A stretch of DNA of 63,997 nt, filler included, from an uncultured bacterium (GTDB taxonomy: Bacteria; CAYJOG01), in the NCBI GenBank assembly GCA_964371695.1. It is 10 parts of 10 records of this genome, joined end to end, with 100 filler letters (N's around TTAATTAATTAA, not from the genome) between each part and the next. Parts side by side here need not be neighbours in the genome. Positions count along the whole stretch, not along the records: positions 39,894 to 46,350 come from CAYJOG010000176.1; 9 more parts are not named here. The stretch is one strand, 5' to 3'. Within the stretch, counting starts at the first letter, position 1. Every line of letters starts with the position of its first letter. The notes beneath the pieces are model-generated. The model was given only the letters and a program-made list of their open reading frames with translations, made no database searches and had not been told where the DNA came from. Of this stretch, positions 1 through 63,997 are shown one piece after another. The translations under genes and the position numbers were made by a program.

Positions 1-133
1 CCCCCATTTTATTTTTTTTTGTTTTGGTGGGGGGGGGGGGGGCCCCCCCCCGCCGTCTGGTCAAAAAACAAACCCCATCCTCATTTTTTTCTGACATGAA
101 TGGTGGCCCTTCCGGGCTGGAAAGCTGGCGTTC

Positions 134-1390
134 GTGAACCTCGCCGCGCCCCATAAAACCAGTCTCAGGCTGGTGTCGGTGCAGGAGGCCCGCGAGCTGG
201 TGCTGAACGTTGCCCAGCCCCTGTCGCCCCAAAAGACACCGCTGGAACTGGCCCGTGGGCTGACGCTGGCGGCCCAGGCCCTGGCCCTGCTGAAGGTGCC
301 CCGCTTTGATAACGCCGCCATGGATGGTTACGCCGTGATGAGCGGCGACACGCTGGCCGCCACAGCGGACCAGCCCGTGACGCTAACGCTCAGCGCCCAC
401 ACCATCGCGGGGCAAGAGGCGGCCACGCTGGCACCGGGTCAGGCGGTGCGCATCATGACCGGCGCGCCGGTGCCGGACGGCGCCGACGCCGTGGTGAAAC
501 AGGAACTGGTCTCGCTCAAGGAGGGGGTCATTGAACTGCGCGCCCCGGTGCTGCCGGGTGAGAACCTGCGGCGTGGTGGTGAGGTGATCCAGACCGGCCA
601 GGAGTCCCTGCCGGTGGGCACGGCGCTTGGCCCGGCGGCCCTGGGCTGGTTGTTTGAGTGCGGGGTGCAGGCGGTGTTCGTGCATCCGGCCCCCCGCGTG
701 GTGCTGGTGACGACGGGCGATGAAGTCAAAACCGAACTGGCCCATCTGGGTCCGGCGTCCATTCCCAACAGCAACCTGTGGACACTGCGGGCGGCGTTGG
801 AAGAAGCCGGTGCGGGGTTGGCCGCCCACCACCACGCCCAGGACGACCCCGTGCAACTGCGCCAGACCCTGATGGTTGCCATGGCAGAGGCCGATGTGCT
901 GCTGCTCACCGGCGGCGTCTCGGTGGGCACACACGATTTTGTGGCCGAAACCCTCACGGAGCTGGGTTTGGAAACGGTGTTTCACGGTGTGCGTCAAAAG
1001 CCGGGCAAGCCCCTGCTGTTTGGGCGGATGGGTCACCGGCTGGTGTTTGGTCTGCCGGGTAATCCCGCCTCGGCGCTCACGGCTTTTTATGTCTACGTTT
1101 TGCCCGCCCTGCAAAAGATGATGGGCTTTGCCGCCGCGCCTGAGTTTGAACACACCGCGCTGCTGTCCGCGCCCGTGAAAAAGTCCGATGGCCGCACGCA
1201 GTTTTTGCGGGTGTCTCTCACGTCACAAAAAAACGGCCAGGCCCTGTTGTCGCCCCTGCCGCAGCAAGGCTCCCACATGCTGCGCTCCTTTGCCCTGTGC
1301 GACGCGCTGGCGGTGCTGGATGGCCCCGCCGGAGAAATCGCCGCCGGAACACCCGTGCCCTTTGTGCCCATGAAAGGAGGCCACACGTGA
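134..1390 (+). CDS. moeA: molybdopterin molybdotransferase MoeA (gephyrin-like)
   Basis: Motifs FDNAAMDGYAV, RIMTGAPVPDGADAVV, TGDE, TGGVSVG, QKPGKP, GLPGNP. Confidence 0.95.
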   Translation: MNLAAPHKTSLRLVSVQEARELVLNVAQPLSPQKTPLELARGLTLAAQALALLKVPRFDNAAMDGYAVMSGDTLAATADQPVTLTLSAHTIAGQEAATLAPGQAVRIMTGAPVPDGADAVVKQELVSLKEGVIELRAPVLPGENLRRGGEVIQTGQESLPVGTALGPAALGWLFECGVQAVFVHPAPRVVLVTTGDEVKTELAHLGPASIPNSNLWTLRAALEEAGAGLAAHHHAQDDPVQLRQTLMVAMAEADVLLLTGGVSVGTHDFVAETLTELGLETVFHGVRQKPGKPLLFGRMGHRLVFGLPGNPASALTAFYVYVLPALQKMMGFAAAPEFEHTALLSAPVKKSDGRTQFLRVSLTSQKNGQALLSPLPQQGSHMLRSFALCDALAVLDGPAGEIAAGTPVPFVPMKGGHT

Positions 1391-1635
1391 AAATCACCTG
1401 TCTGCTGTTTTCTGTTTACCGCGAAAAGCTGGGGGTGAACCGGCTTCAGGCCGAGGCCCTGCCCGGCGAAACCGCCGGTGCATTTTTTGAGCGTTTTCTG
1501 AACGAACGCCTGCCCGCCGAAAAAGGGCTGCTGCCCTCTACGCTGCTGGCGGTGGGCGAGCAATATGTCGAGGCGTCTTATGCCTTGCAGGAAGGCGACG
1601 AACTGGCGTTCATTCCGCCGGTGGCGGGGGGCTGA
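1387..1635 (+). CDS. moaD: molybdopterin synthase sulfur carrier subunit MoaD/ThiS
   Basis: GTG start overlaps the moeA stop, AAGGAGG RBS upstream, C-terminal GDELAFIPPVAGG (Gly-Gly) motif. Confidence 0.92.
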   Translation: MKITCLLFSVYREKLGVNRLQAEALPGETAGAFFERFLNERLPAEKGLLPSTLLAVGEQYVEASYALQEGDELAFIPPVAGG

Positions 1636-1636
1636 G

Positions 1637-2125
1637 ATGACCGATCTGGTGACCTTTTCCACCGACCCGCTCGAAGGCCACGACCTGGCCCAGGCCGCCG
1701 CCCGGCGCGACTGCGGCGCGGTGGTGGTGTTTGAGGGCCGCGTGCGCGATCACCACCAGGGCAAGGCGGTGAAGCGTCTGGAATATGAAGCCTACGCCCC
1801 CATGGCGCGGGCCGAGATTGAGCGCATCGTGGCCGAGGCGCGCCAGCGCTGGCCCCTGGGGCCGGTGCGGGTGTCGCACCGCCACGGCGAGTTGCGCATT
1901 GGCGACATCGCCGTGGTGGTGGCCGTGGCCTCGGCGCACCGGGGCGAGGCTTTTGAGGCCGCCATGTTCATCATGGACGAACTCAAGCGCCGCGCACCGA
2001 TCTGGAAAAAGGAGTATTACCAGGACGGCACCTGCGACTGGGTGTTCTGCCGCGAACACGCCGGGCCGGGGCATGTGCATGAGCAGACCCATCACGCCCA
2101 TCACGGGGAGCACGGCCATGTCTGA
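1637..2125 (+). CDS. moaE: molybdopterin synthase catalytic subunit MoaE, with His-rich C-terminal tail
   Basis: GAVVVFEGRVR, LEYEAYAPMA, SAHRGEAF, APIWKKE motifs; follows moaD. Confidence 0.95.
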   Translation: MTDLVTFSTDPLEGHDLAQAAARRDCGAVVVFEGRVRDHHQGKAVKRLEYEAYAPMARAEIERIVAEARQRWPLGPVRVSHRHGELRIGDIAVVVAVASAHRGEAFEAAMFIMDELKRRAPIWKKEYYQDGTCDWVFCREHAGPGHVHEQTHHAHHGEHGHV

Positions 2126-2248
2126 TCATCGGTGTGGGTTGACCCGCCATTTGAGCGCTCGTGCGGCATCAGAGCGCCAGAGGCCATGGATGGCCGTTTC
2201 CGCCGCCGGTTCGGAGTGGTCTGCGAAAAGAAAAAACATTTCATCTCA

Positions 2249-2431
2249 GAGCCTGTTTATAAAGTCCCTCCTGGACTTTATAAACTTACCGCCAGCGGAG
2301 GCAAAGCCTCCTTGGCGGGCAAAAACCTCAGTGTTTTCAACACTTCGGCTTTCGAAGCGGGCCATCCGTGGCCCGCAAGAGCTTGTTTCTATTACACCAT
2401 GTTTCACATGGCGCAATTTAGAAACAGGCTC
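2249..2431. mobile_element. MITE-like element, TIR GAGCCTGTTT(A/C)TAAA, TCA direct repeats
   Basis: 15-bp TIRs with 1 mismatch; TCA at 2246-2248 and 2432-2434; related copy at 63176-63346. Confidence 0.75.
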
Positions 2432-2580
2432 TCAGACAAATGACGGGTCGGGAAAGATTCAATTGGGCTGGGCCGAACCGTGCGGCGTCGTTTGCAAGGT
2501 TTCAAGGATGAAACCGGCGAACCATAAAAAAACAAGCCGGGGTGGGGTTCTTTCGACCGAAAGGGTCGGTGAAACAAAAA

Positions 2581-3186
2581 ATGTCTGACCTGGGTTTGTT
2601 GTTGTTGGGCGGCAAGTCGTCACGGTTTGGCGTGAACAAGGCCCTGGCCGAGGTGAACGGCGTGCCCATGGCCAGCCGCGTGGCGCTGGCGATGGCGGCG
2701 GTGCTGGGCAAGTCCCGTTTGATGGTGCTGGCGGACGCCGCCGAACCCTACGACTTTCTGGACCTTTCGGTGCTGGCCGATGAAATCCCCCATCAGGGCC
2801 CGGCGGCGGCCCTGCTGGGGGCGGCTCATCAACTCACGGCGGATCACCTGCTGGTATGCCCCTGCGACATGCCGTGGATCACGCCCACCCTGCTGGGCAC
2901 ACTGCTGGAAAACATGGGCGAGGCCGACGCCTGTGTGTATGAAAACGAAACCGGCGGCCCCAGTCCGTTGCCGGGGGTGTACCGCCGCAGTGCGCTTGCG
3001 GCGCTGGACCCAGCCGGTCACACCAGCTTGAAATCCGTGTTGGCGGCGCTGGAAAAAGTGGTGGTGCTGGACTGGGGGCTAGCCACGGCGCTGGATGAAT
3101 CGGGCCGGGGGCTGCGTAACGTGAACCATCAGGCTGATCTGGCGCAGACGGGCAGGGCGTTTTCCACCGCCGGAGGCGCTCCATGA
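2581..3186 (+). CDS. mobA: molybdenum cofactor guanylyltransferase MobA
   Basis: LLGGKSSRFGVNKAL, GP, CPCDMP, NVN motifs; Moco gene context. Confidence 0.9.
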   Translation: MSDLGLLLLGGKSSRFGVNKALAEVNGVPMASRVALAMAAVLGKSRLMVLADAAEPYDFLDLSVLADEIPHQGPAAALLGAAHQLTADHLLVCPCDMPWITPTLLGTLLENMGEADACVYENETGGPSPLPGVYRRSALAALDPAGHTSLKSVLAALEKVVVLDWGLATALDESGRGLRNVNHQADLAQTGRAFSTAGGAP

Positions 3187-4406
3187 ATCCGCTTTCGGGT
3201 TTCAGCAACACACTGCGAGGCAACCTGTCGCAGGCGCGGTTTTCCCTCGCGGAGTTTTCGGGCGCACTGGGAGACCTGGGCACATTTTTGCCGCTGCTGG
3301 TGGCCATGAGCCAGAAGAACGGCCTGGATTTTGCCGCCGCCCTGTTTTTTGCGGGCGCGCTCAACATCGTCACCGGCCTCACGTTTGGCATTCCCATGGC
3401 CATTCAGCCCATGAAGGCCATCGCCGCCGTGGCGCTGGTGGCGGGGCTTTCAGAGGGTGAAATCCGTGCTGCGGGCATGTGTGTGAGCGCCGTGGTGCTG
3501 CTGCTCTCGGCCACGGGCATGGTGGACAAACTGGGGCGTTTTCTGCCCGCCGCCGCCATACGGGGGTTGCAGGCCGGGCTGGGCCTTACGCTGCTGGTCA
3601 AGGCGTTCCAGATGGCGCTGGCCCCCGGCGCAGGGGCGCTGGGCGCGCCGCTGGCGCTGGTGGGCTTGGGGGTGTTGTTGCTGGGGCTTTGGCTCAAACG
3701 CCTGCCGGTGGCCCTGGTGCGGGTGGGGCGACCGGCGGGTTTTGCGCCGCCGGGGCTGATGGGCTGGCGGCCCCATTGGGTGGGGTTGGGCGTGGCGGAT
3801 TTTCCACGGGCCTTCACGTTGGCGGCGCTGCCCCAGATGCCCCTCACGCTGCTCAACTCGGTGGTGGCGGTGTGTGCGTTGTCCATGGACCTTTGCCCCG
3901 GCAAAGCCGCGCCGCTGCGCAAGGTGGGTGTGAGCGTGGGGCTGATGAACCTGCTGTCGGCGCCGTTCGGGGCCATGCCCATGTGCCACGGCGCGGGGGG
4001 GCTGGCGGCCCAGTGGCGGTTTGGGGCGCGCACGGGCGGCTCGGTGATGATGCTGGGCGGCGTGAAGATGCTGCTGGCGGCGGTGTTCGGCGGCACGCTC
4101 ATGTCGCTGTGCGCGGTTTTTCCGGCGGGTTTGCTGGGGGTGATGCTGGCGGTGAGCGGCACCGAACTGCTGCGCCCGCTGCTGCTGGAAAAAAGCCTCT
4201 TTGGCAAAAGCATCACGGCGCTGACGGCGGTGGTGNNNNNNNNNNCCACCCGGGGGCTGCGGGGGGTGGGGGGCGTGGCGGGGGGCAACTGGGGGGGGGG
4301 CGGGGGGGGGGGGCTGGTGTTGTGCGCCCTGGCCCGCCGGGGGGCGGACTGGTTGCGCCACCCCGGCTGGTATGACAGTCAGCCACTGTTCAAGCCGGTG
4401 AGTTGA
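3183..4406 (+). CDS. MOT1-family molybdate/sulfate transporter (3' end unreliable)
   Basis: EFSGALGDLGTFLPL, PMAIQPMKAIAA, AMPMCHGAGGLAAQWRFGARTG motifs; N gap 4236-4245 followed by poly-G low-quality sequence. Confidence 0.85.
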   Translation: MNPLSGFSNTLRGNLSQARFSLAEFSGALGDLGTFLPLLVAMSQKNGLDFAAALFFAGALNIVTGLTFGIPMAIQPMKAIAAVALVAGLSEGEIRAAGMCVSAVVLLLSATGMVDKLGRFLPAAAIRGLQAGLGLTLLVKAFQMALAPGAGALGAPLALVGLGVLLLGLWLKRLPVALVRVGRPAGFAPPGLMGWRPHWVGLGVADFPRAFTLAALPQMPLTLLNSVVAVCALSMDLCPGKAAPLRKVGVSVGLMNLLSAPFGAMPMCHGAGGLAAQWRFGARTGGSVMMLGGVKMLLAAVFGGTLMSLCAVFPAGLLGVMLAVSGTELLRPLLLEKSLFGKSITALTAVVXXXXTRGLRGVGGVAGGNWGGGGGGGLVLCALARRGADWLRHPGWYDSQPLFKPVS

Positions 4407-4763
4407 CAGGCCAGCGTGTCCACTTGCAGAGACATGCCATGAATGAGTCCTGGAAAAATTATTCAAGGAGACGGGACGCGGTAGCGCCCCCGCCACGGAG
4501 GCAAACAAAGTTTGCCGACCGCCACGAAGCGGCCAGGCATTTTGAAAAAAAGGGTGTTAGCCCGTCCTGAGCCGGGCCGCCTGTGGCGGCGGTCGCAACG
4601 CTTCGCGTCGCTCCTTGGCGGCGGCGGGCAAGCCCGCCGTCTTTTCATAAAACAGGCGCCTTCCTCTTTCCTTCCCGGTCCCCTGCTCGCCCTCCCTTGG
4701 TTAGCACCCTGTCTGAACTCCGCAGCATTTGCCTCAGCCTGACTGTCAGAGGATGATGGGGCC

Positions 4764-5693
4764 ATGTCAAAACCCCTGCCTTTTTCGCCTGTCCGCCTAG
4801 CCTCGCTGGTGGTGCTGCTGGCCTGCCTGTGTGGCCTCACCGGCTGCATCAACGTGGAGGAAGAACTCACGATTTCCAAAAACGGCAGCGTGGAGTATTC
4901 CGGTCATCTCACACTGGGCATGACCAAGATGCTGGGCATGATGGGGGGCATGTTCGGCGGCGAGCCGGGGGCGAAAAAAACAGAAGCGCCGCCCATGGAC
5001 ATCATGGAGGGACTGGACCCGAAAACCCTTCAGAAAGATCTGAAAAAAGTGAAATCTCTTGAGAAGAAAATCAAGGGGCTGAAAAACGTGAACGCGGCGG
5101 TGTGGATGGAGCGGGGTGTGCTGCACATGAACACCACCGCCGCCTGCGCCACCATGGCGGTGTGCAAAAAGTTTCTGGACGCCGCGCAAAAACAGGGCCA
5201 GAGCGGCGGCATGGGGGGCGGCCCCATGGACATGGAAATGCCCCGCGCCGATTTTTCGGTGAAGGGGGGTGTCTTCCGTTTTCGTCTGCCGCTTAAAAAG
5301 CTGCAAAAAAGCTGGCAGGAAAAAATGAAGAACAATCCCTTCATGGGCGGCATGGGTCACACGCCCGGTGCGCCGCCGCCCCTGTTTCCGCCCCCCGGCG
5401 ACGGGGCAGGGGAGGGGAGCGACGTTTCGGCGTCGGCAGAGCTGCCGCTGAGTGAAGGCGCGCTGGACCCCACCGCCATGCTGGGGCCTTTTGGCGACAT
5501 CGGAAACATGATGACCATGTTTTTCGCCAGCAGTCACTATCGTGTGCGCGTAAACCTGCCCGGCGCGCCCCAATCCACCGATGCGAAGTTCCGCCCCAAC
5601 AGCCGCAGCGTGGTGTGGGAGCTGCCGCTGTCGGATCTGTTTGCCAGCGACAAGGAATCCTCAAGGGATTTTTCAGGGATGGTGAAGTATTAA
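4764..5693 (+). CDS. Met/Gly-rich lipoprotein (possibly LppM/DUF3153-like)
   Basis: Lipobox LTGC; 'LTISKNGS' near the N-terminus and 'VNLPG...VVWELPL' at the C-terminus. Confidence 0.55.
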   Translation: MSKPLPFSPVRLASLVVLLACLCGLTGCINVEEELTISKNGSVEYSGHLTLGMTKMLGMMGGMFGGEPGAKKTEAPPMDIMEGLDPKTLQKDLKKVKSLEKKIKGLKNVNAAVWMERGVLHMNTTAACATMAVCKKFLDAAQKQGQSGGMGGGPMDMEMPRADFSVKGGVFRFRLPLKKLQKSWQEKMKNNPFMGGMGHTPGAPPPLFPPPGDGAGEGSDVSASAELPLSEGALDPTAMLGPFGDIGNMMTMFFASSHYRVRVNLPGAPQSTDAKFRPNSRSVVWELPLSDLFASDKESSRDFSGMVKY

Positions 5694-5700
5694 CCTGTGA

Positions 5701-5960
5701 CACCAATTCTATTCCGGGACGGCATTAAATTGCCGGAAGGGTTGGCTGACAGGAAAGCAAGGTGAAACCAGGAAGGGGAGAAAAGAATTGGTATGAATTC
5801 ATGGATGAATTCGACCCGAACATCAAGGCCCGTAAAGTGCCGCCGATGTTCGCGGCGCAAGCAGGCTTTGCCCGCGCCGCGCCGGGCCGCAGCCGTTCAC
5901 GACGAATGGCAAGGCCAAATAAAAGATTCCAATTCCCACTGTCTGGAATTGGAATCGGTA
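5701..5960. mobile_element. 260-bp MITE-like repeat (TACCAATT-type TIR)
   Basis: Homologous to 41173-41432, 52625-52883 and 39695-39793; flanked by TGA on both sides. Confidence 0.75.
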
Positions 5961-6334
5961 TGAGTGGTCTGCCCCGCCTGCTGGTGCTGGATGACCGGCC
6001 AAGCCGCCACCGCCTGCTGGCGGCCCGGCACGGGGCCACCCATCGCATTGATCACGCCTATGACGCCCACAGCGCCATGGTGCTGTTGCGCGATGGGGCC
6101 AACGTGTTTGTGCGGGTGTGTCTGGATCACGCCCTGGGGCATCCGCACCACACCGGCATGACAGTGGTGGAGGAAGTGGTCGCCCTGTGCGAAGACCCGG
6201 CCCACCGCGCGCGTCTGCGCCAGGCGCGCTGGCAGGTGCATTCCATGGACGCCTGGGCGGCGGAAGAAATGCTGCGGTGTCTCAAGGCCTGCCTGGGCGA
6301 AGACGTGGTGGAGCCTTACGCCCCGTTGCCGTAG
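5960..6334 (+). CDS. cyclic-phosphate-processing receiver-like domain protein (degenerate)
   Basis: LLVLDD, CLDHALG...TG and VHSMD resemble the DD, LDHDLG and HSxN motifs of this family. Confidence 0.55.
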   Translation: MSGLPRLLVLDDRPSRHRLLAARHGATHRIDHAYDAHSAMVLLRDGANVFVRVCLDHALGHPHHTGMTVVEEVVALCEDPAHRARLRQARWQVHSMDAWAAEEMLRCLKACLGEDVVEPYAPLP

Positions 6335-6541
6335 CAGGTTGTCGAGAAAGTCCCTCCTGGACTTTCTCAACCCATTTTGGAGTAGGCGCGGTGCCCCCAC
6401 CGCGCACAGACCTCAGAGCGTTTTCGGAAATGGCAGAGCATTCAACTGAGGCTTCATATCCAAACCTTGGCCAACCCGCCGTCATTACCGCGAAAGCGGG
6501 AATCCAGCGGGTTTTTTTTTTAAAATGTAAAAAAACAATTT
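6334..6541. repeat. cluster of nested palindromic repeats at contig end
   Basis: CCCTCCTGGACTTT hairpin, GTAG-type REP (6382-6405), GAGCGTTTTCGGAAAT element, CGTC REP (6480-6507). Confidence 0.75.
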
Positions 6542-6641
6542 NNNNNNNNNNNNNNNNNNNNNNNNNNNNNNNNNNNNNNNNNNNNTTAATTAATTAANNN
6601 NNNNNNNNNNNNNNNNNNNNNNNNNNNNNNNNNNNNNNNNN
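6542..6641. other. artificial contig linker
   Basis: N44-TTAATTAATTAA-N44; same linker at 13213-13312, 19870-19969, 26518-26617, 33156-33255, 39794-39893, 46351-46450, 52884-52983, 59407-59506. Confidence 0.99.
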
Positions 6642-7390
6642 GTGTGGTGGCGGGCGGCCTCCTGAATCACCGGCGTGTACTGGTCCAGTTCCTTGTCGCA
6701 CTGATAGAGGATTTTGTCGCGCTGGTGGCGGGCGGTGTGTTCTTCATCCTGCCAGTGCAGCAGGGGTTCCTGTTTGTCCCAAAGGCTGTGGGCGGTTTCG
6801 GTCCACTGGGGGGTCTGGCGGCTGAGCAGATTGTCAAAGCCCCCGTTTATCACGCGGCGGTAAAGCCCCAGCACCGCCGGGCGCTGGTGTTCCTCCAGCA
6901 GGCGGCGAATACCGTATTCCGTCAGCGTCAGCCCCAGGCCAGCGGCGCGGTTCTGAAAACGCGGGTTGGTGTAATACGACTGCACCAGACTGGCCAACCG
7001 TGCCGCCGGGGGCAGGGCGCGGCCCTGGGCCAGGTCCGCCAGTTCGGCCTGTTCCTCGCGGGACAAAAACACCACCGGCCCCCCCAGGCCCTTGTCGCGC
7101 AGGCAGGCAAACAGGCTTTGTGTCAGCGCCTCGTGTCCCGTGGCGGCGGCGCGGGATCCATAGTCGGCGTTGCTTTCGCCCGGCTTGCGTGGATAGGGCA
7201 TCAGCAGGCCCTGCTGGTTTTTGTAGGTGAGTGTGTCGGGGTGGCCAAAGTTTTCGAGAAACACTTTTTCTTCGGCCCTGAGGTGAAACACCACTGCGCC
7301 GGGTCCCTGACCCTGGCGGTCTTCATACAATGGTTCTTCGGTGGGGGAGGGCGCGCCGCCCGCCGGACCCTTGGTGAAAATCACCGACAT
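6642..7390 (-). CDS. hypothetical protein (3'-truncated)
   Basis: Long ORF with host-like codon usage, divergent from prfC; runs into the contig end. Confidence 0.55.
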
Positions 7391-7446
7391 GGTAACCAAG
7401 CATAACGCAGCTTGACTTAAGTCCCACTGCCCCCACGATAGCCGCC

Positions 7447-8997
7447 ATGTCTTTGGCAGAGAAAGATCGGCTTTGCGCCCAGCGTGCGCGCAGGCGCACC
7501 TTTGCCATCATCAGCCATCCCGACGCAGGCAAAACCACCCTCACCGAAAAACTGCTGCTCTATGGCGGGGCCATCGAGCTGGCGGGCGCGGTGAAGGCCC
7601 GCAAGCAGGCCCGCTCGGCCACCAGCGACTGGATGGAGCTGGAAAAGAAACGCGGCATTTCCATTACCAGCGCCGCGCTCACGTTTGAATACGCGGGCAA
7701 GGTGGTGAACCTGCTGGATACCCCCGGCCACCAGGATTTCAGCGAGGACACCTACCGCGCCCTTTGCGCCGCCGACAGCGCCGTGATGGTGATAGACGCG
7801 GGCCACGGCATCGAGGCCCAGACCCGCAAGCTGTTTGCCGTGGCGCGGCAAAAGGGCCTGCCGGTGCTCAGCTTTTTCAACAAGATGGACATGCCCGCCC
7901 GCGACCCCTTTGACCTGATGGACGAACTGGAAAAGGTGCTGGGCATCACGGCGGTGCCTGTCACCTGGCCCCTGGGCAGCGGGCGGGATTTCGCCGGGGT
8001 GTATGTGCGCGACGCGAAACAGGTGCATCTGTTTTCGCGCACCGAGCACGGGGCGCGCATGGCTCCCAAAGAGGTGATGGGGCCGCAGGATGCAGCCATC
8101 GCCCAACTGGCGGGGCGCGATGTTTACGAGGCTTTTCTGGAGGGACTGGAACTGGTGGAGGGGGCGTTGCCCCGGTTCGACACCGGGGCTTTTCTGCGGC
8201 AGGAAATCACGCCGGTGTTTTTCGGCAGCGCCGTCACCAATTTTGGTGTGGAGCATTTTCTGAACACCTTTGTGGACCTGGCCCCCGCACCGGCAGACCT
8301 GGGGGACGCCTTTTGCGGTCTGGTGTTCAAGGTGCAGGCCAACATGAACAGCGCCCACCGCGACCGCATCGCCTTTGTGCGCATTTTGAGCGGGCGTTTT
8401 GAGCGCGGCATGACGGTGACCCACCAGCGCCTGAACAAAAGCCTGAAACTCAACTATCCCCACCAGTTTTTTGGTCAGGAACGCACGGTGATTGACGAGG
8501 CGTATCCCGGCGACATCATCGGCCTGGTGAACCCCGGCCAACTGGCGGTGGGAGACGTGCTCTTTGAGGGAAAAATGCCCGATGTGCCCACCCTGCCGCG
8601 TTTCATGATGGAGCACTTCGCCCGCGTGGTGCTGCGGGACACGGGGGCGCGCAAGCGCTTTCAGGCGGGTATGGAACAGCTCGCGCAAGAGGGCGTGATC
8701 CGCCGGTTTTCAGAACCGGCCCAGTCTCCCGAACCCATTGTGGGCGTGGTGGGGGCGTTGCAGCTCGATGTGCTCAAGTTTCGCCTGCAGGACGAATACA
8801 ACGCCCCGGTGGATCTGGAGCTGTTGCCCCAGCACACGGCGGCCTATCTGCTCAAGGGCGACCCCGACAAACTGCATTACTTTGCCAAACACGTGATTGA
8901 CGAAGAAGGCCGCGACCTGATGCTGTTTAGGGATGACCGCAGTTATGACTATGCCCTGGCCAACGTGCAGGGTGTGGAGCTGTCGCGTCAGGCGTGA
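7447..8997 (+). CDS. prfC: peptide chain release factor 3
   Basis: RRTFAIISHPDAGKTTLTEKLLL, SDWMELEKKRGISI, DTPGHQDFSEDTYR. Confidence 0.97.
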   Translation: MSLAEKDRLCAQRARRRTFAIISHPDAGKTTLTEKLLLYGGAIELAGAVKARKQARSATSDWMELEKKRGISITSAALTFEYAGKVVNLLDTPGHQDFSEDTYRALCAADSAVMVIDAGHGIEAQTRKLFAVARQKGLPVLSFFNKMDMPARDPFDLMDELEKVLGITAVPVTWPLGSGRDFAGVYVRDAKQVHLFSRTEHGARMAPKEVMGPQDAAIAQLAGRDVYEAFLEGLELVEGALPRFDTGAFLRQEITPVFFGSAVTNFGVEHFLNTFVDLAPAPADLGDAFCGLVFKVQANMNSAHRDRIAFVRILSGRFERGMTVTHQRLNKSLKLNYPHQFFGQERTVIDEAYPGDIIGLVNPGQLAVGDVLFEGKMPDVPTLPRFMMEHFARVVLRDTGARKRFQAGMEQLAQEGVIRRFSEPAQSPEPIVGVVGALQLDVLKFRLQDEYNAPVDLELLPQHTAAYLLKGDPDKLHYFAKHVIDEEGRDLMLFRDDRSYDYALANVQGVELSRQA

Positions 8998-9067
8998 GAC
9001 CGCACGTCCTTCCATCTTCCGCCATTGGCGCTACCCTTTCGCCATGGCCATCCGTTGGCAGGCAGGC

Positions 9068-9811
9068 ATGGGCGAAACCACACAGCGGCGGCTGGTGCGC
9101 CTGAAGGACCCCGCCACGCGGCGGCGCGAACGGCGTTTTATGGTGGAGGGCCGCAAGGCGGTGGAGGCCATGATTGCGGGCGGGGCCGTCGTGGACAGGC
9201 TGGTGGTGCTGGAGGGGGTGAACTGGCAACCGGGCGAACTGCCCGACGCCGTGACCGTTCACGTCACGCCTTCGGTCGTCATGTCGCGTCTGGCCACACT
9301 CAGCCACCGGCCTGAGCTGCTGGGGGTGTTCCGCGAGCCGGTCAATGGATTTCCTTTTGCGCCCTGGCCGGATCGTCTGCTGGTGGTGTACGGGGTGCAG
9401 GACCCCGGCAATCTGGGCACGCTGCTGCGCTCGGCGGCGGCTTTTGGTGTGGGGCACGTGGTGTTGCTCAAGGGCTGCACAGACCCCTACGCCCCCAAGG
9501 TGACCCGCGCCACGGCGGGCCTGCTGCCCCATCTGTCTCTGGCCTGGGAGGTGCCCCCCGCCGCTTTTTTTGAAGCGGCTGCGAAAAATGGAACAGCGGT
9601 GCTGGCCCTTGCGCCAGAGGGTGAAAAACCACTGCGGCCCACACCGGGCAAGGCGGCGCTTTTGCTGGGGGCCGAGGGTCAGGGGCTGAAGGGTGTGAAT
9701 CTGGAAAACAGCACGGTGGTGCGTTTGCCGGGGGTCAACCCGGCGCTGCCGCTGAACGTGGCCATGGCGGCCACCCTGGGGCTGTATGTGTTGTGGGGGC
9801 AAAAAGAGTGA
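9068..9811 (+). CDS. TrmH/SpoU family RNA methyltransferase
   Basis: VQDPGNLGTLLRSA, LGAEGQGL, LNVAMAA SPOUT motifs; alternative start at 9044. Confidence 0.9.
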   Translation: MGETTQRRLVRLKDPATRRRERRFMVEGRKAVEAMIAGGAVVDRLVVLEGVNWQPGELPDAVTVHVTPSVVMSRLATLSHRPELLGVFREPVNGFPFAPWPDRLLVVYGVQDPGNLGTLLRSAAAFGVGHVVLLKGCTDPYAPKVTRATAGLLPHLSLAWEVPPAAFFEAAAKNGTAVLALAPEGEKPLRPTPGKAALLLGAEGQGLKGVNLENSTVVRLPGVNPALPLNVAMAATLGLYVLWGQKE

Positions 9812-10785
9812 AGCCGCCGATGGTGGTTTTCATCGGCCCCAGCAACATTGGGGACGCGCTGTTGTGCCTGCCCGCCGTGCGCGCCGTGATGAAAAATCAT
9901 CCGCAGGCCAGGGGGGTGCTGCTGCTGGGTCCCCGCGCTTTTGAAGCCGTGGATGGTTTGCCGGACGGCCTTGAGACATGGCGACTGGATCGCCCCAAAA
10001 CCCCCTGGGACTGGTGGCGCGCAATGGCGCCGGTGCGGGCGCTCCGACCCGTGCGGGTGGTGGATTTTCGCCGCAGCGCCACCGGTGTGCTGGCCGCGCC
10101 GTGGCTGGCAGCCGGTTGGCGAAACACCCTGGTTGCGTTGAGGCCCCAGGCCCACGCCGGTCATGCGGCAGAGGAGTACGCCGCCCTGGCCGGTGTGGCG
10201 GTGGCCCGCGAAAAACTGACGCCCGCTGATTTTGGTTTGTTGGTGCCGCCAGAGGCGCTGGACTTGGTGCGGGAGCGTTTGGGTGAGTTGGTCGATCAGC
10301 CCCTGGTGGTGCTGCAACTGGGGGCCAGCCATGACCCCAAGCGTTATCCGCTGGCCCATTGGCTGAAACTGTCACAGATGCTGTCGCAAAAAGGTTTTGC
10401 CGTGGCCTGGGCGGGTCAGGCCGGTGAAGACGAACGCCCCCGACCCGTGCCGCCGGGGCAGGCGGATTTTCTCAACACCACCACCTTTGCTGAACTCGCG
10501 GCGCTGCTGTCGCTGGCCCGTGTGGTCATCAGCAACGACTCCGGCCCCATGCATCTGGCGGCGGCCCTGGGGGTGCCGGTGGTGGGTCTGGTTGGCCAGA
10601 CCAGCGCGGCCCGTTACGGCCCCTTTGCCCCTTGGGGTTTGGGATTGCAGAGCACCAGCGAATGCAGCCCCTGCCACGTGGCGGTGTGCCGGTTTGGCGA
10701 GCCGTTTTGTCTTAAGGAAATTTCGCCGGAAGAAGTGCTGGAGCGGGCGTTGGATTTAGTAGCGCAGGCGTCCCCGCCTGTGTGA
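9808..10785 (+). CDS. glycosyltransferase family 9 (LPS heptosyltransferase-like)
   Basis: IGDALL, KRYP, ISNDSGPMHLAAALGVPVV, C-terminal CxPC...C...C. Confidence 0.9.
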   Translation: MKPPMVVFIGPSNIGDALLCLPAVRAVMKNHPQARGVLLLGPRAFEAVDGLPDGLETWRLDRPKTPWDWWRAMAPVRALRPVRVVDFRRSATGVLAAPWLAAGWRNTLVALRPQAHAGHAAEEYAALAGVAVAREKLTPADFGLLVPPEALDLVRERLGELVDQPLVVLQLGASHDPKRYPLAHWLKLSQMLSQKGFAVAWAGQAGEDERPRPVPPGQADFLNTTTFAELAALLSLARVVISNDSGPMHLAAALGVPVVGLVGQTSAARYGPFAPWGLGLQSTSECSPCHVAVCRFGEPFCLKEISPEEVLERALDLVAQASPPV

Positions 10786-10869
10786 AACAAAAAAGACAAA
10801 ATCCAATTTCTTTTCAGGCAGGCAAGATGCCTGCCCCACCAAAGGGCAGGACAAAACGCTGAAAACGCT

Positions 10870-11928
10870 CTAACCCAAAACCCCCAGACCCTCTGGCGAC
10901 CTGAAGATTTTTTCCAGCCCTTCATCCAGATCCCACCATGCCTTCCACAGGGGCCACAGGGGCACGGATTTCTGGCGGAAGGTTTCCAGTTCCTCCCGCG
11001 TGGTGTGGCGGGGCGGGGCGTCGGGTTTGGCGGCGGGATAAAACCACAGCCCCAGGGGGTGGCCGCCTTTTTCCACGTCGGTGAGAAACGAAAGCATGGC
11101 GTGGTTGAACGCCAGGGGGTGGCCCACCGCCGTGCCGTGGGGAATTTTCTCAAGCGCCACAAAACGGCAATAGGGCCGTTCATCCAGCATGTGCAGGCTT
11201 TCGGAGAAAACAATGTCCGCCGTGCCGCACACAATCAGCAGCGGCACGGCCAACTGGCGCACCACGTCCAGTTGGTCGGGCTTCTGCACCAGCACCATGG
11301 CCTCGCGGGCCATGGCCAGGGGGTCCCGGTGGGTGAGCAGGGTCCGCATCACTTCCTCAGCCTGGGCCGGGCTGATGCCCGCTGCGCCGCGATAACGGTT
11401 GGAGCGCCTTTGGTGGTAGAGGTCAATGAAGCCCTCGATTTGGGCGTGTTGCAGGTGGCGGCCCGCTAGGTGCATCAGGTGAAACAACCCCCGCAGAAAG
11501 GGGTGCATGCGCCGGCCCGACGTGTCGCACAACATGAGGCTGCGGGTGCGGCTGGGATATTGCTGGGCAAAGGCCTGGGCCACGAAGCCCCCCATGCTCA
11601 GTCCGCCGATGTGGGCCTTGCGCACACCCAGGTGATCCATCAGCCGCCGGGTGAGGCTGGCGAAAACCTCTGGCCCGTGGGGGTGGGGCAGTTCGTCGCT
11701 CTGTCCGTGACCGGGCAGATCCAGCGTGAGCAGGCGGTGATGGGCGCCCAGGGCGGCCCGCTGAAACGACCACATGGCGTGGTTGGACGTGTAACCGTGC
11801 AACAGCACCACGTCTGGCCCCTGGCCCTCCTGGCGATAAAAAAACCGGCGGCCTTCGGACTCGAAAAAACCTTCCCGCACGGGGTTGGCAAACAGGGGCA
11901 TGGTGGCGGCGGAAGGCAAAGGAAGCAC
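10870..11928 (-). CDS. alpha/beta hydrolase
   Basis: LLHG, DLPGHGQS, GLSMGG nucleophile elbow, GTAD and His motifs; start may be ATG at 11901. Confidence 0.9.
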   Translation of the reverse strand: MLPLPSAATMPLFANPVREGFFESEGRRFFYRQEGQGPDVVLLHGYTSNHAMWSFQRAALGAHHRLLTLDLPGHGQSDELPHPHGPEVFASLTRRLMDHLGVRKAHIGGLSMGGFVAQAFAQQYPSRTRSLMLCDTSGRRMHPFLRGLFHLMHLAGRHLQHAQIEGFIDLYHQRRSNRYRGAAGISPAQAEEVMRTLLTHRDPLAMAREAMVLVQKPDQLDVVRQLAVPLLIVCGTADIVFSESLHMLDERPYCRFVALEKIPHGTAVGHPLAFNHAMLSFLTDVEKGGHPLGLWFYPAAKPDAPPRHTTREELETFRQKSVPLWPLWKAWWDLDEGLEKIFRSPEGLGVLG

Positions 11929-11954
11929 CAGCTTTCGTTAAAATGTGAATCTCA

Positions 11955-12881
11955 TCAAGTCCCGCCCACGTTTTTGAGCCACTGGTTGAAGTCTTTCTCC
12001 CAGCCCTGGGCGCGGGCGTTTTTGAGCAGGTTGTGCAGGCGGGTGTAGTCGGCGGGCTGTGTGGCCACAAACTTGAACCCGCCCATACGCAGCAGGGGAT
12101 GAAACCGCGCATAGGCCGGGTTGGAATGCACCTGAACAATTTCTGCCGCTATTTTTTTTGCGATGTCCGGTGGCAGGTTTTTATGTTTGTAGATGGGCGG
12201 AAAAACGATGCCTGCATTGTGGCAGGCGAACCGTTTGACTTTTTTGAGTGGCCCCGGATTGGTGCGTTGCAGAAAAGGGATGTTGTAGGAATAAACAAAG
12301 GCCGCGTCGGTCTGCCCCAGGGCCAGGGCATAGAGCGACCCTTGGCCGCTCTGGTTGGGTTTTAGAAAACCGAAAAAAACCTCTGGCCGGGTGCGCACCA
12401 GTTCGCGCAGCTGAAAATAAACCGTCATCTGGTCGTAGGCGGTGACCCGCTTGCCCTTCAGGTCCGCAAGCGTGGTGGCGGTGCTGTTGCTCGGCACATA
12501 CAGACAACCCACCGCGTTGCGGCTGCCCTGAATGCTCAGCCCCAGAAAGGGTTGATAACCCCGTTTTTCAATCACCGGCATGGAATCCCATGAAAACGCA
12601 AACACCATATCCAGGTGGCCCTGGGCCAGGGCTTTTTCAAAGTCTTTGTCTTTGGTGAAGAAATGCAGCGAAATAGGAATGTTCAGGCGTTTGGAAAGAA
12701 TGGGCAGGAACTCTTTCCAGATGGCCTTGATCTGGGCGTCGAAATGTCCGCTGGTGCGCAGCAGGATGCCCGCGCTGTAGGTTCTGGCCAGGGCGCACGG
12801 GGCGGCGCAAAGACTGAGCACAACCAGCAGCAACGCCCAAAATTCCCGGCGCAAGCAGAACAGAGGGTGGTTCCGTTTCAC
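11955..12881 (-). CDS. PhnD/SsuA-like periplasmic substrate-binding protein
   Basis: Signal peptide, TLADLKGKRV, ALALGQTDAAF, C-terminal F...DY motif. Confidence 0.75.
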   Translation of the reverse strand: MKRNHPLFCLRREFWALLLVVLSLCAAPCALARTYSAGILLRTSGHFDAQIKAIWKEFLPILSKRLNIPISLHFFTKDKDFEKALAQGHLDMVFAFSWDSMPVIEKRGYQPFLGLSIQGSRNAVGCLYVPSNSTATTLADLKGKRVTAYDQMTVYFQLRELVRTRPEVFFGFLKPNQSGQGSLYALALGQTDAAFVYSYNIPFLQRTNPGPLKKVKRFACHNAGIVFPPIYKHKNLPPDIAKKIAAEIVQVHSNPAYARFHPLLRMGGFKFVATQPADYTRLHNLLKNARAQGWEKDFNQWLKNVGGT

Positions 12882-13212
12882 GGGGACTTCATGATAGGGG
12901 CTTTGGCCTCAGGCGCTTTTCTTTTTGTGGGTTTGCCGTGCCAGACCCATGATTTTGTAATCCGCCGCCCAGGCGCCGGGGTTTTCCTTCAGCCACCGGG
13001 GGGCCATGTGGGCGGGCACGGGAACGGGCCCCTCGGTGCTTTCATAGGTGCCCAAAAGTTTGTCGAACACCGTGGTGTTCACGCCAAAGTTGGCGTTGGG
13101 GTGGCGAAAGTGGTGATCGAGGTGGTGTTTGATGATGCGCTTCTGATGCTCTGTTTTGGGCCCCTGGTTGTGGGAGCGAAGGTGTTCGACTTCATAGAGG
13201 CCGACGCCAAGC
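12878..13212 (-). CDS. fatty acid hydroxylase/sterol desaturase family protein, C-terminal fragment (not in the ORF track)
   Basis: Manual translation gives ...YEVEHLRSH...KHHLDHHFRHPNANFGVNTTVFDKLLGTY...; TGA overlaps the GTG of the next gene. Confidence 0.8.
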
Positions 13213-13312
13213 NNNNNNNNNNNNNNNNNNNNNNNNNNNNNNNNNNNNNNNNNNNNTTAATTAATTAANNNNNNNNNNNNNNNNNNNNNNNNNNNNNNNN
13301 NNNNNNNNNNNN

Positions 13313-13875
13313 GGCTGGACCCTGCCCTCACCAGCCCCTTCAGAATCTACCAATACTTTCTGAACACCGCCGACGCCGACGTGCCCCGTTATCTGGACTA
13401 TTTCACGTTTCTGAACGCGCAGGAGCGCCACGACCTGAAACAGGCCCACGCCGAAAACCCCGGCGGGCGGGCGGCCCACCGGCGGCTGGCACAGGAAGTC
13501 ACACAGATCCTGCACGGCACTGCGGCGCTTGTCCGCGCCGAAGAAGCCACCCAAGCGCTGTTTGGCGGCGCGTTGTCTTCGCTCAGCGCCCAGTCGCTTG
13601 AGGAAATTTTTGGCGATGTGACGCACTTCTCGCTCAGCCGCACCGCCCTGGCGGGTGAGGGTTTGCCCCTGACCGACCTGCTGGCCCATGAGGGCGTCGC
13701 CCTGCCCAGCAAGTCCGAGGCCCGGCGCAAACTCAAGGAAAACGCCGTTTCACTCAACGATGTCAAAACCAGCGACGAACAACGCCGCGTGGGGCCGGGC
13801 GACCTTCTGCACGGACGGTTTATCATCCTGCGCGTGGGCAAGAAAAACTACACGCTGGTAGAGTTGACGCCATGA
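13313..13875 (+). CDS. tyrS: tyrosine--tRNA ligase, C-terminal fragment
   Basis: YFLNTADADV, RAAHRRLAQEVT..LHG, S4 domain SKSEARR...LRVGKKNY. Confidence 0.93.
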
Positions 13876-14345
13876 GCGAGAACAGTCGCCGCGCCCCCGT
13901 CATCACCATGCGCGACTTGGTGCTGCCCAACGACACAAACCACTACAACACGCTGTTTGGCGGCGTGTTGCTGGGCCACATGGACAAAGCGGCCTTTCTG
14001 GCGGCCAGCCGTTTTTGTAAAGAAAACGTGGTGACCGCCAGCGTGGATACGGTTCACTTTCACCGCCCCGTGCGCCTGGGAGACACTTGGCTCATCGAGG
14101 CCCGCGTGGCCGACGTGGGCAAGAGCAGCCTGTGTGTGTTTGTGGATGTTTACCGCGAGCCGTTGCAGGGTGATGGCCGCGAGCATTGCTGCCGGGGCGT
14201 GTTCACCATGGTGGCGGTGGACGAAGACATGAAACCTGTGACCGTGCCCGAACTGCTGCTGGAGACCGCCGAAGACATCAGCCTGGCCCAAGAGGCCCGC
14301 ACCATCCGCCAGAAACTGAAGGAGACACGACCGGAGAAGAACTGA
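13872..14345 (+). CDS. acyl-CoA thioesterase (hotdog fold, YciA-like)
   Basis: VLPNDTNHYNTLFGG..L..MD, VVTASVD, FTMVAVD. Confidence 0.92.
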   Translation: MSENSRRAPVITMRDLVLPNDTNHYNTLFGGVLLGHMDKAAFLAASRFCKENVVTASVDTVHFHRPVRLGDTWLIEARVADVGKSSLCVFVDVYREPLQGDGREHCCRGVFTMVAVDEDMKPVTVPELLLETAEDISLAQEARTIRQKLKETRPEKN

Positions 14346-14359
14346 AGGTTGTCTTCCCT

Positions 14360-15492
14360 TTACCCAAAAAACGCGGCCACGGTGTCCACCACATAAGCGC
14401 GCTGCTCGGCCGTGAGACCGCTGTAAATGGGAATGGCGAGGGTTTCCTTGGCCGCCGCCTCGGACACCGGCATGGAGCCTGCCTTGTAACCCAGGTTGGC
14501 GAAGCATTCCTGCACATGCAGGGGCACGGGGTAATAAATCTCGGTGCCGATGCCGGCGTTTTTCAGGTGCGCCAGCAGGCCGTCGCGCCGGTGTGTCTGC
14601 AAAATGAACTGGTTGAAGATGTGGCGGTGGCCCTGGCCTTCTGGCGGCAGCGTGGGCAACGAAAGCAACTCGGCGGGAATCTTCTTTTCGGCAAACCGGG
14701 CCAGATAATCCGCGGCGTTTTCCTGCCGCTGTGTGGTCCAGCCATCCAGGTGGCGCAATTTGATGCGCAGCACCGACGCCTGCAGGGCGTCCAGGCGAAA
14801 GTTCCCCCCCACCAGGGCGTGGTAATACTTCGGCTCGGCCCCGTNNNNNNNNNNGTGCGCAGCAACGCCACCTTTTTGCCAAAGACTTCGTCGTTGGCGG
14901 TCACCATACCCCCGTCGCCCAGGCAGCCCAGGTTTTTGCTGGGGAAAAAACTGAAACAACCGCCGATGCCCATGCTGCCCGCCCGGCGGCCCTTATACGC
15001 CGAGCCGATGGCCTGGGCGGCGTCTTCCAGCACCCACAGGCCCCTGGCTTTGGCCAGCGACAGAATGGGGTCCATGTCCGCGCACTGGCCATAGAGATGC
15101 ACGGGAATGATGCCCACGGTGCGGGGCGTGATGGCGGCCTCTATCAGGGCCGGATTGATGTTGTACGTCACCGGGTCAACGTCCACAAACACCGGCTTGG
15201 CCCCCAGGCGCGAGATGCACCCCGCAGTGGCGAAAAATGTGTAGGGCGTGGTGATGACTTCGTCGCCCGCCTTCACATCCAGCGCCATCATGCTCACCAG
15301 CAGGGCGTCTGTGCCGCTGGACACGCCAATGCCCATGGGCGACTGGCAATAGGCCGCCACCTCCTGCTCCAGACCCGTGATTTCTGGCCCCATGATGTAG
15401 CGGTTGGTGTCGATGACCCCCTCGATTGCCTTGAGCATTTCTGCCTTCAGCGGGGCGTTTTGCAGAGTCAGGTCCAGCAGTGGCACGTTCAT
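14360..15492 (-). CDS. DegT/DnrJ/EryC1/StrS family aminotransferase (split in the ORF track by N gap 14845-14854)
   Basis: SGTDAL, VHLYGQ, EDAAQAIG, SFFPSKNLGCLGDGG, NFRLDALQA, YYPVPLH. Confidence 0.93.
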
Positions 15493-15728
15493 GGGTTCCT
15501 CCTTGGCCGGGGCGCGGCCGTGAAGCGCACAGTTTCAGCCAGGGGCAGGGGCATCGCAAGTGGCGCGAATTGGCCCATGTAGCCCTGGCACACCTGTCAT
15601 TGGGACTAAGCAGTATTTTTAGTGAGTATTTTATTAATTACTTGTATTATCAAGCTCAGAGCGTTAACCTTTTGTTAACCAAGCGAAGCACCTCCCAAAA
15701 TCCCGTTTGGCAAAAGGAGCCCCATCAA

Positions 15729-16169
15729 ATGGCGCAAAAAATCCCCTGGACACCCGCCATAAAAGTTGGCGTGGAGGAAATCGACGAACAGCACAAAGAG
15801 TTGTTTGAACGCATCAACACTTGTTTTGAAGCGCTGGACGCGGGCGTCAAACGGTCGGACATCGCAGGGGCCATCGGGTTTATGCGCGCCTATGTGCTGA
15901 AGCATTTTCGGGACGAAGAGAAACTTCAGCGGCATCTGGCCTATCCCCAATACGACTCTCACCGTGAAGAACACCGCCTGTTTGAAGACCGCCTGCAGGC
16001 GTTGTCAAAACGGCTGATCAAAGACGGGCCCACCGAAGAATTCGTGAAAGATTTCGAGGCCCTTGCCGTGAACTGGCTGCTGCAGCACATCAAGGTGCGC
16101 GACACCGATCTGGCGAAGTACGCCAAAGAGGTCGGCGTGAGCCGGTTGAAGGACATCGCCGTGGGTTAG
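15729..16169 (+). CDS. bacteriohemerythrin
   Basis: W..GVEEIDEQHKELF, HFRDEE, YPQYDSHREEH, WLLQHIKVRD; AAGGAG RBS. Confidence 0.92.
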   Translation: MAQKIPWTPAIKVGVEEIDEQHKELFERINTCFEALDAGVKRSDIAGAIGFMRAYVLKHFRDEEKLQRHLAYPQYDSHREEHRLFEDRLQALSKRLIKDGPTEEFVKDFEALAVNWLLQHIKVRDTDLAKYAKEVGVSRLKDIAVG

Positions 16170-16332
16170 AAGCCATCTCATCAATGTCAAAGAGATGGCT
16201 TCTGGCAGGTCCGGAAGACCTGCACCGAAAGCCGGAGGGTTGAAAACCCGTAGGTTTTCGCGCTCGTGGCCGAGGCAAAGCCCCGGCCACGGCGTTCGAA
16301 TAAATCCATGGAGGGATTTATGAGATGAGTTT
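16169..16332. mobile_element. MITE-like structured repeat (GAAGCCATCTCAT TIR)
   Basis: Imperfect TIRs with TA flanks; homologous to 33045-33155; internal hairpins shared with 2249-2431. Confidence 0.65.
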
Positions 16333-16402
16333 TAGCGGGTGTTTCTCAATACCCCGTCATTGGTTACAGTGTCCCGTCACAAGAACACCGCTGGAGCCAC
16401 CC

Positions 16403-16918
16403 ATGACCCAATACAAACGCTACATCCGCAAAGTGCCTGACTTCCCCAAGCCGGGGATTCTGTTTCGGGACATCACACCGCTGCTGCTCAAGCCAGAGGC
16501 CTTTCACGCCCTGGTGGAGGACATGGCGCTGAAGGTGAAAAAACTGGACTTTGACCTGATTGTGGGCATCGAAAGCCGGGGGTTTCTGCTGGGCAGCGCA
16601 CTGGCATACAAGCTGCACAAAGGCATGGTGCTGGTGCGCAAACCCGGCAAGCTGCCCTCTGAAACCGTGGCAGAAAGTTATGCCCTGGAATATGGCGAAG
16701 ACTCGCTGGAAATGCACAAGGGGGCCGTGGGCAAAAAAAACCGCGTGCTGCTGGTGGACGACGTGATCGCCACCGGCGGCACCGCCAAGGCCACGGTGAA
16801 TCTGATTGAAAAACAGGGCGCTGCGGTGGCGGGGTGTCTTTTTCTCATTGAACTCAGGGCGTTGGGGGGTCTGGACCGGCTGGGTCAATATCCATGCATC
16901 ACTCTCGTAAAGTATTAA
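16403..16918 (+). CDS. apt: adenine phosphoribosyltransferase
   Basis: PDFPKPGILFRDITPLL, GIESRGF, RKPGKLP, YALEYG, LVDDVIATGGT. Confidence 0.97.
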   Translation: MTQYKRYIRKVPDFPKPGILFRDITPLLLKPEAFHALVEDMALKVKKLDFDLIVGIESRGFLLGSALAYKLHKGMVLVRKPGKLPSETVAESYALEYGEDSLEMHKGAVGKKNRVLLVDDVIATGGTAKATVNLIEKQGAAVAGCLFLIELRALGGLDRLGQYPCITLVKY

Positions 16919-17017
16919 TTTTTTTTATTTGTAACAAGGACATAATAGTATAATCGTATCCGAAGGCGCAGCAAACACAACCAAGGCTTCCAAAACCCAA
17001 ACGCCACGGGGGGCACC

Positions 17018-17428
17018 ATGACCACACCTGTCCAAGATGAACTCACCCACGCGCTGGGGCGGCGCATCCGCCAGTTGCGCGTGTTGCGGGGTCTGACTGC
17101 CAAAGATCTTGGTGTGATGATCGGCCTGAAGGCCGAGGCGGCGGCGCAGCAAATTTACCGCTACGAAGACGGCGTACAGGCTCCCCACCTGCGGCAGCTG
17201 CGGGGCATGGCCAAGGCGCTGGGGGTGAGCACCTCGCACCTGCTGGCCGATGAAGTGAACCACAAGGACAAACTGCTGCGCCATCTGGGCCACTTCCTCG
17301 AAGACAACGAACTGGAACGCCTGGTGTATCAACTGGGCCTGCCCAAGCTCGAAGAGTTCAATCTGCGGCCTGCCCTGAGCGCGGCGCAAGCCGATGAAAC
17401 CGAAACACTCAAAAGCCTGGCGGGCTGA
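17018..17428 (+). CDS. XRE-family helix-turn-helix transcriptional regulator
   Basis: LGRRIRQLR...GLT..DLG...IYRYEDG..P...L...AKALGVS. Confidence 0.85.
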   Translation: MTTPVQDELTHALGRRIRQLRVLRGLTAKDLGVMIGLKAEAAAQQIYRYEDGVQAPHLRQLRGMAKALGVSTSHLLADEVNHKDKLLRHLGHFLEDNELERLVYQLGLPKLEEFNLRPALSAAQADETETLKSLAG

Positions 17429-17447
17429 CAAAACCACCGGCGTTTTA

Positions 17448-17598
17448 GCAGGGTGTTGATAAACACCCTGAAAAATCCATGGATGGATTTTTCGCTTGCA
17501 GGGGTTTAAAAAACCCCTGCAAAAGCGCCATTTTGCGAGAGCTTTGCTTGAGCAAAATGGGTTGAGAAAGGCCAGGAGGGACTTTCTCAACACCCTGT
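17448..17598. mobile_element. MITE-like structured repeat (GCAGGGTGTTGA TIR)
   Basis: TIRs plus CCATGGATGG, TTTAAAA, GCTTTGC and CCAGGAGGGACTTT hairpins. Confidence 0.65.
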
Positions 17599-17740
17599 TC
17601 GGGCATTGCGGTGTGGCGTTTTTTTTTCGCCACTTCCCCTTCTTTCCCTGGCCTTTGTCGTCCCCGGCAAAACCGGGGGCGATTTGTAACAACACAACAC
17701 TTTTGCAGCACCAGCCAACCTGTGCCAACCTTCGGGCCAC

Positions 17741-18919
17741 ATGGACTGGCCCGGCCACCTGCAACACCTGCTGAATGAAACCCGCACCGCCGGTTTGTGG
17801 CGCGAGTTGACTCCCACGCCGCCCTGCGGCGGGCCGTGGATAACCCACCAGGGCCAGCGCCTGCTGGATTTTTCGAGCAACGATTATCTGGGCCTGCGCC
17901 AGCACCCAGCCCTTGCCGCCGCCCTTGAGCAGGCCCTGGCAGGCGGCCTGCCCGTGGGGGCCGGGGCCAGCCGTTATGTGGGGGGCAGTCACCCGCTGCA
18001 TTTTGAGGTGGAGCAGGCCCTGGCGACCTTCAAGGGGTTTGCTTCGGCGCGGCTTTTCAGCAGTGGTTATCTGGCCAACCTGGGTGTGTTGCAGGCGCTT
18101 TTGGGGCCAGAGGACGTGTTGTTCAGCGACGCGCTGAACCACGCCAGCCTGATAGACGGCGCACGCCTGTGCCGCGCCCGTGTGGTGGTATTTCAACACA
18201 ACGACCTGAATCACCTGGAGAATTTGTTACAGAACACCCCTGTGACCGGCCAGCGGATGGTGGCGGTGGAAAGTGTCTACAGCATGGACGGCGACTTGGC
18301 CCCTTTGGCGGAACTGACGCAACTCTGCGCCCGTCACGACGCCCTGCTGCTGGTGGACGAAGCCCACGCCACGGGCCTGTTTGGCCCCAGTGGCCGGGGG
18401 CGCGTGGCCGAGGTGCTGGGCGGGGACGCCTGCCCCTGTCCGCTGGTGGTGGTGGCCACGCTGGGCAAGGGCCTGGGCATGGCGGGCGGCGCGGTGCTGG
18501 CCGCTGAAACCATCATCCAGGTGATCACACAAAAAGCCCGCACGCTGATTTTTGACACCGCCCCCGCCCTTTGCCTGATGCCGCCCCTTCTCGCGAGCCT
18601 TGCGCTGTTGGTCACGCCGCCGGTTTCAGAATCAGGCAAGGCGGTTTTGTCACTGGCCCAGTGGCTGCGGGGCGAACTGCAATCGCTGGGTTATGACACC
18701 GGCGCCAGCCAGAGCCAGATCATTCCCCTCATCACCGGCAGCAATCACAGCGCCATGGCTTTGGCGGCGCACCTTCAGCAGCAGGGCAATTTCGCCCGGG
18801 GCATTCGTTATCCCACCGTGCCCCAGGGCAAGGCGCGAGTGCGCCTCACCCTCACGGCGCTGCACACACAAGAAATGATCGAAGAAAACCTGCTGGGGGC
18901 GCTGAAAACAGCGGGGTGA
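17741..18919 (+). CDS. bioF: 8-amino-7-oxononanoate synthase
   Basis: DFSSNDYLGL, SGYLANL, DALNHASLIDG, ESVYSMDGD, VDEAHA, TLGKG, IRYPTVP. Confidence 0.93.
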   Translation: MDWPGHLQHLLNETRTAGLWRELTPTPPCGGPWITHQGQRLLDFSSNDYLGLRQHPALAAALEQALAGGLPVGAGASRYVGGSHPLHFEVEQALATFKGFASARLFSSGYLANLGVLQALLGPEDVLFSDALNHASLIDGARLCRARVVVFQHNDLNHLENLLQNTPVTGQRMVAVESVYSMDGDLAPLAELTQLCARHDALLLVDEAHATGLFGPSGRGRVAEVLGGDACPCPLVVVATLGKGLGMAGGAVLAAETIIQVITQKARTLIFDTAPALCLMPPLLASLALLVTPPVSESGKAVLSLAQWLRGELQSLGYDTGASQSQIIPLITGSNHSAMALAAHLQQQGNFARGIRYPTVPQGKARVRLTLTALHTQEMIEENLLGALKTAG

Positions 18920-19024
18920 GGTGGTTTAGTTCATTTTCTGGAAGTCTATGCACTCTACCATCGTTCCCTCTCCCCTTTGGGGAGAGGGAACAACTTTGGC
19001 GTGCATAAATTTCTTCAAAATGAA

Positions 19025-19501
19025 CTACGTCCCCGGACACGCACCACCAAACAACTTGGCGACGCGGGCGGCCATTTCTTCGGGCGTCACGTCTTCAATG
19101 TGTGTGGCGATGCCCCATTCGTGGCCAAAGGGGTCTTTGACCGTGCCGTAGCGGTCTCCCCAGAACATGTTTTCCAGCGGCATGGTGACCACCGCCCCGG
19201 CGGCCACGGCCTGGGCGAAAATGGCGTCGGCATCGGGCAGATAAAGATGCAGCCTGACAGCAGAACCCCCCAGCGCCAGCGGACTGACCACCCCCATGCC
19301 GGGATGCTCGTCGCACAGCATGATGATGCTGTCGCCAAACATCATGGCGGCGTTCATCACCTTGCCGTCCGGGCCGGTCATGTTATACATCTCCACCGCG
19401 CCAAAGGCCTTTTTGTAAAACTCAATGGCCTTGGCCGCGCCATCAATGACCAGATGCGGGGTGAGGGTGTGAAAACCTTGGGGCACAGCCTGAACGCTCA
19501 T
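19025..19501 (-). CDS. VOC/glyoxalase (PhnB-like) family protein
   Basis: PQGFHTLTPHL, AIEFYKKAFGA, MFWGDRYG.VKDPFGHEW. Confidence 0.92.
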   Translation of the reverse strand: MSVQAVPQGFHTLTPHLVIDGAAKAIEFYKKAFGAVEMYNMTGPDGKVMNAAMMFGDSIIMLCDEHPGMGVVSPLALGGSAVRLHLYLPDADAIFAQAVAAGAVVTMPLENMFWGDRYGTVKDPFGHEWGIATHIEDVTPEEMAARVAKLFGGACPGT

Positions 19502-19558
19502 AAATCCTCCGGGAAAGTAGGGTGAGCGGCAAGCTTATAGCCGAATGGTTAAGTTTCA

Positions 19559-19869
19559 GAGCCTGTTTTAAAATCAGGGCATAAAGTGGAGGTTTTCGCC
19601 CCGCAAGGGGGCTTCGCCCCCGCCAGCGGGTGGTTTTAGAGCGTTTTCGGAAATGGTGGAGCATTTGGCGGAGCTTTCCTGACCAAAACCTTGGCCAACC
19701 CGCCGTCATTCCAGCGAAAGCGGGAATGACGTCAGCCAGGGCGGGGCTTTCAGGCGATGTCTGACCCATCAATTCCGAAATGCTCTAGAGCATTTTCGGA
19801 GTAGACGTGGACGAAATAAGAGCTTTTTTTCTTGCCCTCTCCCTGAGGGAGAGGGCAGCCGAAGGTTGA
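19559..19869. repeat. nested repeat cluster at contig end
   Basis: GAGCCTGTTT element interrupted by GAGCGTTTTCGGAAAT...TTCCGAAATGCTC (19639-19785) containing a CGTC palindrome, then a CCCTCTCCCTGAGGGAGAGGG hairpin. Confidence 0.75.
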
Positions 19870-19969
19870 NNNNNNNNNNNNNNNNNNNNNNNNNNNNNNN
19901 NNNNNNNNNNNNNTTAATTAATTAANNNNNNNNNNNNNNNNNNNNNNNNNNNNNNNNNNNNNNNNNNNN

Positions 19970-22900
19970 CCGCTGGCCACCGCCGCCTATCTCTGGTACA
20001 CCAACCAAACCACCGACTAACTTTTGGCCAACTGGACAAAAGTCACCATGACCAAGGTGAACACGCCCGTGGATGAATCGGGTTGTGACCACGAAGGGGC
20101 CATCACCGAATTCTCCGGCCAGATTCCCTCCTCCGTCTTTGGCACGGCAGACCATTTCATCCGTTATTACGTGCAGGTGGTGGATGGCCGGGGCAACATG
20201 GCCAGCCAGACACCCGACGCCGAAGCCACCAACATCGCGGTGGGCACCACCGATTTGCAGACCAACCCGTCTCAGGCGGCCAAGGCCCCCGTGGGCAGTC
20301 TGCTGGTGACCGACCCCAGCGGCGACACCAAAGGCAACGTGGGCCAGGGCATCAGCAAGCCGGTGGTGGATTTGTTGGGCATCAACGTGGCGGCGGGCGC
20401 CGAAACGGTGATGATGAACATCAAGATCGGCGGCGGTCCCCCCAGTCAGCCCGACGGCGCGGAGATCGAAGGCTTCATCGGCGCGCTCATCAACGGCGAC
20501 GCAGTGGACTCCGACCCCAACGACGCGCTTTATCCCGATGGCACCTTTGAGTTGTCCACTGCTTTTCAAGAGGTGTTGCCCGACTTGGTGCATGCGGTGT
20601 GGGACGGCAAATGCCTCACCAACGTGGCTCTCACCGGCGGCAGCACCGACGAGTTGCTGAACTGCGACCTTTATGCGGGCGGTGCGGGCACCGGCATGCA
20701 AGAGGTGGACGGTGTGGGGTATGTGAACTGGCTGCTGAAACACAGCGCCGATGGCGTGAGCCTGTTTGGCGCGAACAAAAACGTGGAAATCGTGACCGCC
20801 ACGGGGCAAATCGACATTGGCGCAGCGCCAGGCACCTCCCCATTCTGGATCACCGACTACACGGCGGGTGTGACCTATTACAATGTGCATCAGTCCCGCA
20901 AGGTGACGGGAGATATTCCCCCGCCGCCGCCCTGCTCAGCCCTGGCGGTCACCAAGTCTGACGCGGGCGCCACCAACACCTGCACCGTGGGCTGGAAGAA
21001 CAACAGCGGCAACCCCAACATGCCCGGGGGCGGGGGTTATTTCCTCTTCCGCAGCACCAAGGCCAACGGAGGCACCACTTTTGGGGAGCTTTCGGCGCTC
21101 AATGCGGCGGCCGTTGTGGCCCATGGGGCCGACGGTGCGGACAGCACCTATCCCGACAGCGGTCTGGCCAAAGACGGCGCGAAGTATTACTACTGGTGCA
21201 TGCCCCGTGACAAAGACGGGCGCATGCGTTATCCCGAACCCGGCCCCGCGCCCATCAAGGCCCTGTGTACCCACGCCGACTGCGCCAACTTTCCCGGCAC
21301 CGCGCCGTTTTCTCCGGCCACGTCAGCCATTTCGTGCCAGACCGACGACAGCATCCCTCCCAGCAACCCCACTGAGTTTTCCGCCAGCACACCCACGGGC
21401 GTCACGGAAATCCTGACGGTGCGCTGGAAACCCGGCACGAACGCCAGCGACCCCTCCATGATCAGCGGCGGGTCTTATCGCATTTACCGCGACGATGTGC
21501 TGGTGGGCACCAAACCCTTTGTCGCCAGCGTGGTGGAGTATGAGTTCATCGATCAGAACCTCACCAACAACACGGCCTACAACTACAAAATCATTGCCCG
21601 CGACGTGGGGGCCAACGACAGCGCGGGCGGCCTCACCGGCACCGGCACACCCACCGACCGCCAGCCTCCGCCCAAGCCGAAAAACCTCAATGGTCTGAAC
21701 CAGAGCACCGAGCAGGGGGCCAAGGCCAAGGTCATTTGGGATTACATCAGTGAAGCGGATGAACCGGGCTTCTCGTCTTATGTCGTCTATCGCTGCAAAA
21801 CCTCTGGCCTGACCGATGACCTGGGGAACTGTTCGGACGGCTCCGTGCCGCTCCCGGCAGGCACATGGACACAGATGACCTGCCCCGGCCTGGACCAGCG
21901 GGGCACCGAAACCGCCCCACCCACCTGCACCGACACCACCGTGCTGGTGGATCAAAACTACTGGTATGTTGTGACGGCAAAAGACAATGCCACGGTGCCC
22001 AACGAAAGCACCTTTCCCAGCAGTGCGTTTTCCGCCACGGGTTATCCCTATCGGGCCGTAAAAATCAAGACAAAAGTGTTCCCGGACTTCATCGGCCCCG
22101 GCAAGGTGCGTGAACTGACTGCAGTGGACACCGAAGAAGGTAAAACCTGCGAAGTGTCCTTCAAAATGCCCACGGCCAACAAAGATGCCAGCCCGTTTTG
22201 CGCCAACGGCGGCACGCAGGACTATTGCACCGCCGGTTTGACCAATGTGGTGGGCAACGAAATTGCCCAATATGCCGCCGTGGCGGACAGTGTGCAGCCC
22301 GCCGACACGGGGGTGCCCAGTTGTGGCACGAGTTTGAATGTGGGGAATCTGGCGGCGGCGGAGACCATTCTGAAGTTCAAGTGCAGCGGCCTCACCAACG
22401 GCACGCCTTATAAAATTGATGTCTACGGTGAAGATCAGAAACCCACCAAGGGTGATTTCACGGGCACGGCCGCCAACTGCACACCCACAGACAAACTGGC
22501 CCCCGCTGCTCCCACCGAGGCCGAGGGTCTGGCCTTCACCGAAAGCTCGGTGGCTGTGGGCTGGAAGGCCAGCGCGCCCGAAGCCAATGGTGGCTTTAAG
22601 CTGTATGTGTGTGTGGCCAACCCCGGCGCGGCCTGCACCGCCTTCGCCGCTGTGGATGGACTCACGCTTTCCCCTTGCAGCGGTCTGAACCTGGCCAGCA
22701 AGACCTATTGTTTTGAAGACGGCACCACCTTTGGCGCCACCGAGGGCGCGGCCCAGAAGGTGTTCCATTACAAGGTCACCGCCTTTGACGCGGCTCTGAA
22801 CGAGAGCCTTTTGTCGGAGTCAAATGAAGTGCTGGTGGACTTCTCCATTCCCAGCGCCGACGTGCAGAGTTGTGTGGCCAGTGCCAATGGCGATGCGGGT

Positions 22901-23710
22901 GACTCGGTGGAATGTTCCTGGACCACCTACAACAACACCAAGGGCGCGGCCAATTTGGTGGTGGCCTATGTGAAATGCGAAAGCACCTCGGCCTGCAACA
23001 ACGCCAACACCGCCGTGAACTGGAAGGAATCCACCGAAGTGGCGGTGACGGTCAACACCGGCATCATTGCTGCAGGTGTGATCAAGGACGACGGCTGTTA
23101 TCAGTTCGCCGTGCTGGGCAAGGTGGACGCTGCCAACAAGTCCAATCCCCTCACGGCCAACCGCCTGAACGCCTGCGTGCCCGTGAAAGGCCCTGTTGTG
23201 GTGGTTCCCACCTGCACGACGGGCTGTGTAAAACTGAAGGTAGACCTGCTGGCCATTACCAAACCCACCGGCACTGTGCCGTCGGTGGTGTTCGACCTCA
23301 TGAAAGAAGATGGCAGCGCCACCTGTCTCAAGGCAGCGGCCACCGCCACCAACGGTGAAACCATGGTGGAAGTTGACACAGCCCTCTGCCCCTCCACAGG
23401 CAATGCCAAAATCGTGATCAAGAACATCCCCGCAGGTTATGCCCGCACCACCGCCAATGAATATGTCTGCGAAAAGGCTAAAAAGCTTTCAGACATACTG
23501 GACAAAACCGATGTCACGGTACTCTGCGAACTGGCCACCGGCAAAGACGGTGGCGACGCCAACGGCGACGGCAAAATCAACCTCCAGGATCTGGGTGTGT
23601 TGAAGCCGGAATTCGGTAAAACACCTGATAAAGCAGACTTTAACGGGGACGGCAAAGTGGACTTGAAGGATCTTGGGGTGATCAAGAAATTTTTCAATCT
23701 GAGTATTTAA
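19970..23710 (+). CDS. large Cys-rich extracellular protein with multiple fibronectin type III/Ig-like domains and a C-terminal dockerin (5'-truncated; in-frame TAA at 20018-20020)
   Basis: Repeated FN3 patterns (PP.P..L...V.W...Y.IYR...F.D..L.....Y.Y.V.A.D...N.S); C-terminal GDANGDGKINLQDL / ADFNGDGKVDLKDL. Confidence 0.85.
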
Positions 23711-23751
23711 GAAGCCAAAGTGGGTAAACTCGTTAAACAGGGGAAAACAAC

Positions 23752-24810
23752 ATGACCCAAAAAACCAATTATTTGACCCGCCGTCTTGCCTTTTGGGGGT
23801 GCGGCGCACTGGCTGGGGGGGCTTTTATGGCCCTGCTGGCTGGCCCCGTCAATGCGGCCACCAATGTGCCGGTGAACTGGTCGGTGGACATGAGCTTTTT
23901 CTTCAACAACGAAGCCGCACCGGGTCAGGTGAGTCAGGATCCCCTGGCGCTCACTCTGGGGGCCTCCACCAGCAGTGGCACCACCAAGTTGAAACCCCCT
24001 CTTCCGCCCGGTCTGGCGAAAACCAACAACGCGGGTTATCCGCTGATTGACGCCTATGTCACCGAGGCCGGAAACCGCGTGTTCAACAAAACCGGCCAGA
24101 GTGATGTGGAAGGCCGCAGCGCCTACACCGTCAAGGTCACCGCCGAGCAGGCGGGGGCCGATGTTTCGCTCACCATTGATTGCAGCACGCTTGACCCCGC
24201 CATCACCCTCAATCTGGTGCATGGCCGCACGCTGAAGCGCCAAAAGGTCACCAAAAGCCTTTGCACTGGCCCCAACACCACCATGACCCTCACCGATTTT
24301 TTTGAGGTGCTTGACCCGGCCATTGCCGAGGAAGTGTTTGTGGTGGCAGCGCCCGACGGCGGTGGTTTTGTGGCCAAAAACGCTCAGGGAACCGTGATTG
24401 GTGCATTGACGACTGATAATTTGGGGGGCAGTTTTGATGGGGTGTCGCTCACCATCGGGGGGCAGACAGTCAACGTCGGCGTTGATGGCACATTCTCTGC
24501 CGGGGCCGTGGCCGGATTGCAGGAAGTGGTGATTTCTCGCAAGGGCCACCTGCGCCGCCGCCTGAACCTGAACGTAGATGGCGGCCAACCCCTGGCCATT
24601 CCCAAACTGGCGGGTGGTGACGCCAACAGCGACAACAAAATTGACCTGAAAGACCTGGGTGTGCTCAAGCAGCAGTTCAATGGGGACAACGCCTGCTACG
24701 CAGACCTGCAAAGCACGGCAAGTTGTGGTGATGCCAATGGCGACGGCAAGGTTGACCTGAAAGACCTGGGCGTGCTGAAGCAGAACTACAATCTCAATGG
24801 CGATGCCTGA
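23752..24810 (+). CDS. secreted protein with X-module-like domain plus dockerin
   Basis: Signal peptide ending VNA-A; ISRKGHLRR beta-domain, then GDANSDNKIDLKDL / GDANGDGKVDLKDL. Confidence 0.85.
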   Translation: MTQKTNYLTRRLAFWGCGALAGGAFMALLAGPVNAATNVPVNWSVDMSFFFNNEAAPGQVSQDPLALTLGASTSSGTTKLKPPLPPGLAKTNNAGYPLIDAYVTEAGNRVFNKTGQSDVEGRSAYTVKVTAEQAGADVSLTIDCSTLDPAITLNLVHGRTLKRQKVTKSLCTGPNTTMTLTDFFEVLDPAIAEEVFVVAAPDGGGFVAKNAQGTVIGALTTDNLGGSFDGVSLTIGGQTVNVGVDGTFSAGAVAGLQEVVISRKGHLRRRLNLNVDGGQPLAIPKLAGGDANSDNKIDLKDLGVLKQQFNGDNACYADLQSTASCGDANGDGKVDLKDLGVLKQNYNLNGDA

Positions 24811-24833
24811 TCTGCCGCTTCATTAAAAAAACC

Positions 24834-24860
24834 AAGCGGGGCCTTGTGCCCCGCTTTTTT
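24834..24860 (+). terminator. intrinsic terminator
   Basis: AAGCGGGGC-loop-GCCCCGCTT followed by a T-run after the dockerin genes. Confidence 0.75.
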
Positions 24861-24967
24861 ATTGCCAGTCCACTCAAAGCGATTCGCAGCTTTTCAAGAT
24901 AAAAAAAATTGCAAAGTTTGGGCTCTCAAACTTGATTTCAGCAAACACCTGCGTATAGGATGACAAC

Positions 24968-26517
24968 ATGCTTCGTCATTTCCTCGTCGGGCGCGCCTCG
25001 CGGCCAAGAGTATCTTTGTGCCGCGTTTCCGTTTTCCTGGTGATGGGGGTTTTTCTGTTTGGGGCCTCACACCGGGCACAGGCTGCTGAAACTGCCTGTT
25101 TCCTGGTGGAGTCTGGAACCGATTGCCCCACTGCCACCAACACCATCACGGTCACGCCCAACACGGCGTTTGAAATCCGCGTGGTGTATAACCCAAAAGG
25201 CGGCGCGCAAATATCTGGTCTTACGGTGGATTTTGATTTTCCCGCAGGCATTGGGGACCCCACCTGCACCGACGCCGATGCCTCTTTGCCCAACTTTCTG
25301 GGGGCGATTGAAAAAGCTGCTTCCAATCTCAAGGCCTCCTATTTCAATATTGCTGGCGCCACCAGCGGCACCAGCGCCAAGTTCATGAAGTGTTCCTTTC
25401 CCGGTGGCGCTGATGGTGCAACGGGCAACCTCACCTGGAAAATTGACGGGGCAGGGGGCCCTGCGCAGGCGGTGGACGCCGGAGGCGCACCGCTGCCTTC
25501 CATCCAGTTTGTCAATGCCACCATCAAGATTGAGCAGCCGCCCTGCACCCAGACCACCGGCGCCAGCAGCCTCACAGCCACAGCCAAAAATGTGAGCGGC
25601 GTGGCCACCTGCGACCTGACCTGGACGGCCCCGACGATTGGGCAGGGTCAGTGCCCCCTGACGGCCAATCCTTTCGCCATCACCAAAGACGGTACGCCCC
25701 TCACCGGCAGCCCCTTTGCTGCGGCCACTCTGACCTCCACGGTCAACACCGGTCTGGTGTTTAGCACCACCTATAACTTCAGTCTGGTCACCAGCACCTC
25801 CGGCGGCGCACTGGCAGCCGTGGCCACCACCTGCAAGCCTGAGCAGGGCAGCCCGCCCCAGCTCACATTCACACCTCCCACTTCGGGTCTTAAAGGCTCT
25901 CCCCTCAAGGTGGATGGTTCCTACAGCGACAGCGACAGCAACACCGTGACACCCACTGTGTTCTACCAGTCGGGAGCCAGTGCCCCGGCCACCGCACCCC
26001 TCGGCCGTCAGGCCCAGGCAGCCAATGGAACCTTTTCCGCCACAGTGCCCGGTAGCGCTGTGAATGACGGAGACGACATCAAGTTCATCATCCGTGTGGT
26101 AGATGACATCGGTCTGACCAAGTTCATTCCCACCACCATCACCGATGCAGATATTCCCAATGCCACGCCCACGCCCACCCAACTCACGGCGGCGTTCGCC
26201 AAGGTTTCCTGCACCGGCGCGGGGGCGAACTGTCTGTTGGGTGAGGACATCACCGTGGGCACCGAGCTGGCTTTTGCCGACACCAACGGCGACAGCATCG
26301 GCGATTTCCCCATTCCCAGCGAAATGCCCTTTAACCCTGCCGACAGTAATGAGCCTGACGCCAACCGGCCAGGCCTGGATATTCGTTTTGCCATGAACGC
26401 CCCCAGCCGGGTCACTGCCCGCATTTACACCCTCAATGGCCGTCTGATTCGACAGTTGCCCTCCAGCACCACCTTCTTGCCCAACACATGTGACTTTGAA
26501 CAAGGGTGCAACTGGGA
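24968..26517 (+). CDS. secreted multidomain protein: cohesin-like, FN3, Ig-like and FlgD-Ig-like C-terminal domain (3'-truncated)
   Basis: Signal peptide ending AQA-A; TITVTPNTAFEIRV...ISGLTVDFDF...FMKCSF...VNATIKI cohesin-like pattern; LDIRFAMNAPSRVTARIYTLNGRLIRQL...W. Confidence 0.7.
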
Positions 26518-26617
26518 NNNNNNNNNNNNNNNNNNNNNNNNNNNNNNNNNNNNNNNNNNNNTTAATTAATTAANNNNNNNNNNNNNNNNNNNNNNNNNNN
26601 NNNNNNNNNNNNNNNNN

Positions 26618-27159
26618 ACCTGGGGCAACAACGACGGCCTGCCCTGCACCATCACGTTGCTGCCGGGCCCCACCTCTGGACGAAACGGATCGGGCTTGAC
26701 CCCTTCGCGCACCAGAGATGCCTCCGCTGCGGCCACCTCTTCGCCCGACACGACGGCGGAATCGGTGAGATATTTCTGCTGCACCTCCGGGGCCAGGGCC
26801 AGAAACTCGGCCACCAGGGTCTGGACTTCGGGGGGGATCACTGCGTCGGCAGAGAGCGCCGCAGCGGCGGCGGCCTGGGCCGCATCGGGCGGGGCCACGG
26901 CCCCGGCTGCGCCATCTGCCGCAGGAACCGCGGCCGGTGCGGAACCCGATGCGGGTACGGGCGCGGGAGCAGGCGTAGGAGCAGGTGCAGACACAGTGGC
27001 GGCGGGTTCGTTGGGATTGGCCCCGCGCTGTTTGTTGCCCGCGTTTTTCACGTAGAACAACATGCCCGGCACCACCACCACCAGCAGCACCACATAAAGC
27101 ATGAACTTTTGAGGGCTCTCCTCGCGGATCTGCTTGATCTGTTCCAGCAACTGATTCAT
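26618..27159 (-). CDS. membrane-anchored PilP-like/hypothetical protein (3'-truncated)
   Basis: N-terminal TM, Ala/Pro linker, KPDPFRP motif; directly downstream of the pilO-like gene. Confidence 0.5.
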
Positions 27160-27773
27160 GGGCTGAGCACCCCCGCAGGCGCAGCGGCGGCGGGGTAATC
27201 CGCCACCAGAATGCGCAGGGCGATGGAACCGCTGAGTGTGGGATAACTGGCCTGATTGAGCGACAGCTTCATGGAACTCACCGCAGGCAGGGCGTTGTTG
27301 TCGGCGGCTTCTTTAAAAAGCCAGATCACGTTCTGGAAATTGCCTGAGAACTCAAGATTCACCGGCTGATATTCCCGCACCCGGTCATTGGCGCGCTCCA
27401 GGGCCTTGGCGGGTTTGTCCAGGGGGCTGGTGAGTGTGACACCGCTGTTTTGCACGGCAGTTTCCAGGTTTTGATAAACCCTGATCACGTCTTCGCTGGA
27501 TTTCGCCCTGGGGGCTTCCACCAGTTTGCCCGCGTTGAGTTTTTCCTGAATGCGCTGCACCAACTGGCGCACGTTGTTTTCTTCGGCTTTCAGCAGTTCC
27601 AGTTGTTTTTCCTGTTTGGACCCCTCGCCCCCAGCGTTGCGCAGGGTTTTCCAGTTGGGATAAACCGTGAACAGCACCATCATCGCCAGACACACCAACC
27701 CCATGACAAGGCCCGCCAGCAAGCGCTTGAATGGCGGAGACTGCGTGAGAAAGGCCATCAGGTTTTCCATCAC
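27156..27773 (-). CDS. pilO: type IV pilus PilO / T2SS GspM-like protein
   Basis: TM, coiled coil, ferredoxin-like domain (PVNLEFSGNF); position after pilMN. Confidence 0.7.
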   Translation of the reverse strand: MMENLMAFLTQSPPFKRLLAGLVMGLVCLAMMVLFTVYPNWKTLRNAGGEGSKQEKQLELLKAEENNVRQLVQRIQEKLNAGKLVEAPRAKSSEDVIRVYQNLETAVQNSGVTLTSPLDKPAKALERANDRVREYQPVNLEFSGNFQNVIWLFKEAADNNALPAVSSMKLSLNQASYPTLSGSIALRILVADYPAAAAPAGVLSP

Positions 27774-29305
27774 TCCGGCTCCTTCACTTTCAGCAAGGCC
27801 GTGATGGTGAACTTGCGAATGGGGGTGGGATCGCCCTCAAAAAGCGGCTGGTCTTCGGTGCCCTGGCTGCTCACCTGCTCCAGNNNNNNNNNNGGGCTGG
27901 CTTTGAGGTTTTCCTCAAGCCGGTAAAGCACACCCGGAGAGGTGGTGAGCCCCACAAAAATGATAGTGCGGTTGTCGCGTGAATATTTGATTTCCTGCAA
28001 CCAGGTGCGTTCGGGAAACAGGTTGGTGAGTTCGTAGACAAACCGGGGCCAGTCGGTGCCGCCGGTGATTTTGGGGGCCGAGCGGGTTTTTTGTGTGAGA
28101 TAACGCAGGGTGTTTTCCAGCACGGGTTTTTTCAGGGCCAGGGCGCTGAGGGTGGCCAACTGGACCTGGGTGTCGTTCTGCGCCTGGGTCACCTTGGCCG
28201 CCCGGCCCCTGAGTACAAACCCCAGCACCAGCGGCAACACCACCGCCGCAGCCACGGGCGAAAGCATATAAATGGCGCTTCTGATCAGTTCCCTTTTCTG
28301 AAAAACCTGCTGGTTGAACACGTTCAGCGGCAGGGTTTCGGGGCACACGGCAAACAGGGCCGCCCCCATGGCCTGGGTGAACAACCAGGGGTCCACACCG
28401 GCTTCTTCCAGCTCTGCCAGATTGGCCACCCCCAGGGCAAAAAACGGGTCCACCACCTCTACCGACAGGCCCATTTGCTCCGACAAAATGCCCGCCAGTT
28501 GCCCAGGCACATAACTGCGGGCCAGCAGATGCACCGTGGGTTCAAAAGACTGATCGGTGAACGTGGTGTAGAGGTAACGCACCGTGCGCACGGTTTCGTC
28601 CAGAAAATCCTCTTCGGTGGCGGTCAGGCCCTGGCCCATGCCCCGCTCCTCTGCGCTCTGGGCCAGGGCGGTGGCACCGATTTCAAAGGCCCGGATAAAC
28701 CGCACGGAACCGGCCTGAAGATTCACCACCTGGGTCACGCCGTCTTCCACCAGCAACACCACCTGACCCCGATCCTGGGGCGGGCGGGTCCACAGATAAA
28801 GCCTGAGCAACGACAACAGGGCGCTTTCCAGCACCGCGCCCTTGGGGTTGACCGCAGCGACGGCCTCTTGCCAGGGGTGGGTTTTTTCTTCGTTGATGGC
28901 CAGTTCCAGCACGGTTTCTTCCATCACGTCCACTTTTTGGGAGACACCGGTGGCGCGGTAATCCAGGGCGATGGTCTTGCCCTCCATGGGCTTGAACTCC
29001 ATCACCTCGGCCTCCAGGGCCTGTTGCAGCGCCTTGGGGGGCAGGTCGCGGGCGGCGGTGGTGCGGGTGATCACGTCAGGGCCTTCCAGGCTCACGGCAA
29101 TGGTGTCGGCATCCAATCCAGGCCCCAGGTGGTTTTGCAGCAAACCCGCCAGTTGCCCCTCGGCCCACTCACCGGTTTCGGTCATGGCGCCTTCGGGCAC
29201 CGGACCATAAGAGAGGTTCATGGACTGCACCTCGTCGCCGAAATAAACGGCTTCGGCGCACAGCAGGTAGCCGCCCTTCACATCCAGGCCAAAGCACCTA
29301 GGCAT
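27770..29305 (-). CDS. fused PilM-PilN type IV pilus alignment protein
   Basis: Actin-like PilM portion (FGLD..., FIRAFEIG, VEVVDPF, AMGAAL), then LN.F-TM-coiled coil-PERTWLQEI PilN portion. Confidence 0.75.
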   Translation of the reverse strand: MPRCFGLDVKGGYLLCAEAVYFGDEVQSMNLSYGPVPEGAMTETGEWAEGQLAGLLQNHLGPGLDADTIAVSLEGPDVITRTTAARDLPPKALQQALEAEVMEFKPMEGKTIALDYRATGVSQKVDVMEETVLELAINEEKTHPWQEAVAAVNPKGAVLESALLSLLRLYLWTRPPQDRGQVVLLVEDGVTQVVNLQAGSVRFIRAFEIGATALAQSAEERGMGQGLTATEEDFLDETVRTVRYLYTTFTDQSFEPTVHLLARSYVPGQLAGILSEQMGLSVEVVDPFFALGVANLAELEEAGVDPWLFTQAMGAALFAVCPETLPLNVFNQQVFQKRELIRSAIYMLSPVAAAVVLPLVLGFVLRGRAAKVTQAQNDTQVQLATLSALALKKPVLENTLRYLTQKTRSAPKITGGTDWPRFVYELTNLFPERTWLQEIKYSRDNRTIIFVGLTTSPGVLYRLEENLKASXXXXLEQVSSQGTEDQPLFEGDPTPIRKFTITALLKVKEPE

Positions 29306-29654
29306 AGGCCACCCCTTGGCGGCCGCAGCACACCAGAACTGTCAAGGCAGAAATCATCCCACTCTTAACATCCGCGGGAGAAGGTGGAATTCGCACGGAA
29401 TGAACAGTTTACGCGCAGGCAAAGCTCCCCTCAAGGGACTTTGAACAAACCCCTTTATAGGGATACCCATGAAATGCCCTGAATAACAGGCGGGTTGCCA
29501 CCTAAAATTTTAATTCGAGACTGTTTGCTATGAAACAAACAGCCGATTTGTTCAACACTGGTTTCATCGCCGGGGGGCGTCATAATACGCTTCCCGCCTC
29601 TGGCGCGGCGCTGTTTTTTGCCTAAAAACCCAGAGCCACTGGAAAGGAACTGTT

Positions 29655-31013
29655 TTGAGCACAAGCACTGTCACCGAAGAATCCCCATTTATCCGCCTTC
29701 TGGAAATCACCCTGGACACCGATGAGGTGCGCACCGCTGTGCAGCAGGCCGCCCAAAAGCTGAGCCAGCGGGTGCGGGTGCCCGGCTTCCGGCCCGGCAA
29801 AATCCCCATGCGGGCGCTGAAAATGCACCTGGGGGCTGAAAAGGTGGAAGAAGAAATCAAGGAACGCCTCATTTCCCTGTCTTATTCCAAAAGTTTTCAG
29901 ACCCATGGCCTGGAGCCGGTGGGGGTGCTGGAGGTGGACGCCCCCGGCGTGACCCAGGACCAGCCCTATACCTACAAGGTGAAGGTGGAAATCTTCCCGC
30001 CCATTGACATGCCGGACTTCGCCACATTGGGCCTGACCGCCCCCGAAGAAACCGCCAGCGACGAAGAAATCGCAAAGGCGCTGGAAGGCATTCAGAAAGA
30101 AAACGCCACCACCGAGGTGGTGGACCGCCCGGCAAAAGCCACGGACTGGATTTCCTTCAGCATCGTGAGCGCCCCGGCGGGACACGAAGCCCAGGTGGAA
30201 GCCATCAAGGACCAGCGTTATGTGGTGAAGCTGGACCAACGGGTGGAGGGCGACGCCTTTCTGGAAAACATGCCCGGCAAAAAAGTGGGTGAAAAAGTCT
30301 CTTTCACCACCGCCATCAGCGCCGGTTTTCCGGTGCAGGAACTGGCCGGGGCCGAAGGGGAGTTCACGTTTGAAATGATGGAAGTGCGCGAGCCGTCGCT
30401 GCCCGCCGTGGACGAAGCCCTGGCTCAGCAACTCAAACACGAAAGCGTGGACCACCTCAAGGAAACCCTCCAGCGGGTCATCACCCGCAACAAACAACGC
30501 GAGGCCGACCGGGCCTTTGGCGAAGAAATCATGAAAACCCTGCTGGCCCGCACCGCGTTTGACGTGTCAGACACCATGCTGGACCGCGAGATTGAGTCCG
30601 TCAAAGGCAACATCGCCCAGAAAACCACACTGGAAGACGCCGCGAAAAACGAGGGTCTGTCGGTGGAAGACTTTGAAAAGAAACTGCACGGCGAAACGCT
30701 GGACTACCTCAAGCGCCAACTCCTCCTGCGGCAGGTGATGTCGAAAAACAATATTCACGTTCACCAGGAAGAAATGCTCTACGCCATCATGAACCTGGCC
30801 GAAAACGCGGGCCTGGGCAAAAATGAAGCCCGCGAACTGATGAAGAACGAGCAGATTCAGGAAGAAATCCACGAACGCCTGTTGCAGGAAAAAACAATGA
30901 AGTTCATTCGCGACAGCGTGGCCGGAAAAAACCCCGCCGCCTGCGATCATGATCACGGCCACACCCATGATCACGAGCACGAGCACGAACACGAACACGA
31001 ATCCCACGACTGA
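29655..31013 (+). CDS. tig: trigger factor
   Basis: VPGFRPGKIP ribosome-binding motif, FKBP-like and C-terminal domains; TTG start with AAGGA RBS. Confidence 0.92.
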   Translation: MSTSTVTEESPFIRLLEITLDTDEVRTAVQQAAQKLSQRVRVPGFRPGKIPMRALKMHLGAEKVEEEIKERLISLSYSKSFQTHGLEPVGVLEVDAPGVTQDQPYTYKVKVEIFPPIDMPDFATLGLTAPEETASDEEIAKALEGIQKENATTEVVDRPAKATDWISFSIVSAPAGHEAQVEAIKDQRYVVKLDQRVEGDAFLENMPGKKVGEKVSFTTAISAGFPVQELAGAEGEFTFEMMEVREPSLPAVDEALAQQLKHESVDHLKETLQRVITRNKQREADRAFGEEIMKTLLARTAFDVSDTMLDREIESVKGNIAQKTTLEDAAKNEGLSVEDFEKKLHGETLDYLKRQLLLRQVMSKNNIHVHQEEMLYAIMNLAENAGLGKNEARELMKNEQIQEEIHERLLQEKTMKFIRDSVAGKNPAACDHDHGHTHDHEHEHEHEHESHD

Positions 31014-31040
31014 TTCCCCTCACGCCCGAAAGGACTCCCC

Positions 31041-31628
31041 ATGAACCTGGTGCCCATCGTTGTAGAACAAACCGCCCGCGGCGAGCGCAGCTATGACATT
31101 TTCAGCCGCCTGCTCAAAGACCGCATCATTTTCATCGGCACCGGTGTGGATGACGTGACGGCCAACCTGCTCATCGCCCAGTTTCTTTTCCTCGAAAAAG
31201 AAGACGTGGACAAGGACATCGACGTGTACATCAACAGCCCCGGCGCCAGTGTGAGCGCAGGGCTGGCGCTGTATGACGCCATGCTGGTGCTGCGGCCAAA
31301 GATCAGCACCATCTGCGTGGGTCAGGCCTCTGGCTTTGCCGCGCTGTTGCTGGCGGCGGGCACACCGGGCAAACGCTTTGCCCTGCCCCACGCCCGCGTG
31401 CTGCTGCACCAGCCCTATGGCGGCGTGAGTGGTCAGGCCAGCGACATCGACCTGCAGGCCAGAGAAACCCTGCGGGTGAAGCGCCTCATCAACGAACTGG
31501 TGGCCAAACACACCGGCCGCCAGCACGATGAAGTGGAGCGCGAAACCGAACGCCTGCACTACATGGACGCCGAAGAAGCCAAAACCTATGGCCTGATCGA
31601 CGCCGTTTTGAGTTCCGAAACGCGTTAG
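31041..31628 (+). CDS. clpP: ClpP-family protein, predicted non-catalytic (ClpR-like)
   Basis: [27 protein letters not shown] present, but GQASGFA and TERL replace the catalytic Ser and Asp. Confidence 0.9.
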
Positions 31629-31869
31629 GACAAAGCCACGCTTGTTTTTCTTTTGGTAGTGGGGCGGGCGTCCCCGCCCGCCTAGTAAAGAAAAAAGGTT
31701 TTTTGTCTTTTTTGTTCAGGCGGGCGGNNNNNNNNNNCCCCCCCCCCCCTAAAAAAAAATAATGTTTTTTTTTTTTTTGGGGGGGGGGGGGGGGCCCCCC
31801 CCCCCCCCCCCACTGCCTAAAAGCCATGGTGCTGGGGAAGAAGGTTTAAAGGCCGCTACACTCCCCCCC

Positions 31870-33045
31870 ATGCGCATTGGCCTGGACCTGAGCACGTTGC
31901 AACCCCAGCCTGCGGGCATGGGGCAATATCTGCTGGGCATGGTTCGGGGCCTGAGCGAGGCCTACCACCCCCATCAAATCCACCTTTTCTGGCCCGGCGA
32001 CAGTCCGTTTTTGCCCGGCGGCGAAAAAGCTGAGGCGGCCTGGACGAGCGACCCACGTTTTGTGCATCACCCTGTTGCCGCCGTCCGCAACGGGCCGGGT
32101 GAATCCAAAACAGGCGGCCTGCTGGGGCGTTTCTGGTTTGAGTTCCGCCACATGGCCGCGCTGGCAAACGACCTGGGGCTGGATGTTTATCACGCCCCTC
32201 ACTACACCAGTCCGCCGGGCCTGAAGGCCCGTTTGCTGCTGGGTGTGCCGGACCTGTCGTTCTTTCTTTTGCCCGGTGAGCACCAGTGGTTCCGCGCCGC
32301 ATTTTTCCGGCGCATGTGCCGGGTAAGCCTGGGCCGCGCCCAGGCCGTGTGCCTGTTGAGCGAAAGCATGAAGCGGGATTTCACCAGGGTTTTTCCAGGC
32401 TTTGAAAAACCCCTCTGGTTACATCCCTGCTCGGTCAGCCCGCTGCCCCTCAGCGAAACCCGGTCAGCGGCCGTGATGCAAAAACTGGCACTGACGCCAC
32501 AGGGTTATTTTCTTTTTGTGGGCACACTGGAGCCGCGCAAAAATCTGATTCGTCTGGTGCAGGCCCACACCGCCCTCTACGAAGCACTCGGCGAGTCCAC
32601 ACCCCCGTTGGTGCTGGCGGGCAAGTGGGGCTGGAACAGCGAGCCATTGCGTGAAGCGATGGCCACGCCCCAGGCGGCGGGGCGGGTGCTGGTAACCGGC
32701 TATGTGGAAGAAACTGAAAAATGGGCCTTGCTGCAAAACGCCCTGGGTGTGGTTTATCCCTCGGTTTATGAGGGTTTTGGTATTCCGGTGGCAGAAGCCA
32801 TGGCCGCCGGTGCGCCCGTCATCACAAGCGAGGGAGGCAGCACCGCCGAAGTGGCCGGTGAAGGCGCGCTATTGGTCAACCCCCACGACACCGGCGCCGT
32901 CACACAGGCCATGGCCCGTCTGGCGCAGGACACCTCTCTTCGGCAAACCCTCTCACAAAAAGGCCTGGCGGCGGCAACGCGGTTTTTGCCCGAAAACACC
33001 ACCCGGAAACTGCTGGGGATTTATGAAAGCCTGACTATGGCTTAG
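31870..33045 (+). CDS. glycosyltransferase family 4 (mannosyltransferase-like)
   Basis: MRIGLD, FVGTLEPRKNL, YPSVYEGFGIPVAEAMAAG. Confidence 0.93.
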   Translation: MRIGLDLSTLQPQPAGMGQYLLGMVRGLSEAYHPHQIHLFWPGDSPFLPGGEKAEAAWTSDPRFVHHPVAAVRNGPGESKTGGLLGRFWFEFRHMAALANDLGLDVYHAPHYTSPPGLKARLLLGVPDLSFFLLPGEHQWFRAAFFRRMCRVSLGRAQAVCLLSESMKRDFTRVFPGFEKPLWLHPCSVSPLPLSETRSAAVMQKLALTPQGYFLFVGTLEPRKNLIRLVQAHTALYEALGESTPPLVLAGKWGWNSEPLREAMATPQAAGRVLVTGYVEETEKWALLQNALGVVYPSVYEGFGIPVAEAMAAGAPVITSEGGSTAEVAGEGALLVNPHDTGAVTQAMARLAQDTSLRQTLSQKGLAAATRFLPENTTRKLLGIYESLTMA

Positions 33046-33155
33046 AACCCATCTCATAAATACCTATGAGATGGGTTCTGCAGTCCATGGATGGACTGAC
33101 CCGAAAACCGAAGCTTTGAAAAAGCACAGGTTTTCGCGCTCGTGACCAGGGCTTT
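33045..33155. mobile_element. MITE-like structured repeat, truncated by contig end
   Basis: Homologous to 16169-16332 (GAACCCATCTCATAAA, CCATGGATGG, TTGAAAA, AGGTTTTCGCGCTCGTG). Confidence 0.65.
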
Positions 33156-33404
33156 NNNNNNNNNNNNNNNNNNNNNNNNNNNNNNNNNNNNNNNNNNNNT
33201 TAATTAATTAANNNNNNNNNNNNNNNNNNNNNNNNNNNNNNNNNNNNNNNNNNNNGTCTTGCAACAACCAATACGAAATCAGGGGTTTTTGCCCTTCACG
33301 GCGACGGGGGCGTCGCCGCTACTCCGGTAAACCTGACCGCAATGGGCGATAGTGTTTGTGCTTCGCCGGACCTGCTAAACTGTGTCGATTCTCAGGAGGA
33401 ACCC

Positions 33405-33983
33405 ATGTCTCTTCACCCTTCGCTGACGCGGGCTGCGGTGGTCCGTGCGTCGTTCTTTGCCTTTTGTCTGTTGTTGCCCGCGCTGCTGCACGGCCCCGTG
33501 CTGGGGGCGCAGAAGTTTCCCACCGTGGGCAAACCGGCCCCCGACTTTGTGCTCACCAACAGTTGGGGACACAAGGATTACCTCAAGCAGTTTCTGGGCA
33601 AGAAGGTCATCATCATGAACTTCGGCAGCCACAAGTCCGAGAAAGAAGCCACGGGGCTTTTTGTGACGATGGCCCGCATGTATTACACCCACCCCGGCGT
33701 GAAGATCTACAGCATGATCGTGCTCAAGGACCTGCCCTTTTACGCCAACAAACAGACGGTGATTGACCGCGTGAAAGAAATTGGCCGCAACATTTCTTAT
33801 CCCGAACTGGGGGGCACCATGGACTGGGAAGGCAAGGTGTCCTCGAAATATGGCGTGAACATGGGGCCCAACCTGCTGGTCATCAACAAAAAGGGCAAGA
33901 TCGTGTTCATGCAGGGCGACCTGTATAAAGGCAGCACCCGCGAGCTGCACACCGCCGTGGAAACCGCGCTGAAAGAAAAATAG
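33405..33983 (+). CDS. secreted redoxin/thioredoxin-like fold protein lacking CxxC
   Basis: VGKPAPDFVL, GKKVIIMNF, D..GKVSSKYGV..P.LLVINKKGKIV; AGGAGG RBS. Confidence 0.75.
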   Translation: MSLHPSLTRAAVVRASFFAFCLLLPALLHGPVLGAQKFPTVGKPAPDFVLTNSWGHKDYLKQFLGKKVIIMNFGSHKSEKEATGLFVTMARMYYTHPGVKIYSMIVLKDLPFYANKQTVIDRVKEIGRNISYPELGGTMDWEGKVSSKYGVNMGPNLLVINKKGKIVFMQGDLYKGSTRELHTAVETALKEK

Positions 33984-34012
33984 CGCCGCTGCGTCTGCCC
34001 CCGGTCACCCCC

Positions 34013-34318
34013 ATGCAGCATTTTCTGGTTGAAATCACCTACACCGCAGCGCCTGAGCGCATTGGTGAACTGGTGGCCGGTCACCGGGCCTTTCTGCAAA
34101 CGGGTTATGACCAGGGCCTGCTGCTGTTTTCGGGACCACAAAACCCGAAAGTGGGCGGTGTGGTGCTGGCGCGGGCCGAGACCGAAACCGACCTGCGGAA
34201 CTTTTTTCTCAACGATCCTTATCAATCCGAAAACGCCGCCACCTATCGTTTTGTGTCGTTCGAGCCGGTGAAGTTCCAGCCCTTCATGGAAGCGTGGGTG
34301 AAGGGCGATTTGGAGTGA
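34013..34318 (+). CDS. YciI family protein
   Basis: HRAFL...G.LLFSGPQNP.GGVVLA...DPY. Confidence 0.88.
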   Translation: MQHFLVEITYTAAPERIGELVAGHRAFLQTGYDQGLLLFSGPQNPKVGGVVLARAETETDLRNFFLNDPYQSENAATYRFVSFEPVKFQPFMEAWVKGDLE

Positions 34319-34542
34319 AACGCGCTACAATGACTTTCATGCAGTGCAGTGAAAAAGAAACAGCGGTGGCCTTTTGGGGTGTGGAAACTGAAAAAACGGT
34401 TCGCCTGTCTGAGGAAGAAGAAAAGCAGGTCGCCGAGGCCCTGGCCCAGGTGAAAGCTGGCCAGGGGCTGGATTATCACAAGGTCGTGGAGGGACTTGTC
34501 CGACAATTTGACCTGCCAGAAGTGAATGAAGCGGACATTTAA
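34315..34542 (+). CDS. putative antitoxin
   Basis: Small acidic ORF (LSEEEEKQVAEALAQVKAG) overlapping the toxin start; alternative start at 34330. Confidence 0.6.
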   Translation: MKRATMTFMQCSEKETAVAFWGVETEKTVRLSEEEEKQVAEALAQVKAGQGLDYHKVVEGLVRQFDLPEVNEADI

Positions 34543-34810
34543 CATTTCTCCGGCAGCTGCGGAGGATTTACGCCACATCGTGTCGTTTCTCCACAAAGAA
34601 AGCCCCCGAAGCGCCCGGCTTGTGCTGGAAAGAGTCAACCGTGCCATGGCGCTCATTGAGCATTTTCCTCTGATGGGCGTGATGACGGAGCAATACCCCG
34701 CGGTCAGGAAACATCCGGTTCCCAGAACCCGCTTGGCCTTGTTTTATTTGGTGGATGACGAACGCTTGATGTTGTTGCGTGTGCTGCACATGTCCCAAGG
34801 CAGCGCCTGA
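34526..34810 (+). CDS. RelE/ParE family toxin
   Basis: SPAAAEDLRHI...SPRSA...FPLMG...R...LFY..D...LRVLH. Confidence 0.85.
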   Translation: MKRTFNISPAAAEDLRHIVSFLHKESPRSARLVLERVNRAMALIEHFPLMGVMTEQYPAVRKHPVPRTRLALFYLVDDERLMLLRVLHMSQGSA

Positions 34811-34811
34811 C

Positions 34812-35960
34812 TCACTCCAGCACAAAACGCAGCACCAGTTGCTGGCGCAGGTTTTTGGGGGCCATGTCTTCGGCAAAGGCCCGGTATTGCCCCAGACCCT
34901 GCACCGCCGCCAGGGCCGCCTGATCCAGCAGCGGATAACCACTGCTGCGCGACACGGTGGCCCGCAGGCTGCCATCCGGTGCAATGGTGAGCGCGAGGGT
35001 GACCTCGCCCTCCATGCCTTCGCGCTCGGCCAGGGGCGGATAGGCCTTGCGGGCCTCCAGGGCGTTTTTCAGCCCCGCCAGATAATCTCCCCGGCTGCTG
35101 TTGGTATACGCCGGTTTGGCTGGGCGGGCGGCGGGGCGCACGGGCGGCGGCGTGGTGCGGCCTGTGTCCCGCCGGGGGAAACCGGGCACACCCCGCTCGC
35201 GGCGATCAGCCTGGGGCTCCCGCGAGCGCACCGGCCCCGGACGCTGGGGCGCGTGGCGGCTGCTGGCCCGGCCGGGTTGGCCCGGCGCACCCCCCGGCTC
35301 CACCGGCACGGCGTGGGCTGGCGCCACGGGCGAAGACACCGGGGGGGCCTCGGCCACCGGCACGCCCGGCGGGGCGTTGGGGCTGTCGCCGCCCTTCACC
35401 GGTTCGGGCGCGGGAGGGGGCAATGTGCGGGCCGGTTGGGGCGGGGCCGCGGGCCTGGGCGCGGCCAGGGGCTTGAGGGCCAGGGGCCGGGGCGCGGGGC
35501 GGGTTTCCGTTTTTTCAGGCGGCGCGGGCGGTGTTTCGACCTTTTGTGGTGTGGGGGGTTTGGGCGCGGCGGGGGGCGGGTTGACAGCGGCTTTTTTCGC
35601 CACAGGCTTGATAACCGGCGGCGGACTCAGGCGCACCAGCACGGACACGGGGGGTTTCCCGGTCTGGCGCAGATGGGGCACAACCGCCGCCAGCACGCCG
35701 TGGGCCCCCAGGGCCAGACCCAGGGCCAGCCAGCGTTTACGGCCTTTGGCCGTGAGGCGCTGATCGTTCTGCCACCAGCGCCGCCAGGGCAGCCGCTTGA
35801 CGGACACCCGCCGCAGGCGCGCCGCCAGTGTGTTCTGCTGCACAGCGGCGGGCCGGGGCGGCAGGGGGTGATGCACAAACAGGCTGGGGCGTTTGTGGAT
35901 GCGGCGTTTGAAAAGCGCCGGTTTGATGCGCAGGCGGTTCAGCGTCATGTCATGTTTCAC
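34812..35960 (-). CDS. tonB: energy transducer TonB
   Basis: TM containing His, long Pro-rich linker, YPPLAEREGMEGEV...SSGYPLLDQAAL; start uncertain. Confidence 0.88.
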   Translation of the reverse strand: MKHDMTLNRLRIKPALFKRRIHKRPSLFVHHPLPPRPAAVQQNTLAARLRRVSVKRLPWRRWWQNDQRLTAKGRKRWLALGLALGAHGVLAAVVPHLRQTGKPPVSVLVRLSPPPVIKPVAKKAAVNPPPAAPKPPTPQKVETPPAPPEKTETRPAPRPLALKPLAAPRPAAPPQPARTLPPPAPEPVKGGDSPNAPPGVPVAEAPPVSSPVAPAHAVPVEPGGAPGQPGRASSRHAPQRPGPVRSREPQADRRERGVPGFPRRDTGRTTPPPVRPAARPAKPAYTNSSRGDYLAGLKNALEARKAYPPLAEREGMEGEVTLALTIAPDGSLRATVSRSSGYPLLDQAALAAVQGLGQYRAFAEDMAPKNLRQQLVLRFVLE

Positions 35961-36024
35961 CGCCTTTCGTGTCCTTTGCTTTCAGGTTTGTAAAAAAATT
36001 GAGGAATGACAGGGGTTTTTTAAC

Positions 36025-36152
36025 GTAGCCCCGGCGTCTCGCCGGGGGTATCCACCGCGCCAAAGGCGCACACCTTTTTGTTTTTCCTTATTTCTTTCTG
36101 TTTTGCGCCGCCTGCGGCGGTTTTTTTTCTCCCGGCGAGACGCCGGGGCTAC
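36025..36152. repeat. GTAG-type REP doublet (REPIN)
   Basis: GTAGCCCCGGCGTCTCGCCGGG and its exact inverse at 36131-36152; second doublet at 59259-59398. Confidence 0.85.
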
Positions 36153-36156
36153 TTGG

Positions 36157-36585
36157 TCACTGCCCCGTGGGTTCCGTTCTGAGCAATGCGTTTTTGACAC
36201 CGGCGGCGGTGGTGAGTTCCAGGGCGGTCACCAGACGCTGGCTGGCGGCTTTGTGGTCGGCCACCAGATGCACCACCACCGAGGGGTTTTGCTGCACCTT
36301 TTCCGCCAGAAACGCTTTCAGTCCCTCATCATCAAACCGGTCGTCCTTCACGCGGTATTCCCCCCGCACCGGAATCAGCACCCTGATGCCCGTGTCTTTG
36401 ACCTTGCCCGCCGCTTTGGCCTTGGGCATGGCCAGCGTGAACCCCTCTGGCCGGTTGAGGTTGAAGGTGAGCAAAAAGAAAAACAGAAGAAAAAACACCA
36501 CGTCCACCAGTGCGGTGACATCCAGATATTGAATCTCGCGGCTCTTGCGGGCGCGGCGGCGAAGCCCCTGGCCAAAAAGAGACAT
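36157..36585 (-). CDS. exbD: biopolymer transporter ExbD
   Basis: DVTALVDVVFFLLFFFLL, LVAD motif. Confidence 0.9.
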   Translation of the reverse strand: MSLFGQGLRRRARKSREIQYLDVTALVDVVFFLLFFFLLTFNLNRPEGFTLAMPKAKAAGKVKDTGIRVLIPVRGEYRVKDDRFDDEGLKAFLAEKVQQNPSVVVHLVADHKAASQRLVTALELTTAAGVKNALLRTEPTGQ

Positions 36586-36588
36586 GGC

Positions 36589-37197
36589 TCAGTCCCCCGC
36601 CGTTTCTTTGGCAAAGAGGCGGCCAAACAGGCTGGGGTGATCCACCACCAGATGCTCGGCGGTGCGCACCATGCCCTCCAGCCAGTTTTCGAGAAACCAG
36701 TGGAAAAACCAGCAGGTGATGGCCACCGTGAGTCCGGCGCAGGTAGCCAGCAGGGCCTCCCAGATGCCCCCCGCCAGAGCCGCCGGGTTGAGCTGGCTGC
36801 CAGAAGCTTCCACCGCCATGAAGGCGCGCATCAGGCCAATCACCGTGCCCAGCAACCCCATCAGCGGCGCAACACGCGCCATGAGCGTGAGGGCCCCCAG
36901 GCGGGTGGCCAGGGTGTCTTCGAGAGACTGAAACCGGGCCTGAAACTGGGTGGGCGTGCCGTCTTTGTCGTTGCTGGTCTGCAGCAGGCGGCCCAGCCAG
37001 CTTTCCACAATAGAGCCGTTGTATTCGGCGGCTTCCTTCACCTCGCTGCTGGTGCGGTCGGCGAGGTTTTTGAGGTCGCTGAGCACCGACAGGTACACCA
37101 GCAGACGTTCAAAGGCCACCGTGAGCGCCGTGAGCGACAACAGCACCAGGGCGATGACCACCGGCCCGCCTTTTTGAAAAAACTCCATGAACGTCAT
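36589..37197 (-). CDS. exbB: MotA/TolQ/ExbB proton channel
   Basis: APLMGLLGTVIGLMRAF, LAGGIWEALLATCAGLTVAI. Confidence 0.92.
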   Translation of the reverse strand: MTFMEFFQKGGPVVIALVLLSLTALTVAFERLLVYLSVLSDLKNLADRTSSEVKEAAEYNGSIVESWLGRLLQTSNDKDGTPTQFQARFQSLEDTLATRLGALTLMARVAPLMGLLGTVIGLMRAFMAVEASGSQLNPAALAGGIWEALLATCAGLTVAITCWFFHWFLENWLEGMVRTAEHLVVDHPSLFGRLFAKETAGD

Positions 37198-37235
37198 GGG
37201 AACTCCTTTGGATTGAGGGCCGCGAAGCCCGTTTA

Positions 37236-37258
37236 TTATTGTGACTGATTCTCAATAA
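37236..37258. promoter_or_regulatory. Fur-box-like palindrome upstream of exbB-exbD-tonB
   Basis: TTATTGTGACT-G-ATTCTCAATAA, 11-1-11 inverted repeat with 2 mismatches. Confidence 0.6.
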
Positions 37259-37670
37259 AAACGCAAGGGGGTCTCAGTCTTGGGAGTCCTGAACCTCGCC
37301 GGGATGTTGGTTGGGATGGAAAAAGCCGTGGGATTGTGACAGTTTTTTGCCGTCACGAACAGCAATTTCCCATCCTTGTTGGTGAGTTGATGGACACCTG
37401 TCCATTGCTGTTAGATTTACCGGAGTAGCGGCGACGCCCCCGTCGCCGTGGATGGCAAAAACCCCTGATTTTCTTGTGGGTTGTGCGCGGTGGGGACACC
37501 GCGCCTACTCCAAGGTTGTTGTGGCGCGACGGTTTGCGAGGAATCTTTCCAGATGCCTATTGAGGCATCTGGCCGAGCAAAGGCGATAGCGGCGTCGCGC
37601 CTACTCCAGAAAGGGGTGAAATCTCCTGATTTCTCTTCAAACCTGACAGCAATGGGACACCTACCCCCCC

Positions 37671-38375
37671 TCATGTTTTTTTCAGCCCATACACCCAGCG
37701 GGTGTCTGTTCTTTTGGGGGGCTGGCCAAAGGCGGCAGGCGAAAAGGGGCCTTGCAGCGCTGCGCCCAGAGACACCGCCATCCGGGACATTTGCACCGGC
37801 CCCGCCAGAAAACGGTGCTGGGGCAAAAAACGTTTCATCAAAGCCTGCCGCCGCCAGCCACCCCAGGGCCAGGGGGGCAGGCTCAGCCACAGACCCTTTC
37901 CAGTCACCGCCAGCAGCGCGGCGAGGTGCGCCGCCGGGCGGCGGGTGTGTTCCAGGCCGTGCCACCACACCACCCAGTCCACGGACTGCTCCACCGGCGG
38001 CGCGGTGCGGCGAGGCACCTGCAACAGCGGCGCGGCGGGGGACTCCAGGCTGGTCCAGACCCGTTCGCTGGTGCGCACCGCCCGCTCAAAAGGAATCTGG
38101 GGCCGCTGATGCAACGGGTCGGTGATGAGCAGCACGGCCCCTTCGCGGATTTCTGCCGACAGCGACTGGCGAAAGGCGCGCCACGCGGGGTCCAGGAGGT
38201 GTTCTTCCTGCGGGTTTTCGGTTTCTTCGGGTGCGAGCGGCCCGGCGGGGTCCACAAAAACCGCGCCGCAGCCGGTACACGTCAGGGGCCACAACACACG
38301 CCCCCCGGCGTCTTTCCACGGTTTGCCCTGTCGGGCGAACTGGTTGTCACAGATCAGGCAACTGGCTTTTCGCAC
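37671..38375 (-). CDS. zinc-ribbon plus degenerate class I methyltransferase-like protein
   Basis: CLICD...CTGCG N-terminus; VDWVVWWHGLEH..RP...L motif; start inferred at GTG 38375. Confidence 0.5.
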   Translation of the reverse strand: MRKASCLICDNQFARQGKPWKDAGGRVLWPLTCTGCGAVFVDPAGPLAPEETENPQEEHLLDPAWRAFRQSLSAEIREGAVLLITDPLHQRPQIPFERAVRTSERVWTSLESPAAPLLQVPRRTAPPVEQSVDWVVWWHGLEHTRRPAAHLAALLAVTGKGLWLSLPPWPWGGWRRQALMKRFLPQHRFLAGPVQMSRMAVSLGAALQGPFSPAAFGQPPKRTDTRWVYGLKKT

Positions 38376-38417
38376 CGCCACAAAGAATAAAGGCGGCAGG
38401 CCGCTTACAATAAAAAC

Positions 38418-39557
38418 ATGCGTCTGCACCGCCTGCTCTGGTTGTGGCCCGCCCTGCTGGGCGCAACACCCCTGGGCGCGGCCACGCTGACGGACCTTCC
38501 CCCCCCGGTGGCGGAAGAAGCCCCCGCCGCACCGGCCCTGGCCATTGGCGATGTGTATGCCGAGGGGGCGTTGGCGCTGGTTTATGCGGGGCCGGAAACG
38601 GGACTGAAAGAGGGCGACCGTGTGCCCGTGCGCCGTTTTGGCCGTGTGCTGGGCCACTGGGTGGTGACTCACGTGGCGCGGGACATCACCCGTGGCCGGT
38701 TTGAACCCCGCGAGGCGGGCGTGACCATGAAACCCACCGACACGCTGGACATGGCCAGCCTTGTGGTGGCCCCGGCCCCCGCGCCGGTGCATCCGCCCCT
38801 GGCCTTTGCCCCCTCGCCCGCCATGGGGGCCAGCCTGTTCACCACCACCCCCTTCACCGAAACCGGCACGGCGCTGGGCGTGAACTTTGCCCGCACACAA
38901 AACCTTGTCGAGAGCACCGGCTTTGCCATGGACGCCGACCTGGCCACCACCACGCTGCGCCTCACGCCCCGGCGGGGTTACAGCCTAGGCTTTTCGCGCC
39001 AGCAGGCCGAACTCACCAGCACCTTGGGCAGCACCAGCGAAATCCACACACAAATCTGGAGCTTGGCCTATACCCGCGACAAAGCCGCCAAAAGCCTCTC
39101 CAGCCGGGTGTTTCCCTCGCTGGGCGTGGCGGCCCTGCGGTTTGACACCGGCGAGGGGGGGTTTGATGAAACCCGGCTTTTTGGCTATGCCACGCTGGCG
39201 GCCCACCGGGGGCCGCAACACGCCTATGCGGGCGTGGGTTTTGTGGGGGGCACGGGATATGGCGCGTCACGGCCTTCGTTGCTGCTGGGCCTGCGGCGCA
39301 CCATGGGGCGGCGGCTGGGCCTGGGGGCTGGTTATGCCAGTCGCGATTACCTTAAAGAAACCACGCTGAACCAACGCCTGCCCTATGAAAGCGCCCGCCT
39401 GGGACTGCCCCTGCCGCTGGTGTGTGAGGGCTGCCGCAACGACGCCCTTTCCCTGAGCCTGGATTATTCTCTGGGCGGTGGCCGCACCATGACGCTGGGG
39501 GTGTACGACGCCCTGGATATCGCCGCGCCGTCCCTGAGTGTCGAGAGCCGGTTTTAG
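38418..39557 (+). CDS. secreted protein, probable outer-membrane beta-barrel
   Basis: Signal peptide, amphipathic beta-strands, C-terminal Phe (LSVESRF). Confidence 0.55.
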   Translation: MRLHRLLWLWPALLGATPLGAATLTDLPPPVAEEAPAAPALAIGDVYAEGALALVYAGPETGLKEGDRVPVRRFGRVLGHWVVTHVARDITRGRFEPREAGVTMKPTDTLDMASLVVAPAPAPVHPPLAFAPSPAMGASLFTTTPFTETGTALGVNFARTQNLVESTGFAMDADLATTTLRLTPRRGYSLGFSRQQAELTSTLGSTSEIHTQIWSLAYTRDKAAKSLSSRVFPSLGVAALRFDTGEGGFDETRLFGYATLAAHRGPQHAYAGVGFVGGTGYGASRPSLLLGLRRTMGRRLGLGAGYASRDYLKETTLNQRLPYESARLGLPLPLVCEGCRNDALSLSLDYSLGGGRTMTLGVYDALDIAAPSLSVESRF

Positions 39558-39694
39558 GGCAACGTCTTCTTTCTGGTGGCGCAGGCATCTTGCCTGCGTT
39601 CATATTAAAAGGCAGGCGAGACCCCATAGCTGCTAACTTTTGACAAGAAATCAGGGTTTTATTCGCTTTAACAGGAGTAGGCGCGGTGTCCTCA

Positions 39695-39793
39695 TACCAA
39701 TGAACATTCAAAACAGCAGGAATGTTCATTGGTTTTATTGGCCTTGCCGTTCATCGTGAACGGCTGCGGCCCGGCGCGGCGCAGGCAAAGCCC
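39695..39793. mobile_element. TACCAATT-type MITE-like repeat, reverse orientation, truncated
   Basis: Reverse complement of the 3' part of 5701-5960 and 41173-41432. Confidence 0.7.
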
Positions 39794-39903
39794 NNNNNNN
39801 NNNNNNNNNNNNNNNNNNNNNNNNNNNNNNNNNNNNNTTAATTAATTAANNNNNNNNNNNNNNNNNNNNNNNNNNNNNNNNNNNNNNNNNNNNAGGAAGC
39901 GCC

Positions 39904-41172
39904 ATGAGCGGGAACTGGGACCTGAGCGCCTACAAAGACCTGATCGCCAAATACGAAGGGGAACAGCAGAAACTGCTCGACCGCCGGGACAGTCTGGTGG
40001 CCGACCTGCCCCTGCGGTTTCTTCGCCAGCAGGCACACTTCACCACCCCCGCCAGCAACTTTGACATGGTGCAGAAGGCCGTGGAAAAAGGCCATTCCGC
40101 CACCCCCAAGATTCTTGAAAAGCTCGGCATTTCCAATCAGGAACTGGCCGAGAAGCTGGGCGTGTCTGTGGCCGACGTGGAGGCCGTGCTCGCCAGCGAG
40201 GTGCGCTCGCCCCACGTGATGGTGGACGGCGAAGACGCCCAGGCCCTGCGCGACGACGTGGTGGCCCGTGGCCGCGAAAACGCCATCCGCGTTTTTCAGG
40301 AGGCAAGCTGGGGCAAGACGCTGCGGTTTTACCGCCCCAGCGGCCTGCGCCTGAAATACTGCGTGCAGGATCTGTTCATCGTGCTCACCGAGGTGGCCAA
40401 GGGCCTGAAAAACCCCGATGAATACCCCATCGACGGCGTGATCTTTCCGAAAATGGAACAACCCGAAGAAGTCCTGTGGGTGTGCGGCATCCTCTCGGAC
40501 ATCGAAAAGAAACTGGGCCTGAAACCCAACCAGATCAAGCTGGAGTTTCTGGTGGAAAGCGGCCAGGCCGTGGTGAACCTGCCCAAGCTCATCGAAAACA
40601 GCATCCCCCGCCTCGCGGGCGTCATCTGGGGCATTGCGGACTACAGCGCCGACGTGCAGTTGCCCGACATCCTCAACGACCACCCCGTGTGCGACTGGGT
40701 GCGCATGACCATCGTGAACCTCGCGGGCGCGGTGGGTGTGCCCTGCATCGACAACATGACGGTGAACTATCCCGTGGCCCGCAAGGACATGGACGAAGCG
40801 GGCAACAAGGTGTTCATCCTCGACCGCCTCAAGGAATGTTACGACGACGCCATCCACGGCATGAAGCTGGGCATGGACGGCAAATGGGTGGGCCACCCAG
40901 CCCAGTTGTTTGTGGTGAAACTGGCCTATGCCCAGCGCTTCAAACAGGCCGAGGTGGACCAGGAGGTTTACAAGATCGAGGAATACAACAAGGCCGTGGA
41001 GGCCGAGCTGGGGGCCACCATCATCTCTGGCGTGATGAGCGACCGCGCCACCGACCGCCACGCCCGCGCCAAACTGCGCATCGCCGCCGCCCAGGGTTAC
41101 ATCGACCCGCAGCGCGCCAAGAACATCGGCATCATCACCGAAGAAGAACTGGCCCGCGCCGAGGGCAAATAA
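39904..41172 (+). CDS. HpcH/HpaI aldolase / CitE / malyl-CoA lyase family protein
   Basis: VDGEDA, FPK, LVES, WGIADYSAD, LGMDGKWVGHPAQ, DRAT motifs. Confidence 0.85.
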   Translation: MSGNWDLSAYKDLIAKYEGEQQKLLDRRDSLVADLPLRFLRQQAHFTTPASNFDMVQKAVEKGHSATPKILEKLGISNQELAEKLGVSVADVEAVLASEVRSPHVMVDGEDAQALRDDVVARGRENAIRVFQEASWGKTLRFYRPSGLRLKYCVQDLFIVLTEVAKGLKNPDEYPIDGVIFPKMEQPEEVLWVCGILSDIEKKLGLKPNQIKLEFLVESGQAVVNLPKLIENSIPRLAGVIWGIADYSADVQLPDILNDHPVCDWVRMTIVNLAGAVGVPCIDNMTVNYPVARKDMDEAGNKVFILDRLKECYDDAIHGMKLGMDGKWVGHPAQLFVVKLAYAQRFKQAEVDQEVYKIEEYNKAVEAELGATIISGVMSDRATDRHARAKLRIAAAQGYIDPQRAKNIGIITEEELARAEGK

Positions 41173-41432
41173 AACCAATTCTAAACCAAAATGGCTGAAA
41201 AGCGCCGGAAGGGTTGACCGACAGGAAACCAGGATGAAACCAAAAAGGGTTGAGAAGAATTGGTATGAATTCACGGATGAATTCGACACGAACACCGCGG
41301 CGCAACAAGCGCCGGAGGTGTTCGCGGCGCACGCGGGCTTTGCCTGCGCCGCGCCGGGCCGCAGCCGTTCACGACGAACGGCAAGGCAAAACAAACGATT
41401 CCAATTCCTGCAATCTGGAATTGGAATTGGTA
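41173..41432. mobile_element. 260-bp MITE-like repeat (TACCAATT-type TIR)
   Basis: AACCAATT...AATTGGTA flanked by TAA on both sides (the left TAA is the lyase stop codon). Confidence 0.75.
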
Positions 41433-41520
41433 TAAAACAGGAAAAGCCGGGGCGGAGAAATACCGCCCCTTTTTGCATCGGGAGCATGTTTTTTGCAGTC
41501 TGTAGAAGTGGAGCATCGTT

Positions 41521-41655
41521 CCCTCCCCCCGATGGGGGGAGGGTGGCCCGCAGGGCCGGGTGAGGGGCAGAACAAAAAAATAAAACCACTATTTGGTTTT
41601 TTGCTTTTGAACAAACCCCTCACCCCAACCCTCTCCCCATTAAAGGGGAGAGGGG
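41521..41655. repeat. CCCTCACCCC/CCCTCTCCC palindrome doublet
   Basis: Inverted pair; 41613-41655 is identical to 54381-54423. Confidence 0.8.
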
Positions 41656-41769
41656 GCAAGGAAGCTTTTTTACCCCGTTTTTTTACGAATACGCCTGGGG
41701 CCAATAACTCCCACGAAACCAAAGACCATCTACAAACTTTATAAAACGCCCTGTTATCAGGAGGACACC

Positions 41770-43440
41770 ATGAACTACACCGCCGCCCGCGCCGCCGCCG
41801 ATGAAGCCCTGAAGGGCCTCCGCGCCCTTTCCCAGGCCGTGACGCAGCACCTCAAAAAAGTCTCCACCGGCGACGACGGCAAGGTGTCCGTCGGCAAAAT
41901 GGACCAGCACCAGTTTGTGGCTTTTGAACTGGCCTATCTGGCCACCGAGGCCGAGGCCAGCCACTTTGGCCTGGACTATCTCACCAGCCTGCGCGAAAAC
42001 GGCAAGGGCGAAGACCTGGGCCTGGAAGACCGGCTGGTGTTCACGTTTGTGGCCGAAGCCGTCACCTCGGCGCAGAGCCGTGTGCGGGGCCGCGAGGCCG
42101 CGTTTGGCGTGAGCGCCGCAGACCTTGCGGGGTGGCTGGGCGCTGACGCCGTGAGCGCCTTCACCACGTTTTTTCTCGACCCCCAGCAATACAGCGGCAT
42201 TTATGCCCTGGTGCAGGAAAAAGGCCACACCGGCGAATACAACCTGCCCGAAGACCTCATGGCGGTGCGGGCCGAGTTCAAACGCTTCGCCGAAGAAAAC
42301 GTGGCCCCCCTCGCCGAGCACACCCACCGGCACGATCAGGACATCCCCGAAGAAATCATCTCCAGCCTCGCCGAGCTGGGCTGCTTTGGCCTCTCCATTC
42401 CCAGCCAGTACGACGGCATGTTGGACGACCTGGGCAACATCGGCATGTGTCTGGTGACCGAGGAACTCTCCCGTGGCTCGCTGGGGGCGGCAGGCTCGCT
42501 CATCACGCGGCCAGAGATTCTGGCCAAGGCCATTCTCAAGGGTGGCACCGACGAACAGAAACAGCACTGGCTGCCCAAGCTGGCGAGCGGCGAAGTGCTG
42601 CCCACCGTGGCTGTGACCGAGCCGGACTATGGCAGCGACGTGGCGGGCATGAAGGTGACCGCCACCGAAGAAGCCGACGGCTGGCGGCTGAACGGCGTGA
42701 AAACCTGGTGTACCTTCGCCGGGCGCGCCGACCTCATGCTGGTGCTGGCCCGCACCAATCCCGACCCGGCGCTGAAACACCGGGGCCTCAGCATGTTCGT
42801 GGCCCCCAAGCCCCGGTTTGTGGGTCACGCGTTCGAGCACGTCTACCCCGACGGCAAGGGCCGCATCGAGGGCCGCGCCATTCCCACCATCGGTTACCGG
42901 GGCATGCACTCCTTCGAGGTGTCGCTGGAAAACGTGTGGGTGCCCAAGGAAAACCTCATCGGCGGCGAGGCGGGCAAGGGCAACGGGTTTTATCTGCAAA
43001 TGGAAGGTTTCAGCGGCGGGCGGTTGCAGACGGCGGCCCGCGCCATTGGTGTGATGCAGGCGTCTTTTGAAGTGGCCAACCGTTATTCCAACGAGCGCAA
43101 GGTGTTTGGCAAACCCATCGCGGCCTATGGCCTGAACCAATACAAACTGGCCCGCATGGCCATGATTCTGTGCGTGGCGCGGCAGTTCAGCTATGGCGTG
43201 TGCCGGCTGATTGACCAGCACAAGGGCCAGATCGAAGCCAGCATGGTAAAGCTCTATTGCTCACGCATCGCCGAGTGGGTGGCCCGCGAGGCCATGCAGT
43301 TGCACGGCGGCATGGGTTACGCTGAGGAATACGCCGTGAGCCGGTATTACGTGGACTCCCGCGTGTTCAGCATTTTTGAGGGCGCCGAAGAAGTGCTGGC
43401 CCTGCGCGTGATCGCCAGGGGCCTGGTGGACAAGGCGTAG
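41770..43440 (+). CDS. acyl-CoA dehydrogenase, (2S)-methylsuccinyl-CoA dehydrogenase-like
   Basis: 556 aa with N-terminal extension; EELSRG, GSLITRPEI, TEPDYGSDV, GYRGM, LHGGMGYAEEY, IFEGAEE. Confidence 0.85.
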   Translation: MNYTAARAAADEALKGLRALSQAVTQHLKKVSTGDDGKVSVGKMDQHQFVAFELAYLATEAEASHFGLDYLTSLRENGKGEDLGLEDRLVFTFVAEAVTSAQSRVRGREAAFGVSAADLAGWLGADAVSAFTTFFLDPQQYSGIYALVQEKGHTGEYNLPEDLMAVRAEFKRFAEENVAPLAEHTHRHDQDIPEEIISSLAELGCFGLSIPSQYDGMLDDLGNIGMCLVTEELSRGSLGAAGSLITRPEILAKAILKGGTDEQKQHWLPKLASGEVLPTVAVTEPDYGSDVAGMKVTATEEADGWRLNGVKTWCTFAGRADLMLVLARTNPDPALKHRGLSMFVAPKPRFVGHAFEHVYPDGKGRIEGRAIPTIGYRGMHSFEVSLENVWVPKENLIGGEAGKGNGFYLQMEGFSGGRLQTAARAIGVMQASFEVANRYSNERKVFGKPIAAYGLNQYKLARMAMILCVARQFSYGVCRLIDQHKGQIEASMVKLYCSRIAEWVAREAMQLHGGMGYAEEYAVSRYYVDSRVFSIFEGAEEVLALRVIARGLVDKA

Positions 43441-43510
43441 AGCGGCTTGCGGAGCAGCGCCCACCACATCAGTCGTTACAAATGGGTTCTGGCGAGCCTG
43501 GGCGGCGCTC

Positions 43511-43694
43511 GCTGCCCTCTCCCTGAGGGAGAGGGCAGCCAAAGGTTGAGCAAAGCGAAACCTGAGGCGGGTGAGGGGGAACAACCTGCTCAAATAGCAG
43601 GTATTGGGTTGTTCAGCGGTTCCTGTCCCCCTCACCCGCGCACGACCTCACATCCGTTCGGCCCTGCGCTGCCCTCTCCCTCAGGGAGAGGGCA
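43511..43694. repeat. CCCTCTCCCTGAGGGAGAGGG palindrome doublet
   Basis: Two inverted units; the left unit matches 19833-19869. Confidence 0.8.
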
Positions 43695-43765
43695 AGGTAA
43701 AACATCGTCACAAGGATTTTTTTTCCGCCGTGGTATCTTTCGAACATTCAGGACGGTTTTTTGAC

Positions 43766-44977
43766 ATGAGCCGCAATCCGTCCATCAGGCAGGAACGCCA
43801 GTGGGCGCTGGGCCTGCTGTTGCTCGCTTTCATCACGTTTTTCATCGGCAGCTTTTTTGGCCGGGGGCCGCAAAAATCCGCCGCCCCACCCGTGCCCTGG
43901 ACATGGCGCGCCTTTGGCCGCGCCCGCCTGAAACCCACCGGTGCGCCGGGGCAGTGGGTGTGGCCCGGCGTGGGCCGCGTGTCGCTCTCGGCCCCGTGGC
44001 AGGCCCACGTAGAAAAAACCGTGGCGCGGTTTGCGCCGCCGCAGGCCGCCGTGCTGATACAGGAACTGCCCAGCGGCCGGATGCTGGCGGCGGCGGGTTT
44101 CGGCCCCGGCGGCGCGCCGGGAGCGCAGGCGTTTCAGCACCCGGTGCTGGGGCGCAGGCTGGTGGCCGCCAGCATCATGAAGGTGCCCACGGCGGCGGCC
44201 CTGCTGGAGAACAACATCGCCACCATCCACACCGCCAGCCGCTGCAACGGGCGTTACACCGTGAGCGGCGGCTCGGTGGAAAACCACGGCTGGGGCGATT
44301 ATGGCCAGCTCACACTGGCCCGCGCCCTGGCCAAAAGCTGCAACACCGTGTTTGCCCGTTATGCCCAGCAGGTGGGCTGGCCACCCATCTTGGCGGCCCT
44401 CACGCGGCTGGGGTGGCGCGAACCGGCCTGGGGCGTGCCCGCCACCGAAAAACCCGTGGTGCCCGCGAGCCTCAAGGGGCTGGAACTGTCACAGGCTTCG
44501 GCGGGTTTTGGCCACGTGCTGGTTACGCCCTGGCACATGCTTTCGCTCACCAGTGTGCTGGGCGGCGGCGGCGCGCCCAAACCGCCGGTATGGATCAAAA
44601 CCACCCAGCCTCTGGCGGAGCGCACCGGCTGCGGCGCACCCTGCCAGCCCCATCCGCCCCAGGCTCTGAACAAAGCGGTGGCGGCCAACCTGCTGCTGGC
44701 GCTGCGCGACGGCGTACACGACCCCATCGGCACGGCCCACAAGGGTTTTTTCACGCCGGGGGGGCGATACCGGCTGCCGGATATTTATGAGGTCCACGCC
44801 AAGACCGGCTCGCTCAACAGCCCCGACCCGAAGGGGTACCTCACCTGGTTTGTGGGCGTGGTGACCAAAAACGGCCAGCCGCACCTGGGCGTGGTGAGCA
44901 TGGTGCTGAACGAGCCGGTCTGGCGCATCCGCGCCGCGGGTCTGGCGGGTGAACTGCTGTCCAGCGCGCCGTGGTAG
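43766..44977 (+). CDS. penicillin-binding transpeptidase domain protein
   Basis: N-terminal TM; SxxK (ASIMK), SxN (SCN) and KTG motifs. Confidence 0.88.
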   Translation: MSRNPSIRQERQWALGLLLLAFITFFIGSFFGRGPQKSAAPPVPWTWRAFGRARLKPTGAPGQWVWPGVGRVSLSAPWQAHVEKTVARFAPPQAAVLIQELPSGRMLAAAGFGPGGAPGAQAFQHPVLGRRLVAASIMKVPTAAALLENNIATIHTASRCNGRYTVSGGSVENHGWGDYGQLTLARALAKSCNTVFARYAQQVGWPPILAALTRLGWREPAWGVPATEKPVVPASLKGLELSQASAGFGHVLVTPWHMLSLTSVLGGGGAPKPPVWIKTTQPLAERTGCGAPCQPHPPQALNKAVAANLLLALRDGVHDPIGTAHKGFFTPGGRYRLPDIYEVHAKTGSLNSPDPKGYLTWFVGVVTKNGQPHLGVVSMVLNEPVWRIRAAGLAGELLSSAPW

Positions 44978-45043
44978 GATGATTTTTCAAAGTCGTAAAT
45001 GGGCCTCGTGTTTTTTCGCCCCAAAAACTTATAGGAGCGCAAG

Positions 45044-45322
45044 ATGCCCGAAAATGATGAAGAAATTGAACTGATTGCAAAGGTGTACGCCGAAAAGGTT
45101 ACGAAATTCAGCGATGAGTTTTTGGCCGACATTGAAGAAAGACTCAAATCCAAGGTTGATGAAGGAAAAGCCAACGCTTTGATAGAAGAAATAAAAATGG
45201 ATGTTGGGTTTGTCTCTCTTTTAAGAACTTTTGCATATGAAAAAATAATAACGAGGGACGTGTTGTCACACCTTAGTGACCGCATAGATAAATTAGAGGA
45301 GAACCAATCCCAGAAGGAGTGA
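45044..45322 (+). CDS. hypothetical protein (AT-rich)
   Basis: 92-aa ORF with AGGAG RBS, markedly lower GC than flanks. Confidence 0.65.
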   Translation: MPENDEEIELIAKVYAEKVTKFSDEFLADIEERLKSKVDEGKANALIEEIKMDVGFVSLLRTFAYEKIITRDVLSHLSDRIDKLEENQSQKE

Positions 45323-45336
45323 AAACGCCTCACCGC

Positions 45337-45555
45337 CGTCATTCCCGCGAAGGCGGGAATCCAGTCCGAGCAAAAAAGCCTTCACCTTCTTTTCTATTCC
45401 CTTGGTGGCGCAGGCATCCTGCCTTCGCTGTCATCAATGAGGGCGGGCTGGACCACGGGCGTAGACGCCTTGGGCTACTTGCCCCAAAAATGAACAAAGA
45501 AAATGGTTTGGTGTTTATCGGTTTGAACTGGATTCCCGCCTTCGCGGGAATGACG
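45337..45555. repeat. CGTC-type REP doublet (REPIN)
   Basis: CGTCATTCCCGCGAAGGCGGGAATCCAG (45337-45364) and a perfect inverse (45528-45555). Confidence 0.9.
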
Positions 45556-45691
45556 GTGGGGGGCGCTGAGGCCATGTCTCTTTCCAACATCTGTCTTCCT
45601 GCGTTCAGCTTCCTGCTCTCCCCTTTTCTCGGGAATGACGCCGGGGTATCCCAAAACCCGTTGAACGGTTGCCGTATCCTTTGATGAACAC

Positions 45692-46057
45692 ATGGCCAGA
45701 CAACCCGCCATTTACCTGATCACCAGTCAGCGAAACGGTACGTTGTATCTGGGGGTGACCAGCAATCTGCTCAAAAGGGTCACGGAGCATCAAAACGAGG
45801 TTGCGGATGGCTTCAGCAAAAAATATGGAATTCACAAGCTAGTCTATTTTGAATTTCAACCGGACATGCCCAGCGCCATTTGCCGGGAGAAACAGATCAA
45901 AAAATGGCGGCGGCAGTGGAAGATCGGGTTGATCGAAAAATACAATCCCGACTGGGACGACTTGTTGCCGTTGCTGGCGGGAACAACGGATGACCCAAAA
46001 GGATTATTGAAAAGGTTTTTTGCTTCAAGTTTAACTGTATTCCCGCTTTCGCGGTAA
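45692..46057 (+). CDS. small GIY-YIG nuclease family protein
   Basis: AIY...NGTLYLGVTSNL..RV.EH...GFSKKY..KLVYFE...A..REKQIKKWRR.WK..LIE..NP.W.DL. Confidence 0.93.
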   Translation: MARQPAIYLITSQRNGTLYLGVTSNLLKRVTEHQNEVADGFSKKYGIHKLVYFEFQPDMPSAICREKQIKKWRRQWKIGLIEKYNPDWDDLLPLLAGTTDDPKGLLKRFFASSLTVFPLSR

Positions 46058-46100
46058 TGACGGCGGGGGGAGGGAACCTGCTTCTTTCGCGGGAATCCAG
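46035..46100. repeat. CGTC-type REP copies at the 3' end of the GIY-YIG gene
   Basis: CTGTATTCCCGCTTTCGCGGTAATGACG (46035-46062, contains the stop codon) and partial TTCGCGGGAATCCAG (46086-46100). Confidence 0.85.
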
Positions 46101-46186
46101 TCAAACATAAGCAAAACCAACTTCTTTTTTTCAGCGCCAACCTCCGCCCCCCGCCGCGCTCACACCCTGCTAAACTGGAAAGGTTC

Positions 46187-46350
46187 ATGTTGCGCCTGAG
46201 ACGATGTGTGCGCCCTGCGTTGCTGGCGGCCCTGATGGGTGTGCTGGCGGCTCCCGTGCGGGCCAGCCGGGTGTATCCCATCCAGTTTGTCCACGGCCCC
46301 CAGGCGGTGGTGTATCTGAATCAGGAGGGCGAACTGGCCCCCGGCGACAC
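46187..46350 (+). CDS. secreted hypothetical protein (3'-truncated)
   Basis: Signal-peptide-like N-terminus; runs into the contig end. Confidence 0.45.
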
Positions 46351-46450
46351 NNNNNNNNNNNNNNNNNNNNNNNNNNNNNNNNNNNNNNNNNNNNTTAATT
46401 AATTAANNNNNNNNNNNNNNNNNNNNNNNNNNNNNNNNNNNNNNNNNNNN

Positions 46451-47386
46451 GTGGTGCTCACCGGTTGCAACAGCGCCGCGCCGCCCCCTGCCCCCACGGC
46501 CACGCCGGGAGGCGGGCCGGTTTCGGGCAGCGCCACCGTGCCGTCCATGCCGGGAGCACCCGGAGTGGTCTCCGGCAGCGCACAGGCCAGCGGCTCACAA
46601 CCCGTCGCACCGCCTCCTTCTGATGACCTGGATCTGGCCGAGCGCGAAAAACGCCGTTTGAAACAGCGCGAAGAATCCCTCAAAAAAGAAGAAGAAGAAG
46701 AACGCCACACGCTGTTTGTGACCGAAAACGCCTTTCATGACCTCAAAACAGGCCGTTATGACCCTTTTGTGGAAGTGGATCCCTACCGGGAGCTGAACCC
46801 CGAGGTGGGCATGGCCATCAATTCACAGTTTTACCGGGTCACGGGTTTTGCCAAGCAGGGCGACAAAATCTATGGCGTGGTGGAACTGGGCATGAATTTC
46901 ACCCTGGTTCCGCCACGGGCAATATCCGCCGTGGCGGTGACGGGCGACGCCTTTTACAAAGACTATATGGTGCAGGAAAACCAGCTACTTTGGCGGGGTC
47001 AGCCGGTGCAGGATGGCGAAATCCTGCCCACCGGCGAAATCGTGGACGAAGCCGAGGTGTACAAGAATCTGGTGGTGGTGTCACAGATTGACATGGACAA
47101 AGGCACCATCACGCTCAAAACTGTTCCCAGAGACAAAATTCCCTCGCAGCAGGTGACGCTGGAGCTGGGCTCCCGCAAACGTGCTGCGGCGGCCTCCACC
47201 AAACCGGGCGAAGAAGTTGACCTGGACATTGACCCCAACGCCAACAACGACGAATACATCCGTTATCTCTATGAAAAGACCAACAACCCTGGCGGCAAAA
47301 AGAAACGCAACTTCAACGACTATCTCAAAAACCTGAAAAAGAAGAACCAGCAGGAAAAAGGGCAGGGAGAGCCGGATGGAGGCTGA
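46451..47386 (+). CDS. lipoprotein, PilP-like (5'-truncated)
   Basis: Lipobox LTGC, disordered linker, RYDPF motif, beta-rich domain; directly upstream of the secretin. Confidence 0.6.
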   Translation: MVLTGCNSAAPPPAPTATPGGGPVSGSATVPSMPGAPGVVSGSAQASGSQPVAPPPSDDLDLAEREKRRLKQREESLKKEEEEERHTLFVTENAFHDLKTGRYDPFVEVDPYRELNPEVGMAINSQFYRVTGFAKQGDKIYGVVELGMNFTLVPPRAISAVAVTGDAFYKDYMVQENQLLWRGQPVQDGEILPTGEIVDEAEVYKNLVVVSQIDMDKGTITLKTVPRDKIPSQQVTLELGSRKRAAAASTKPGEEVDLDIDPNANNDEYIRYLYEKTNNPGGKKKRNFNDYLKNLKKKNQQEKGQGEPDGG

Positions 47387-47447
47387 GCGGTGCGCACAAA
47401 CATTTCACGGCCATCCGCATTGCGGCGGCCAGCAAGGGGGGCTTAGA

Positions 47448-50400
47448 ATGGCCCGGCGTTTTGCCCCCGTGGATGTGCTCATGACCCGTCGCCTGATGTT
47501 TGTGTTGTTGTGCCTTGGCCTGTGGCCGGGCTTGCTGGCGGGCCGCGTCCAGGCCAAGGTCACCGATGTCCACGTGGAAAAGTCCCGCAACAACGTGGTG
47601 CTGTTCATTCGCGGCAACGAAACCCTTCAATACAAACTGAGCGAGTTTGAAAACCCCAACCGCCTGCTGGTGACGGTGTTTGAGCAGGACATGGCCTCGG
47701 ACCGCGAGAGCATCCGGGTGGGTCAGGGGCAGGTGGACAAGGTTTTTGTCAAACAGGAAGGCCAGCACGTGCGGGTGAGCGTGAACCTGCTGGCGCGCAC
47801 CCAATACAACGTTTACACCAAAGACGGCAATCGCACCATCGTGCTGAGCCTGCGCACCGACGATTTTGAAATTGACGCCGCGCCGGGACAGCAGGAATCC
47901 GCCGGTGCAGCCCCCACGGGCGACGGTGCCCCGTCCAGCGGAGGCGTGCCCGTCAAGGGGGGGCAGCAGGGCAGCGGCGCGTCCTCTGGCAGCAGCGGCA
48001 GCAACTTTCCCCCGCCGGGGTTTGCTTATCGCGATTACAAGGGCGAAGCGCCCCCGCCCCTGCCCGGATACGGTTTTGACAATGTGGGGGCCAGCGCTGG
48101 GGAGGGGGGCGCCGCAGGTCAGTTCGACGTCTTCGGCAAAAGGATAGATTCCAGCCCCCTGCTGGAGCACATCGTGTTTCAGGACGCCGAAATCAGCGAA
48201 GTGGCCCTGCAACTCAGCCGGTTGACCAACACCAACATTCTGGTGGATTCCCTTCTTGTGGGGGCCACGGCGGGCAGCACCGCTTCGCCAGAGAGCGGCG
48301 TGGAGGCGGGCACCGGCGGCGTTTCGCTGGATCTCAAGAACGTCACGCTGGAGCAGGCCTTGGATTTCATCACCAAAGCCAGTGGCTGGGCCTGGGTAAA
48401 GATAGCCAACACCTACATGATTCTCGCCTCCGAGACCAAGTTTGCCGGGTTTTCGGATGAGTCCACCTGGGGTAAAACCAACGCCGACACCACGCTGCCC
48501 GTCGACGTGCGTTACATCCCTCTGCGCTACGCCAGCGTCGCCATGCTGGCCCCCTATGTCAATGCCGTGTTCGGCTTGGGGGCAGGGGGAGAAGAAGCCG
48601 CCGACTGGCCCAATGTCGCCTATGACGCCGCCCGCAACATCATCATCCTGCGGGGCGCGTTGCATGAGCTGGACAAAGCCGAAGCGGTCATCAAAAAACT
48701 GGACACACCTGGTTTTGACAACAACATCATTTTCAAGATCATTCCCATTCCGAAAGATCTGGTGAAGATTGACCAGGCCAGTTTCAACGAACTGATCAAC
48801 GCCCTCATGGCCAGTCCCTATCTGGGTTATGACGGCAAACACACCACCGACACCTACGTGGATACCAATGCCGTCAGTTATCAACTGCAGTTTCTCTCCA
48901 ACGCCAGCCAGTTGATATTTCTGGGAAACCCAGAGGCCTATCAAAAGGTCAAGGCGGTGATTGACCAGTTTTTTGCCAACCATGAAACCTGGCGCATGCA
49001 TCCGTTCAAATTGATCAACATTCCCGTCTCGGCCCTGAACTTCAAAGACTTTGCCTCGGTCCTCAAATATGACCTTACCAAGGGGGGCCAAAACAACTAT
49101 GAAATGGATATACGGCGCAACGGCACACTGTTTTTAGACACCGGCAACAATGTGGTGTTCTTTTTCGGCACCAAAGAGGATGCAGATCGCCTCAAGATCG
49201 TTCTGGAACGCGTGGACACGGCGGAAGCCAAAGTTGTTTCCGTCAAGGTCAAGCTCAAAAACCTTCAAACCAATCTCATCGCCCCCACAACGATGGAGGG
49301 ATCCACCGTGGTAAACCCGACTGAACAGTTGGAGGATTGCCAACATCCACTGGACTGTCAGTTGCAGAATCCCTATTACGGTTACCCGGCCTATGGTGGG
49401 AACGTCATGCAGCCACCCCCGGACGATGATGATCGCAAGATGTTTTATCGCAATCCTGTCGGCATACAGTTTCATCATGCCATCAACACCATTTCGATCA
49501 TCGGCCCCCAGTTGTTTGCCCACCGGATTCGTGATTTTTTTCTGGAAGCCGATGCCGAAAACAAAGTCGAGCAGGTGGAGGACACCGTCCGGCTCAAATA
49601 CATGCTGCCCTCGGACGTGGGCCAGTACATCACACTGATGATGAGCAAGGGTGTGGGTTGTGGCGCTCCCCTGGGGGGCAATCAGTCTCGCGTGGAGACC
49701 AAGACGCCCACCGTGCCCACGCCGCCCCTGGCCGGCGCCGCCACCACGCCGCTTAATTTGAACTCAGGTTTTGTGCAGGTGGTTGCTGGAGAGTTGGCCC
49801 GGGACGCTTATGACGGTGCCTGTCTGTTGTGGGTAGCCGATGAACAGAAGGGCACGTTTTATCTCAAAGGCCCCCCCAACGCCGTGCGTCTGGCAAAAAA
49901 TGTGGTGCGGGCCTATGACACGCCCGTGCCCATGGTGAAGCTGGACGTGAAAGTGCTGGAGGTGCGGTCCAGCGACGTGGACGAACTGGGGGGCAAGGGC
50001 ACCCAGCGCCTGGGCGACATTCTGCTGGGCGCGGACGGGGCCACGGGCCTTGTCACGTCCATTCTCGATGAAGTCACCGATCTTGCCTCAGGGGCCATCC
50101 GCAACGGAGACGGCTCACTGGAACTCAAGTTCCGCAACAGCAAGGCCAAGGCCCGTGTGCTGGCCAACCCCAGCATTCTCACCAGCCACATGAAAGTCAC
50201 CAATTTTGATTTCACCGACGCGGTGGGTTATCAGCAGGCCACCGGCACCAGCAACGATGTGGCGGTGGAAGAACTGGGCATCACCCTTGCGGTCACGCCT
50301 TACATCCACGACCAGAACGAAGTCACCCTGGAGGTCAACCCGGACATCCGCACGCTGGGGGGCTTTTTTGAAGGCCAGTCCTGCGCCCTGGTGCAGGGAA

Positions 50401-50705
50401 GCGGCGGCGCCAGCGGCACCAGCCAGTGCCTGCCCACCCGCAGGCCCCTCATCAGCACACGCAACCTCACCACCAAGGTGCGGGTGACCAACAATGTGCC
50501 CCTCATCATCGGCGGTCTCATCTCAAGCCGCGACACCGAAAACGTCAGCAAAATTCCGATTTTGGGCGATCTGCCCCTGTTCGGTTCCTTCTTCCGCAAC
50601 GCCAGCAAATCCAAGGAAGACCTGGAAGTGGTCATCGTCATCACCCCCACCATCCTGATGGGTGAAAACCTCTCCAGCACCCCCACCGACGAAACCGCCC
50701 AGTAG
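47448..50705 (+). CDS. pilQ: type IV pilus/type II secretion secretin with AMIN domain (PilQ-like)
   Basis: AMIN (ENPNRLLV), N0 (FQDAEI, LKNVTLEQAL), N3-type repeats, secretin core (VLANPSI, GITLAVTP, KIPILGDLPLFG.FF, VIVITPTI). Confidence 0.88.
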   Translation: MARRFAPVDVLMTRRLMFVLLCLGLWPGLLAGRVQAKVTDVHVEKSRNNVVLFIRGNETLQYKLSEFENPNRLLVTVFEQDMASDRESIRVGQGQVDKVFVKQEGQHVRVSVNLLARTQYNVYTKDGNRTIVLSLRTDDFEIDAAPGQQESAGAAPTGDGAPSSGGVPVKGGQQGSGASSGSSGSNFPPPGFAYRDYKGEAPPPLPGYGFDNVGASAGEGGAAGQFDVFGKRIDSSPLLEHIVFQDAEISEVALQLSRLTNTNILVDSLLVGATAGSTASPESGVEAGTGGVSLDLKNVTLEQALDFITKASGWAWVKIANTYMILASETKFAGFSDESTWGKTNADTTLPVDVRYIPLRYASVAMLAPYVNAVFGLGAGGEEAADWPNVAYDAARNIIILRGALHELDKAEAVIKKLDTPGFDNNIIFKIIPIPKDLVKIDQASFNELINALMASPYLGYDGKHTTDTYVDTNAVSYQLQFLSNASQLIFLGNPEAYQKVKAVIDQFFANHETWRMHPFKLINIPVSALNFKDFASVLKYDLTKGGQNNYEMDIRRNGTLFLDTGNNVVFFFGTKEDADRLKIVLERVDTAEAKVVSVKVKLKNLQTNLIAPTTMEGSTVVNPTEQLEDCQHPLDCQLQNPYYGYPAYGGNVMQPPPDDDDRKMFYRNPVGIQFHHAINTISIIGPQLFAHRIRDFFLEADAENKVEQVEDTVRLKYMLPSDVGQYITLMMSKGVGCGAPLGGNQSRVETKTPTVPTPPLAGAATTPLNLNSGFVQVVAGELARDAYDGACLLWVADEQKGTFYLKGPPNAVRLAKNVVRAYDTPVPMVKLDVKVLEVRSSDVDELGGKGTQRLGDILLGADGATGLVTSILDEVTDLASGAIRNGDGSLELKFRNSKAKARVLANPSILTSHMKVTNFDFTDAVGYQQATGTSNDVAVEELGITLAVTPYIHDQNEVTLEVNPDIRTLGGFFEGQSCALVQGSGGASGTSQCLPTRRPLISTRNLTTKVRVTNNVPLIIGGLISSRDTENVSKIPILGDLPLFGSFFRNASKSKEDLEVVIVITPTILMGENLSSTPTDETAQ

Positions 50706-50836
50706 TTGGTCTGGCCGTGTATTGGTTGTTGCGCGGTGGGGACACCGCGCCTACTCCTTTTGGTAGTGTGCGTCGCCACAGGCATCCCCACCTGTGGTTT
50801 TGCTGGCGTTCACCAACACCTTGCTTTGGCCCCCGC

Positions 50837-52516
50837 TTATTCCCCCATGGCCTGGGCGTCCACGATTTCATAGCGATAGCCCTGCTCGGCCAGAAACTTC
50901 TGGCGGTTCAGGGCAAAACCCTGCTCCGGGCTGTCCTGTGTGATGAGGCTGTAGAAATGGGCCGGGCGGCCGTCCTGCTTGGGGCGCAGCAGGCGGCCCA
51001 GGCGCTGGGCTTCCTCTTGTCGGCTGCCAAACGTGCCGCTGAGCTGGATGGCCACCGACGCCTCTGGCAGGTCAATGGCGAAGTTGGCCACCTTGCTCAC
51101 CACCAGCACCGGTGTTTCGCCGCTGCGGAATCCTTCGTAGAGCACCTGCCGTTTGCGGTTGGAGAGCTGGCCCGTCACCAGCGGCGCGTCATATCGTGCG
51201 GCCACTTCTTTGAGCTGGTCAATGTACTGGCCAATGATGAGCACCGGCTCGCCGGTGTGCCGCGCCAAAAGCAGGTCCGCCACCGTGAGCTTGGCGGGGT
51301 TTTCCTGCGCCAGACGCATGCGTTCGCGGTCGCCCACGCCCGCCATGTCCTGCCGCAGCTCCGGGCTGGCGGCCACCCGCACCTCCACGCAGCGGGCCTG
51401 GGCGATCCACCCCTGTTTTTCCAGCTCGCGCCAGGGGCATTCGTATTTTTTTGGACCGATGAGACCGAACACTTCTTTTTCGCGGCCGTCTTCGCGCACC
51501 AGCGTGGCGGTCAGCCCCAGGCGGCGGCGGGCCTGAATCATGGCGGTGAGCGAAAATACCGGCGCGGGCAGCAGATGCACCTCGTCATAAATAATCAGCC
51601 CCCACTCGCCCCGCAAAAAAAGATCCATGTGTTCAAACGGCCCGTTTTTTTCGCGGCGGTGGGTGACAATCTGATAAGTGGTGACGGTGAGGGGGCGGAT
51701 GTTTTTTTTGTCGCCGGTGTATTCGCCCACTTCGTCGGCGCTGAGCGTGGTGTGATCCAGGGCTTCACGAATCCACTGGCGCACGGCCACGGTGTTGGGG
51801 GTGAGCACCAGGGTGTGGTTCTGTATTTTCGCCATCACGCCCAGACCCACGGCGGTTTTGCCCGCGCCACAGGGCAGCACCACCACGCCGCTGCCCCCCG
51901 CCGGGCTGCCCTGGCGATAAAACGCCTCCACCGCGCTGGTCTGATATCCCCGCAGGCCAAAGGCCGCGCCCGTGCTGGTCTGGGGTTTGAGCGAAAGAGC
52001 CAGGGGCGCGCCTTCGTCATAACCAGCCAGGTCTTCCACCGGGTGGCGCAAGGTGAGCAGAATCTGTTTCACAAAACCCCGGTTGAAACTGGCCACGGCC
52101 ACGCGGTGGTCGTCCAGCGGATCCCCCAGAATGGGGGCGAGGTTTTTGTGCTGCCGCAACCGGTAGAGCAGCCCCGCCTCGGCCACCTCCAGCACCAGAC
52201 CGGTGGGCGATTCCACCAGTCGAATGCGGCCGTATTGGGCCATGGTGTCGCGCACCTGTCGGGCCACGGTGGCGGGCATGTCATAACGCCCCAGGCGGGC
52301 CAGGCCCTCCAGAATATCGGTGGCGCACAGGCCCAGGCTGGCGGCGTTCCACAAAGAGAGGTCGCCCATGCGGTAGGTGTGAAAATGCTCCGGGCTTTTC
52401 TCCAGCTCTGAAAAAGCCATGAGAAAATCCCTGGCCTCCTCATAGGCCGGGTGGTGAACATCCAGCAGCAGGCTGCCATCGCTCTGCACCACAATGGGAC
52501 CAGCCGACAAACTCAC
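50837..52516 (-). CDS. bacterial XPB/Rad25 (ERCC3-like) DNA helicase
   Basis: PIVVQSD, ELEKSPEHFHTYR..SLWNA, LPCGAGKT, DEVH, GLTATLVREDG, QEEAQRLGRLLRPK. Confidence 0.95.
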   Translation of the reverse strand: MSLSAGPIVVQSDGSLLLDVHHPAYEEARDFLMAFSELEKSPEHFHTYRMGDLSLWNAASLGLCATDILEGLARLGRYDMPATVARQVRDTMAQYGRIRLVESPTGLVLEVAEAGLLYRLRQHKNLAPILGDPLDDHRVAVASFNRGFVKQILLTLRHPVEDLAGYDEGAPLALSLKPQTSTGAAFGLRGYQTSAVEAFYRQGSPAGGSGVVVLPCGAGKTAVGLGVMAKIQNHTLVLTPNTVAVRQWIREALDHTTLSADEVGEYTGDKKNIRPLTVTTYQIVTHRREKNGPFEHMDLFLRGEWGLIIYDEVHLLPAPVFSLTAMIQARRRLGLTATLVREDGREKEVFGLIGPKKYECPWRELEKQGWIAQARCVEVRVAASPELRQDMAGVGDRERMRLAQENPAKLTVADLLLARHTGEPVLIIGQYIDQLKEVAARYDAPLVTGQLSNRKRQVLYEGFRSGETPVLVVSKVANFAIDLPEASVAIQLSGTFGSRQEEAQRLGRLLRPKQDGRPAHFYSLITQDSPEQGFALNRQKFLAEQGYRYEIVDAQAMGE

Positions 52517-52624
52517 GCCCGCACAGTATGAGCCTGTTTGTGGCGGCGTGAAGCCACATTTTGCATGGACGCTTTTGTGAACAAGGACGGTGGTGTTTGC
52601 CGATTTTTGCCGGGGAGCGGTTCA

Positions 52625-52883
52625 TACCAATTTTCAACCAAAACAACATTAAATCTGAGCGATGAACCAGTTTGGAAACGGGTGCTGCGAAGTCAGGTGG
52701 TTTGGTGAAAATTGGTATGAATTCATGGATGAATTCAACTCGAACACCGAGGCCCCACGCGACAGGAGGTCGCGTGAAGGCCGCCGAGGGGGCTTGGCCC
52801 CCGAAGGCGGTGGTTTCAAAAGTTCAGGAGGAACTTTTGAAACAATCCTGTGGGCCGGAGGTGTTCGCGGCGCAAGCGGGCTT
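52625..52883. mobile_element. TACCAATT-type MITE-like repeat with internal insertion, truncated
   Basis: AATTGGTATGAATTCATGGATGAATTC and GGTGTTCGCGGCGCAAGCGGGCTT shared with the 5701 and 41173 copies. Confidence 0.7.
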
Positions 52884-52983
52884 NNNNNNNNNNNNNNNNN
52901 NNNNNNNNNNNNNNNNNNNNNNNNNNNTTAATTAATTAANNNNNNNNNNNNNNNNNNNNNNNNNNNNNNNNNNNNNNNNNNNN

Positions 52984-54110
52984 GTGCGGGCCTGAAGCAG
53001 CACCAGACCCCCTTGCAGCGGCTTGGGCACATAACGGGGATTTTTGGGGTCAAAGTTGGGGGTCTTGAGGTAATAACGCAGTCGCTCGGCCTTGGGCAGC
53101 ACGTTGATGCGCCTGAAAACGATTTTTTCTATGATTTGCAGGCCTTCTTCAAAACCTTCCTCGGCCTTGGCCTGCATGTGGGGGTCCAGGGTGGTCATGA
53201 TGCGCAGGCCCTTTTTGTAAAGGTCCAAGCCATAACGGTCTTGCAGCGAGAGCCGGACGTATTCGCTGAAATAGGGGGCCTTGCGGGTGGCAGGGGGGGG
53301 CGGGGGCGCGAACACCAGCGGCTGCCCAAGCGCCTGTTGCAGTTGTTCGCGGCGGAAGTGATAACGCTCGCGCAGGAGTTTTTTCAGCACGATGTCGCGC
53401 CGCACCTTGCCCAGGGCCTTGTCGCGGGAATAGGCGTTTGGGTTTTTGAGCAGGCTCACCAGATAGGCGGCCTCGGCCAGGGAAATGTCCGCCGCGCTTT
53501 TGCCAAAATAATCCTGGCTGGCCACTTCCACGCCATAACGCCCCTTGCCGAAATACACCTCGTTGGCATACAACTCCACCACCTGATTTTTGGTGTAGGC
53601 GTTTTCGATGGCGATGGCCAGGAAGATCTCTTTGATCTTGCGCTCGAAGCTGTGTTGGTGGTCTCGCAAGATGTTGCGGGCCAGTTGCTGGGTGATGGTG
53701 CTGCCCCCCTGGCCAAAATCGCCCCGCCGCAGGTTTTCCACAATGGCGCGGGCAATGCCCAGGGGGTCCACGGCATAACGGCTTTCAAACCGGATGTCCT
53801 CAAAACCCAGCAGGCAGTTCACAAAATTGGGGCTGATGCGCGAAAGGGGCGTCCAGTCCCGTTTTTCCAGGTAGAACTCGGCGATGGGGTCGTTGTTCTG
53901 GTCAAAGGCCACGCTGCGCAACTGGGTGCGGTGAGACTTGAGCGTTTGCGTCATCTGGGGCAGAAACTTGCCCAGCAGCGAATAACCCTGAATCAGCGCC
54001 AGCCCCAGGCCCAGCAGGAACATGCCAAACCCAAAACCGAGCACCAGAAAACCCTTCAGCAAGCTGCGGAAGAAGGACGGCGGACGGTTTCTGAGTCGGC
54101 GGTTGGCCAT
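52984..54110 (-). CDS. class A penicillin-binding protein (transglycosylase domain), 3'-truncated
   Basis: EDIRF, GGSTITQQLARN, RKIKE, YANEVYFG, TTLD motifs. Confidence 0.93.
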
Positions 54111-54457
54111 GGCCCTAGAGTCAATATCCCGCCAAGGGCCGAGACTTTGACCGAAGTGCCACAGACTTGGTGGGGTTTTTAAAAACGGCGAGACATTTTT
54201 CCGCCGTCATTCCCGCGAAAGCGGGAATCCAGTGAGGACAAAAAGAAAAACCAGTTTTGGTGGCGCGAGTAGCCACGGGTGTCCCCACCTGTGGTCTTGC
54301 CCGCCTGAGCAGGGCGCGCGAAACAGCCGGGGCAAAATATGGACAAAACCTCAAAAAATATGGTTTTTTCGCTTTTTGTTAAACCCCTCACCCCAACCCT
54401 CTCCCCATTAAAGGGGAGAGGGGAGAGGTTACTACCAGGGCGTTTTTCAACACACGG

Positions 54458-56353
54458 CTAATTGGTGGTGAACGACCCTTGAACCACGTTGCTGCTCAGC
54501 ACGTTGGCGCCGCTCAGGTTTGCCGCGCTGGCGGCGAGGTCCAGCGTCACGCCCTGGCTGTCCTTGAGGGTGTTCAGGTCCAGCGTCAGCACATAAGAGT
54601 AACTCTGGGCGGCGTTCAGGCGGCGGGTGTCGGTGAGGGTGAAGGTGAGCGTGGTGCTGTTGGTCCACACCGCGTTGCCGATGCTGGCGCTGGTGATGTT
54701 GCTGAGGATGGTGGTGCCGATGGTTTCGTTGGTGAGCGCGAGGGTGAGCGAAGGCGTGAGCGCGGTGTTCATGGCCCGGCTGAAGGTGATGGTGCCCGTG
54801 GTGCTGCTGGCGGGGATGACGCCGCCGTTGGCGGGCGAAACCGTGAGCACCAGCGGCGGGTTGGCCGGTGTGGTGAAGGTGTAGGTCACCGCTTGGCCGC
54901 TCACCGTGATGCCGCTGCCCAGGCTGGCAGCGTTGGTGAGGCTGAGTGTGTTGCCCGCGGCGTCTTTAAGGCCGTTTGCGCCCGTGCCAAAGGTGAGGCG
55001 CAACTGATAACTGGTTCCCCCGGTGAGGCGGCGGGGGTCGGTGAGGGTAAAGGTGAGGGTCTGGTTGCCGTTGCTCCAGGCCACGGCGCCCAGTGTGTTC
55101 TGGGCCGCGCCGTTGATCACCGTGGTTTGTGTGCCGCTGGAAGGGTTGAGCAGCGTGACGGTGACATCGGGCGTGGCGGTGGCGGTCATGGCTTCACTGA
55201 AGGTGACCGAGGCGGTGGTGAGTTCGGAGCTCACCGAGCCGCCCGCCGTGGGGGTGAGGCTGGTGATGGTGGGGGCCGTGGTGTCGGTGGGGGTGGAGGA
55301 ACTGGCGGAAACCGTGAAGGTGGTGTTGCTGCTGAGATAGATGTCCCCCACGGTGAGAATGACCAGTGTGCCTGTGGTGCCCGCCACCGCTGTGGAGGGC
55401 AGGGTGAAGCTGAGCGCCGAGCTTGTGCCCGACAGGGCCACCACGCCGGTAAAGGTGACATCGGTGCAGCCTGTTTTTTTGACGGTCACGGTTTGGGTGC
55501 CCCCCAGGCCCGTGACCGGTGTGCCGGAACTCACCAGGCCCACATAGGCCCCGGTGGTGGGCAGGCTCGTGCCCGAAATGGTGACCACCGAGCCGGGGGT
55601 GGTGGTGGCGGGACTGACCGAGGTGATGGATCCTGCCGTGGTGTTGCAGGTGGTTCCGCCGCCGGTGGTAGAGCCGATGTCGCCGCTGGAGGGCAGGGTG
55701 CTGGTGGGCAGGCTGTTGGCCGCCGCCACCGTGCTGGTGAAAACGGTGTTGAGGGAGGCCGCGAGGGTGGTGTCTGCCGCCGGGCTGGTGGCGGCGGTGT
55801 CATAACCTTCGCCAGAGGGTGTTTTGATTTTTGTCAGGGGATTGTTGGCTGCTGAAACCACCATGGCCCCGCCCGCGCTGGCGGGAACAGTGAGGGAGCC
55901 AAAGGTGAACTGGTTGCTGGAGAGGGTGCCGGTGAGGGGCAGGGTGGTGGTGGTGAGGGTGCCGCTGGCGGATGTGTAGGGATAACCAAAGGTGGCGTAG
56001 ATGGTGTTGCTGCGGATGAGCAGCAGGCGATAGGTGCGGCCATAGTCCAGGGCAAGGCTGAGGGTGGCGATGCCGGAGCCGGGGGCGGTCTCTGCCAGTG
56101 AGCCGGTTTTGGTGGTGGCGTCGGTGGCATAGGCCAGCACACGCCAGTCGGCAAAAGCGCTGCCTTGGCGAAAGCCCCCCGCCGGGGCGTTCAGCGTGGC
56201 GGAGACATTCACCGTGGTGACGGCGGTGGTGGTGCCGCCGGGTTTTTTGCTGCCGCCGCAACCGGCGGCGAGGGCCGCCAGAAACACCAGGGGCAAAGCC
56301 CAAAGGGCGGTGGGCCGGGTTTTGGGGATGAGACCAGCAATGTTGTTAAGCAC
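54458..56353 (-). CDS. Thr/Ser-rich surface lipoprotein with an IPT/TIG-like domain and two Big_5-type Ig-like domains
   Basis: Lipobox AAGC; DTTAPTI..L.P...VTFSEAM...TLTFT...LKD..GN repeats. Confidence 0.8.
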   Translation of the reverse strand: MLNNIAGLIPKTRPTALWALPLVFLAALAAGCGGSKKPGGTTTAVTTVNVSATLNAPAGGFRQGSAFADWRVLAYATDATTKTGSLAETAPGSGIATLSLALDYGRTYRLLLIRSNTIYATFGYPYTSASGTLTTTTLPLTGTLSSNQFTFGSLTVPASAGGAMVVSAANNPLTKIKTPSGEGYDTAATSPAADTTLAASLNTVFTSTVAAANSLPTSTLPSSGDIGSTTGGGTTCNTTAGSITSVSPATTTPGSVVTISGTSLPTTGAYVGLVSSGTPVTGLGGTQTVTVKKTGCTDVTFTGVVALSGTSSALSFTLPSTAVAGTTGTLVILTVGDIYLSSNTTFTVSASSSTPTDTTAPTITSLTPTAGGSVSSELTTASVTFSEAMTATATPDVTVTLLNPSSGTQTTVINGAAQNTLGAVAWSNGNQTLTFTLTDPRRLTGGTSYQLRLTFGTGANGLKDAAGNTLSLTNAASLGSGITVSGQAVTYTFTTPANPPLVLTVSPANGGVIPASSTTGTITFSRAMNTALTPSLTLALTNETIGTTILSNITSASIGNAVWTNSTTLTFTLTDTRRLNAAQSYSYVLTLDLNTLKDSQGVTLDLAASAANLSGANVLSSNVVQGSFTTN

Positions 56354-56416
56354 GATAGAAATAATTTACCCGATTTTGCCGGTGGGTAACCAGAAGTTGT
56401 TTCAAAAGCTGTTCAT

Positions 56417-56446
56417 AAAAAAACCCGGCCCAAATGGGCCGGGTTT
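56417..56446 (-). terminator. intrinsic terminator
   Basis: AAACCCGGCCC-loop-GGGCCGGGTTT followed by a T-run on the minus strand. Confidence 0.7.
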
Positions 56447-56474
56447 GAAAAGTCTTGAGGAATGAGGTTGATGA

Positions 56475-58745
56475 TCAGATGGTGCTGAAGGTGTAGCTGA
56501 CCGCGTTGCCGTTAAGGGTGATATTGCTGCCCAGGCTGGCGGCGTTGGTCAGGCTCAGGTTGTTGCCTGATTCATCCTTGAGGGCGGTTGTGCCGGTGCC
56601 GAAGGTCAGCGTCAACTGATAGCTGGTGCTGGCGGTGAGGCGGCGGGCGTCGGTGAGGGTGAAGGTGAGCGTTTTGCGGTCGGTGCTCCAGCTCACGGTG
56701 CCCAGGCTGGGAGCGGCGGTGCCGCCCACAACAGTGGTCTGGGTGCCGGTGGAGGGGTTCAGCAGGGTCACGGTGACATCAGGCGTGGTGTTGCTCACCA
56801 GCATCGGCTCGCTGAAGGTGACCGAGGCGGTGGTGATGGCGGCGTTCTGCGAAGCGCCCGCCGTGGGGCTGAGGCTCACGATGGTGGGGGCGGTGCTGTC
56901 GGCCGTGGTGGTGAAGGTGTAGGTCACGGACTGGCCGCTCACGGTGATGCCGCTGCCCAGGGCGTTGGCGCCGGTCAGGCTCAGGGCGTTGCCCGTGGTG
57001 TCTTTCAGGGCGTTCGTGCCGGTGCCAAAGGTGAGGCGCAACTGATAGCTGGTGCCCGCAGTGAGGTTGCGGGTGGCGTCGGTGAGGGTGAAGGTGAGCG
57101 TTTTGCTGTCGGTGCTCCAGGCCACGCTGCCGATGGTGGTGGCGGCGACGCCGTTCAGCACGGTCACCTGGGTGCCGGTGGAGGGGTTCAGCAGGGTCAC
57201 GGTCACGTCAGGCGTGGTGGTGGTGTTCATGGCTTCGGAGAAAGTGACCGAGGCCGTGGTGATCTGGGCGTTGTGGCTGCCGCCCGCCGCAGGGCTGAGT
57301 GTGGCGATGGTGGGGGCGGTGGTGTCGGCGGTGGAGAAGGTGTAGGTCACGGTCTGACCGCTCAGGGTGATGCCGCTGCCCAGGCTGGCCGCGTTGGTGA
57401 GGCTGAGCGCGTTGCCCGCGGCGTCTTTCAGGCCGTTTGCGCCGGTGCCGAAGGTGAGCGCCAGTTGATAGGTGGCGCTGTCGTTCAGGCGGCGGGTGTC
57501 GGTGAGTGTAAAGGTGAGCGTTTTGCTGTCGGTGCTCCAGCTGAAGCTGCCGATGGAGCTGGCGGCGGTGCCGCTGAGCACGGTGGTGGTGCCGGTGGTG
57601 GTGTTGGTGAGGGCCACGGTCACGTCGGGCGTGGTGCTGGTGGTCATGGCTTCAGAGAAGGTGACCGACGCGGTGGTGATGGTGGCGTTGTGGCTGCCGC
57701 CCGCCGTGGGATTGAGGCTCACGATGGTGGGCGCGGTGGTGTCAGAGGTGATGGACAGGGCCAGACCGGTGGTGATGGGCTTGGCGCCAGCCTGATAGAG
57801 CACCACGCTGCCGCTGGCGCCGGTGACGGCGGTGGTGGGCACGGTGAAGGTGAGCGACGTGCCGCCGGTGGCGGTGGTGGCGGCCACGCCGGTGAAGCTG
57901 GTGTCGGTGCACAGGTCGGATTTGGCGCTGCCGGTGCCGGCGGTGTCAAACCCGGCGATGGGGCTGCCGTCGCTGCCAAGGACGGCCACGGTGTAGTTGC
58001 CGCTGAAGCCGGTGCCCGCGATGGTCACGGTCTGGCCAATGACGCCGGGGTTGGGGGTGATGCCAGAGACAGTGCCCGCCGCCGCCGAGCAGGTGCCCAC
58101 GCTGATGCCGGCCTCTTGCTGGGCGGTGAGAGCGATGGCGTTGCTGGCCAGACTGTTGATGCCGTTGATGAGGGCGACGTTTTGAACTGAAAAAGTGGCC
58201 CAAGTGAGGTCGTTGCCCCAGCGAATGGCTGGGTTAAGGATGGGGTCAACAAGAGGGTTGACGCGGGAAAGGACCAAGCCGACGGTGTCAACAACTGGAG
58301 AAACAATGACAGGACCCAAGCCCATGCTTGGCACGTGCGAAGCCTGGCGGGTGTGGAGGGAGCTGTATTTCATGCGGGAGAGCAGCAGGGCTTTCAGGGA
58401 GCCGCCGCCAAATGTAAGAGGAATGATCTTGGCCGCGCCCGTGCCAGCCGAGCGGGCAAAAGACAACTGCCAGTCGTGTTTGGCGCTCAGGTTATAGGCA
58501 AACTTGCCGTTTTTATAAGGAATGCGGATCACCGAGCCGTCGGTGAGCGAGCGGGCCACCAGTTTGAACTGGCTGGCGGCGCTGGCGCCACGGACATTGG
58601 CATCGTTCTCCGGCAGTTGCGCCTCAAAGGCGACTTCCTCTTCGGCGATGGGTGTGCGGCTGCTGCCTCCGCAGCCTGCCAGAGCGGTCAAGCCAATGGC
58701 GCTGGCTGCCGCAAAGGCTCTGAGCAGATTGGTACGAATCTTCAT
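56475..58745 (-). CDS. Thr/Ser-rich surface lipoprotein with an IPT/TIG-like domain and three tandem Big_5-type Ig-like domains
   Basis: Lipobox LAGC; three repeats of about 140 aa starting D(T/S)TAPTI; GAGG RBS. Confidence 0.85.
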   Translation of the reverse strand: MKIRTNLLRAFAAASAIGLTALAGCGGSSRTPIAEEEVAFEAQLPENDANVRGASAASQFKLVARSLTDGSVIRIPYKNGKFAYNLSAKHDWQLSFARSAGTGAAKIIPLTFGGGSLKALLLSRMKYSSLHTRQASHVPSMGLGPVIVSPVVDTVGLVLSRVNPLVDPILNPAIRWGNDLTWATFSVQNVALINGINSLASNAIALTAQQEAGISVGTCSAAAGTVSGITPNPGVIGQTVTIAGTGFSGNYTVAVLGSDGSPIAGFDTAGTGSAKSDLCTDTSFTGVAATTATGGTSLTFTVPTTAVTGASGSVVLYQAGAKPITTGLALSITSDTTAPTIVSLNPTAGGSHNATITTASVTFSEAMTTSTTPDVTVALTNTTTGTTTVLSGTAASSIGSFSWSTDSKTLTFTLTDTRRLNDSATYQLALTFGTGANGLKDAAGNALSLTNAASLGSGITLSGQTVTYTFSTADTTAPTIATLSPAAGGSHNAQITTASVTFSEAMNTTTTPDVTVTLLNPSTGTQVTVLNGVAATTIGSVAWSTDSKTLTFTLTDATRNLTAGTSYQLRLTFGTGTNALKDTTGNALSLTGANALGSGITVSGQSVTYTFTTTADSTAPTIVSLSPTAGASQNAAITTASVTFSEPMLVSNTTPDVTVTLLNPSTGTQTTVVGGTAAPSLGTVSWSTDRKTLTFTLTDARRLTASTSYQLTLTFGTGTTALKDESGNNLSLTNAASLGSNITLNGNAVSYTFSTI

Positions 58746-59079
58746 TCCTCACCTCATTGATTGGTTTTTTTTCCGATAAAACTGGGTAGGGAGAGGTTGA
58801 GGTATTTTTGTTCTGGTGTCAAGGGGGCGGCAAATTGACGCGAAAGCCGGTTTCTTCTCAATCCCGTTGTGTGGTGACCACGTTTCATGCCCTGTGCTTT
58901 GGGCCGTTGTTGACGCCGGAGGTGTACGAAAACAACGCAAGCGTCCCGCCTGGCTGAACATGTGACGCTGGGTGCAAGCAGGCCCGTTGCATTGCGAAAT
59001 GCTTATATTGGTTCGTCTGCTTTAATTTTAAGAGGTAGCAAATAGCCCCGGAAGAATCTGAAAACGCCAGAAAGCACGG

Positions 59080-59398
59080 CGTCATTCCCGCGAAGGCGGG
59101 AATCCAGTTGAAGTAAAAACACCGCGCCTTTTTCCGTTTTCTTTCTCTATAGTTTTTTTAGTGGGGCGGGCGACCCCGCCCGCCTGAACAAAAGGTCAAA
59201 AGATCTTTTTCTTTGATTGGCGGGCGGGACGCCCGCCCCACTGCTGTTAGGTTTATTGGTAGCCCCGGCGTCTCGCCGGGAGCAAAAAAACGCCGAAGGC
59301 GTCGCCAAGCAGGATTTTTTCAGGGAGATGTAGAGGAGGGATATGAATGGTGCGCGCCTGCGGCACGTCTGAAACCCCCGGCGGGACGCCGGGGCTAC
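59080..59398. repeat. REP cluster at contig end
   Basis: CGTC REP 59080-59107; GTGGGGCGGGCG doublet 59161-59241; GTAGCCCCGGCG doublet 59259-59398. Confidence 0.85.
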
Positions 59399-59506
59399 CT
59401 CAAAAANNNNNNNNNNNNNNNNNNNNNNNNNNNNNNNNNNNNNNNNNNNNTTAATTAATTAANNNNNNNNNNNNNNNNNNNNNNNNNNNNNNNNNNNNNN
59501 NNNNNN

Positions 59507-60201
59507 ATGGAAAGGTGGCTGGGCACGTCGCCGGATTGCACGCACATCAGCCCCAGGCCCGCCACCAGACCCCCCAGCAGCATGGCCCCCGCGTCTCCCA
59601 GAAAGATTTTGGCGTTGTAGAAGTTCTGGAACAGGAACCCCACCAGCGCGCCCGCCGTGAGCAGGCCAAACAGGGCCATGGGCAGGTTGTTGAGCGCCAG
59701 GAGAAAACCCGTGAGCACCACCACGGCCACCAGGGTGATGGAGCCGCAGAGGCCGTCGATGTTGTCCAACAGGTTCATGGCGTTGACGATGCCCACCACC
59801 CACGCAATGCCCACACAGGCGTTCAGCAACTCCCACTCAAACAGCGCCACGCGCAGGCCGCCAAAATAAAACGCCAGGGCCACAAACACCTGGCCCCCCA
59901 GTTTGGCCAGGGGCGAAAGGGTGATCTTGTCATCCACCAGTCCCATGAAAAACAGGGCGCTGAGGCCCAGGAAGAAATGGACATATTTGGGGCCGAACAG
60001 GCCCTTCACCGAAAGACCCAGCAGAAACAGCGTGAGAAAAATTGCCGCGCCGCCCAGCAGGGGTGTGGTTTTTTCGTGAAAACGCTGCGCGCCGGGGTGG
60101 TCCAGATATCCCACCATGGGAGCCAGCATGCGCATGGCCCACGTGCAGAGAGTTGCCAGCAGAACGCTGGCCAGAGGCATCCAGATGGTAGACATGTGCA
60201 T
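59507..60201 (-). CDS. MraY/WecA (TagO)-family undecaprenyl-phosphate GlcNAc-1-phosphate transferase, 3'-truncated
   Basis: DHP..RFH...TPLLGG, GLVDD, NAMNLLDNIDGL, KIFLGDAG. Confidence 0.92.
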
Positions 60202-60517
60202 AAGCAGGTTAACAGCCCGGCGGGGTTTTGTTAAGTGATGCTGCCGGGGAGGGCATATTAAGAAGATTTGTTCAGGTCTTGTCAAGTGCGGCCGTCACAT
60301 TAAAAAACAGGTTGTAGGGCTGCTGGTGTTTTTGTTTTTGGTAGCACAGGCATCTTGCCTGTGTTTATGTTTGAAACAGGCTGGAAGCCTGTTCTACCGG
60401 TTTTCTTTGGCAGCGCCAGTGGCCCAGGCATTTCGCCTGTGGTCCTGCCTGCGTGGGAAAAAGCAAAAACCGCAGTTCCTTCTCTCGTTTTTCGAACAGG
60501 GGAGGGAAATGAGAACC

Positions 60518-61171
60518 CTATTTCTTGCCCTTGCCACCCTTGGCGCCAGCAGTTTTGGCTTTTTCGGCGGCGGCGGCCAGTTCTGCCTCAGTGGGGGGCG
60601 GGGGAGCCGCCGGGGCCTGCACCACCAGCACGGTTTCTTCGCCGTGGGTGATGAGGCGCACGGCTTCGCCAAAGGGCAAATCCCGCACGTGGGCCACGGC
60701 CCCGTCGCGCACATATTTGGAGACATCCAGATCAATCTCCAGGGGGCAGTCCAGGGGCAGACACTCGACTTCCACCTCGCCCACCGGCGTTTGCAGCACC
60801 ATGTCCAGTTTGGTGGCGGCCTCGGTGTTCACCAGTTTCACCGGCACCTGAAAACGGCTTTTTTCTTCGAGAGAAAGGGTCTGAAAATCCAGATGGGTGG
60901 GTTTGCGGGTAACGGGGTCGCGCTCCATGGCCTTGAGGATGCAGGTGCGCTCGCCGCCTCCCAGGTGCATTTTGAGGATCGCCAGGTGCCGGGCCTCGTT
61001 CTTCAGCATCTGGGTGAAGTCCTTTTCGTCCACCATGAGGGGGAGCGGTTTTTCGAGGTGGCGTCCGTAGAGGACGGCGGGGATGTGGCCCAGACGCCGG
61101 GCGCTCTTGAGCGCGCCCTTGCTGGAAAGGTGTCGTTCCGAAACGTGAAGTTCTACAACTTGTCGTGCCAT
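60518..61171 (-). CDS. rplY: 50S ribosomal protein L25/Ctc
   Basis: RRLGHIPAVLYG, RDPVT..PTHLDF, VEVECLP; follows prs. Confidence 0.92.
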   Translation of the reverse strand: MARQVVELHVSERHLSSKGALKSARRLGHIPAVLYGRHLEKPLPLMVDEKDFTQMLKNEARHLAILKMHLGGGERTCILKAMERDPVTRKPTHLDFQTLSLEEKSRFQVPVKLVNTEAATKLDMVLQTPVGEVEVECLPLDCPLEIDLDVSKYVRDGAVAHVRDLPFGEAVRLITHGEETVLVVQAPAAPPPPTEAELAAAAEKAKTAGAKGGKGKK

Positions 61172-61226
61172 GTTGGCCTCCCTGGGGTTGGCGAATACGC
61201 CCTTGTCTTTTCAGTCAAATACCTTG

Positions 61227-62180
61227 TCAATCAAAAAGCTCGCTGATGGAGCGTTGTTCAAAACCGCGCACGATGGCTTCGGCGAACAGGTCGCTCACGG
61301 TCAGGACCCGGATTTTATCCAGGGATTTCTCTGGGGGAAGGGGCAGCGTGTCGGTCACCACCAGTTCCTTGATGGCCGGGTTTTTGAGCCGTTCCACCGC
61401 CGGGCCGCTGAGCAGGGGGTGGGTGCAGCAGGCATAAACCTCTTTGGCGCCGTGGTTAATCAGCTCTTCGGCGGCCATCACGATGGTGCCCGCCGTGTCA
61501 ATCATGTCGTCGATCATGATGCAGGTTTTGCCCTGCACGTTGCCCACCAGTTCCACCATTTCCACCACGTTGGGGCGGGGGCGGCGCTTGGCGATGATCG
61601 CCAGAGAGCTGTCCAGACGGTTGGAAAGCTGCCGGGCGCGCACCACGCCGCCCACGTCGGGGCTGACCACCACCACGTCCTCGCCGCTCAGGCCCCGGTC
61701 GCGAAAATCCCGCGCCAGCAGGGGAATGGCGGTGAGGTGATCCACCGGAATGTCGAAAAACCCCTGAATGCTGGGGGCGTGTACGTCCATGGTGAGCACG
61801 CGGCTGGCCCCGGCCTTTTCCATCAGGTTGGCCACCAGTTTGGCGGTGATGGGTTCGCGGGGGCCGACTTTTTTGTCTTGCCGGGCATAACCCATATAAG
61901 GAATCACGCAGTTGATGGAATTGGCGCTGGCGCGGCGCAGGGCGTCGATGATGATGAGGATTTCCATCTGGTGGTCGTTCACCGGCGGGCCGGTGGACTG
62001 GATGATCCACACGTCATGCCCCCGCATGGAGTTGGAGATGAGCACCTGGGATTCGCCGTCGCTGAAACGCTTGACCTGACAGGCCGAGAGCGACAGGTTC
62101 AGCCGCTGGGCAATGCGCTCAGCAAGGGCGGGGTTGCCGTTGCCCGCTACCAATTGCAGCCGTTCGTGGTTCTCGCTCAA
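61227..62180 (-). CDS. prs: ribose-phosphate pyrophosphokinase
   Basis: FSDGE, PYMGYARQD, VVSPDVGGV.RA, DDMIDTAGT; TTG start at 62180 with GGGAGG SD. Confidence 0.97.
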   Translation of the reverse strand: MSENHERLQLVAGNGNPALAERIAQRLNLSLSACQVKRFSDGESQVLISNSMRGHDVWIIQSTGPPVNDHQMEILIIIDALRRASANSINCVIPYMGYARQDKKVGPREPITAKLVANLMEKAGASRVLTMDVHAPSIQGFFDIPVDHLTAIPLLARDFRDRGLSGEDVVVVSPDVGGVVRARQLSNRLDSSLAIIAKRRPRPNVVEMVELVGNVQGKTCIMIDDMIDTAGTIVMAAEELINHGAKEVYACCTHPLLSGPAVERLKNPAIKELVVTDTLPLPPEKSLDKIRVLTVSDLFAEAIVRGFEQRSISELFD

Positions 62181-62185
62181 AACCG

Positions 62186-62353
62186 CCTCCCAAAGGGAGG
62201 GCATCTTAAGAAACAGCCGGGGGGCAGTCAATGGGGGCGGTGTCGAACCCCCTGCGCCAGACATGCCGGGGAGTGCCCTGCGCTGTTTGCCAAACCAGAC
62301 AGTTTTGTGGCCCAATATCTTTTTGGGCACGGACACGCCTGTCTGCGAATGGC
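62186..62353 (-). promoter_or_regulatory. structured 5' leader of prs-rplY (candidate cis-regulatory RNA)
   Basis: Two long stem-loops plus a CCUCCC-UUU-GGGAGG hairpin occluding the SD. Confidence 0.45.
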
Positions 62354-62487
62354 GCACACGAAGTTATTTCTTGTTTTCCTTTACAACAATTCAGTTTGCT
62401 GTGATTCGCCATGGGTCAACCGTTTTTATTTGTCTCCTGGCTGATTGCCCAGGGGTAACGATCCAACCCGTTACCTCGCTTCCCTGC

Positions 62488-62587
62488 CGTCATTCCAGCG
62501 AAAGCGTGAATCCAGATTTTTTTAAAAAAGGGTCAAAAGCCCTTTGCTTTTTGTTTTGACTGGATTCCCGCTTTCGCGGGAATGACG
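62488..62587. repeat. CGTC-type REP doublet
   Basis: CGTCATTCCAGCGAAAGCGTGAATCCAG and inverse CTGGATTCCCGCTTTCGCGGGAATGACG. Confidence 0.85.
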
Positions 62588-62727
62588 CCGGACTTTCAAG
62601 GGGGTTTTCAGGCAATTCACCCCACGTGTCACCCGGCAGGACAGTTGTGCCAAGAGATTTTTTTTACATCTTGCAATTAATTCTTTACCCGTTAACATGT
62701 CTGAAAATCTTTCCGGGAGGAAAATGA

Positions 62728-63108
62728 ATGTCCACAATTAAAGAGAAGCTGCATAAGCTGATTGAAGAAGAACAGGCCGTGCTGGAAAAAGCCGCCGCCA
62801 CCATTGATTCCAAAATCAGTGATCTGACGGCGCAACTGAAAAAGCTGGAAAAAGACCGCAAGGTGCTTTTTCATGATCTGGAAGACACCCGCGACAAACT
62901 GCTGGGAAAAGGCAAACGCGGCCCCAAAGGCAAACGCACCCGCAAGGTCGGCCCGAAATCAGATTTCACCGGCAAATGGAAACCCCATCACGACAAAAAG
63001 CGTGACAAATGGGTGATTCACCACGAAACCACCAGCGGCGAATGGAAAGGCCGCCCCGGCCCCCTCACCCAGGAGCAGCAGGAGGCCATCTCCAAAAGAG
63101 CAAAGTAA
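62728..63108 (+). CDS. small basic coiled-coil protein (putative nucleoid-associated protein)
   Basis: GGAGG RBS, N-terminal heptad repeats, Lys/Arg-rich linker, own terminator. Confidence 0.6.
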   Translation: MSTIKEKLHKLIEEEQAVLEKAAATIDSKISDLTAQLKKLEKDRKVLFHDLEDTRDKLLGKGKRGPKGKRTRKVGPKSDFTGKWKPHHDKKRDKWVIHHETTSGEWKGRPGPLTQEQQEAISKRAK

Positions 63109-63126
63109 TATCCCCCCGTCAATCCA

Positions 63127-63159
63127 CAAAAAGCCATCGGAAATTCCGGTGGCTTTTTT
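63127..63159 (+). terminator. intrinsic (bidirectional-type) terminator
   Basis: AAAAAGCCATCGGA-loop-TCCGGTGGCTTTTTT. Confidence 0.75.
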
Positions 63160-63175
63160 GTTTTCCGATGCAGCA

Positions 63176-63346
63176 GAGCCTGTTTATAAAGTAGTCAAAA
63201 AACCAGCAAACAGGCTCTGGCGGTCATGGATGACCGCATTCGAAAGCCGAAACGTTGAAAATGTTGAGGTTTTCGCCATCAGGTCCGGGCTTTGCCCGGA
63301 CCTGATGGGGTTTATAAAGTCCAGGAGGGACTTTATAAACAAATTC
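63176..63346. mobile_element. MITE-like element homologous to 2249-2431 (opposite orientation)
   Basis: GAGCCTGTTTATAAA TIR, same internal hairpin order, GTTTATAAAGTCCAGGAGGGACTTTATAAAC. Confidence 0.75.
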
Positions 63347-63362
63347 TCAGAAAGCGCCGGGA

Positions 63363-63997
63363 TTATTCCGCCAGGGGCCATTCGGCGGCAAATACGCGGC
63401 ACGGCGCGCCGCACACGCCTTTCACCGCCATGGGGGCCATCACCAGCAACACGCGGTGGCTGGTGATATTTCGCAGGCCTGTCACCGGAGCCAGAATGTT
63501 GCCGCCAGTTTTGAAATAGGCGTCCAGGGCGCGGCCTCCCTTCACCGGGCTGTCATAACAGGGCAAATCCGCCCCCAGCAGTTTCACGCCTTTGCGAATC
63601 AGCCAGTCCATGGCGGCTGCATCGAAATAAGGACTGTGGCTGACGAAACTTTCTTCGGTCCAGCGGTTTTCCCATCCGGTGCTGATGAGCACGGCGGTTT
63701 CCACCGGCAAACCCTGGGCGGCCACCACCAGGTCCTGCAATTCAATGGCGGTGAATGGCTCCAGGGTGGGCAGGTGCAGCACCGTGGCGGGGCGGATGAG
63801 TTCGTCCATGTCCAGTTCATCCAGCAGGCGGCCCTGGCGCTGGCGGTGCAGGGGTGTTTCCAGATAGGTGCCCGCCAAGTGCGGCAGGGTAAAGGTGAAG
63901 TTGCTCTCGTGGCGCGGCCCGGCCAGGGTGGTGGTTTCTTCTATGACCACAGGCGCGATGGGGGAGCCATAGGCCCACATGCCGTTCTGGATGGGGC
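63363..63997 (-). CDS. cyclase / kynurenine formamidase-like family protein (5' end beyond window)
   Basis: HLAGTYLETPLH, AVLISTGW, P.F..AA..WL...GVKLLGAD, P..VKG..GAPCRVFA. Confidence 0.8.
   Translation of the reverse strand, partial: PIQNGMWAYGSPIAPVVIEETTTLAGPRHESNFTFTLPHLAGTYLETPLHRQRQGRLLDELDMDELIRPATVLHLPTLEPFTAIELQDLVVAAQGLPVETAVLISTGWENRWTEESFVSHSPYFDAAAMDWLIRKGVKLLGADLPCYDSPVKGGRALDAYFKTGGNILAPVTGLRNITSHRVLLVMAPMAVKGVCGAPCRVFAAEWPLAE

Follow-up and report, generated by a model that had tools for sequence, protein, structure and literature searches.

Several described systems bear on the locus analyzed here. OlpA and OlpC of the Clostridium thermocellum cellulosome (type I cohesin-dockerin complexes 3ul4 and 4dh2) are anchoring proteins that bear a single cohesin each and attach to the Gram-positive wall by SLH repeats, and ScaC of Ruminococcus flavefaciens (5lxv, 4uyp) is an adaptor scaffoldin that combines one cohesin with one dockerin. 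Non-cellulosomal cohesins are reportedly covered by a 2009 survey by Peer et al.

Cohesin-dockerin kits without cellulases have already been described in diderm bacteria (PMC8542988). In Candidatus Stygibacter (Cloacimonadota), the scaffoldin measures 3,755 aa and combines CBMs with Pfam-type cohesins in tandem; its C-terminal domain, inferred to be of the T9SS type, is proposed to attach the scaffoldin to the organism's own cell surface, and its cargo comprises glycoside hydrolases and peptidases (PMC8542988). A non-cellulosomal kit is thus less novel than the initial annotation of this DNA assumed, given that Pfam cohesins occur in 78 of the 401 genomes of a diverse sample and that a CTD-anchored cohesin protein has been proposed for Cloacimonadota (PMC8542988). 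The system described below is a very divergent, new example of this known kind.

The window is a stretch of 63,997 nucleotides in which contigs of a MAG are joined in a chain, the spacer between contigs consisting of 44 N, TTAATTAATTAA and 44 N. Positions 19970–26517 correspond exactly to one contig (G000:C173, 6,548 bp) of this fragmented MAG, which is 83% complete with an estimated contamination of 2.16% and represents a genome of ~3.4 Mb whose phylum has no other member in the set of species representatives. The source organism is an uncultured sediment bacterium. The contig carries three ORFs, A, B and C, all in the same direction as first annotated (Table 1). On balance we favor reading it as one portion of a cohesin-dockerin system, non-cellulosomal and displayed on the surface of a diderm; components familiar from cellulosomes seem to serve non-enzymatic surface proteins here.

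Table 1 Features of the contig, in window coordinates.
Feature	Position	Strand	Description
Gene A	19970..23710	+	Cut at the contig 5' edge; secreted Cys-rich repeat protein with a pre-dockerin module, then a dockerin at its end
FN3-like module of A	21362..21607	+	Sole Pfam fn3 match in A, 23.6 bits, under the cut-off of 25
Pre-dockerin module of A	23195..23527	+	~110 aa, conserved, with Cys; common to five dockerin proteins of the genome
Dockerin of A	23552..23707	+	EF-hand repeat present twice, almost unchanged: DANGDGKINLQDLGVLK, DFNGDGKVDLKDLGVIK; Pfam Dockerin_1, 30.7 bits
Gene B	23752..24810	+	352 aa: signal peptide (23752-23856), ~250 aa without known family, dockerin
Dockerin of B	24616..24783	+	Two EF-hand repeats, both Ca loops intact, longer inter-repeat linker
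Terminator-like hairpin between B and C	24834..24863	+	9 pairs (7 G-C), T run after
Gene C	24968..26517	+	Cut at the contig 3' edge; 516 of 571 aa
Predicted cohesin-fold module of C	25079..25552	+	Residues 38-195; AlphaFold2 model and fold matches
Second module of C	25553..25840	+	Residues 196-291; kept in the paralogue P0004 and in P0008; FN3-like by eye
FlgD-Ig-type tail of C, start	26375..26517	+	Last 55 residues known solely from P0003

The ORF of gene A spans 20024–23710, and its frame is open to the contig edge except for one in-frame TAA at 20018–20020. A protein from another, near-identical assembly (P0009, 100% identical) gives the full length as 1,334 aa with a signal peptide, which agrees with the annotated length of more than 1228 aa. 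The two genes differ at 8 of 1,246 codons, with five of the eight differences in codons 1–17 of the contig, and P0009 has a Glu where the contig has the TAA. Because of this Glu codon and the clustering of differences at the contig end, the TAA probably reflects strain variation or an error at that end. The full-length protein contains 36 Cys (2.7%). The module before its dockerin occupies the place of an X-module; B has no such module.

Both proteins end in dockerins as proposed. The dockerin of A scores above the Pfam Dockerin_1 (PF00404) cut-off of 22.9 bits, and A alone matches the CelS dockerin 1daq with an E-value of 6e-4. The dockerin of B, at 20.9 bits by hmmscan and 23.4 bits in a six-frame genome search, is borderline by the same profile. 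A profile built from the genome's dockerins retrieved solved type I dockerins (1daq, E-value 8.1e-8). Each protein carries two tandem segments of ~22 residues in which an EF-hand-like calcium loop is followed by a helix. By their sequences, then, A and B bear genuine dockerins that are type-I-like, internally duplicated and predicted to bind calcium. Gene C lies beyond a strong terminator-like hairpin and is therefore probably transcribed on its own.

Protein C, whose full length of 571 aa is known from a 99% identical protein (P0003), begins with a signal peptide, followed by the predicted cohesin-fold module and a second, conserved module; a middle region then leads to the sorting tail at the C-terminus. 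The fold of its N-domain was predicted for residues 38–195 from one AlphaFold2 model (model 2; pLDDT 74.4, pTM 0.71) built on a 4-row alignment and with no residue as high as pLDDT 90. In a structure search of this model (VIA, 48,161 PDB representatives) the best 20 matches were all cohesin entries, with Z scores of 14.8–10.4 and rmsd values of 2.3–4.1 Å over 126–139 residues; the top match was 6kgc_A (Z 14.8), and 19 of the 20 entries are named cohesin, the remaining one (2o4e) being labelled just a protein-protein interaction module. Foldseek, which had been put forward as a check, placed the cohesin 2vn5_A first (E 1.3e-7, TM 0.68/0.74) and returned 59 matches at E<=0.001, with cohesins throughout among the matches listed. 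With an earlier, poorer model (pLDDT 59.8) the top ranks likewise went to cohesins, though not above noise. The first module of C is thus predicted to have the cohesin fold, a nine-stranded flattened β-sandwich or jelly roll of ~140–150 residues, as the initial annotation required of it.

The profile searches gave a different picture. The N-domain had no match in Pfam or NCBIfam at E<=10, the Pfam Cohesin profile (PF00963, gathering score 24.1 bits) found nothing at E<=1 in the whole genome and so does not include it, and a PDB profile search retrieved no cohesin. Comparison by hhalign with 25 Pfam-positive cohesins of other genomes gave a probability of 1.1% over 35 columns, in the expected register. 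The proposal that the first domain of C is a cohesin therefore holds for the predicted fold (AlphaFold2, VIA, Foldseek) but finds no backing in any sequence profile. The FN3/Ig domains annotated behind it had no profile match at E<=10, and the second module has no Pfam match.

The C-terminal tail of C had no match of its own in Pfam or NCBIfam at E<=10. It aligns, however, with the tails of two large surface proteins on contigs C214 and C377, which end in the same class of tail (hhalign 84.8%, E 6.5e-6, 65 columns). These two tails pass Pfam FlgD_ig with 48.1 and 33.5 bits and match the PorU model at its CTD end (positions 965–1094); with TIGR04183 they score 16.8 and 18.2 bits, under its cut-off of 23, which no match in the genome reaches. 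These alignments place the last module of C among C-terminal tails of the FlgD-Ig class. Directly after the gene for the C214 protein lies a PorV/PorQ-family gene (NF033709, 106.1 bits, cut-off 90; Pfam PorV, 30.1 bits, cut-off 27), and the genome has one further, weaker match. In the 83%-complete MAG no match was obtained for SprA/SprA_N or GldM, nor for the catalytic part of PorU, and the best TIGR04189 score in the genome was 15.7 bits; control genomes were likewise silent for all of these. A diderm envelope is supported by Omp85 (121.5 bits) and LpxC (196.7 bits) in profile searches of the genome, together with the GT9 and secretin genes that had been noted on other contigs and were located in the window at 9793–10782 and 47376–50702.

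A genome-wide census, suggested with the initial annotation, yielded three cohesin modules of the divergent family (in C, P0004 and P0007) and eight dockerin proteins. In six frames Dockerin_1 gave seven matches on six contigs, all marked above the cut-off; the five dockerin proteins found besides A and B score 22.5–40.7 bits by hmmscan, the lowest (on contig C6) falling just under it. The eighth, a 381-aa protein on contig C28, was found by BLAST and motif. The loop D-x-N/D-x-D...D occurs twice in all eight (alignment of seven plus the motif census). P0004 (contig C56) and P0007 (contig C28) each consist of a cohesin, the pre-dockerin module and a dockerin. Every one of the three cohesin genes is tied to a dockerin, within the same polypeptide for P0004 and P0007 and through a dockerin-only gene directly upstream for C (preceded by B) and P0007 (preceded by the 381-aa protein). 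P0004 and P0007, each with a dockerin of its own, are equally good candidate partners for A, B and C. The cargo of the dockerin proteins consists of repeat and propeller domains (FG-GAP, Kelch and Ig, FN3-like) and of unknown ones. As the initial annotation had it, no glycoside hydrolase is recognized by Pfam among the eight dockerin proteins, and a Pfam scan of the three proteins of the contig and of five further dockerin proteins turned up neither a GH nor a CBM family, which places the system outside the cellulosomes. One cargo protein shows an HExxH motif by eye.

The initial annotation cast C as a scaffold or adaptor. With its single cohesin and C-terminal sorting tail, C looks like an anchoring protein rather than a multi-cohesin scaffold. 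We infer that it undergoes export and is retained at the outer membrane through its tail, like type IX secretion cargo, and that it would offer one socket there, comparable to OlpA and OlpC of C. thermocellum. Dockerin proteins would plug in with calcium, either directly, as A, B and other cargo might, or by way of P0004 and P0007 as adaptors. The outcome would be a modular cell-surface layer composed of proteins resembling adhesins and, possibly, proteases.

The same kit could be wired otherwise, with A and B docking on the cohesins of P0004 and P0007 or on cohesins encoded in the 17% of the genome that the MAG lacks, and with the socket of C taking just adaptor dockerins or a non-dockerin partner. 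We consider this wiring rather unlikely as a whole. The three cohesins are only 27–43% identical to one another, compared with eight very similar dockerins, and the hairpin parts C from A and B. On contig C28, too, a dockerin-only gene precedes a cohesin gene whose product has its own dockerin, and the MAG, at 83%, leaves room for further cohesins. Against such wiring, the dockerins are so alike (50–70% identical to that of A, with 19 invariant columns) that sharp specificity is not obvious, and B lies directly upstream of C.

Less probable again, in our judgment, is that there is no plug and socket at all. The cohesin-fold module would then be a β-sandwich spacer or a ligand-binding domain of surface proteins, the double EF-hands would lend stability or act as binding sites for calcium, polysaccharide or the envelope, and the gene neighborhood would merely reflect co-regulation of surface proteins. 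The lack of sequence-level homology between the module of C and cohesins is in keeping with this, and pilin and adhesin β-sandwiches follow in the structure search (Z 9.9–9.0); moreover, the cohesin assignment is a fold prediction, and a fold by itself is no proof of dockerin binding. However, cohesins fill the best 20 places, with ranks 1–19 leading the pilin RrgB (Z 9.9), the best-placed entry of another fold, by 0.9 or more. In this genome the module is confined to proteins with or beside dockerins, and with eight dockerin genes in ~3.4 Mb we infer that chance is very unlikely to have placed one immediately before a cohesin gene on two occasions. As a bolder version of the plug-and-socket reading, which we think improbable, P0004 and P0007 may polymerize head to tail, the dockerin of one inserted into the cohesin of the next, into fibrils or a lattice that would grow from C and carry A, B and the propeller proteins as decoration, a self-assembling layer made wholly of cellulosome parts with T9SS-like export.

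That the contig is bin contamination, its cohesin-dockerin genes stemming from an organism other than the owner of the outer-membrane genes, is most improbable: its tetranucleotide correlation with the bin mean (0.914, 7th percentile), the more deviant contig C28 (0.861, under the 1st percentile; GC 54.7% versus 61.1 ± 2.0% for the bin), the contamination estimate and the low coverage (depth about 1–6) would allow it, but contigs C56 and C33, of typical composition (91st and 97th percentile), as well as C1, carry paralogues of the cohesin, the pre-dockerin module and the dockerin, contig C28 itself encodes DNA polymerase III alpha, and genes for surface proteins are often odd in composition.

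The locus adds a cohesin-dockerin case without a recognizable carbohydrate-active enzyme, on a diderm surface and in a lineage without close relatives. It also illustrates that a cohesin can evade all sequence profiles and be found by predicted fold alone, so that profile-based censuses may undercount such systems; if the head-to-tail reading were true, undercounting might extend to uncultured diderm lineages. Three cohesins and eight near-identical dockerins form a small, tractable set that might provide new orthogonal pairs for protein assembly. The practical value is modest, and no long-standing question is opened.

Set beside the described systems, the locus shares features with each. Like Candidatus Stygibacter (PMC8542988), the organism is an uncultured diderm whose secreted proteins carry dockerin tails and whose cohesin protein ends in a conserved domain; unlike in Stygibacter, the cohesins here are single and Pfam-invisible, Pfam finds no CBM, and no hydrolase is recognized save for the motif seen by eye. 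Among non-cellulosomal cohesins, that of Archaeoglobus fulgidus (2xdh) is the second-best match of the C model (Z 14.0), and of the cohesins of Clostridium perfringens GH33/GH84 (2vo8, 2w1n) 2vo8 is the fifth (Z 13.6). In 2w1n an FN3 module comes after the cohesin, an order that C may share. Unlike the C family, the cohesins of 2xdh, 2vo8 and 2w1n are all seen by sequence profiles.

The build of P0004 and P0007, from a cohesin to a dockerin, resembles that of ScaC, whose cohesins match the C model with Z scores of 13.7 and 11.0; the two proteins differ from ScaC in the extra conserved Cys-rich module before the dockerin. With respect to OlpA and OlpC, C differs in its anchor, a FlgD-Ig/T9SS-like C-terminal tail in a diderm rather than SLH repeats, in having no sequence similarity to Pfam cohesins, and in a cargo that by Pfam is not carbohydrate-active. 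The dockerins here match type I and are internally duplicated, as in the OlpA/OlpC system, and the OlpA and OlpC cohesins are among the structural matches of the C model (Z 12.3 and 12.4). Like them, C presents one cohesin on a protein with a putative surface anchor and could hold single dockerin proteins.

Contig C173 of the metagenome-assembled genome G000 (6,548 bp, positions 19970–26517) contains three co-oriented open reading frames, genes A, B and C, as the initial annotation had described, and because the finding corresponds exactly to one whole contig, both outer genes run off its ends. No contigs overlapping these ends, nor the missing end of C, were found within the assembly. Gene A ends in a dockerin (Pfam, 30.7 bits versus a cut-off of 22.9), as had been claimed, and contains one FN3 match (23.6 bits) that falls slightly below the cut-off of 25. 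Its frame is open to the contig edge save for one in-frame TAA, 17 codons from the edge. The full-length A protein from another assembly, P0009, is 100% identical to A, comprises 1,334 aa with a signal peptide and has a Glu at the TAA codon. Five of the eight differences between A and P0009 in 1,246 codons fall in the 17 codons closest to the contig edge, so that a contig-end error or a strain variant is the likeliest source of this stop; the TAA is covered by one Logan record only, near the end of that record. Another public assembly encodes an orthologue of A, P0010 (46% identical, 1,347 aa).

The description of B as a secreted protein with a terminal dockerin also held, as B has a signal peptide and a dockerin in which both calcium loops are intact, albeit with a borderline score (20.9 bits by hmmscan, 23.4 bits in a six-frame search); its first ~280 residues have no known family. 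A and B are separated by 41 bases, and a 100-base AT-rich stretch lies between the hairpin downstream of B and the start of C. A and B are probably one transcription unit and C another. A sigma-70 promoter scan of C173 returned 0 sites.

The full C protein, as seen in the 99% identical P0003, is 571 aa. The initial proposal that its first domain (residues 38–195) is a cohesin was borne out by the predicted fold but not by sequence profiles. C matched zero Pfam or NCBIfam models even at E ≤ 10, a search of the whole genome with Pfam Cohesin gave nothing at E ≤ 1 and a PDB search with a profile of the C module family found no cohesin. When the module was aligned by hhalign with 25 Pfam-positive cohesins of other genomes, the probability was 1.1% over 35 columns, which sit in the register initially indicated. 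The module family is tiny, with three paralogues in G000 (C, P0004 on contig C56 and P0007 on contig C28) and, outside G000, the near-identical P0003 and P0008, a protein from a second public assembly that is apparently orthologous to P0004. A phmmer search of 1.84 billion representatives produced four matches, of which P0003 and P0004 are genuine and the other two were rejected as low-complexity sequence; word-indexed searches gained just P0007 and P0008. There was no match to the module in 40 other genomes or in JGI metagenome contigs and GTDB genome contigs (pattern-based searches in both cases, which may omit the genome of the window), and a look-up in the ESM Atlas found the sequence absent.

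A first AlphaFold2 model of the module (3-row alignment, pLDDT 59.8) gave 0 Foldseek matches at E ≤ 0.001, and its best VIA match, a cohesin with a Z of 8.2, was level with unrelated folds and not above noise. This model was superseded by a second, based on a 4-row alignment to which a 27%-identical paralogue had been added, with a pLDDT of 74.4 and a pTM of 0.71. Comparison of the second model with 48,161 PDB representatives by VIA showed that the best 20 matches are all cohesin entries (Z 14.8 to 10.4), spanning type I, II, III and non-cellulosomal cohesins. The top match is 6kgc_A (Z 14.8, 132 residues, 2.3 Å) and the Archaeoglobus cohesin 2xdh has a Z of 14.0, while the first non-cohesin fold in the list is the pilin RrgB, with a Z of 9.9. 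Foldseek gave 59 matches at E ≤ 0.001, all cohesins among the matches listed, the best being 2vn5_A (E 1.3e-7, TM 0.68/0.74). The predicted cohesin fold of the first domain of C is well supported; its sequence homology to cohesins is undetectable.

A genome-wide census, which the initial annotation had suggested, revealed three cohesin modules and eight dockerin proteins, seven identified via Pfam and one by BLAST and motif. No glycoside hydrolase or CBM families were found by Pfam among A, B, C and the other dockerin proteins, in agreement with the earlier statement that no glycoside hydrolase could be recognised. The 738-aa protein on contig C33 may, judging by its HEHYH motif, be a metalloprotease cargo. 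The G000 dockerins are 50–70% identical to that of A, and each consists of two nearly duplicate halves. A dual binding mode goes with such duplication in type I dockerins and by analogy may extend to the dockerins of G000. Five dockerins are preceded, at the X-module position, by a conserved Cys-containing module of ~110 residues. In G000 the cohesin module is found exclusively in association with dockerins, which two of the three proteins carry in cis; a dockerin-only gene lies immediately upstream of two of the three cohesin genes (B before C, and the gene for a 381-aa protein before that for P0007). With eight dockerin genes in total, this arrangement would seem far from chance. When B was aligned with the 381-aa protein, the match was confined to the dockerins, so the latter is B-like in architecture and position, not in its N-terminal part.

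Features of contig C173, of related contigs of G000 and of other loci in the window (window positions unless a contig is named)
Feature	Location	Length	Description
In-frame TAA	20018–20020		In the frame of A
Gene A	20024–23710		FN3-like repeats; dockerin at end
Gene B	23752–24810	352 aa	N-terminal part of no recognised family; dockerin at end
Signal peptide of B	23752–23856		T-R-R-L-A-F, resembling a twin-arginine motif
Hairpin 3′ of B	24834–24856	9 pairs	Strong, terminator-like; followed by a T run
Gene C	24968 to contig edge		Cut at residue 516
381-aa protein gene, then P0007 gene	C28 (L011), 10664–13001		381-aa protein: N-terminal part of no recognised family, dockerin; P0007: cohesin module at start, dockerin; genes overlap by 26 bases, downstream of genes for DNA polymerase III alpha and an 890-aa ankyrin-repeat protein
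P0004 locus	C56 (L013), 2520–6118		P0004: cohesin module at start, dockerin; immediately upstream, two radical SAM genes, one methyltransferase-fused
Dockerin protein	C33 (L012), 6605–8818	738 aa	HEHYH (HExxH) motif by eye; no Pfam match
Dockerin protein	C1		FG-GAP propeller
Dockerin protein	C6		Kelch plus Ig
Tail protein	C214 (L046), 3–767		FlgD-Ig / PorU-CTD-like
PorV/PorQ-family gene	C214 (L046), 808–1785
ORFs	26566–29305 (– strand)	196, 205 and about 471–511 aa	No Pfam match at 1e-5; by eye resemble a set for pilus assembly of the PilM/N/O type
Trigger factor, then ClpP	29655–31013		Trigger factor with histidine-rich C-terminal tail (HDHGHTHDHEHEHEHEHESHD)
Secretin	47376–50702	1,109 aa	Secretin_N and weak STN match; neighbouring ORFs of 311 and 564 aa, neither with a Pfam match
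Big_5 Ig-like domain proteins	54461–58745 (– strand)	631 and 756 aa	Adjacent; unusually strong positive GC skew of the stretch (0.21–0.28)

Two large proteins, encoded on contigs C214 and C377, have C-terminal domains to which the tail of C, taken from P0003 (...WDGTDFG...NGMYIINI...TKGIVVMK), aligns (hhalign 84.8%, E 6.5e-6). These domains score over the Pfam FlgD_ig cut-off and below that of the T9SS sorting-tail model TIGR04183, and their match to the PorU model is in its C-terminal sorting part. The gene that follows the C214 protein encodes an outer-membrane protein of the PorV/PorQ family (NF033709, 106.1 bits versus 90; Pfam PorV, 30.1 versus 27), and the pair is a hint that type IX-like sorting may extend beyond the usual phyla. 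Searches of the 83% complete genome brought up neither SprA nor GldM, nor the catalytic part of PorU; the absence of SprA_N and GldM carries little weight because control genomes gave none either. C may take a type IX-like export route. The outer membrane claimed initially is supported by Omp85 and LpxC, together with GT9 and the secretin in the window.

In the reading that we consider most likely, and somewhat more probable than all others combined, the tail would fix exported C on the outer membrane, where C would present a single cohesin socket. Dockerin proteins would plug into it with calcium, either directly or via the two cohesin-dockerin adaptors, P0004 and P0007, to give a modular layer of adhesin-like proteins. 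Prediction of a complex between the cohesin module of C, the dockerin of A and two Ca gave ipSAE values of 0.20 and 0.21 (mark 0.32; without controls), which speak neither for nor against binding. The main rival, that the kit is kept and the cohesin-dockerin wiring differs, is a serious but clearly less probable option. That there is no assembly at all is unlikely. The modules, the predicted fold, the gene linkage and the tail homology are supported by computation; the export route, the anchoring and all binding are inferred.

G000 comprises 3.43 Mb in 672 contigs, with estimates of 83% completeness and 2.2% contamination; the 63,997-base window joins contigs of this fragmented genome (roughly C170 to C179) in order of length, with spacers in which TTAATTAATTAA stands between two runs of 44 N. 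No other GTDB 232 species representative compared belongs to the phylum of G000, and the nearest 40, then 400, genomes compared have only the domain in common with it. A Pfam match is lacking for many G000 proteins. That C173 is foreign to the bin is very improbable. Its tetranucleotide profile lies at the 7th percentile of the bin and that of C28 lower still. C28, however, also encodes DNA polymerase III alpha, and the module families recur on C56 and C33, whose composition is typical of the bin. C173 was found as short Logan contigs, at the low depth of about 1–6, in four DNA runs, all from a single study of sediment metagenomes; no RNA run is listed as containing it.

By analogy, the proposed system would work as do OlpA and OlpC, which are anchoring proteins with a single cohesin, and one-cohesin adaptors such as ScaC. 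The closest likeness is to a CTD-bearing cohesin scaffoldin that, according to PMC8542988, has been inferred for a Cloacimonadota genus. Cohesins are common far beyond cellulolytic Firmicutes: in a search of 401 genomes, 78 had Pfam cohesins over the cut-off, many in multiple copies, and G000 had none. Given these likenesses and this distribution, the system does not stand for a kind of its own; it joins a known one as a new member, and an unusually divergent one.

Follow-up and report, generated by a model that had tools for sequence, protein, structure and literature searches.

Our analysis indicates that a small gene from an uncultured bacterium (GTDB lineage Bacteria; CAYJOG01; assembly GCA_964371695.1) very probably encodes an Ssn-family, site-specific ssDNA endonuclease lying among its cognate NTS/SRM hairpins, which are CGTC-1 REPs. 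The locus is a typical member of the Ssn/NTS system, for which the gene–repeat association, the biochemistry and a comparison with IS200/IS605 transposases were published in 2025 (Chenal et al., Nat Commun 2025; PMC11893778). The original prediction for this DNA had seen in the gene a candidate mobiliser for an orphan REP class. Because association, biochemistry and comparison are already given in that work, the CGTC class is no longer an orphan, and the predicted recognition and nicking of the REP hairpin by the nuclease is on record in vitro for four homologues of the family (PMC11893778).

The window, that is, the whole analysed stretch of 63,997 nucleotides including filler, consists of separate contigs joined via N linkers (for example 46351–46450), across which gene order is meaningless. 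The contig with the ssn gene is C176 (window 39894–46350); the gene is close to its end, and a penicillin-binding-type gene and then a 92-aa open reading frame (ORF) stand upstream of it. This ORF (45044–45322), directly 5′ of the repeat cluster, has a GC content of 39% and looks foreign; Pfam and NCBIfam scans gave no match for it. Type IV pilus-like genes, including one for a 1109-aa secretin, occupy window positions 46451–50705 on the contig placed after that of ssn, and we rejected them as demonstrated ssn neighbours because they are on another contig. The gene and the repeats in the window are as follows.

6480–6507, plus strand: dispersed NTS copy on another contig, 1 mismatch.
19704–19731, plus strand: collapsed dimer (two heads fused into a head-to-head palindrome) in a MITE-like repeat on another contig.
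45337–45364, plus strand: NTS/CGTC-1 REP, left arm of an inverted dimer, exact consensus match.
45365–45527, no strand: dimer spacer, whose A/T-rich arms recur in further dimers of the same genome; at roughly 45405 it holds an unrelated palindrome.
45528–45555, minus strand: NTS/CGTC-1 REP, right arm of the 45337–45555 dimer, exact consensus match.
45614–45641, minus strand: degenerate repeat copy 5′ of the ssn start codon, 6 mismatches, weak hairpin.
45692–46057, plus strand: ssn (Ssn/SsnA family, single-domain GIY-YIG), 121-aa ORF, by Pfam match and homology to an SsnA orthologue.
46035–46062, minus strand: NTS copy holding the ssn TAA stop codon, 2 mismatches to the consensus.
46086–46100, plus strand: right half only of a repeat (remnant), partial match.
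54205–54232, plus strand: dispersed NTS copy on another contig, exact.
59080–59107, plus strand: dispersed NTS copy on another contig, exact.
62488–62587, no strand: short inverted NTS dimer on another contig (62488 plus, 2 mismatches; 62560 minus, exact).

Repeat sequence is present at all 11 palindrome sites of the original prediction, eight of them near-full copies (at most 3 mismatches to a 26-base pattern, compared to a mean of 0.00 in 100 shuffles), one collapsed, one degenerate and one half, and the five said to lie within roughly 770 bp on both sides of the GIY-YIG gene correspond to three full and two partial copies. Five copies are identical to the published 28-nt NTS consensus (45337+, 45528−, 54205+, 59080+ and 62560−). 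It also holds that a repeat supplies the stop codon here, with the TAA inside the 46035–46062 copy and the ORF made up of a core of roughly 96 aa plus roughly 25 aa of read-through into the 3′ repeat, but this is not a family feature: the stop lies inside a repeat in 3 of 82 loci, other homologues likewise show occasional read-through, and we therefore rejected it as a design feature in favour of incidental read-through. That copy falls outside both the 1-mismatch and the SRM cut-offs of Chenal et al., and one of its mismatches alters the base after the stem, which Neisseria SsnA requires for binding; both exact upstream copies match SRM.

Genome-wide, we found 132 exact NTS copies, 165 with at most 1 mismatch and 198 with at most 2, compared to none in 1 Mb of Markov-simulated sequence. 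The repeat folds into the form by which CGTC-1 REPs are recognized, with a CGTC tag, an 8-bp stem opening with A–T pairs, a 4-nt loop and a CCA tail, and it is multicopy and mostly arranged in inverted dimers, as the definition of that class requires (35 of 41 close repeat pairs in the source genome are inverted with their CGTC heads outward). The dimer at 45337–45555 is REPIN-like, and the entire unit folds at −68 kcal/mol (DNA parameters). In the survey of Di Nocera et al. (BMC Genomics 2013; PMC3733652), CGTC-1 REPs comprise dRS3 of Neisseria and RPE-6 of Rickettsia and are reported to lack a dedicated transposase; that survey covered transposase genes, and the word ‘GIY’ is absent from its text as available to us. 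The orphan CGTC REP class and NTS are the same thing, an equation that rests on dRS3 because both PMC11893778 and PMC3733652 name it, while the main text of PMC11893778 names neither Di Nocera nor RAYT nor REPIN.

Other repeats accompany these in the source genome. A MITE-like repeat of roughly 150 bp with 15-bp terminal inverted repeats (window 19637–19800 and some 20 other places in the genome) contains an NTS dimer whose place inside it is fixed and whose inner length differs between copies (8, 34, 129, 249, 256 and 433 bp). A second palindrome family, of the CCCTCTCCC type (window 18966, 19835, 41521, 41629, 43515, 43672 and 54397), is more abundant, with roughly 310 genome sites under a loose pattern; such repeats can occur beside small DUF559/Vsr-like nuclease genes. 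The third family is GTGG-headed (window 10818, 39576 and 45405; 93 strand matches in the genome) and is often nested in NTS dimers.

Chenal et al. defined the 28-nt Neisseria repeat NTS and the looser motif SRM, the latter found near 71% of ssnA homologues and flanking them on both sides in 42% (PMC11893778). SsnA (NMV_0044/NMB0047; CDD class cd10448, GIY-YIG_unchar_3) and three homologues bind and cut ssDNA only, just 5′ of the hairpin, in vitro, and SsnA reduces the integration of repeat-bearing transforming DNA, with 5-fold more transformation in the knockout (PMC11893778). The Discussion of the same paper describes the repeat–gene–repeat layout as IS-like and likens it to domesticated REP-associated IS200/IS605 transposases.

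The window protein matches the Pfam GIY-YIG domain (PF01541) with an E value of 1.2 × 10−13, no further Pfam domain appearing in the scan, and its gene is the sole tblastn match in the genome (3.43 Mb, 83% complete). It shares 46 of 88 aligned residues (52%) with the Neisseria gonorrhoeae orthologue, over 88 of 94 residues and with an E value of 1 × 10−37, well within the bounds that we set for Ssn homology (E below 1 × 10−10 over more than 75% of the SsnA length); we used this orthologue in place of meningococcal SsnA, and it carries the ssnA primer of PMC11893778 exactly, with 16 NTS matches around it. Residues Y8, Y19 and E66 align without gaps to the mutated Y6, Y17 and E64 of SsnA and do not vary across the 17 proteins that were aligned. 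At 121 aa, the single-domain protein is below the 150 aa that bound the Ssn family, whose other members here mostly have 94–98 aa, and NTS/SRM copies stand on both sides of the gene, as they do in that family. The core of the gene has a GC content of 50%, compared to 61% for the genome.

The locus thus shares with the published system a repeat identical to the NTS consensus, a small GIY-YIG protein, the catalytic residues, and both flanking and genome-wide repeats. It differs in that its host has no close kin among the genomes compared, in that read-through into the repeat brings the ORF to 121 aa, and in that the source genome has mostly spaced inverted dimers whereas Neisseria has long arrays. 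Activity has been shown for the Neisseria and Wolbachia homologues; with its core intact, we expect with high confidence that the window protein is active too.

In layout, ssn loci resemble RAYT/REPIN systems: a single gene stands between copies of its own type of repeat and mostly keeps to fixed loci, inverted dimers are polymorphic between kin, and the repeat variant matches the resident gene. The window locus is nevertheless outside the RAYT family: RAYT combines an HUH Y1 enzyme with a GTAG tag and ssn a GIY-YIG enzyme with a CGTC tag, the repeats flanking ssn are CGTC- and not GTAG-tagged, and the Pfam scan of the ssn protein, which returned only PF01541, did not find the HUH Y1 transposase domain PF01797. 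GIY-YIG enzymes hydrolyse DNA, whereas HUH enzymes cut and rejoin it through a phosphotyrosine. The catalytic domain PF01541 is shared with homing endonucleases of the I-TevI type and with Slx1-like nucleases. Unlike GIY-YIG homing endonucleases, ssn shows no DNA-binding extension and no intron was seen; its score against TIGR01453 is 22.2 bits compared to a cut-off of 56.05, over model positions 3–70 of 215, and a sequence comparison with solved structures gave no match.

We evaluated the association more broadly on the best 80 loci of at least 544 relatives, leaving out 12 whose flank was shorter than 500 bp on one side, and counted as a repeat any SRM match or an NTS with at most 3 mismatches. 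The enrichment anticipated in the original prediction, of repeats within 500 bp of this GIY-YIG subfamily, is borne out: 63 of the 68 scored loci, from multiple phyla, have such a repeat and 50 have it on both sides, at a density of roughly 5 per kb within 250 bp compared to 0–0.08 per kb at 2–5 kb. Of the 60 homologue loci that are occupied on both sides, 40 have as their nearest flanking pair two inverted copies whose CGTC heads point outward, and such a pair together with the gene often forms a minimal unit of 350–365 bp, in many phyla. For the window gene, the outermost full pair is heads-outward and the nearest pair is not. Distant homologues are flanked less often, many loci at 43–60% identity having no repeat. 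In a sample of 60 genomes drawn from different families, six of the ten that are repeat-rich (at least 10 repeats) yielded the gene, compared to 4 of the 50 others (P = 7 × 10−4); the four repeat-rich genomes in which it was not found with the single query used are mostly incomplete metagenome-assembled genomes (MAGs).

One genome (G038) has seven matches at 47–55% identity (L007, L013 and L017–L021), three of them with equal score, and neither NTS nor SRM was found near these loci or elsewhere in that genome; this set may represent a subfamily that is multiplying and has another type of repeat. Phage records gave no match to the gene. The 33 plasmid-collection records that carry it are mostly megaplasmids or chromosomes, and 32 are typed as non-mobilizable. 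Four plasmid-filed records (H16/L102, H22, H2 and H4) are of chromosome size (2.2–4.9 Mb) and probably misfiled.

As the source genome has no close kin, we compared instead 69 genomes of the genus of another homologue locus (L088), all of them MAGs, for which chimerism and missing contigs are possible. The gene was found in 28, and the relation between copy number and gene presence expected from the original prediction is seen in the medians (41 repeat copies with the gene compared to 12 without; P = 3 × 10−4, the kin being non-independent) and at the low end, where at most 10 copies occur in 1 of 28 genomes with the gene compared to 19 of 41 without. It is not strict, however, as 8 of the 41 genomes in which the single query found no gene, mostly incomplete MAGs, have at least 50 copies. 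The presence of Y1 (IS200/RAYT-type) transposases also goes with repeat density in this genus, weakly (P = 0.015).

Two stem variants of the repeat occur in the genus, and they do not mix: among 30 fetched ssn loci, 17 have one variant only, 12 the other only, and a single locus, a distant match, has neither. The 17 genes with the first variant form a supported clade (99/97), and among genomes with a single gene, the variant that predominates genome-wide agrees with that gene in 13 of 15 and 5 of 6 cases, six genomes with several matches having been set aside. The anticipated co-variation of REP sequence with nuclease phylogeny is seen in that 29 of 30 loci are single-variant and match the clades, but 16 of the 17 genes lie at a single orthologous locus, so the match reflects mostly one inherited pairing and not many independent ones.

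A second site in the genus lies between two divergent genes, which we take from their N-termini to be trpC and proA, and is readable in 29 of the best-scoring 30 loci. There, 16 congeners have the spacer only (81 bp; range 80–86 bp), six a repeat–ssn–repeat cassette, two repeats alone and five other REP families. The cassette is an insertion that replaces part of the spacer without duplication, and it is scattered over the tree of the flanking genes, in roughly four places among empty relatives. In several pairs, the ssn genes at this site are more alike than their flanks (85% compared to 76–80%, 96% to 89–94% and 91.5% to 83.5–84.7%), one copy is frameshifted, and in a discordant pair the flank identity next to the junction is not raised. 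We examined five dimers against five relatives, and each of the dimers lacks a counterpart at the orthologous position of one or more close relatives. Dimer and cassette junctions are ragged at 85–95% flank identity, with host bases replaced, and unrelated REP families likewise occupy these intergenic sites. Where a cassette or dimer replaces part of a promoter spacer (L103–L105, L107, L109, L115 and L118), the repeat end lies 5–16 bases from the start codon of the neighbour and may supply its ribosome-binding site.

These comparative data, namely flanking repeats, copy number, variant match and presence–absence sites, are compatible with a RAYT-like role. We put the chances as about even that Ssn is the dedicated mobiliser of the CGTC REP superfamily, an independently evolved second REP/REPIN system in which host repair would finish the move without target duplication; the idea of an IS-like mobiliser was itself raised in PMC11893778. 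Going by the homologues, a repeat that becomes single-stranded would form its hairpin of 8-bp stem and 4-nt loop, the protein would bind it in one orientation by reading the stem and the base 3′ of it, and would then cut the strand shortly before the CGTC head, a few bases to its 5′ side (4 nt for the meningococcal substrate). As most repeats are inverted dimers with heads outward, both outer ends would be cut, each on a different strand. We know of no strand-joining step in GIY-YIG enzymes, so any move of a repeat would need host repair: by repair or recombination, the dimer, or in rare cases the cassette that bears the gene, might be copied or pasted into intergenic DNA. The outcome would be a RAYT/REPIN-like pairing, in which a single resident gene keeps a fixed locus and repeats of matching sequence are spread over the genome.

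Several searches for direct traces of such movement were negative. Target-site duplications at the triplet level were found in 0 of 40 units (shuffle mean 0.07) and none was seen by eye at the genus sites. Among the MITE-nested copies of the source genome, there is no clean empty dimer site; one of these copies has a deletion that slippage at a 5-nt microhomology explains best, and another is the collapsed dimer. Contigs of four out of six public runs, from one study that is possibly the source of the genome and in a format that drops rare variants, hold only other short dimers at the candidate excision joints and none that removes the gene. In the source genome, conservation extends 4 nt beyond the CGTC head on its 5′ side, equal to the 4-nt offset from the oligonucleotides of PMC11893778, but we rejected the equation of element end with cut site, as neither a set of 173 copies (80 loci across phyla) nor one of 57 copies (one other genome) showed this 4-nt head again. 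In the open literature, we found no paper that tests Ssn or repeat mobility; subscription papers were outside the scope. In the text of PMC11893778, we saw no bias in repeat orientation, no matching of variants within a genus and no comparison of empty sites, although its figures and supplements, and the figures of PMC3733652, may hold orientation or pairing data.

The strongest competitor, and a real possibility even if we do not expect it to prevail, is that Ssn is a host-domesticated enzyme for ssDNA restriction or recombination control, that its gene sits among repeats for autoregulation or by history, and that the repeats spread otherwise, by gene conversion, slippage or other transposases. 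This is the only role shown in vivo (PMC11893778), and it would suit the few fixed loci at which the gene is mostly found in the genus, the lack of phage records, the non-mobilizable typing of 32 of 33 plasmid-collection records and the repeat-rich genomes where no gene was found. ComEC and DprA homologues are present in the source genome, so a Neisseria-type role is possible there too, though these genes are near-universal among the controls (10 of 14). Taken alone, however, domestication leaves unexplained the heads-outward bracket across phyla, the insertion of cassettes into an empty spacer and the variant match, and it is compatible with a mobiliser origin. It is unlikely, in our view, that the repeat–ssn–repeat cassette is instead a selfish homing-like element, copied into sites with resident repeats by inter-lineage recombination and leaving solo dimers as its deleted offspring. 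The scatter of the cassette on the flank tree, the ssn genes that are more alike than their flanks, the frameshifted copy and the minimal unit of roughly 350–365 bp in many phyla would all agree with such an element, whereas the unraised flank identity by the junction and the single copy in most genomes would not, and MAG chimerism or repeated loss could produce the same scatter.

That Y1/RAYT transposases move the CGTC repeats, with ssn as passenger or target, we regard as improbable. In the genus, repeat density shows a weak correlation with the presence of these transposases, and the source genome has three Y1 genes, all of them away from ssn, but none of the three has a repeat closer than 1.5 kb, the survey text of PMC3733652 reports no tyrosine transposase gene flanked by CGTC repeats, and the association with ssn is stronger and variant-specific. 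Chance clustering in a repeat-rich genome can be practically dismissed. The genome does hold roughly 200 copies, and the ssn site is one of two with at least 3 repeats within 770 bp, the other being without such a gene; yet when 200,000 gene-sized intervals were drawn at random, only 0.06% were flanked by repeats on both sides and 0.02% had at least 3 copies as well, homologues are alike across phyla, and binding and cleavage are published (PMC11893778).

Returning to the mobiliser reading, whether Ssn spreads CGTC REPs is the question left by Di Nocera et al. in 2013 and raised again in 2025. The window itself adds one more probable site-specific ssDNA nuclease, with the Neisseria consensus as its target and from a distant uncultured bacterium, to a family that already numbers thousands of members and is the subject of a tool-making literature. 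The genus set, with two stem variants tied to two ssn clades and with empty and filled sites, makes the mobiliser idea testable, and the window is not required for this. If the idea is true, it would explain a repeat superfamily across many phyla through a transposition-like process without a transposase, and the repeat–ssn–repeat cassette of roughly 355 bp, with its 96-residue nickase, would be among the smallest autonomous elements, sometimes moving between species into the same intergenic site.
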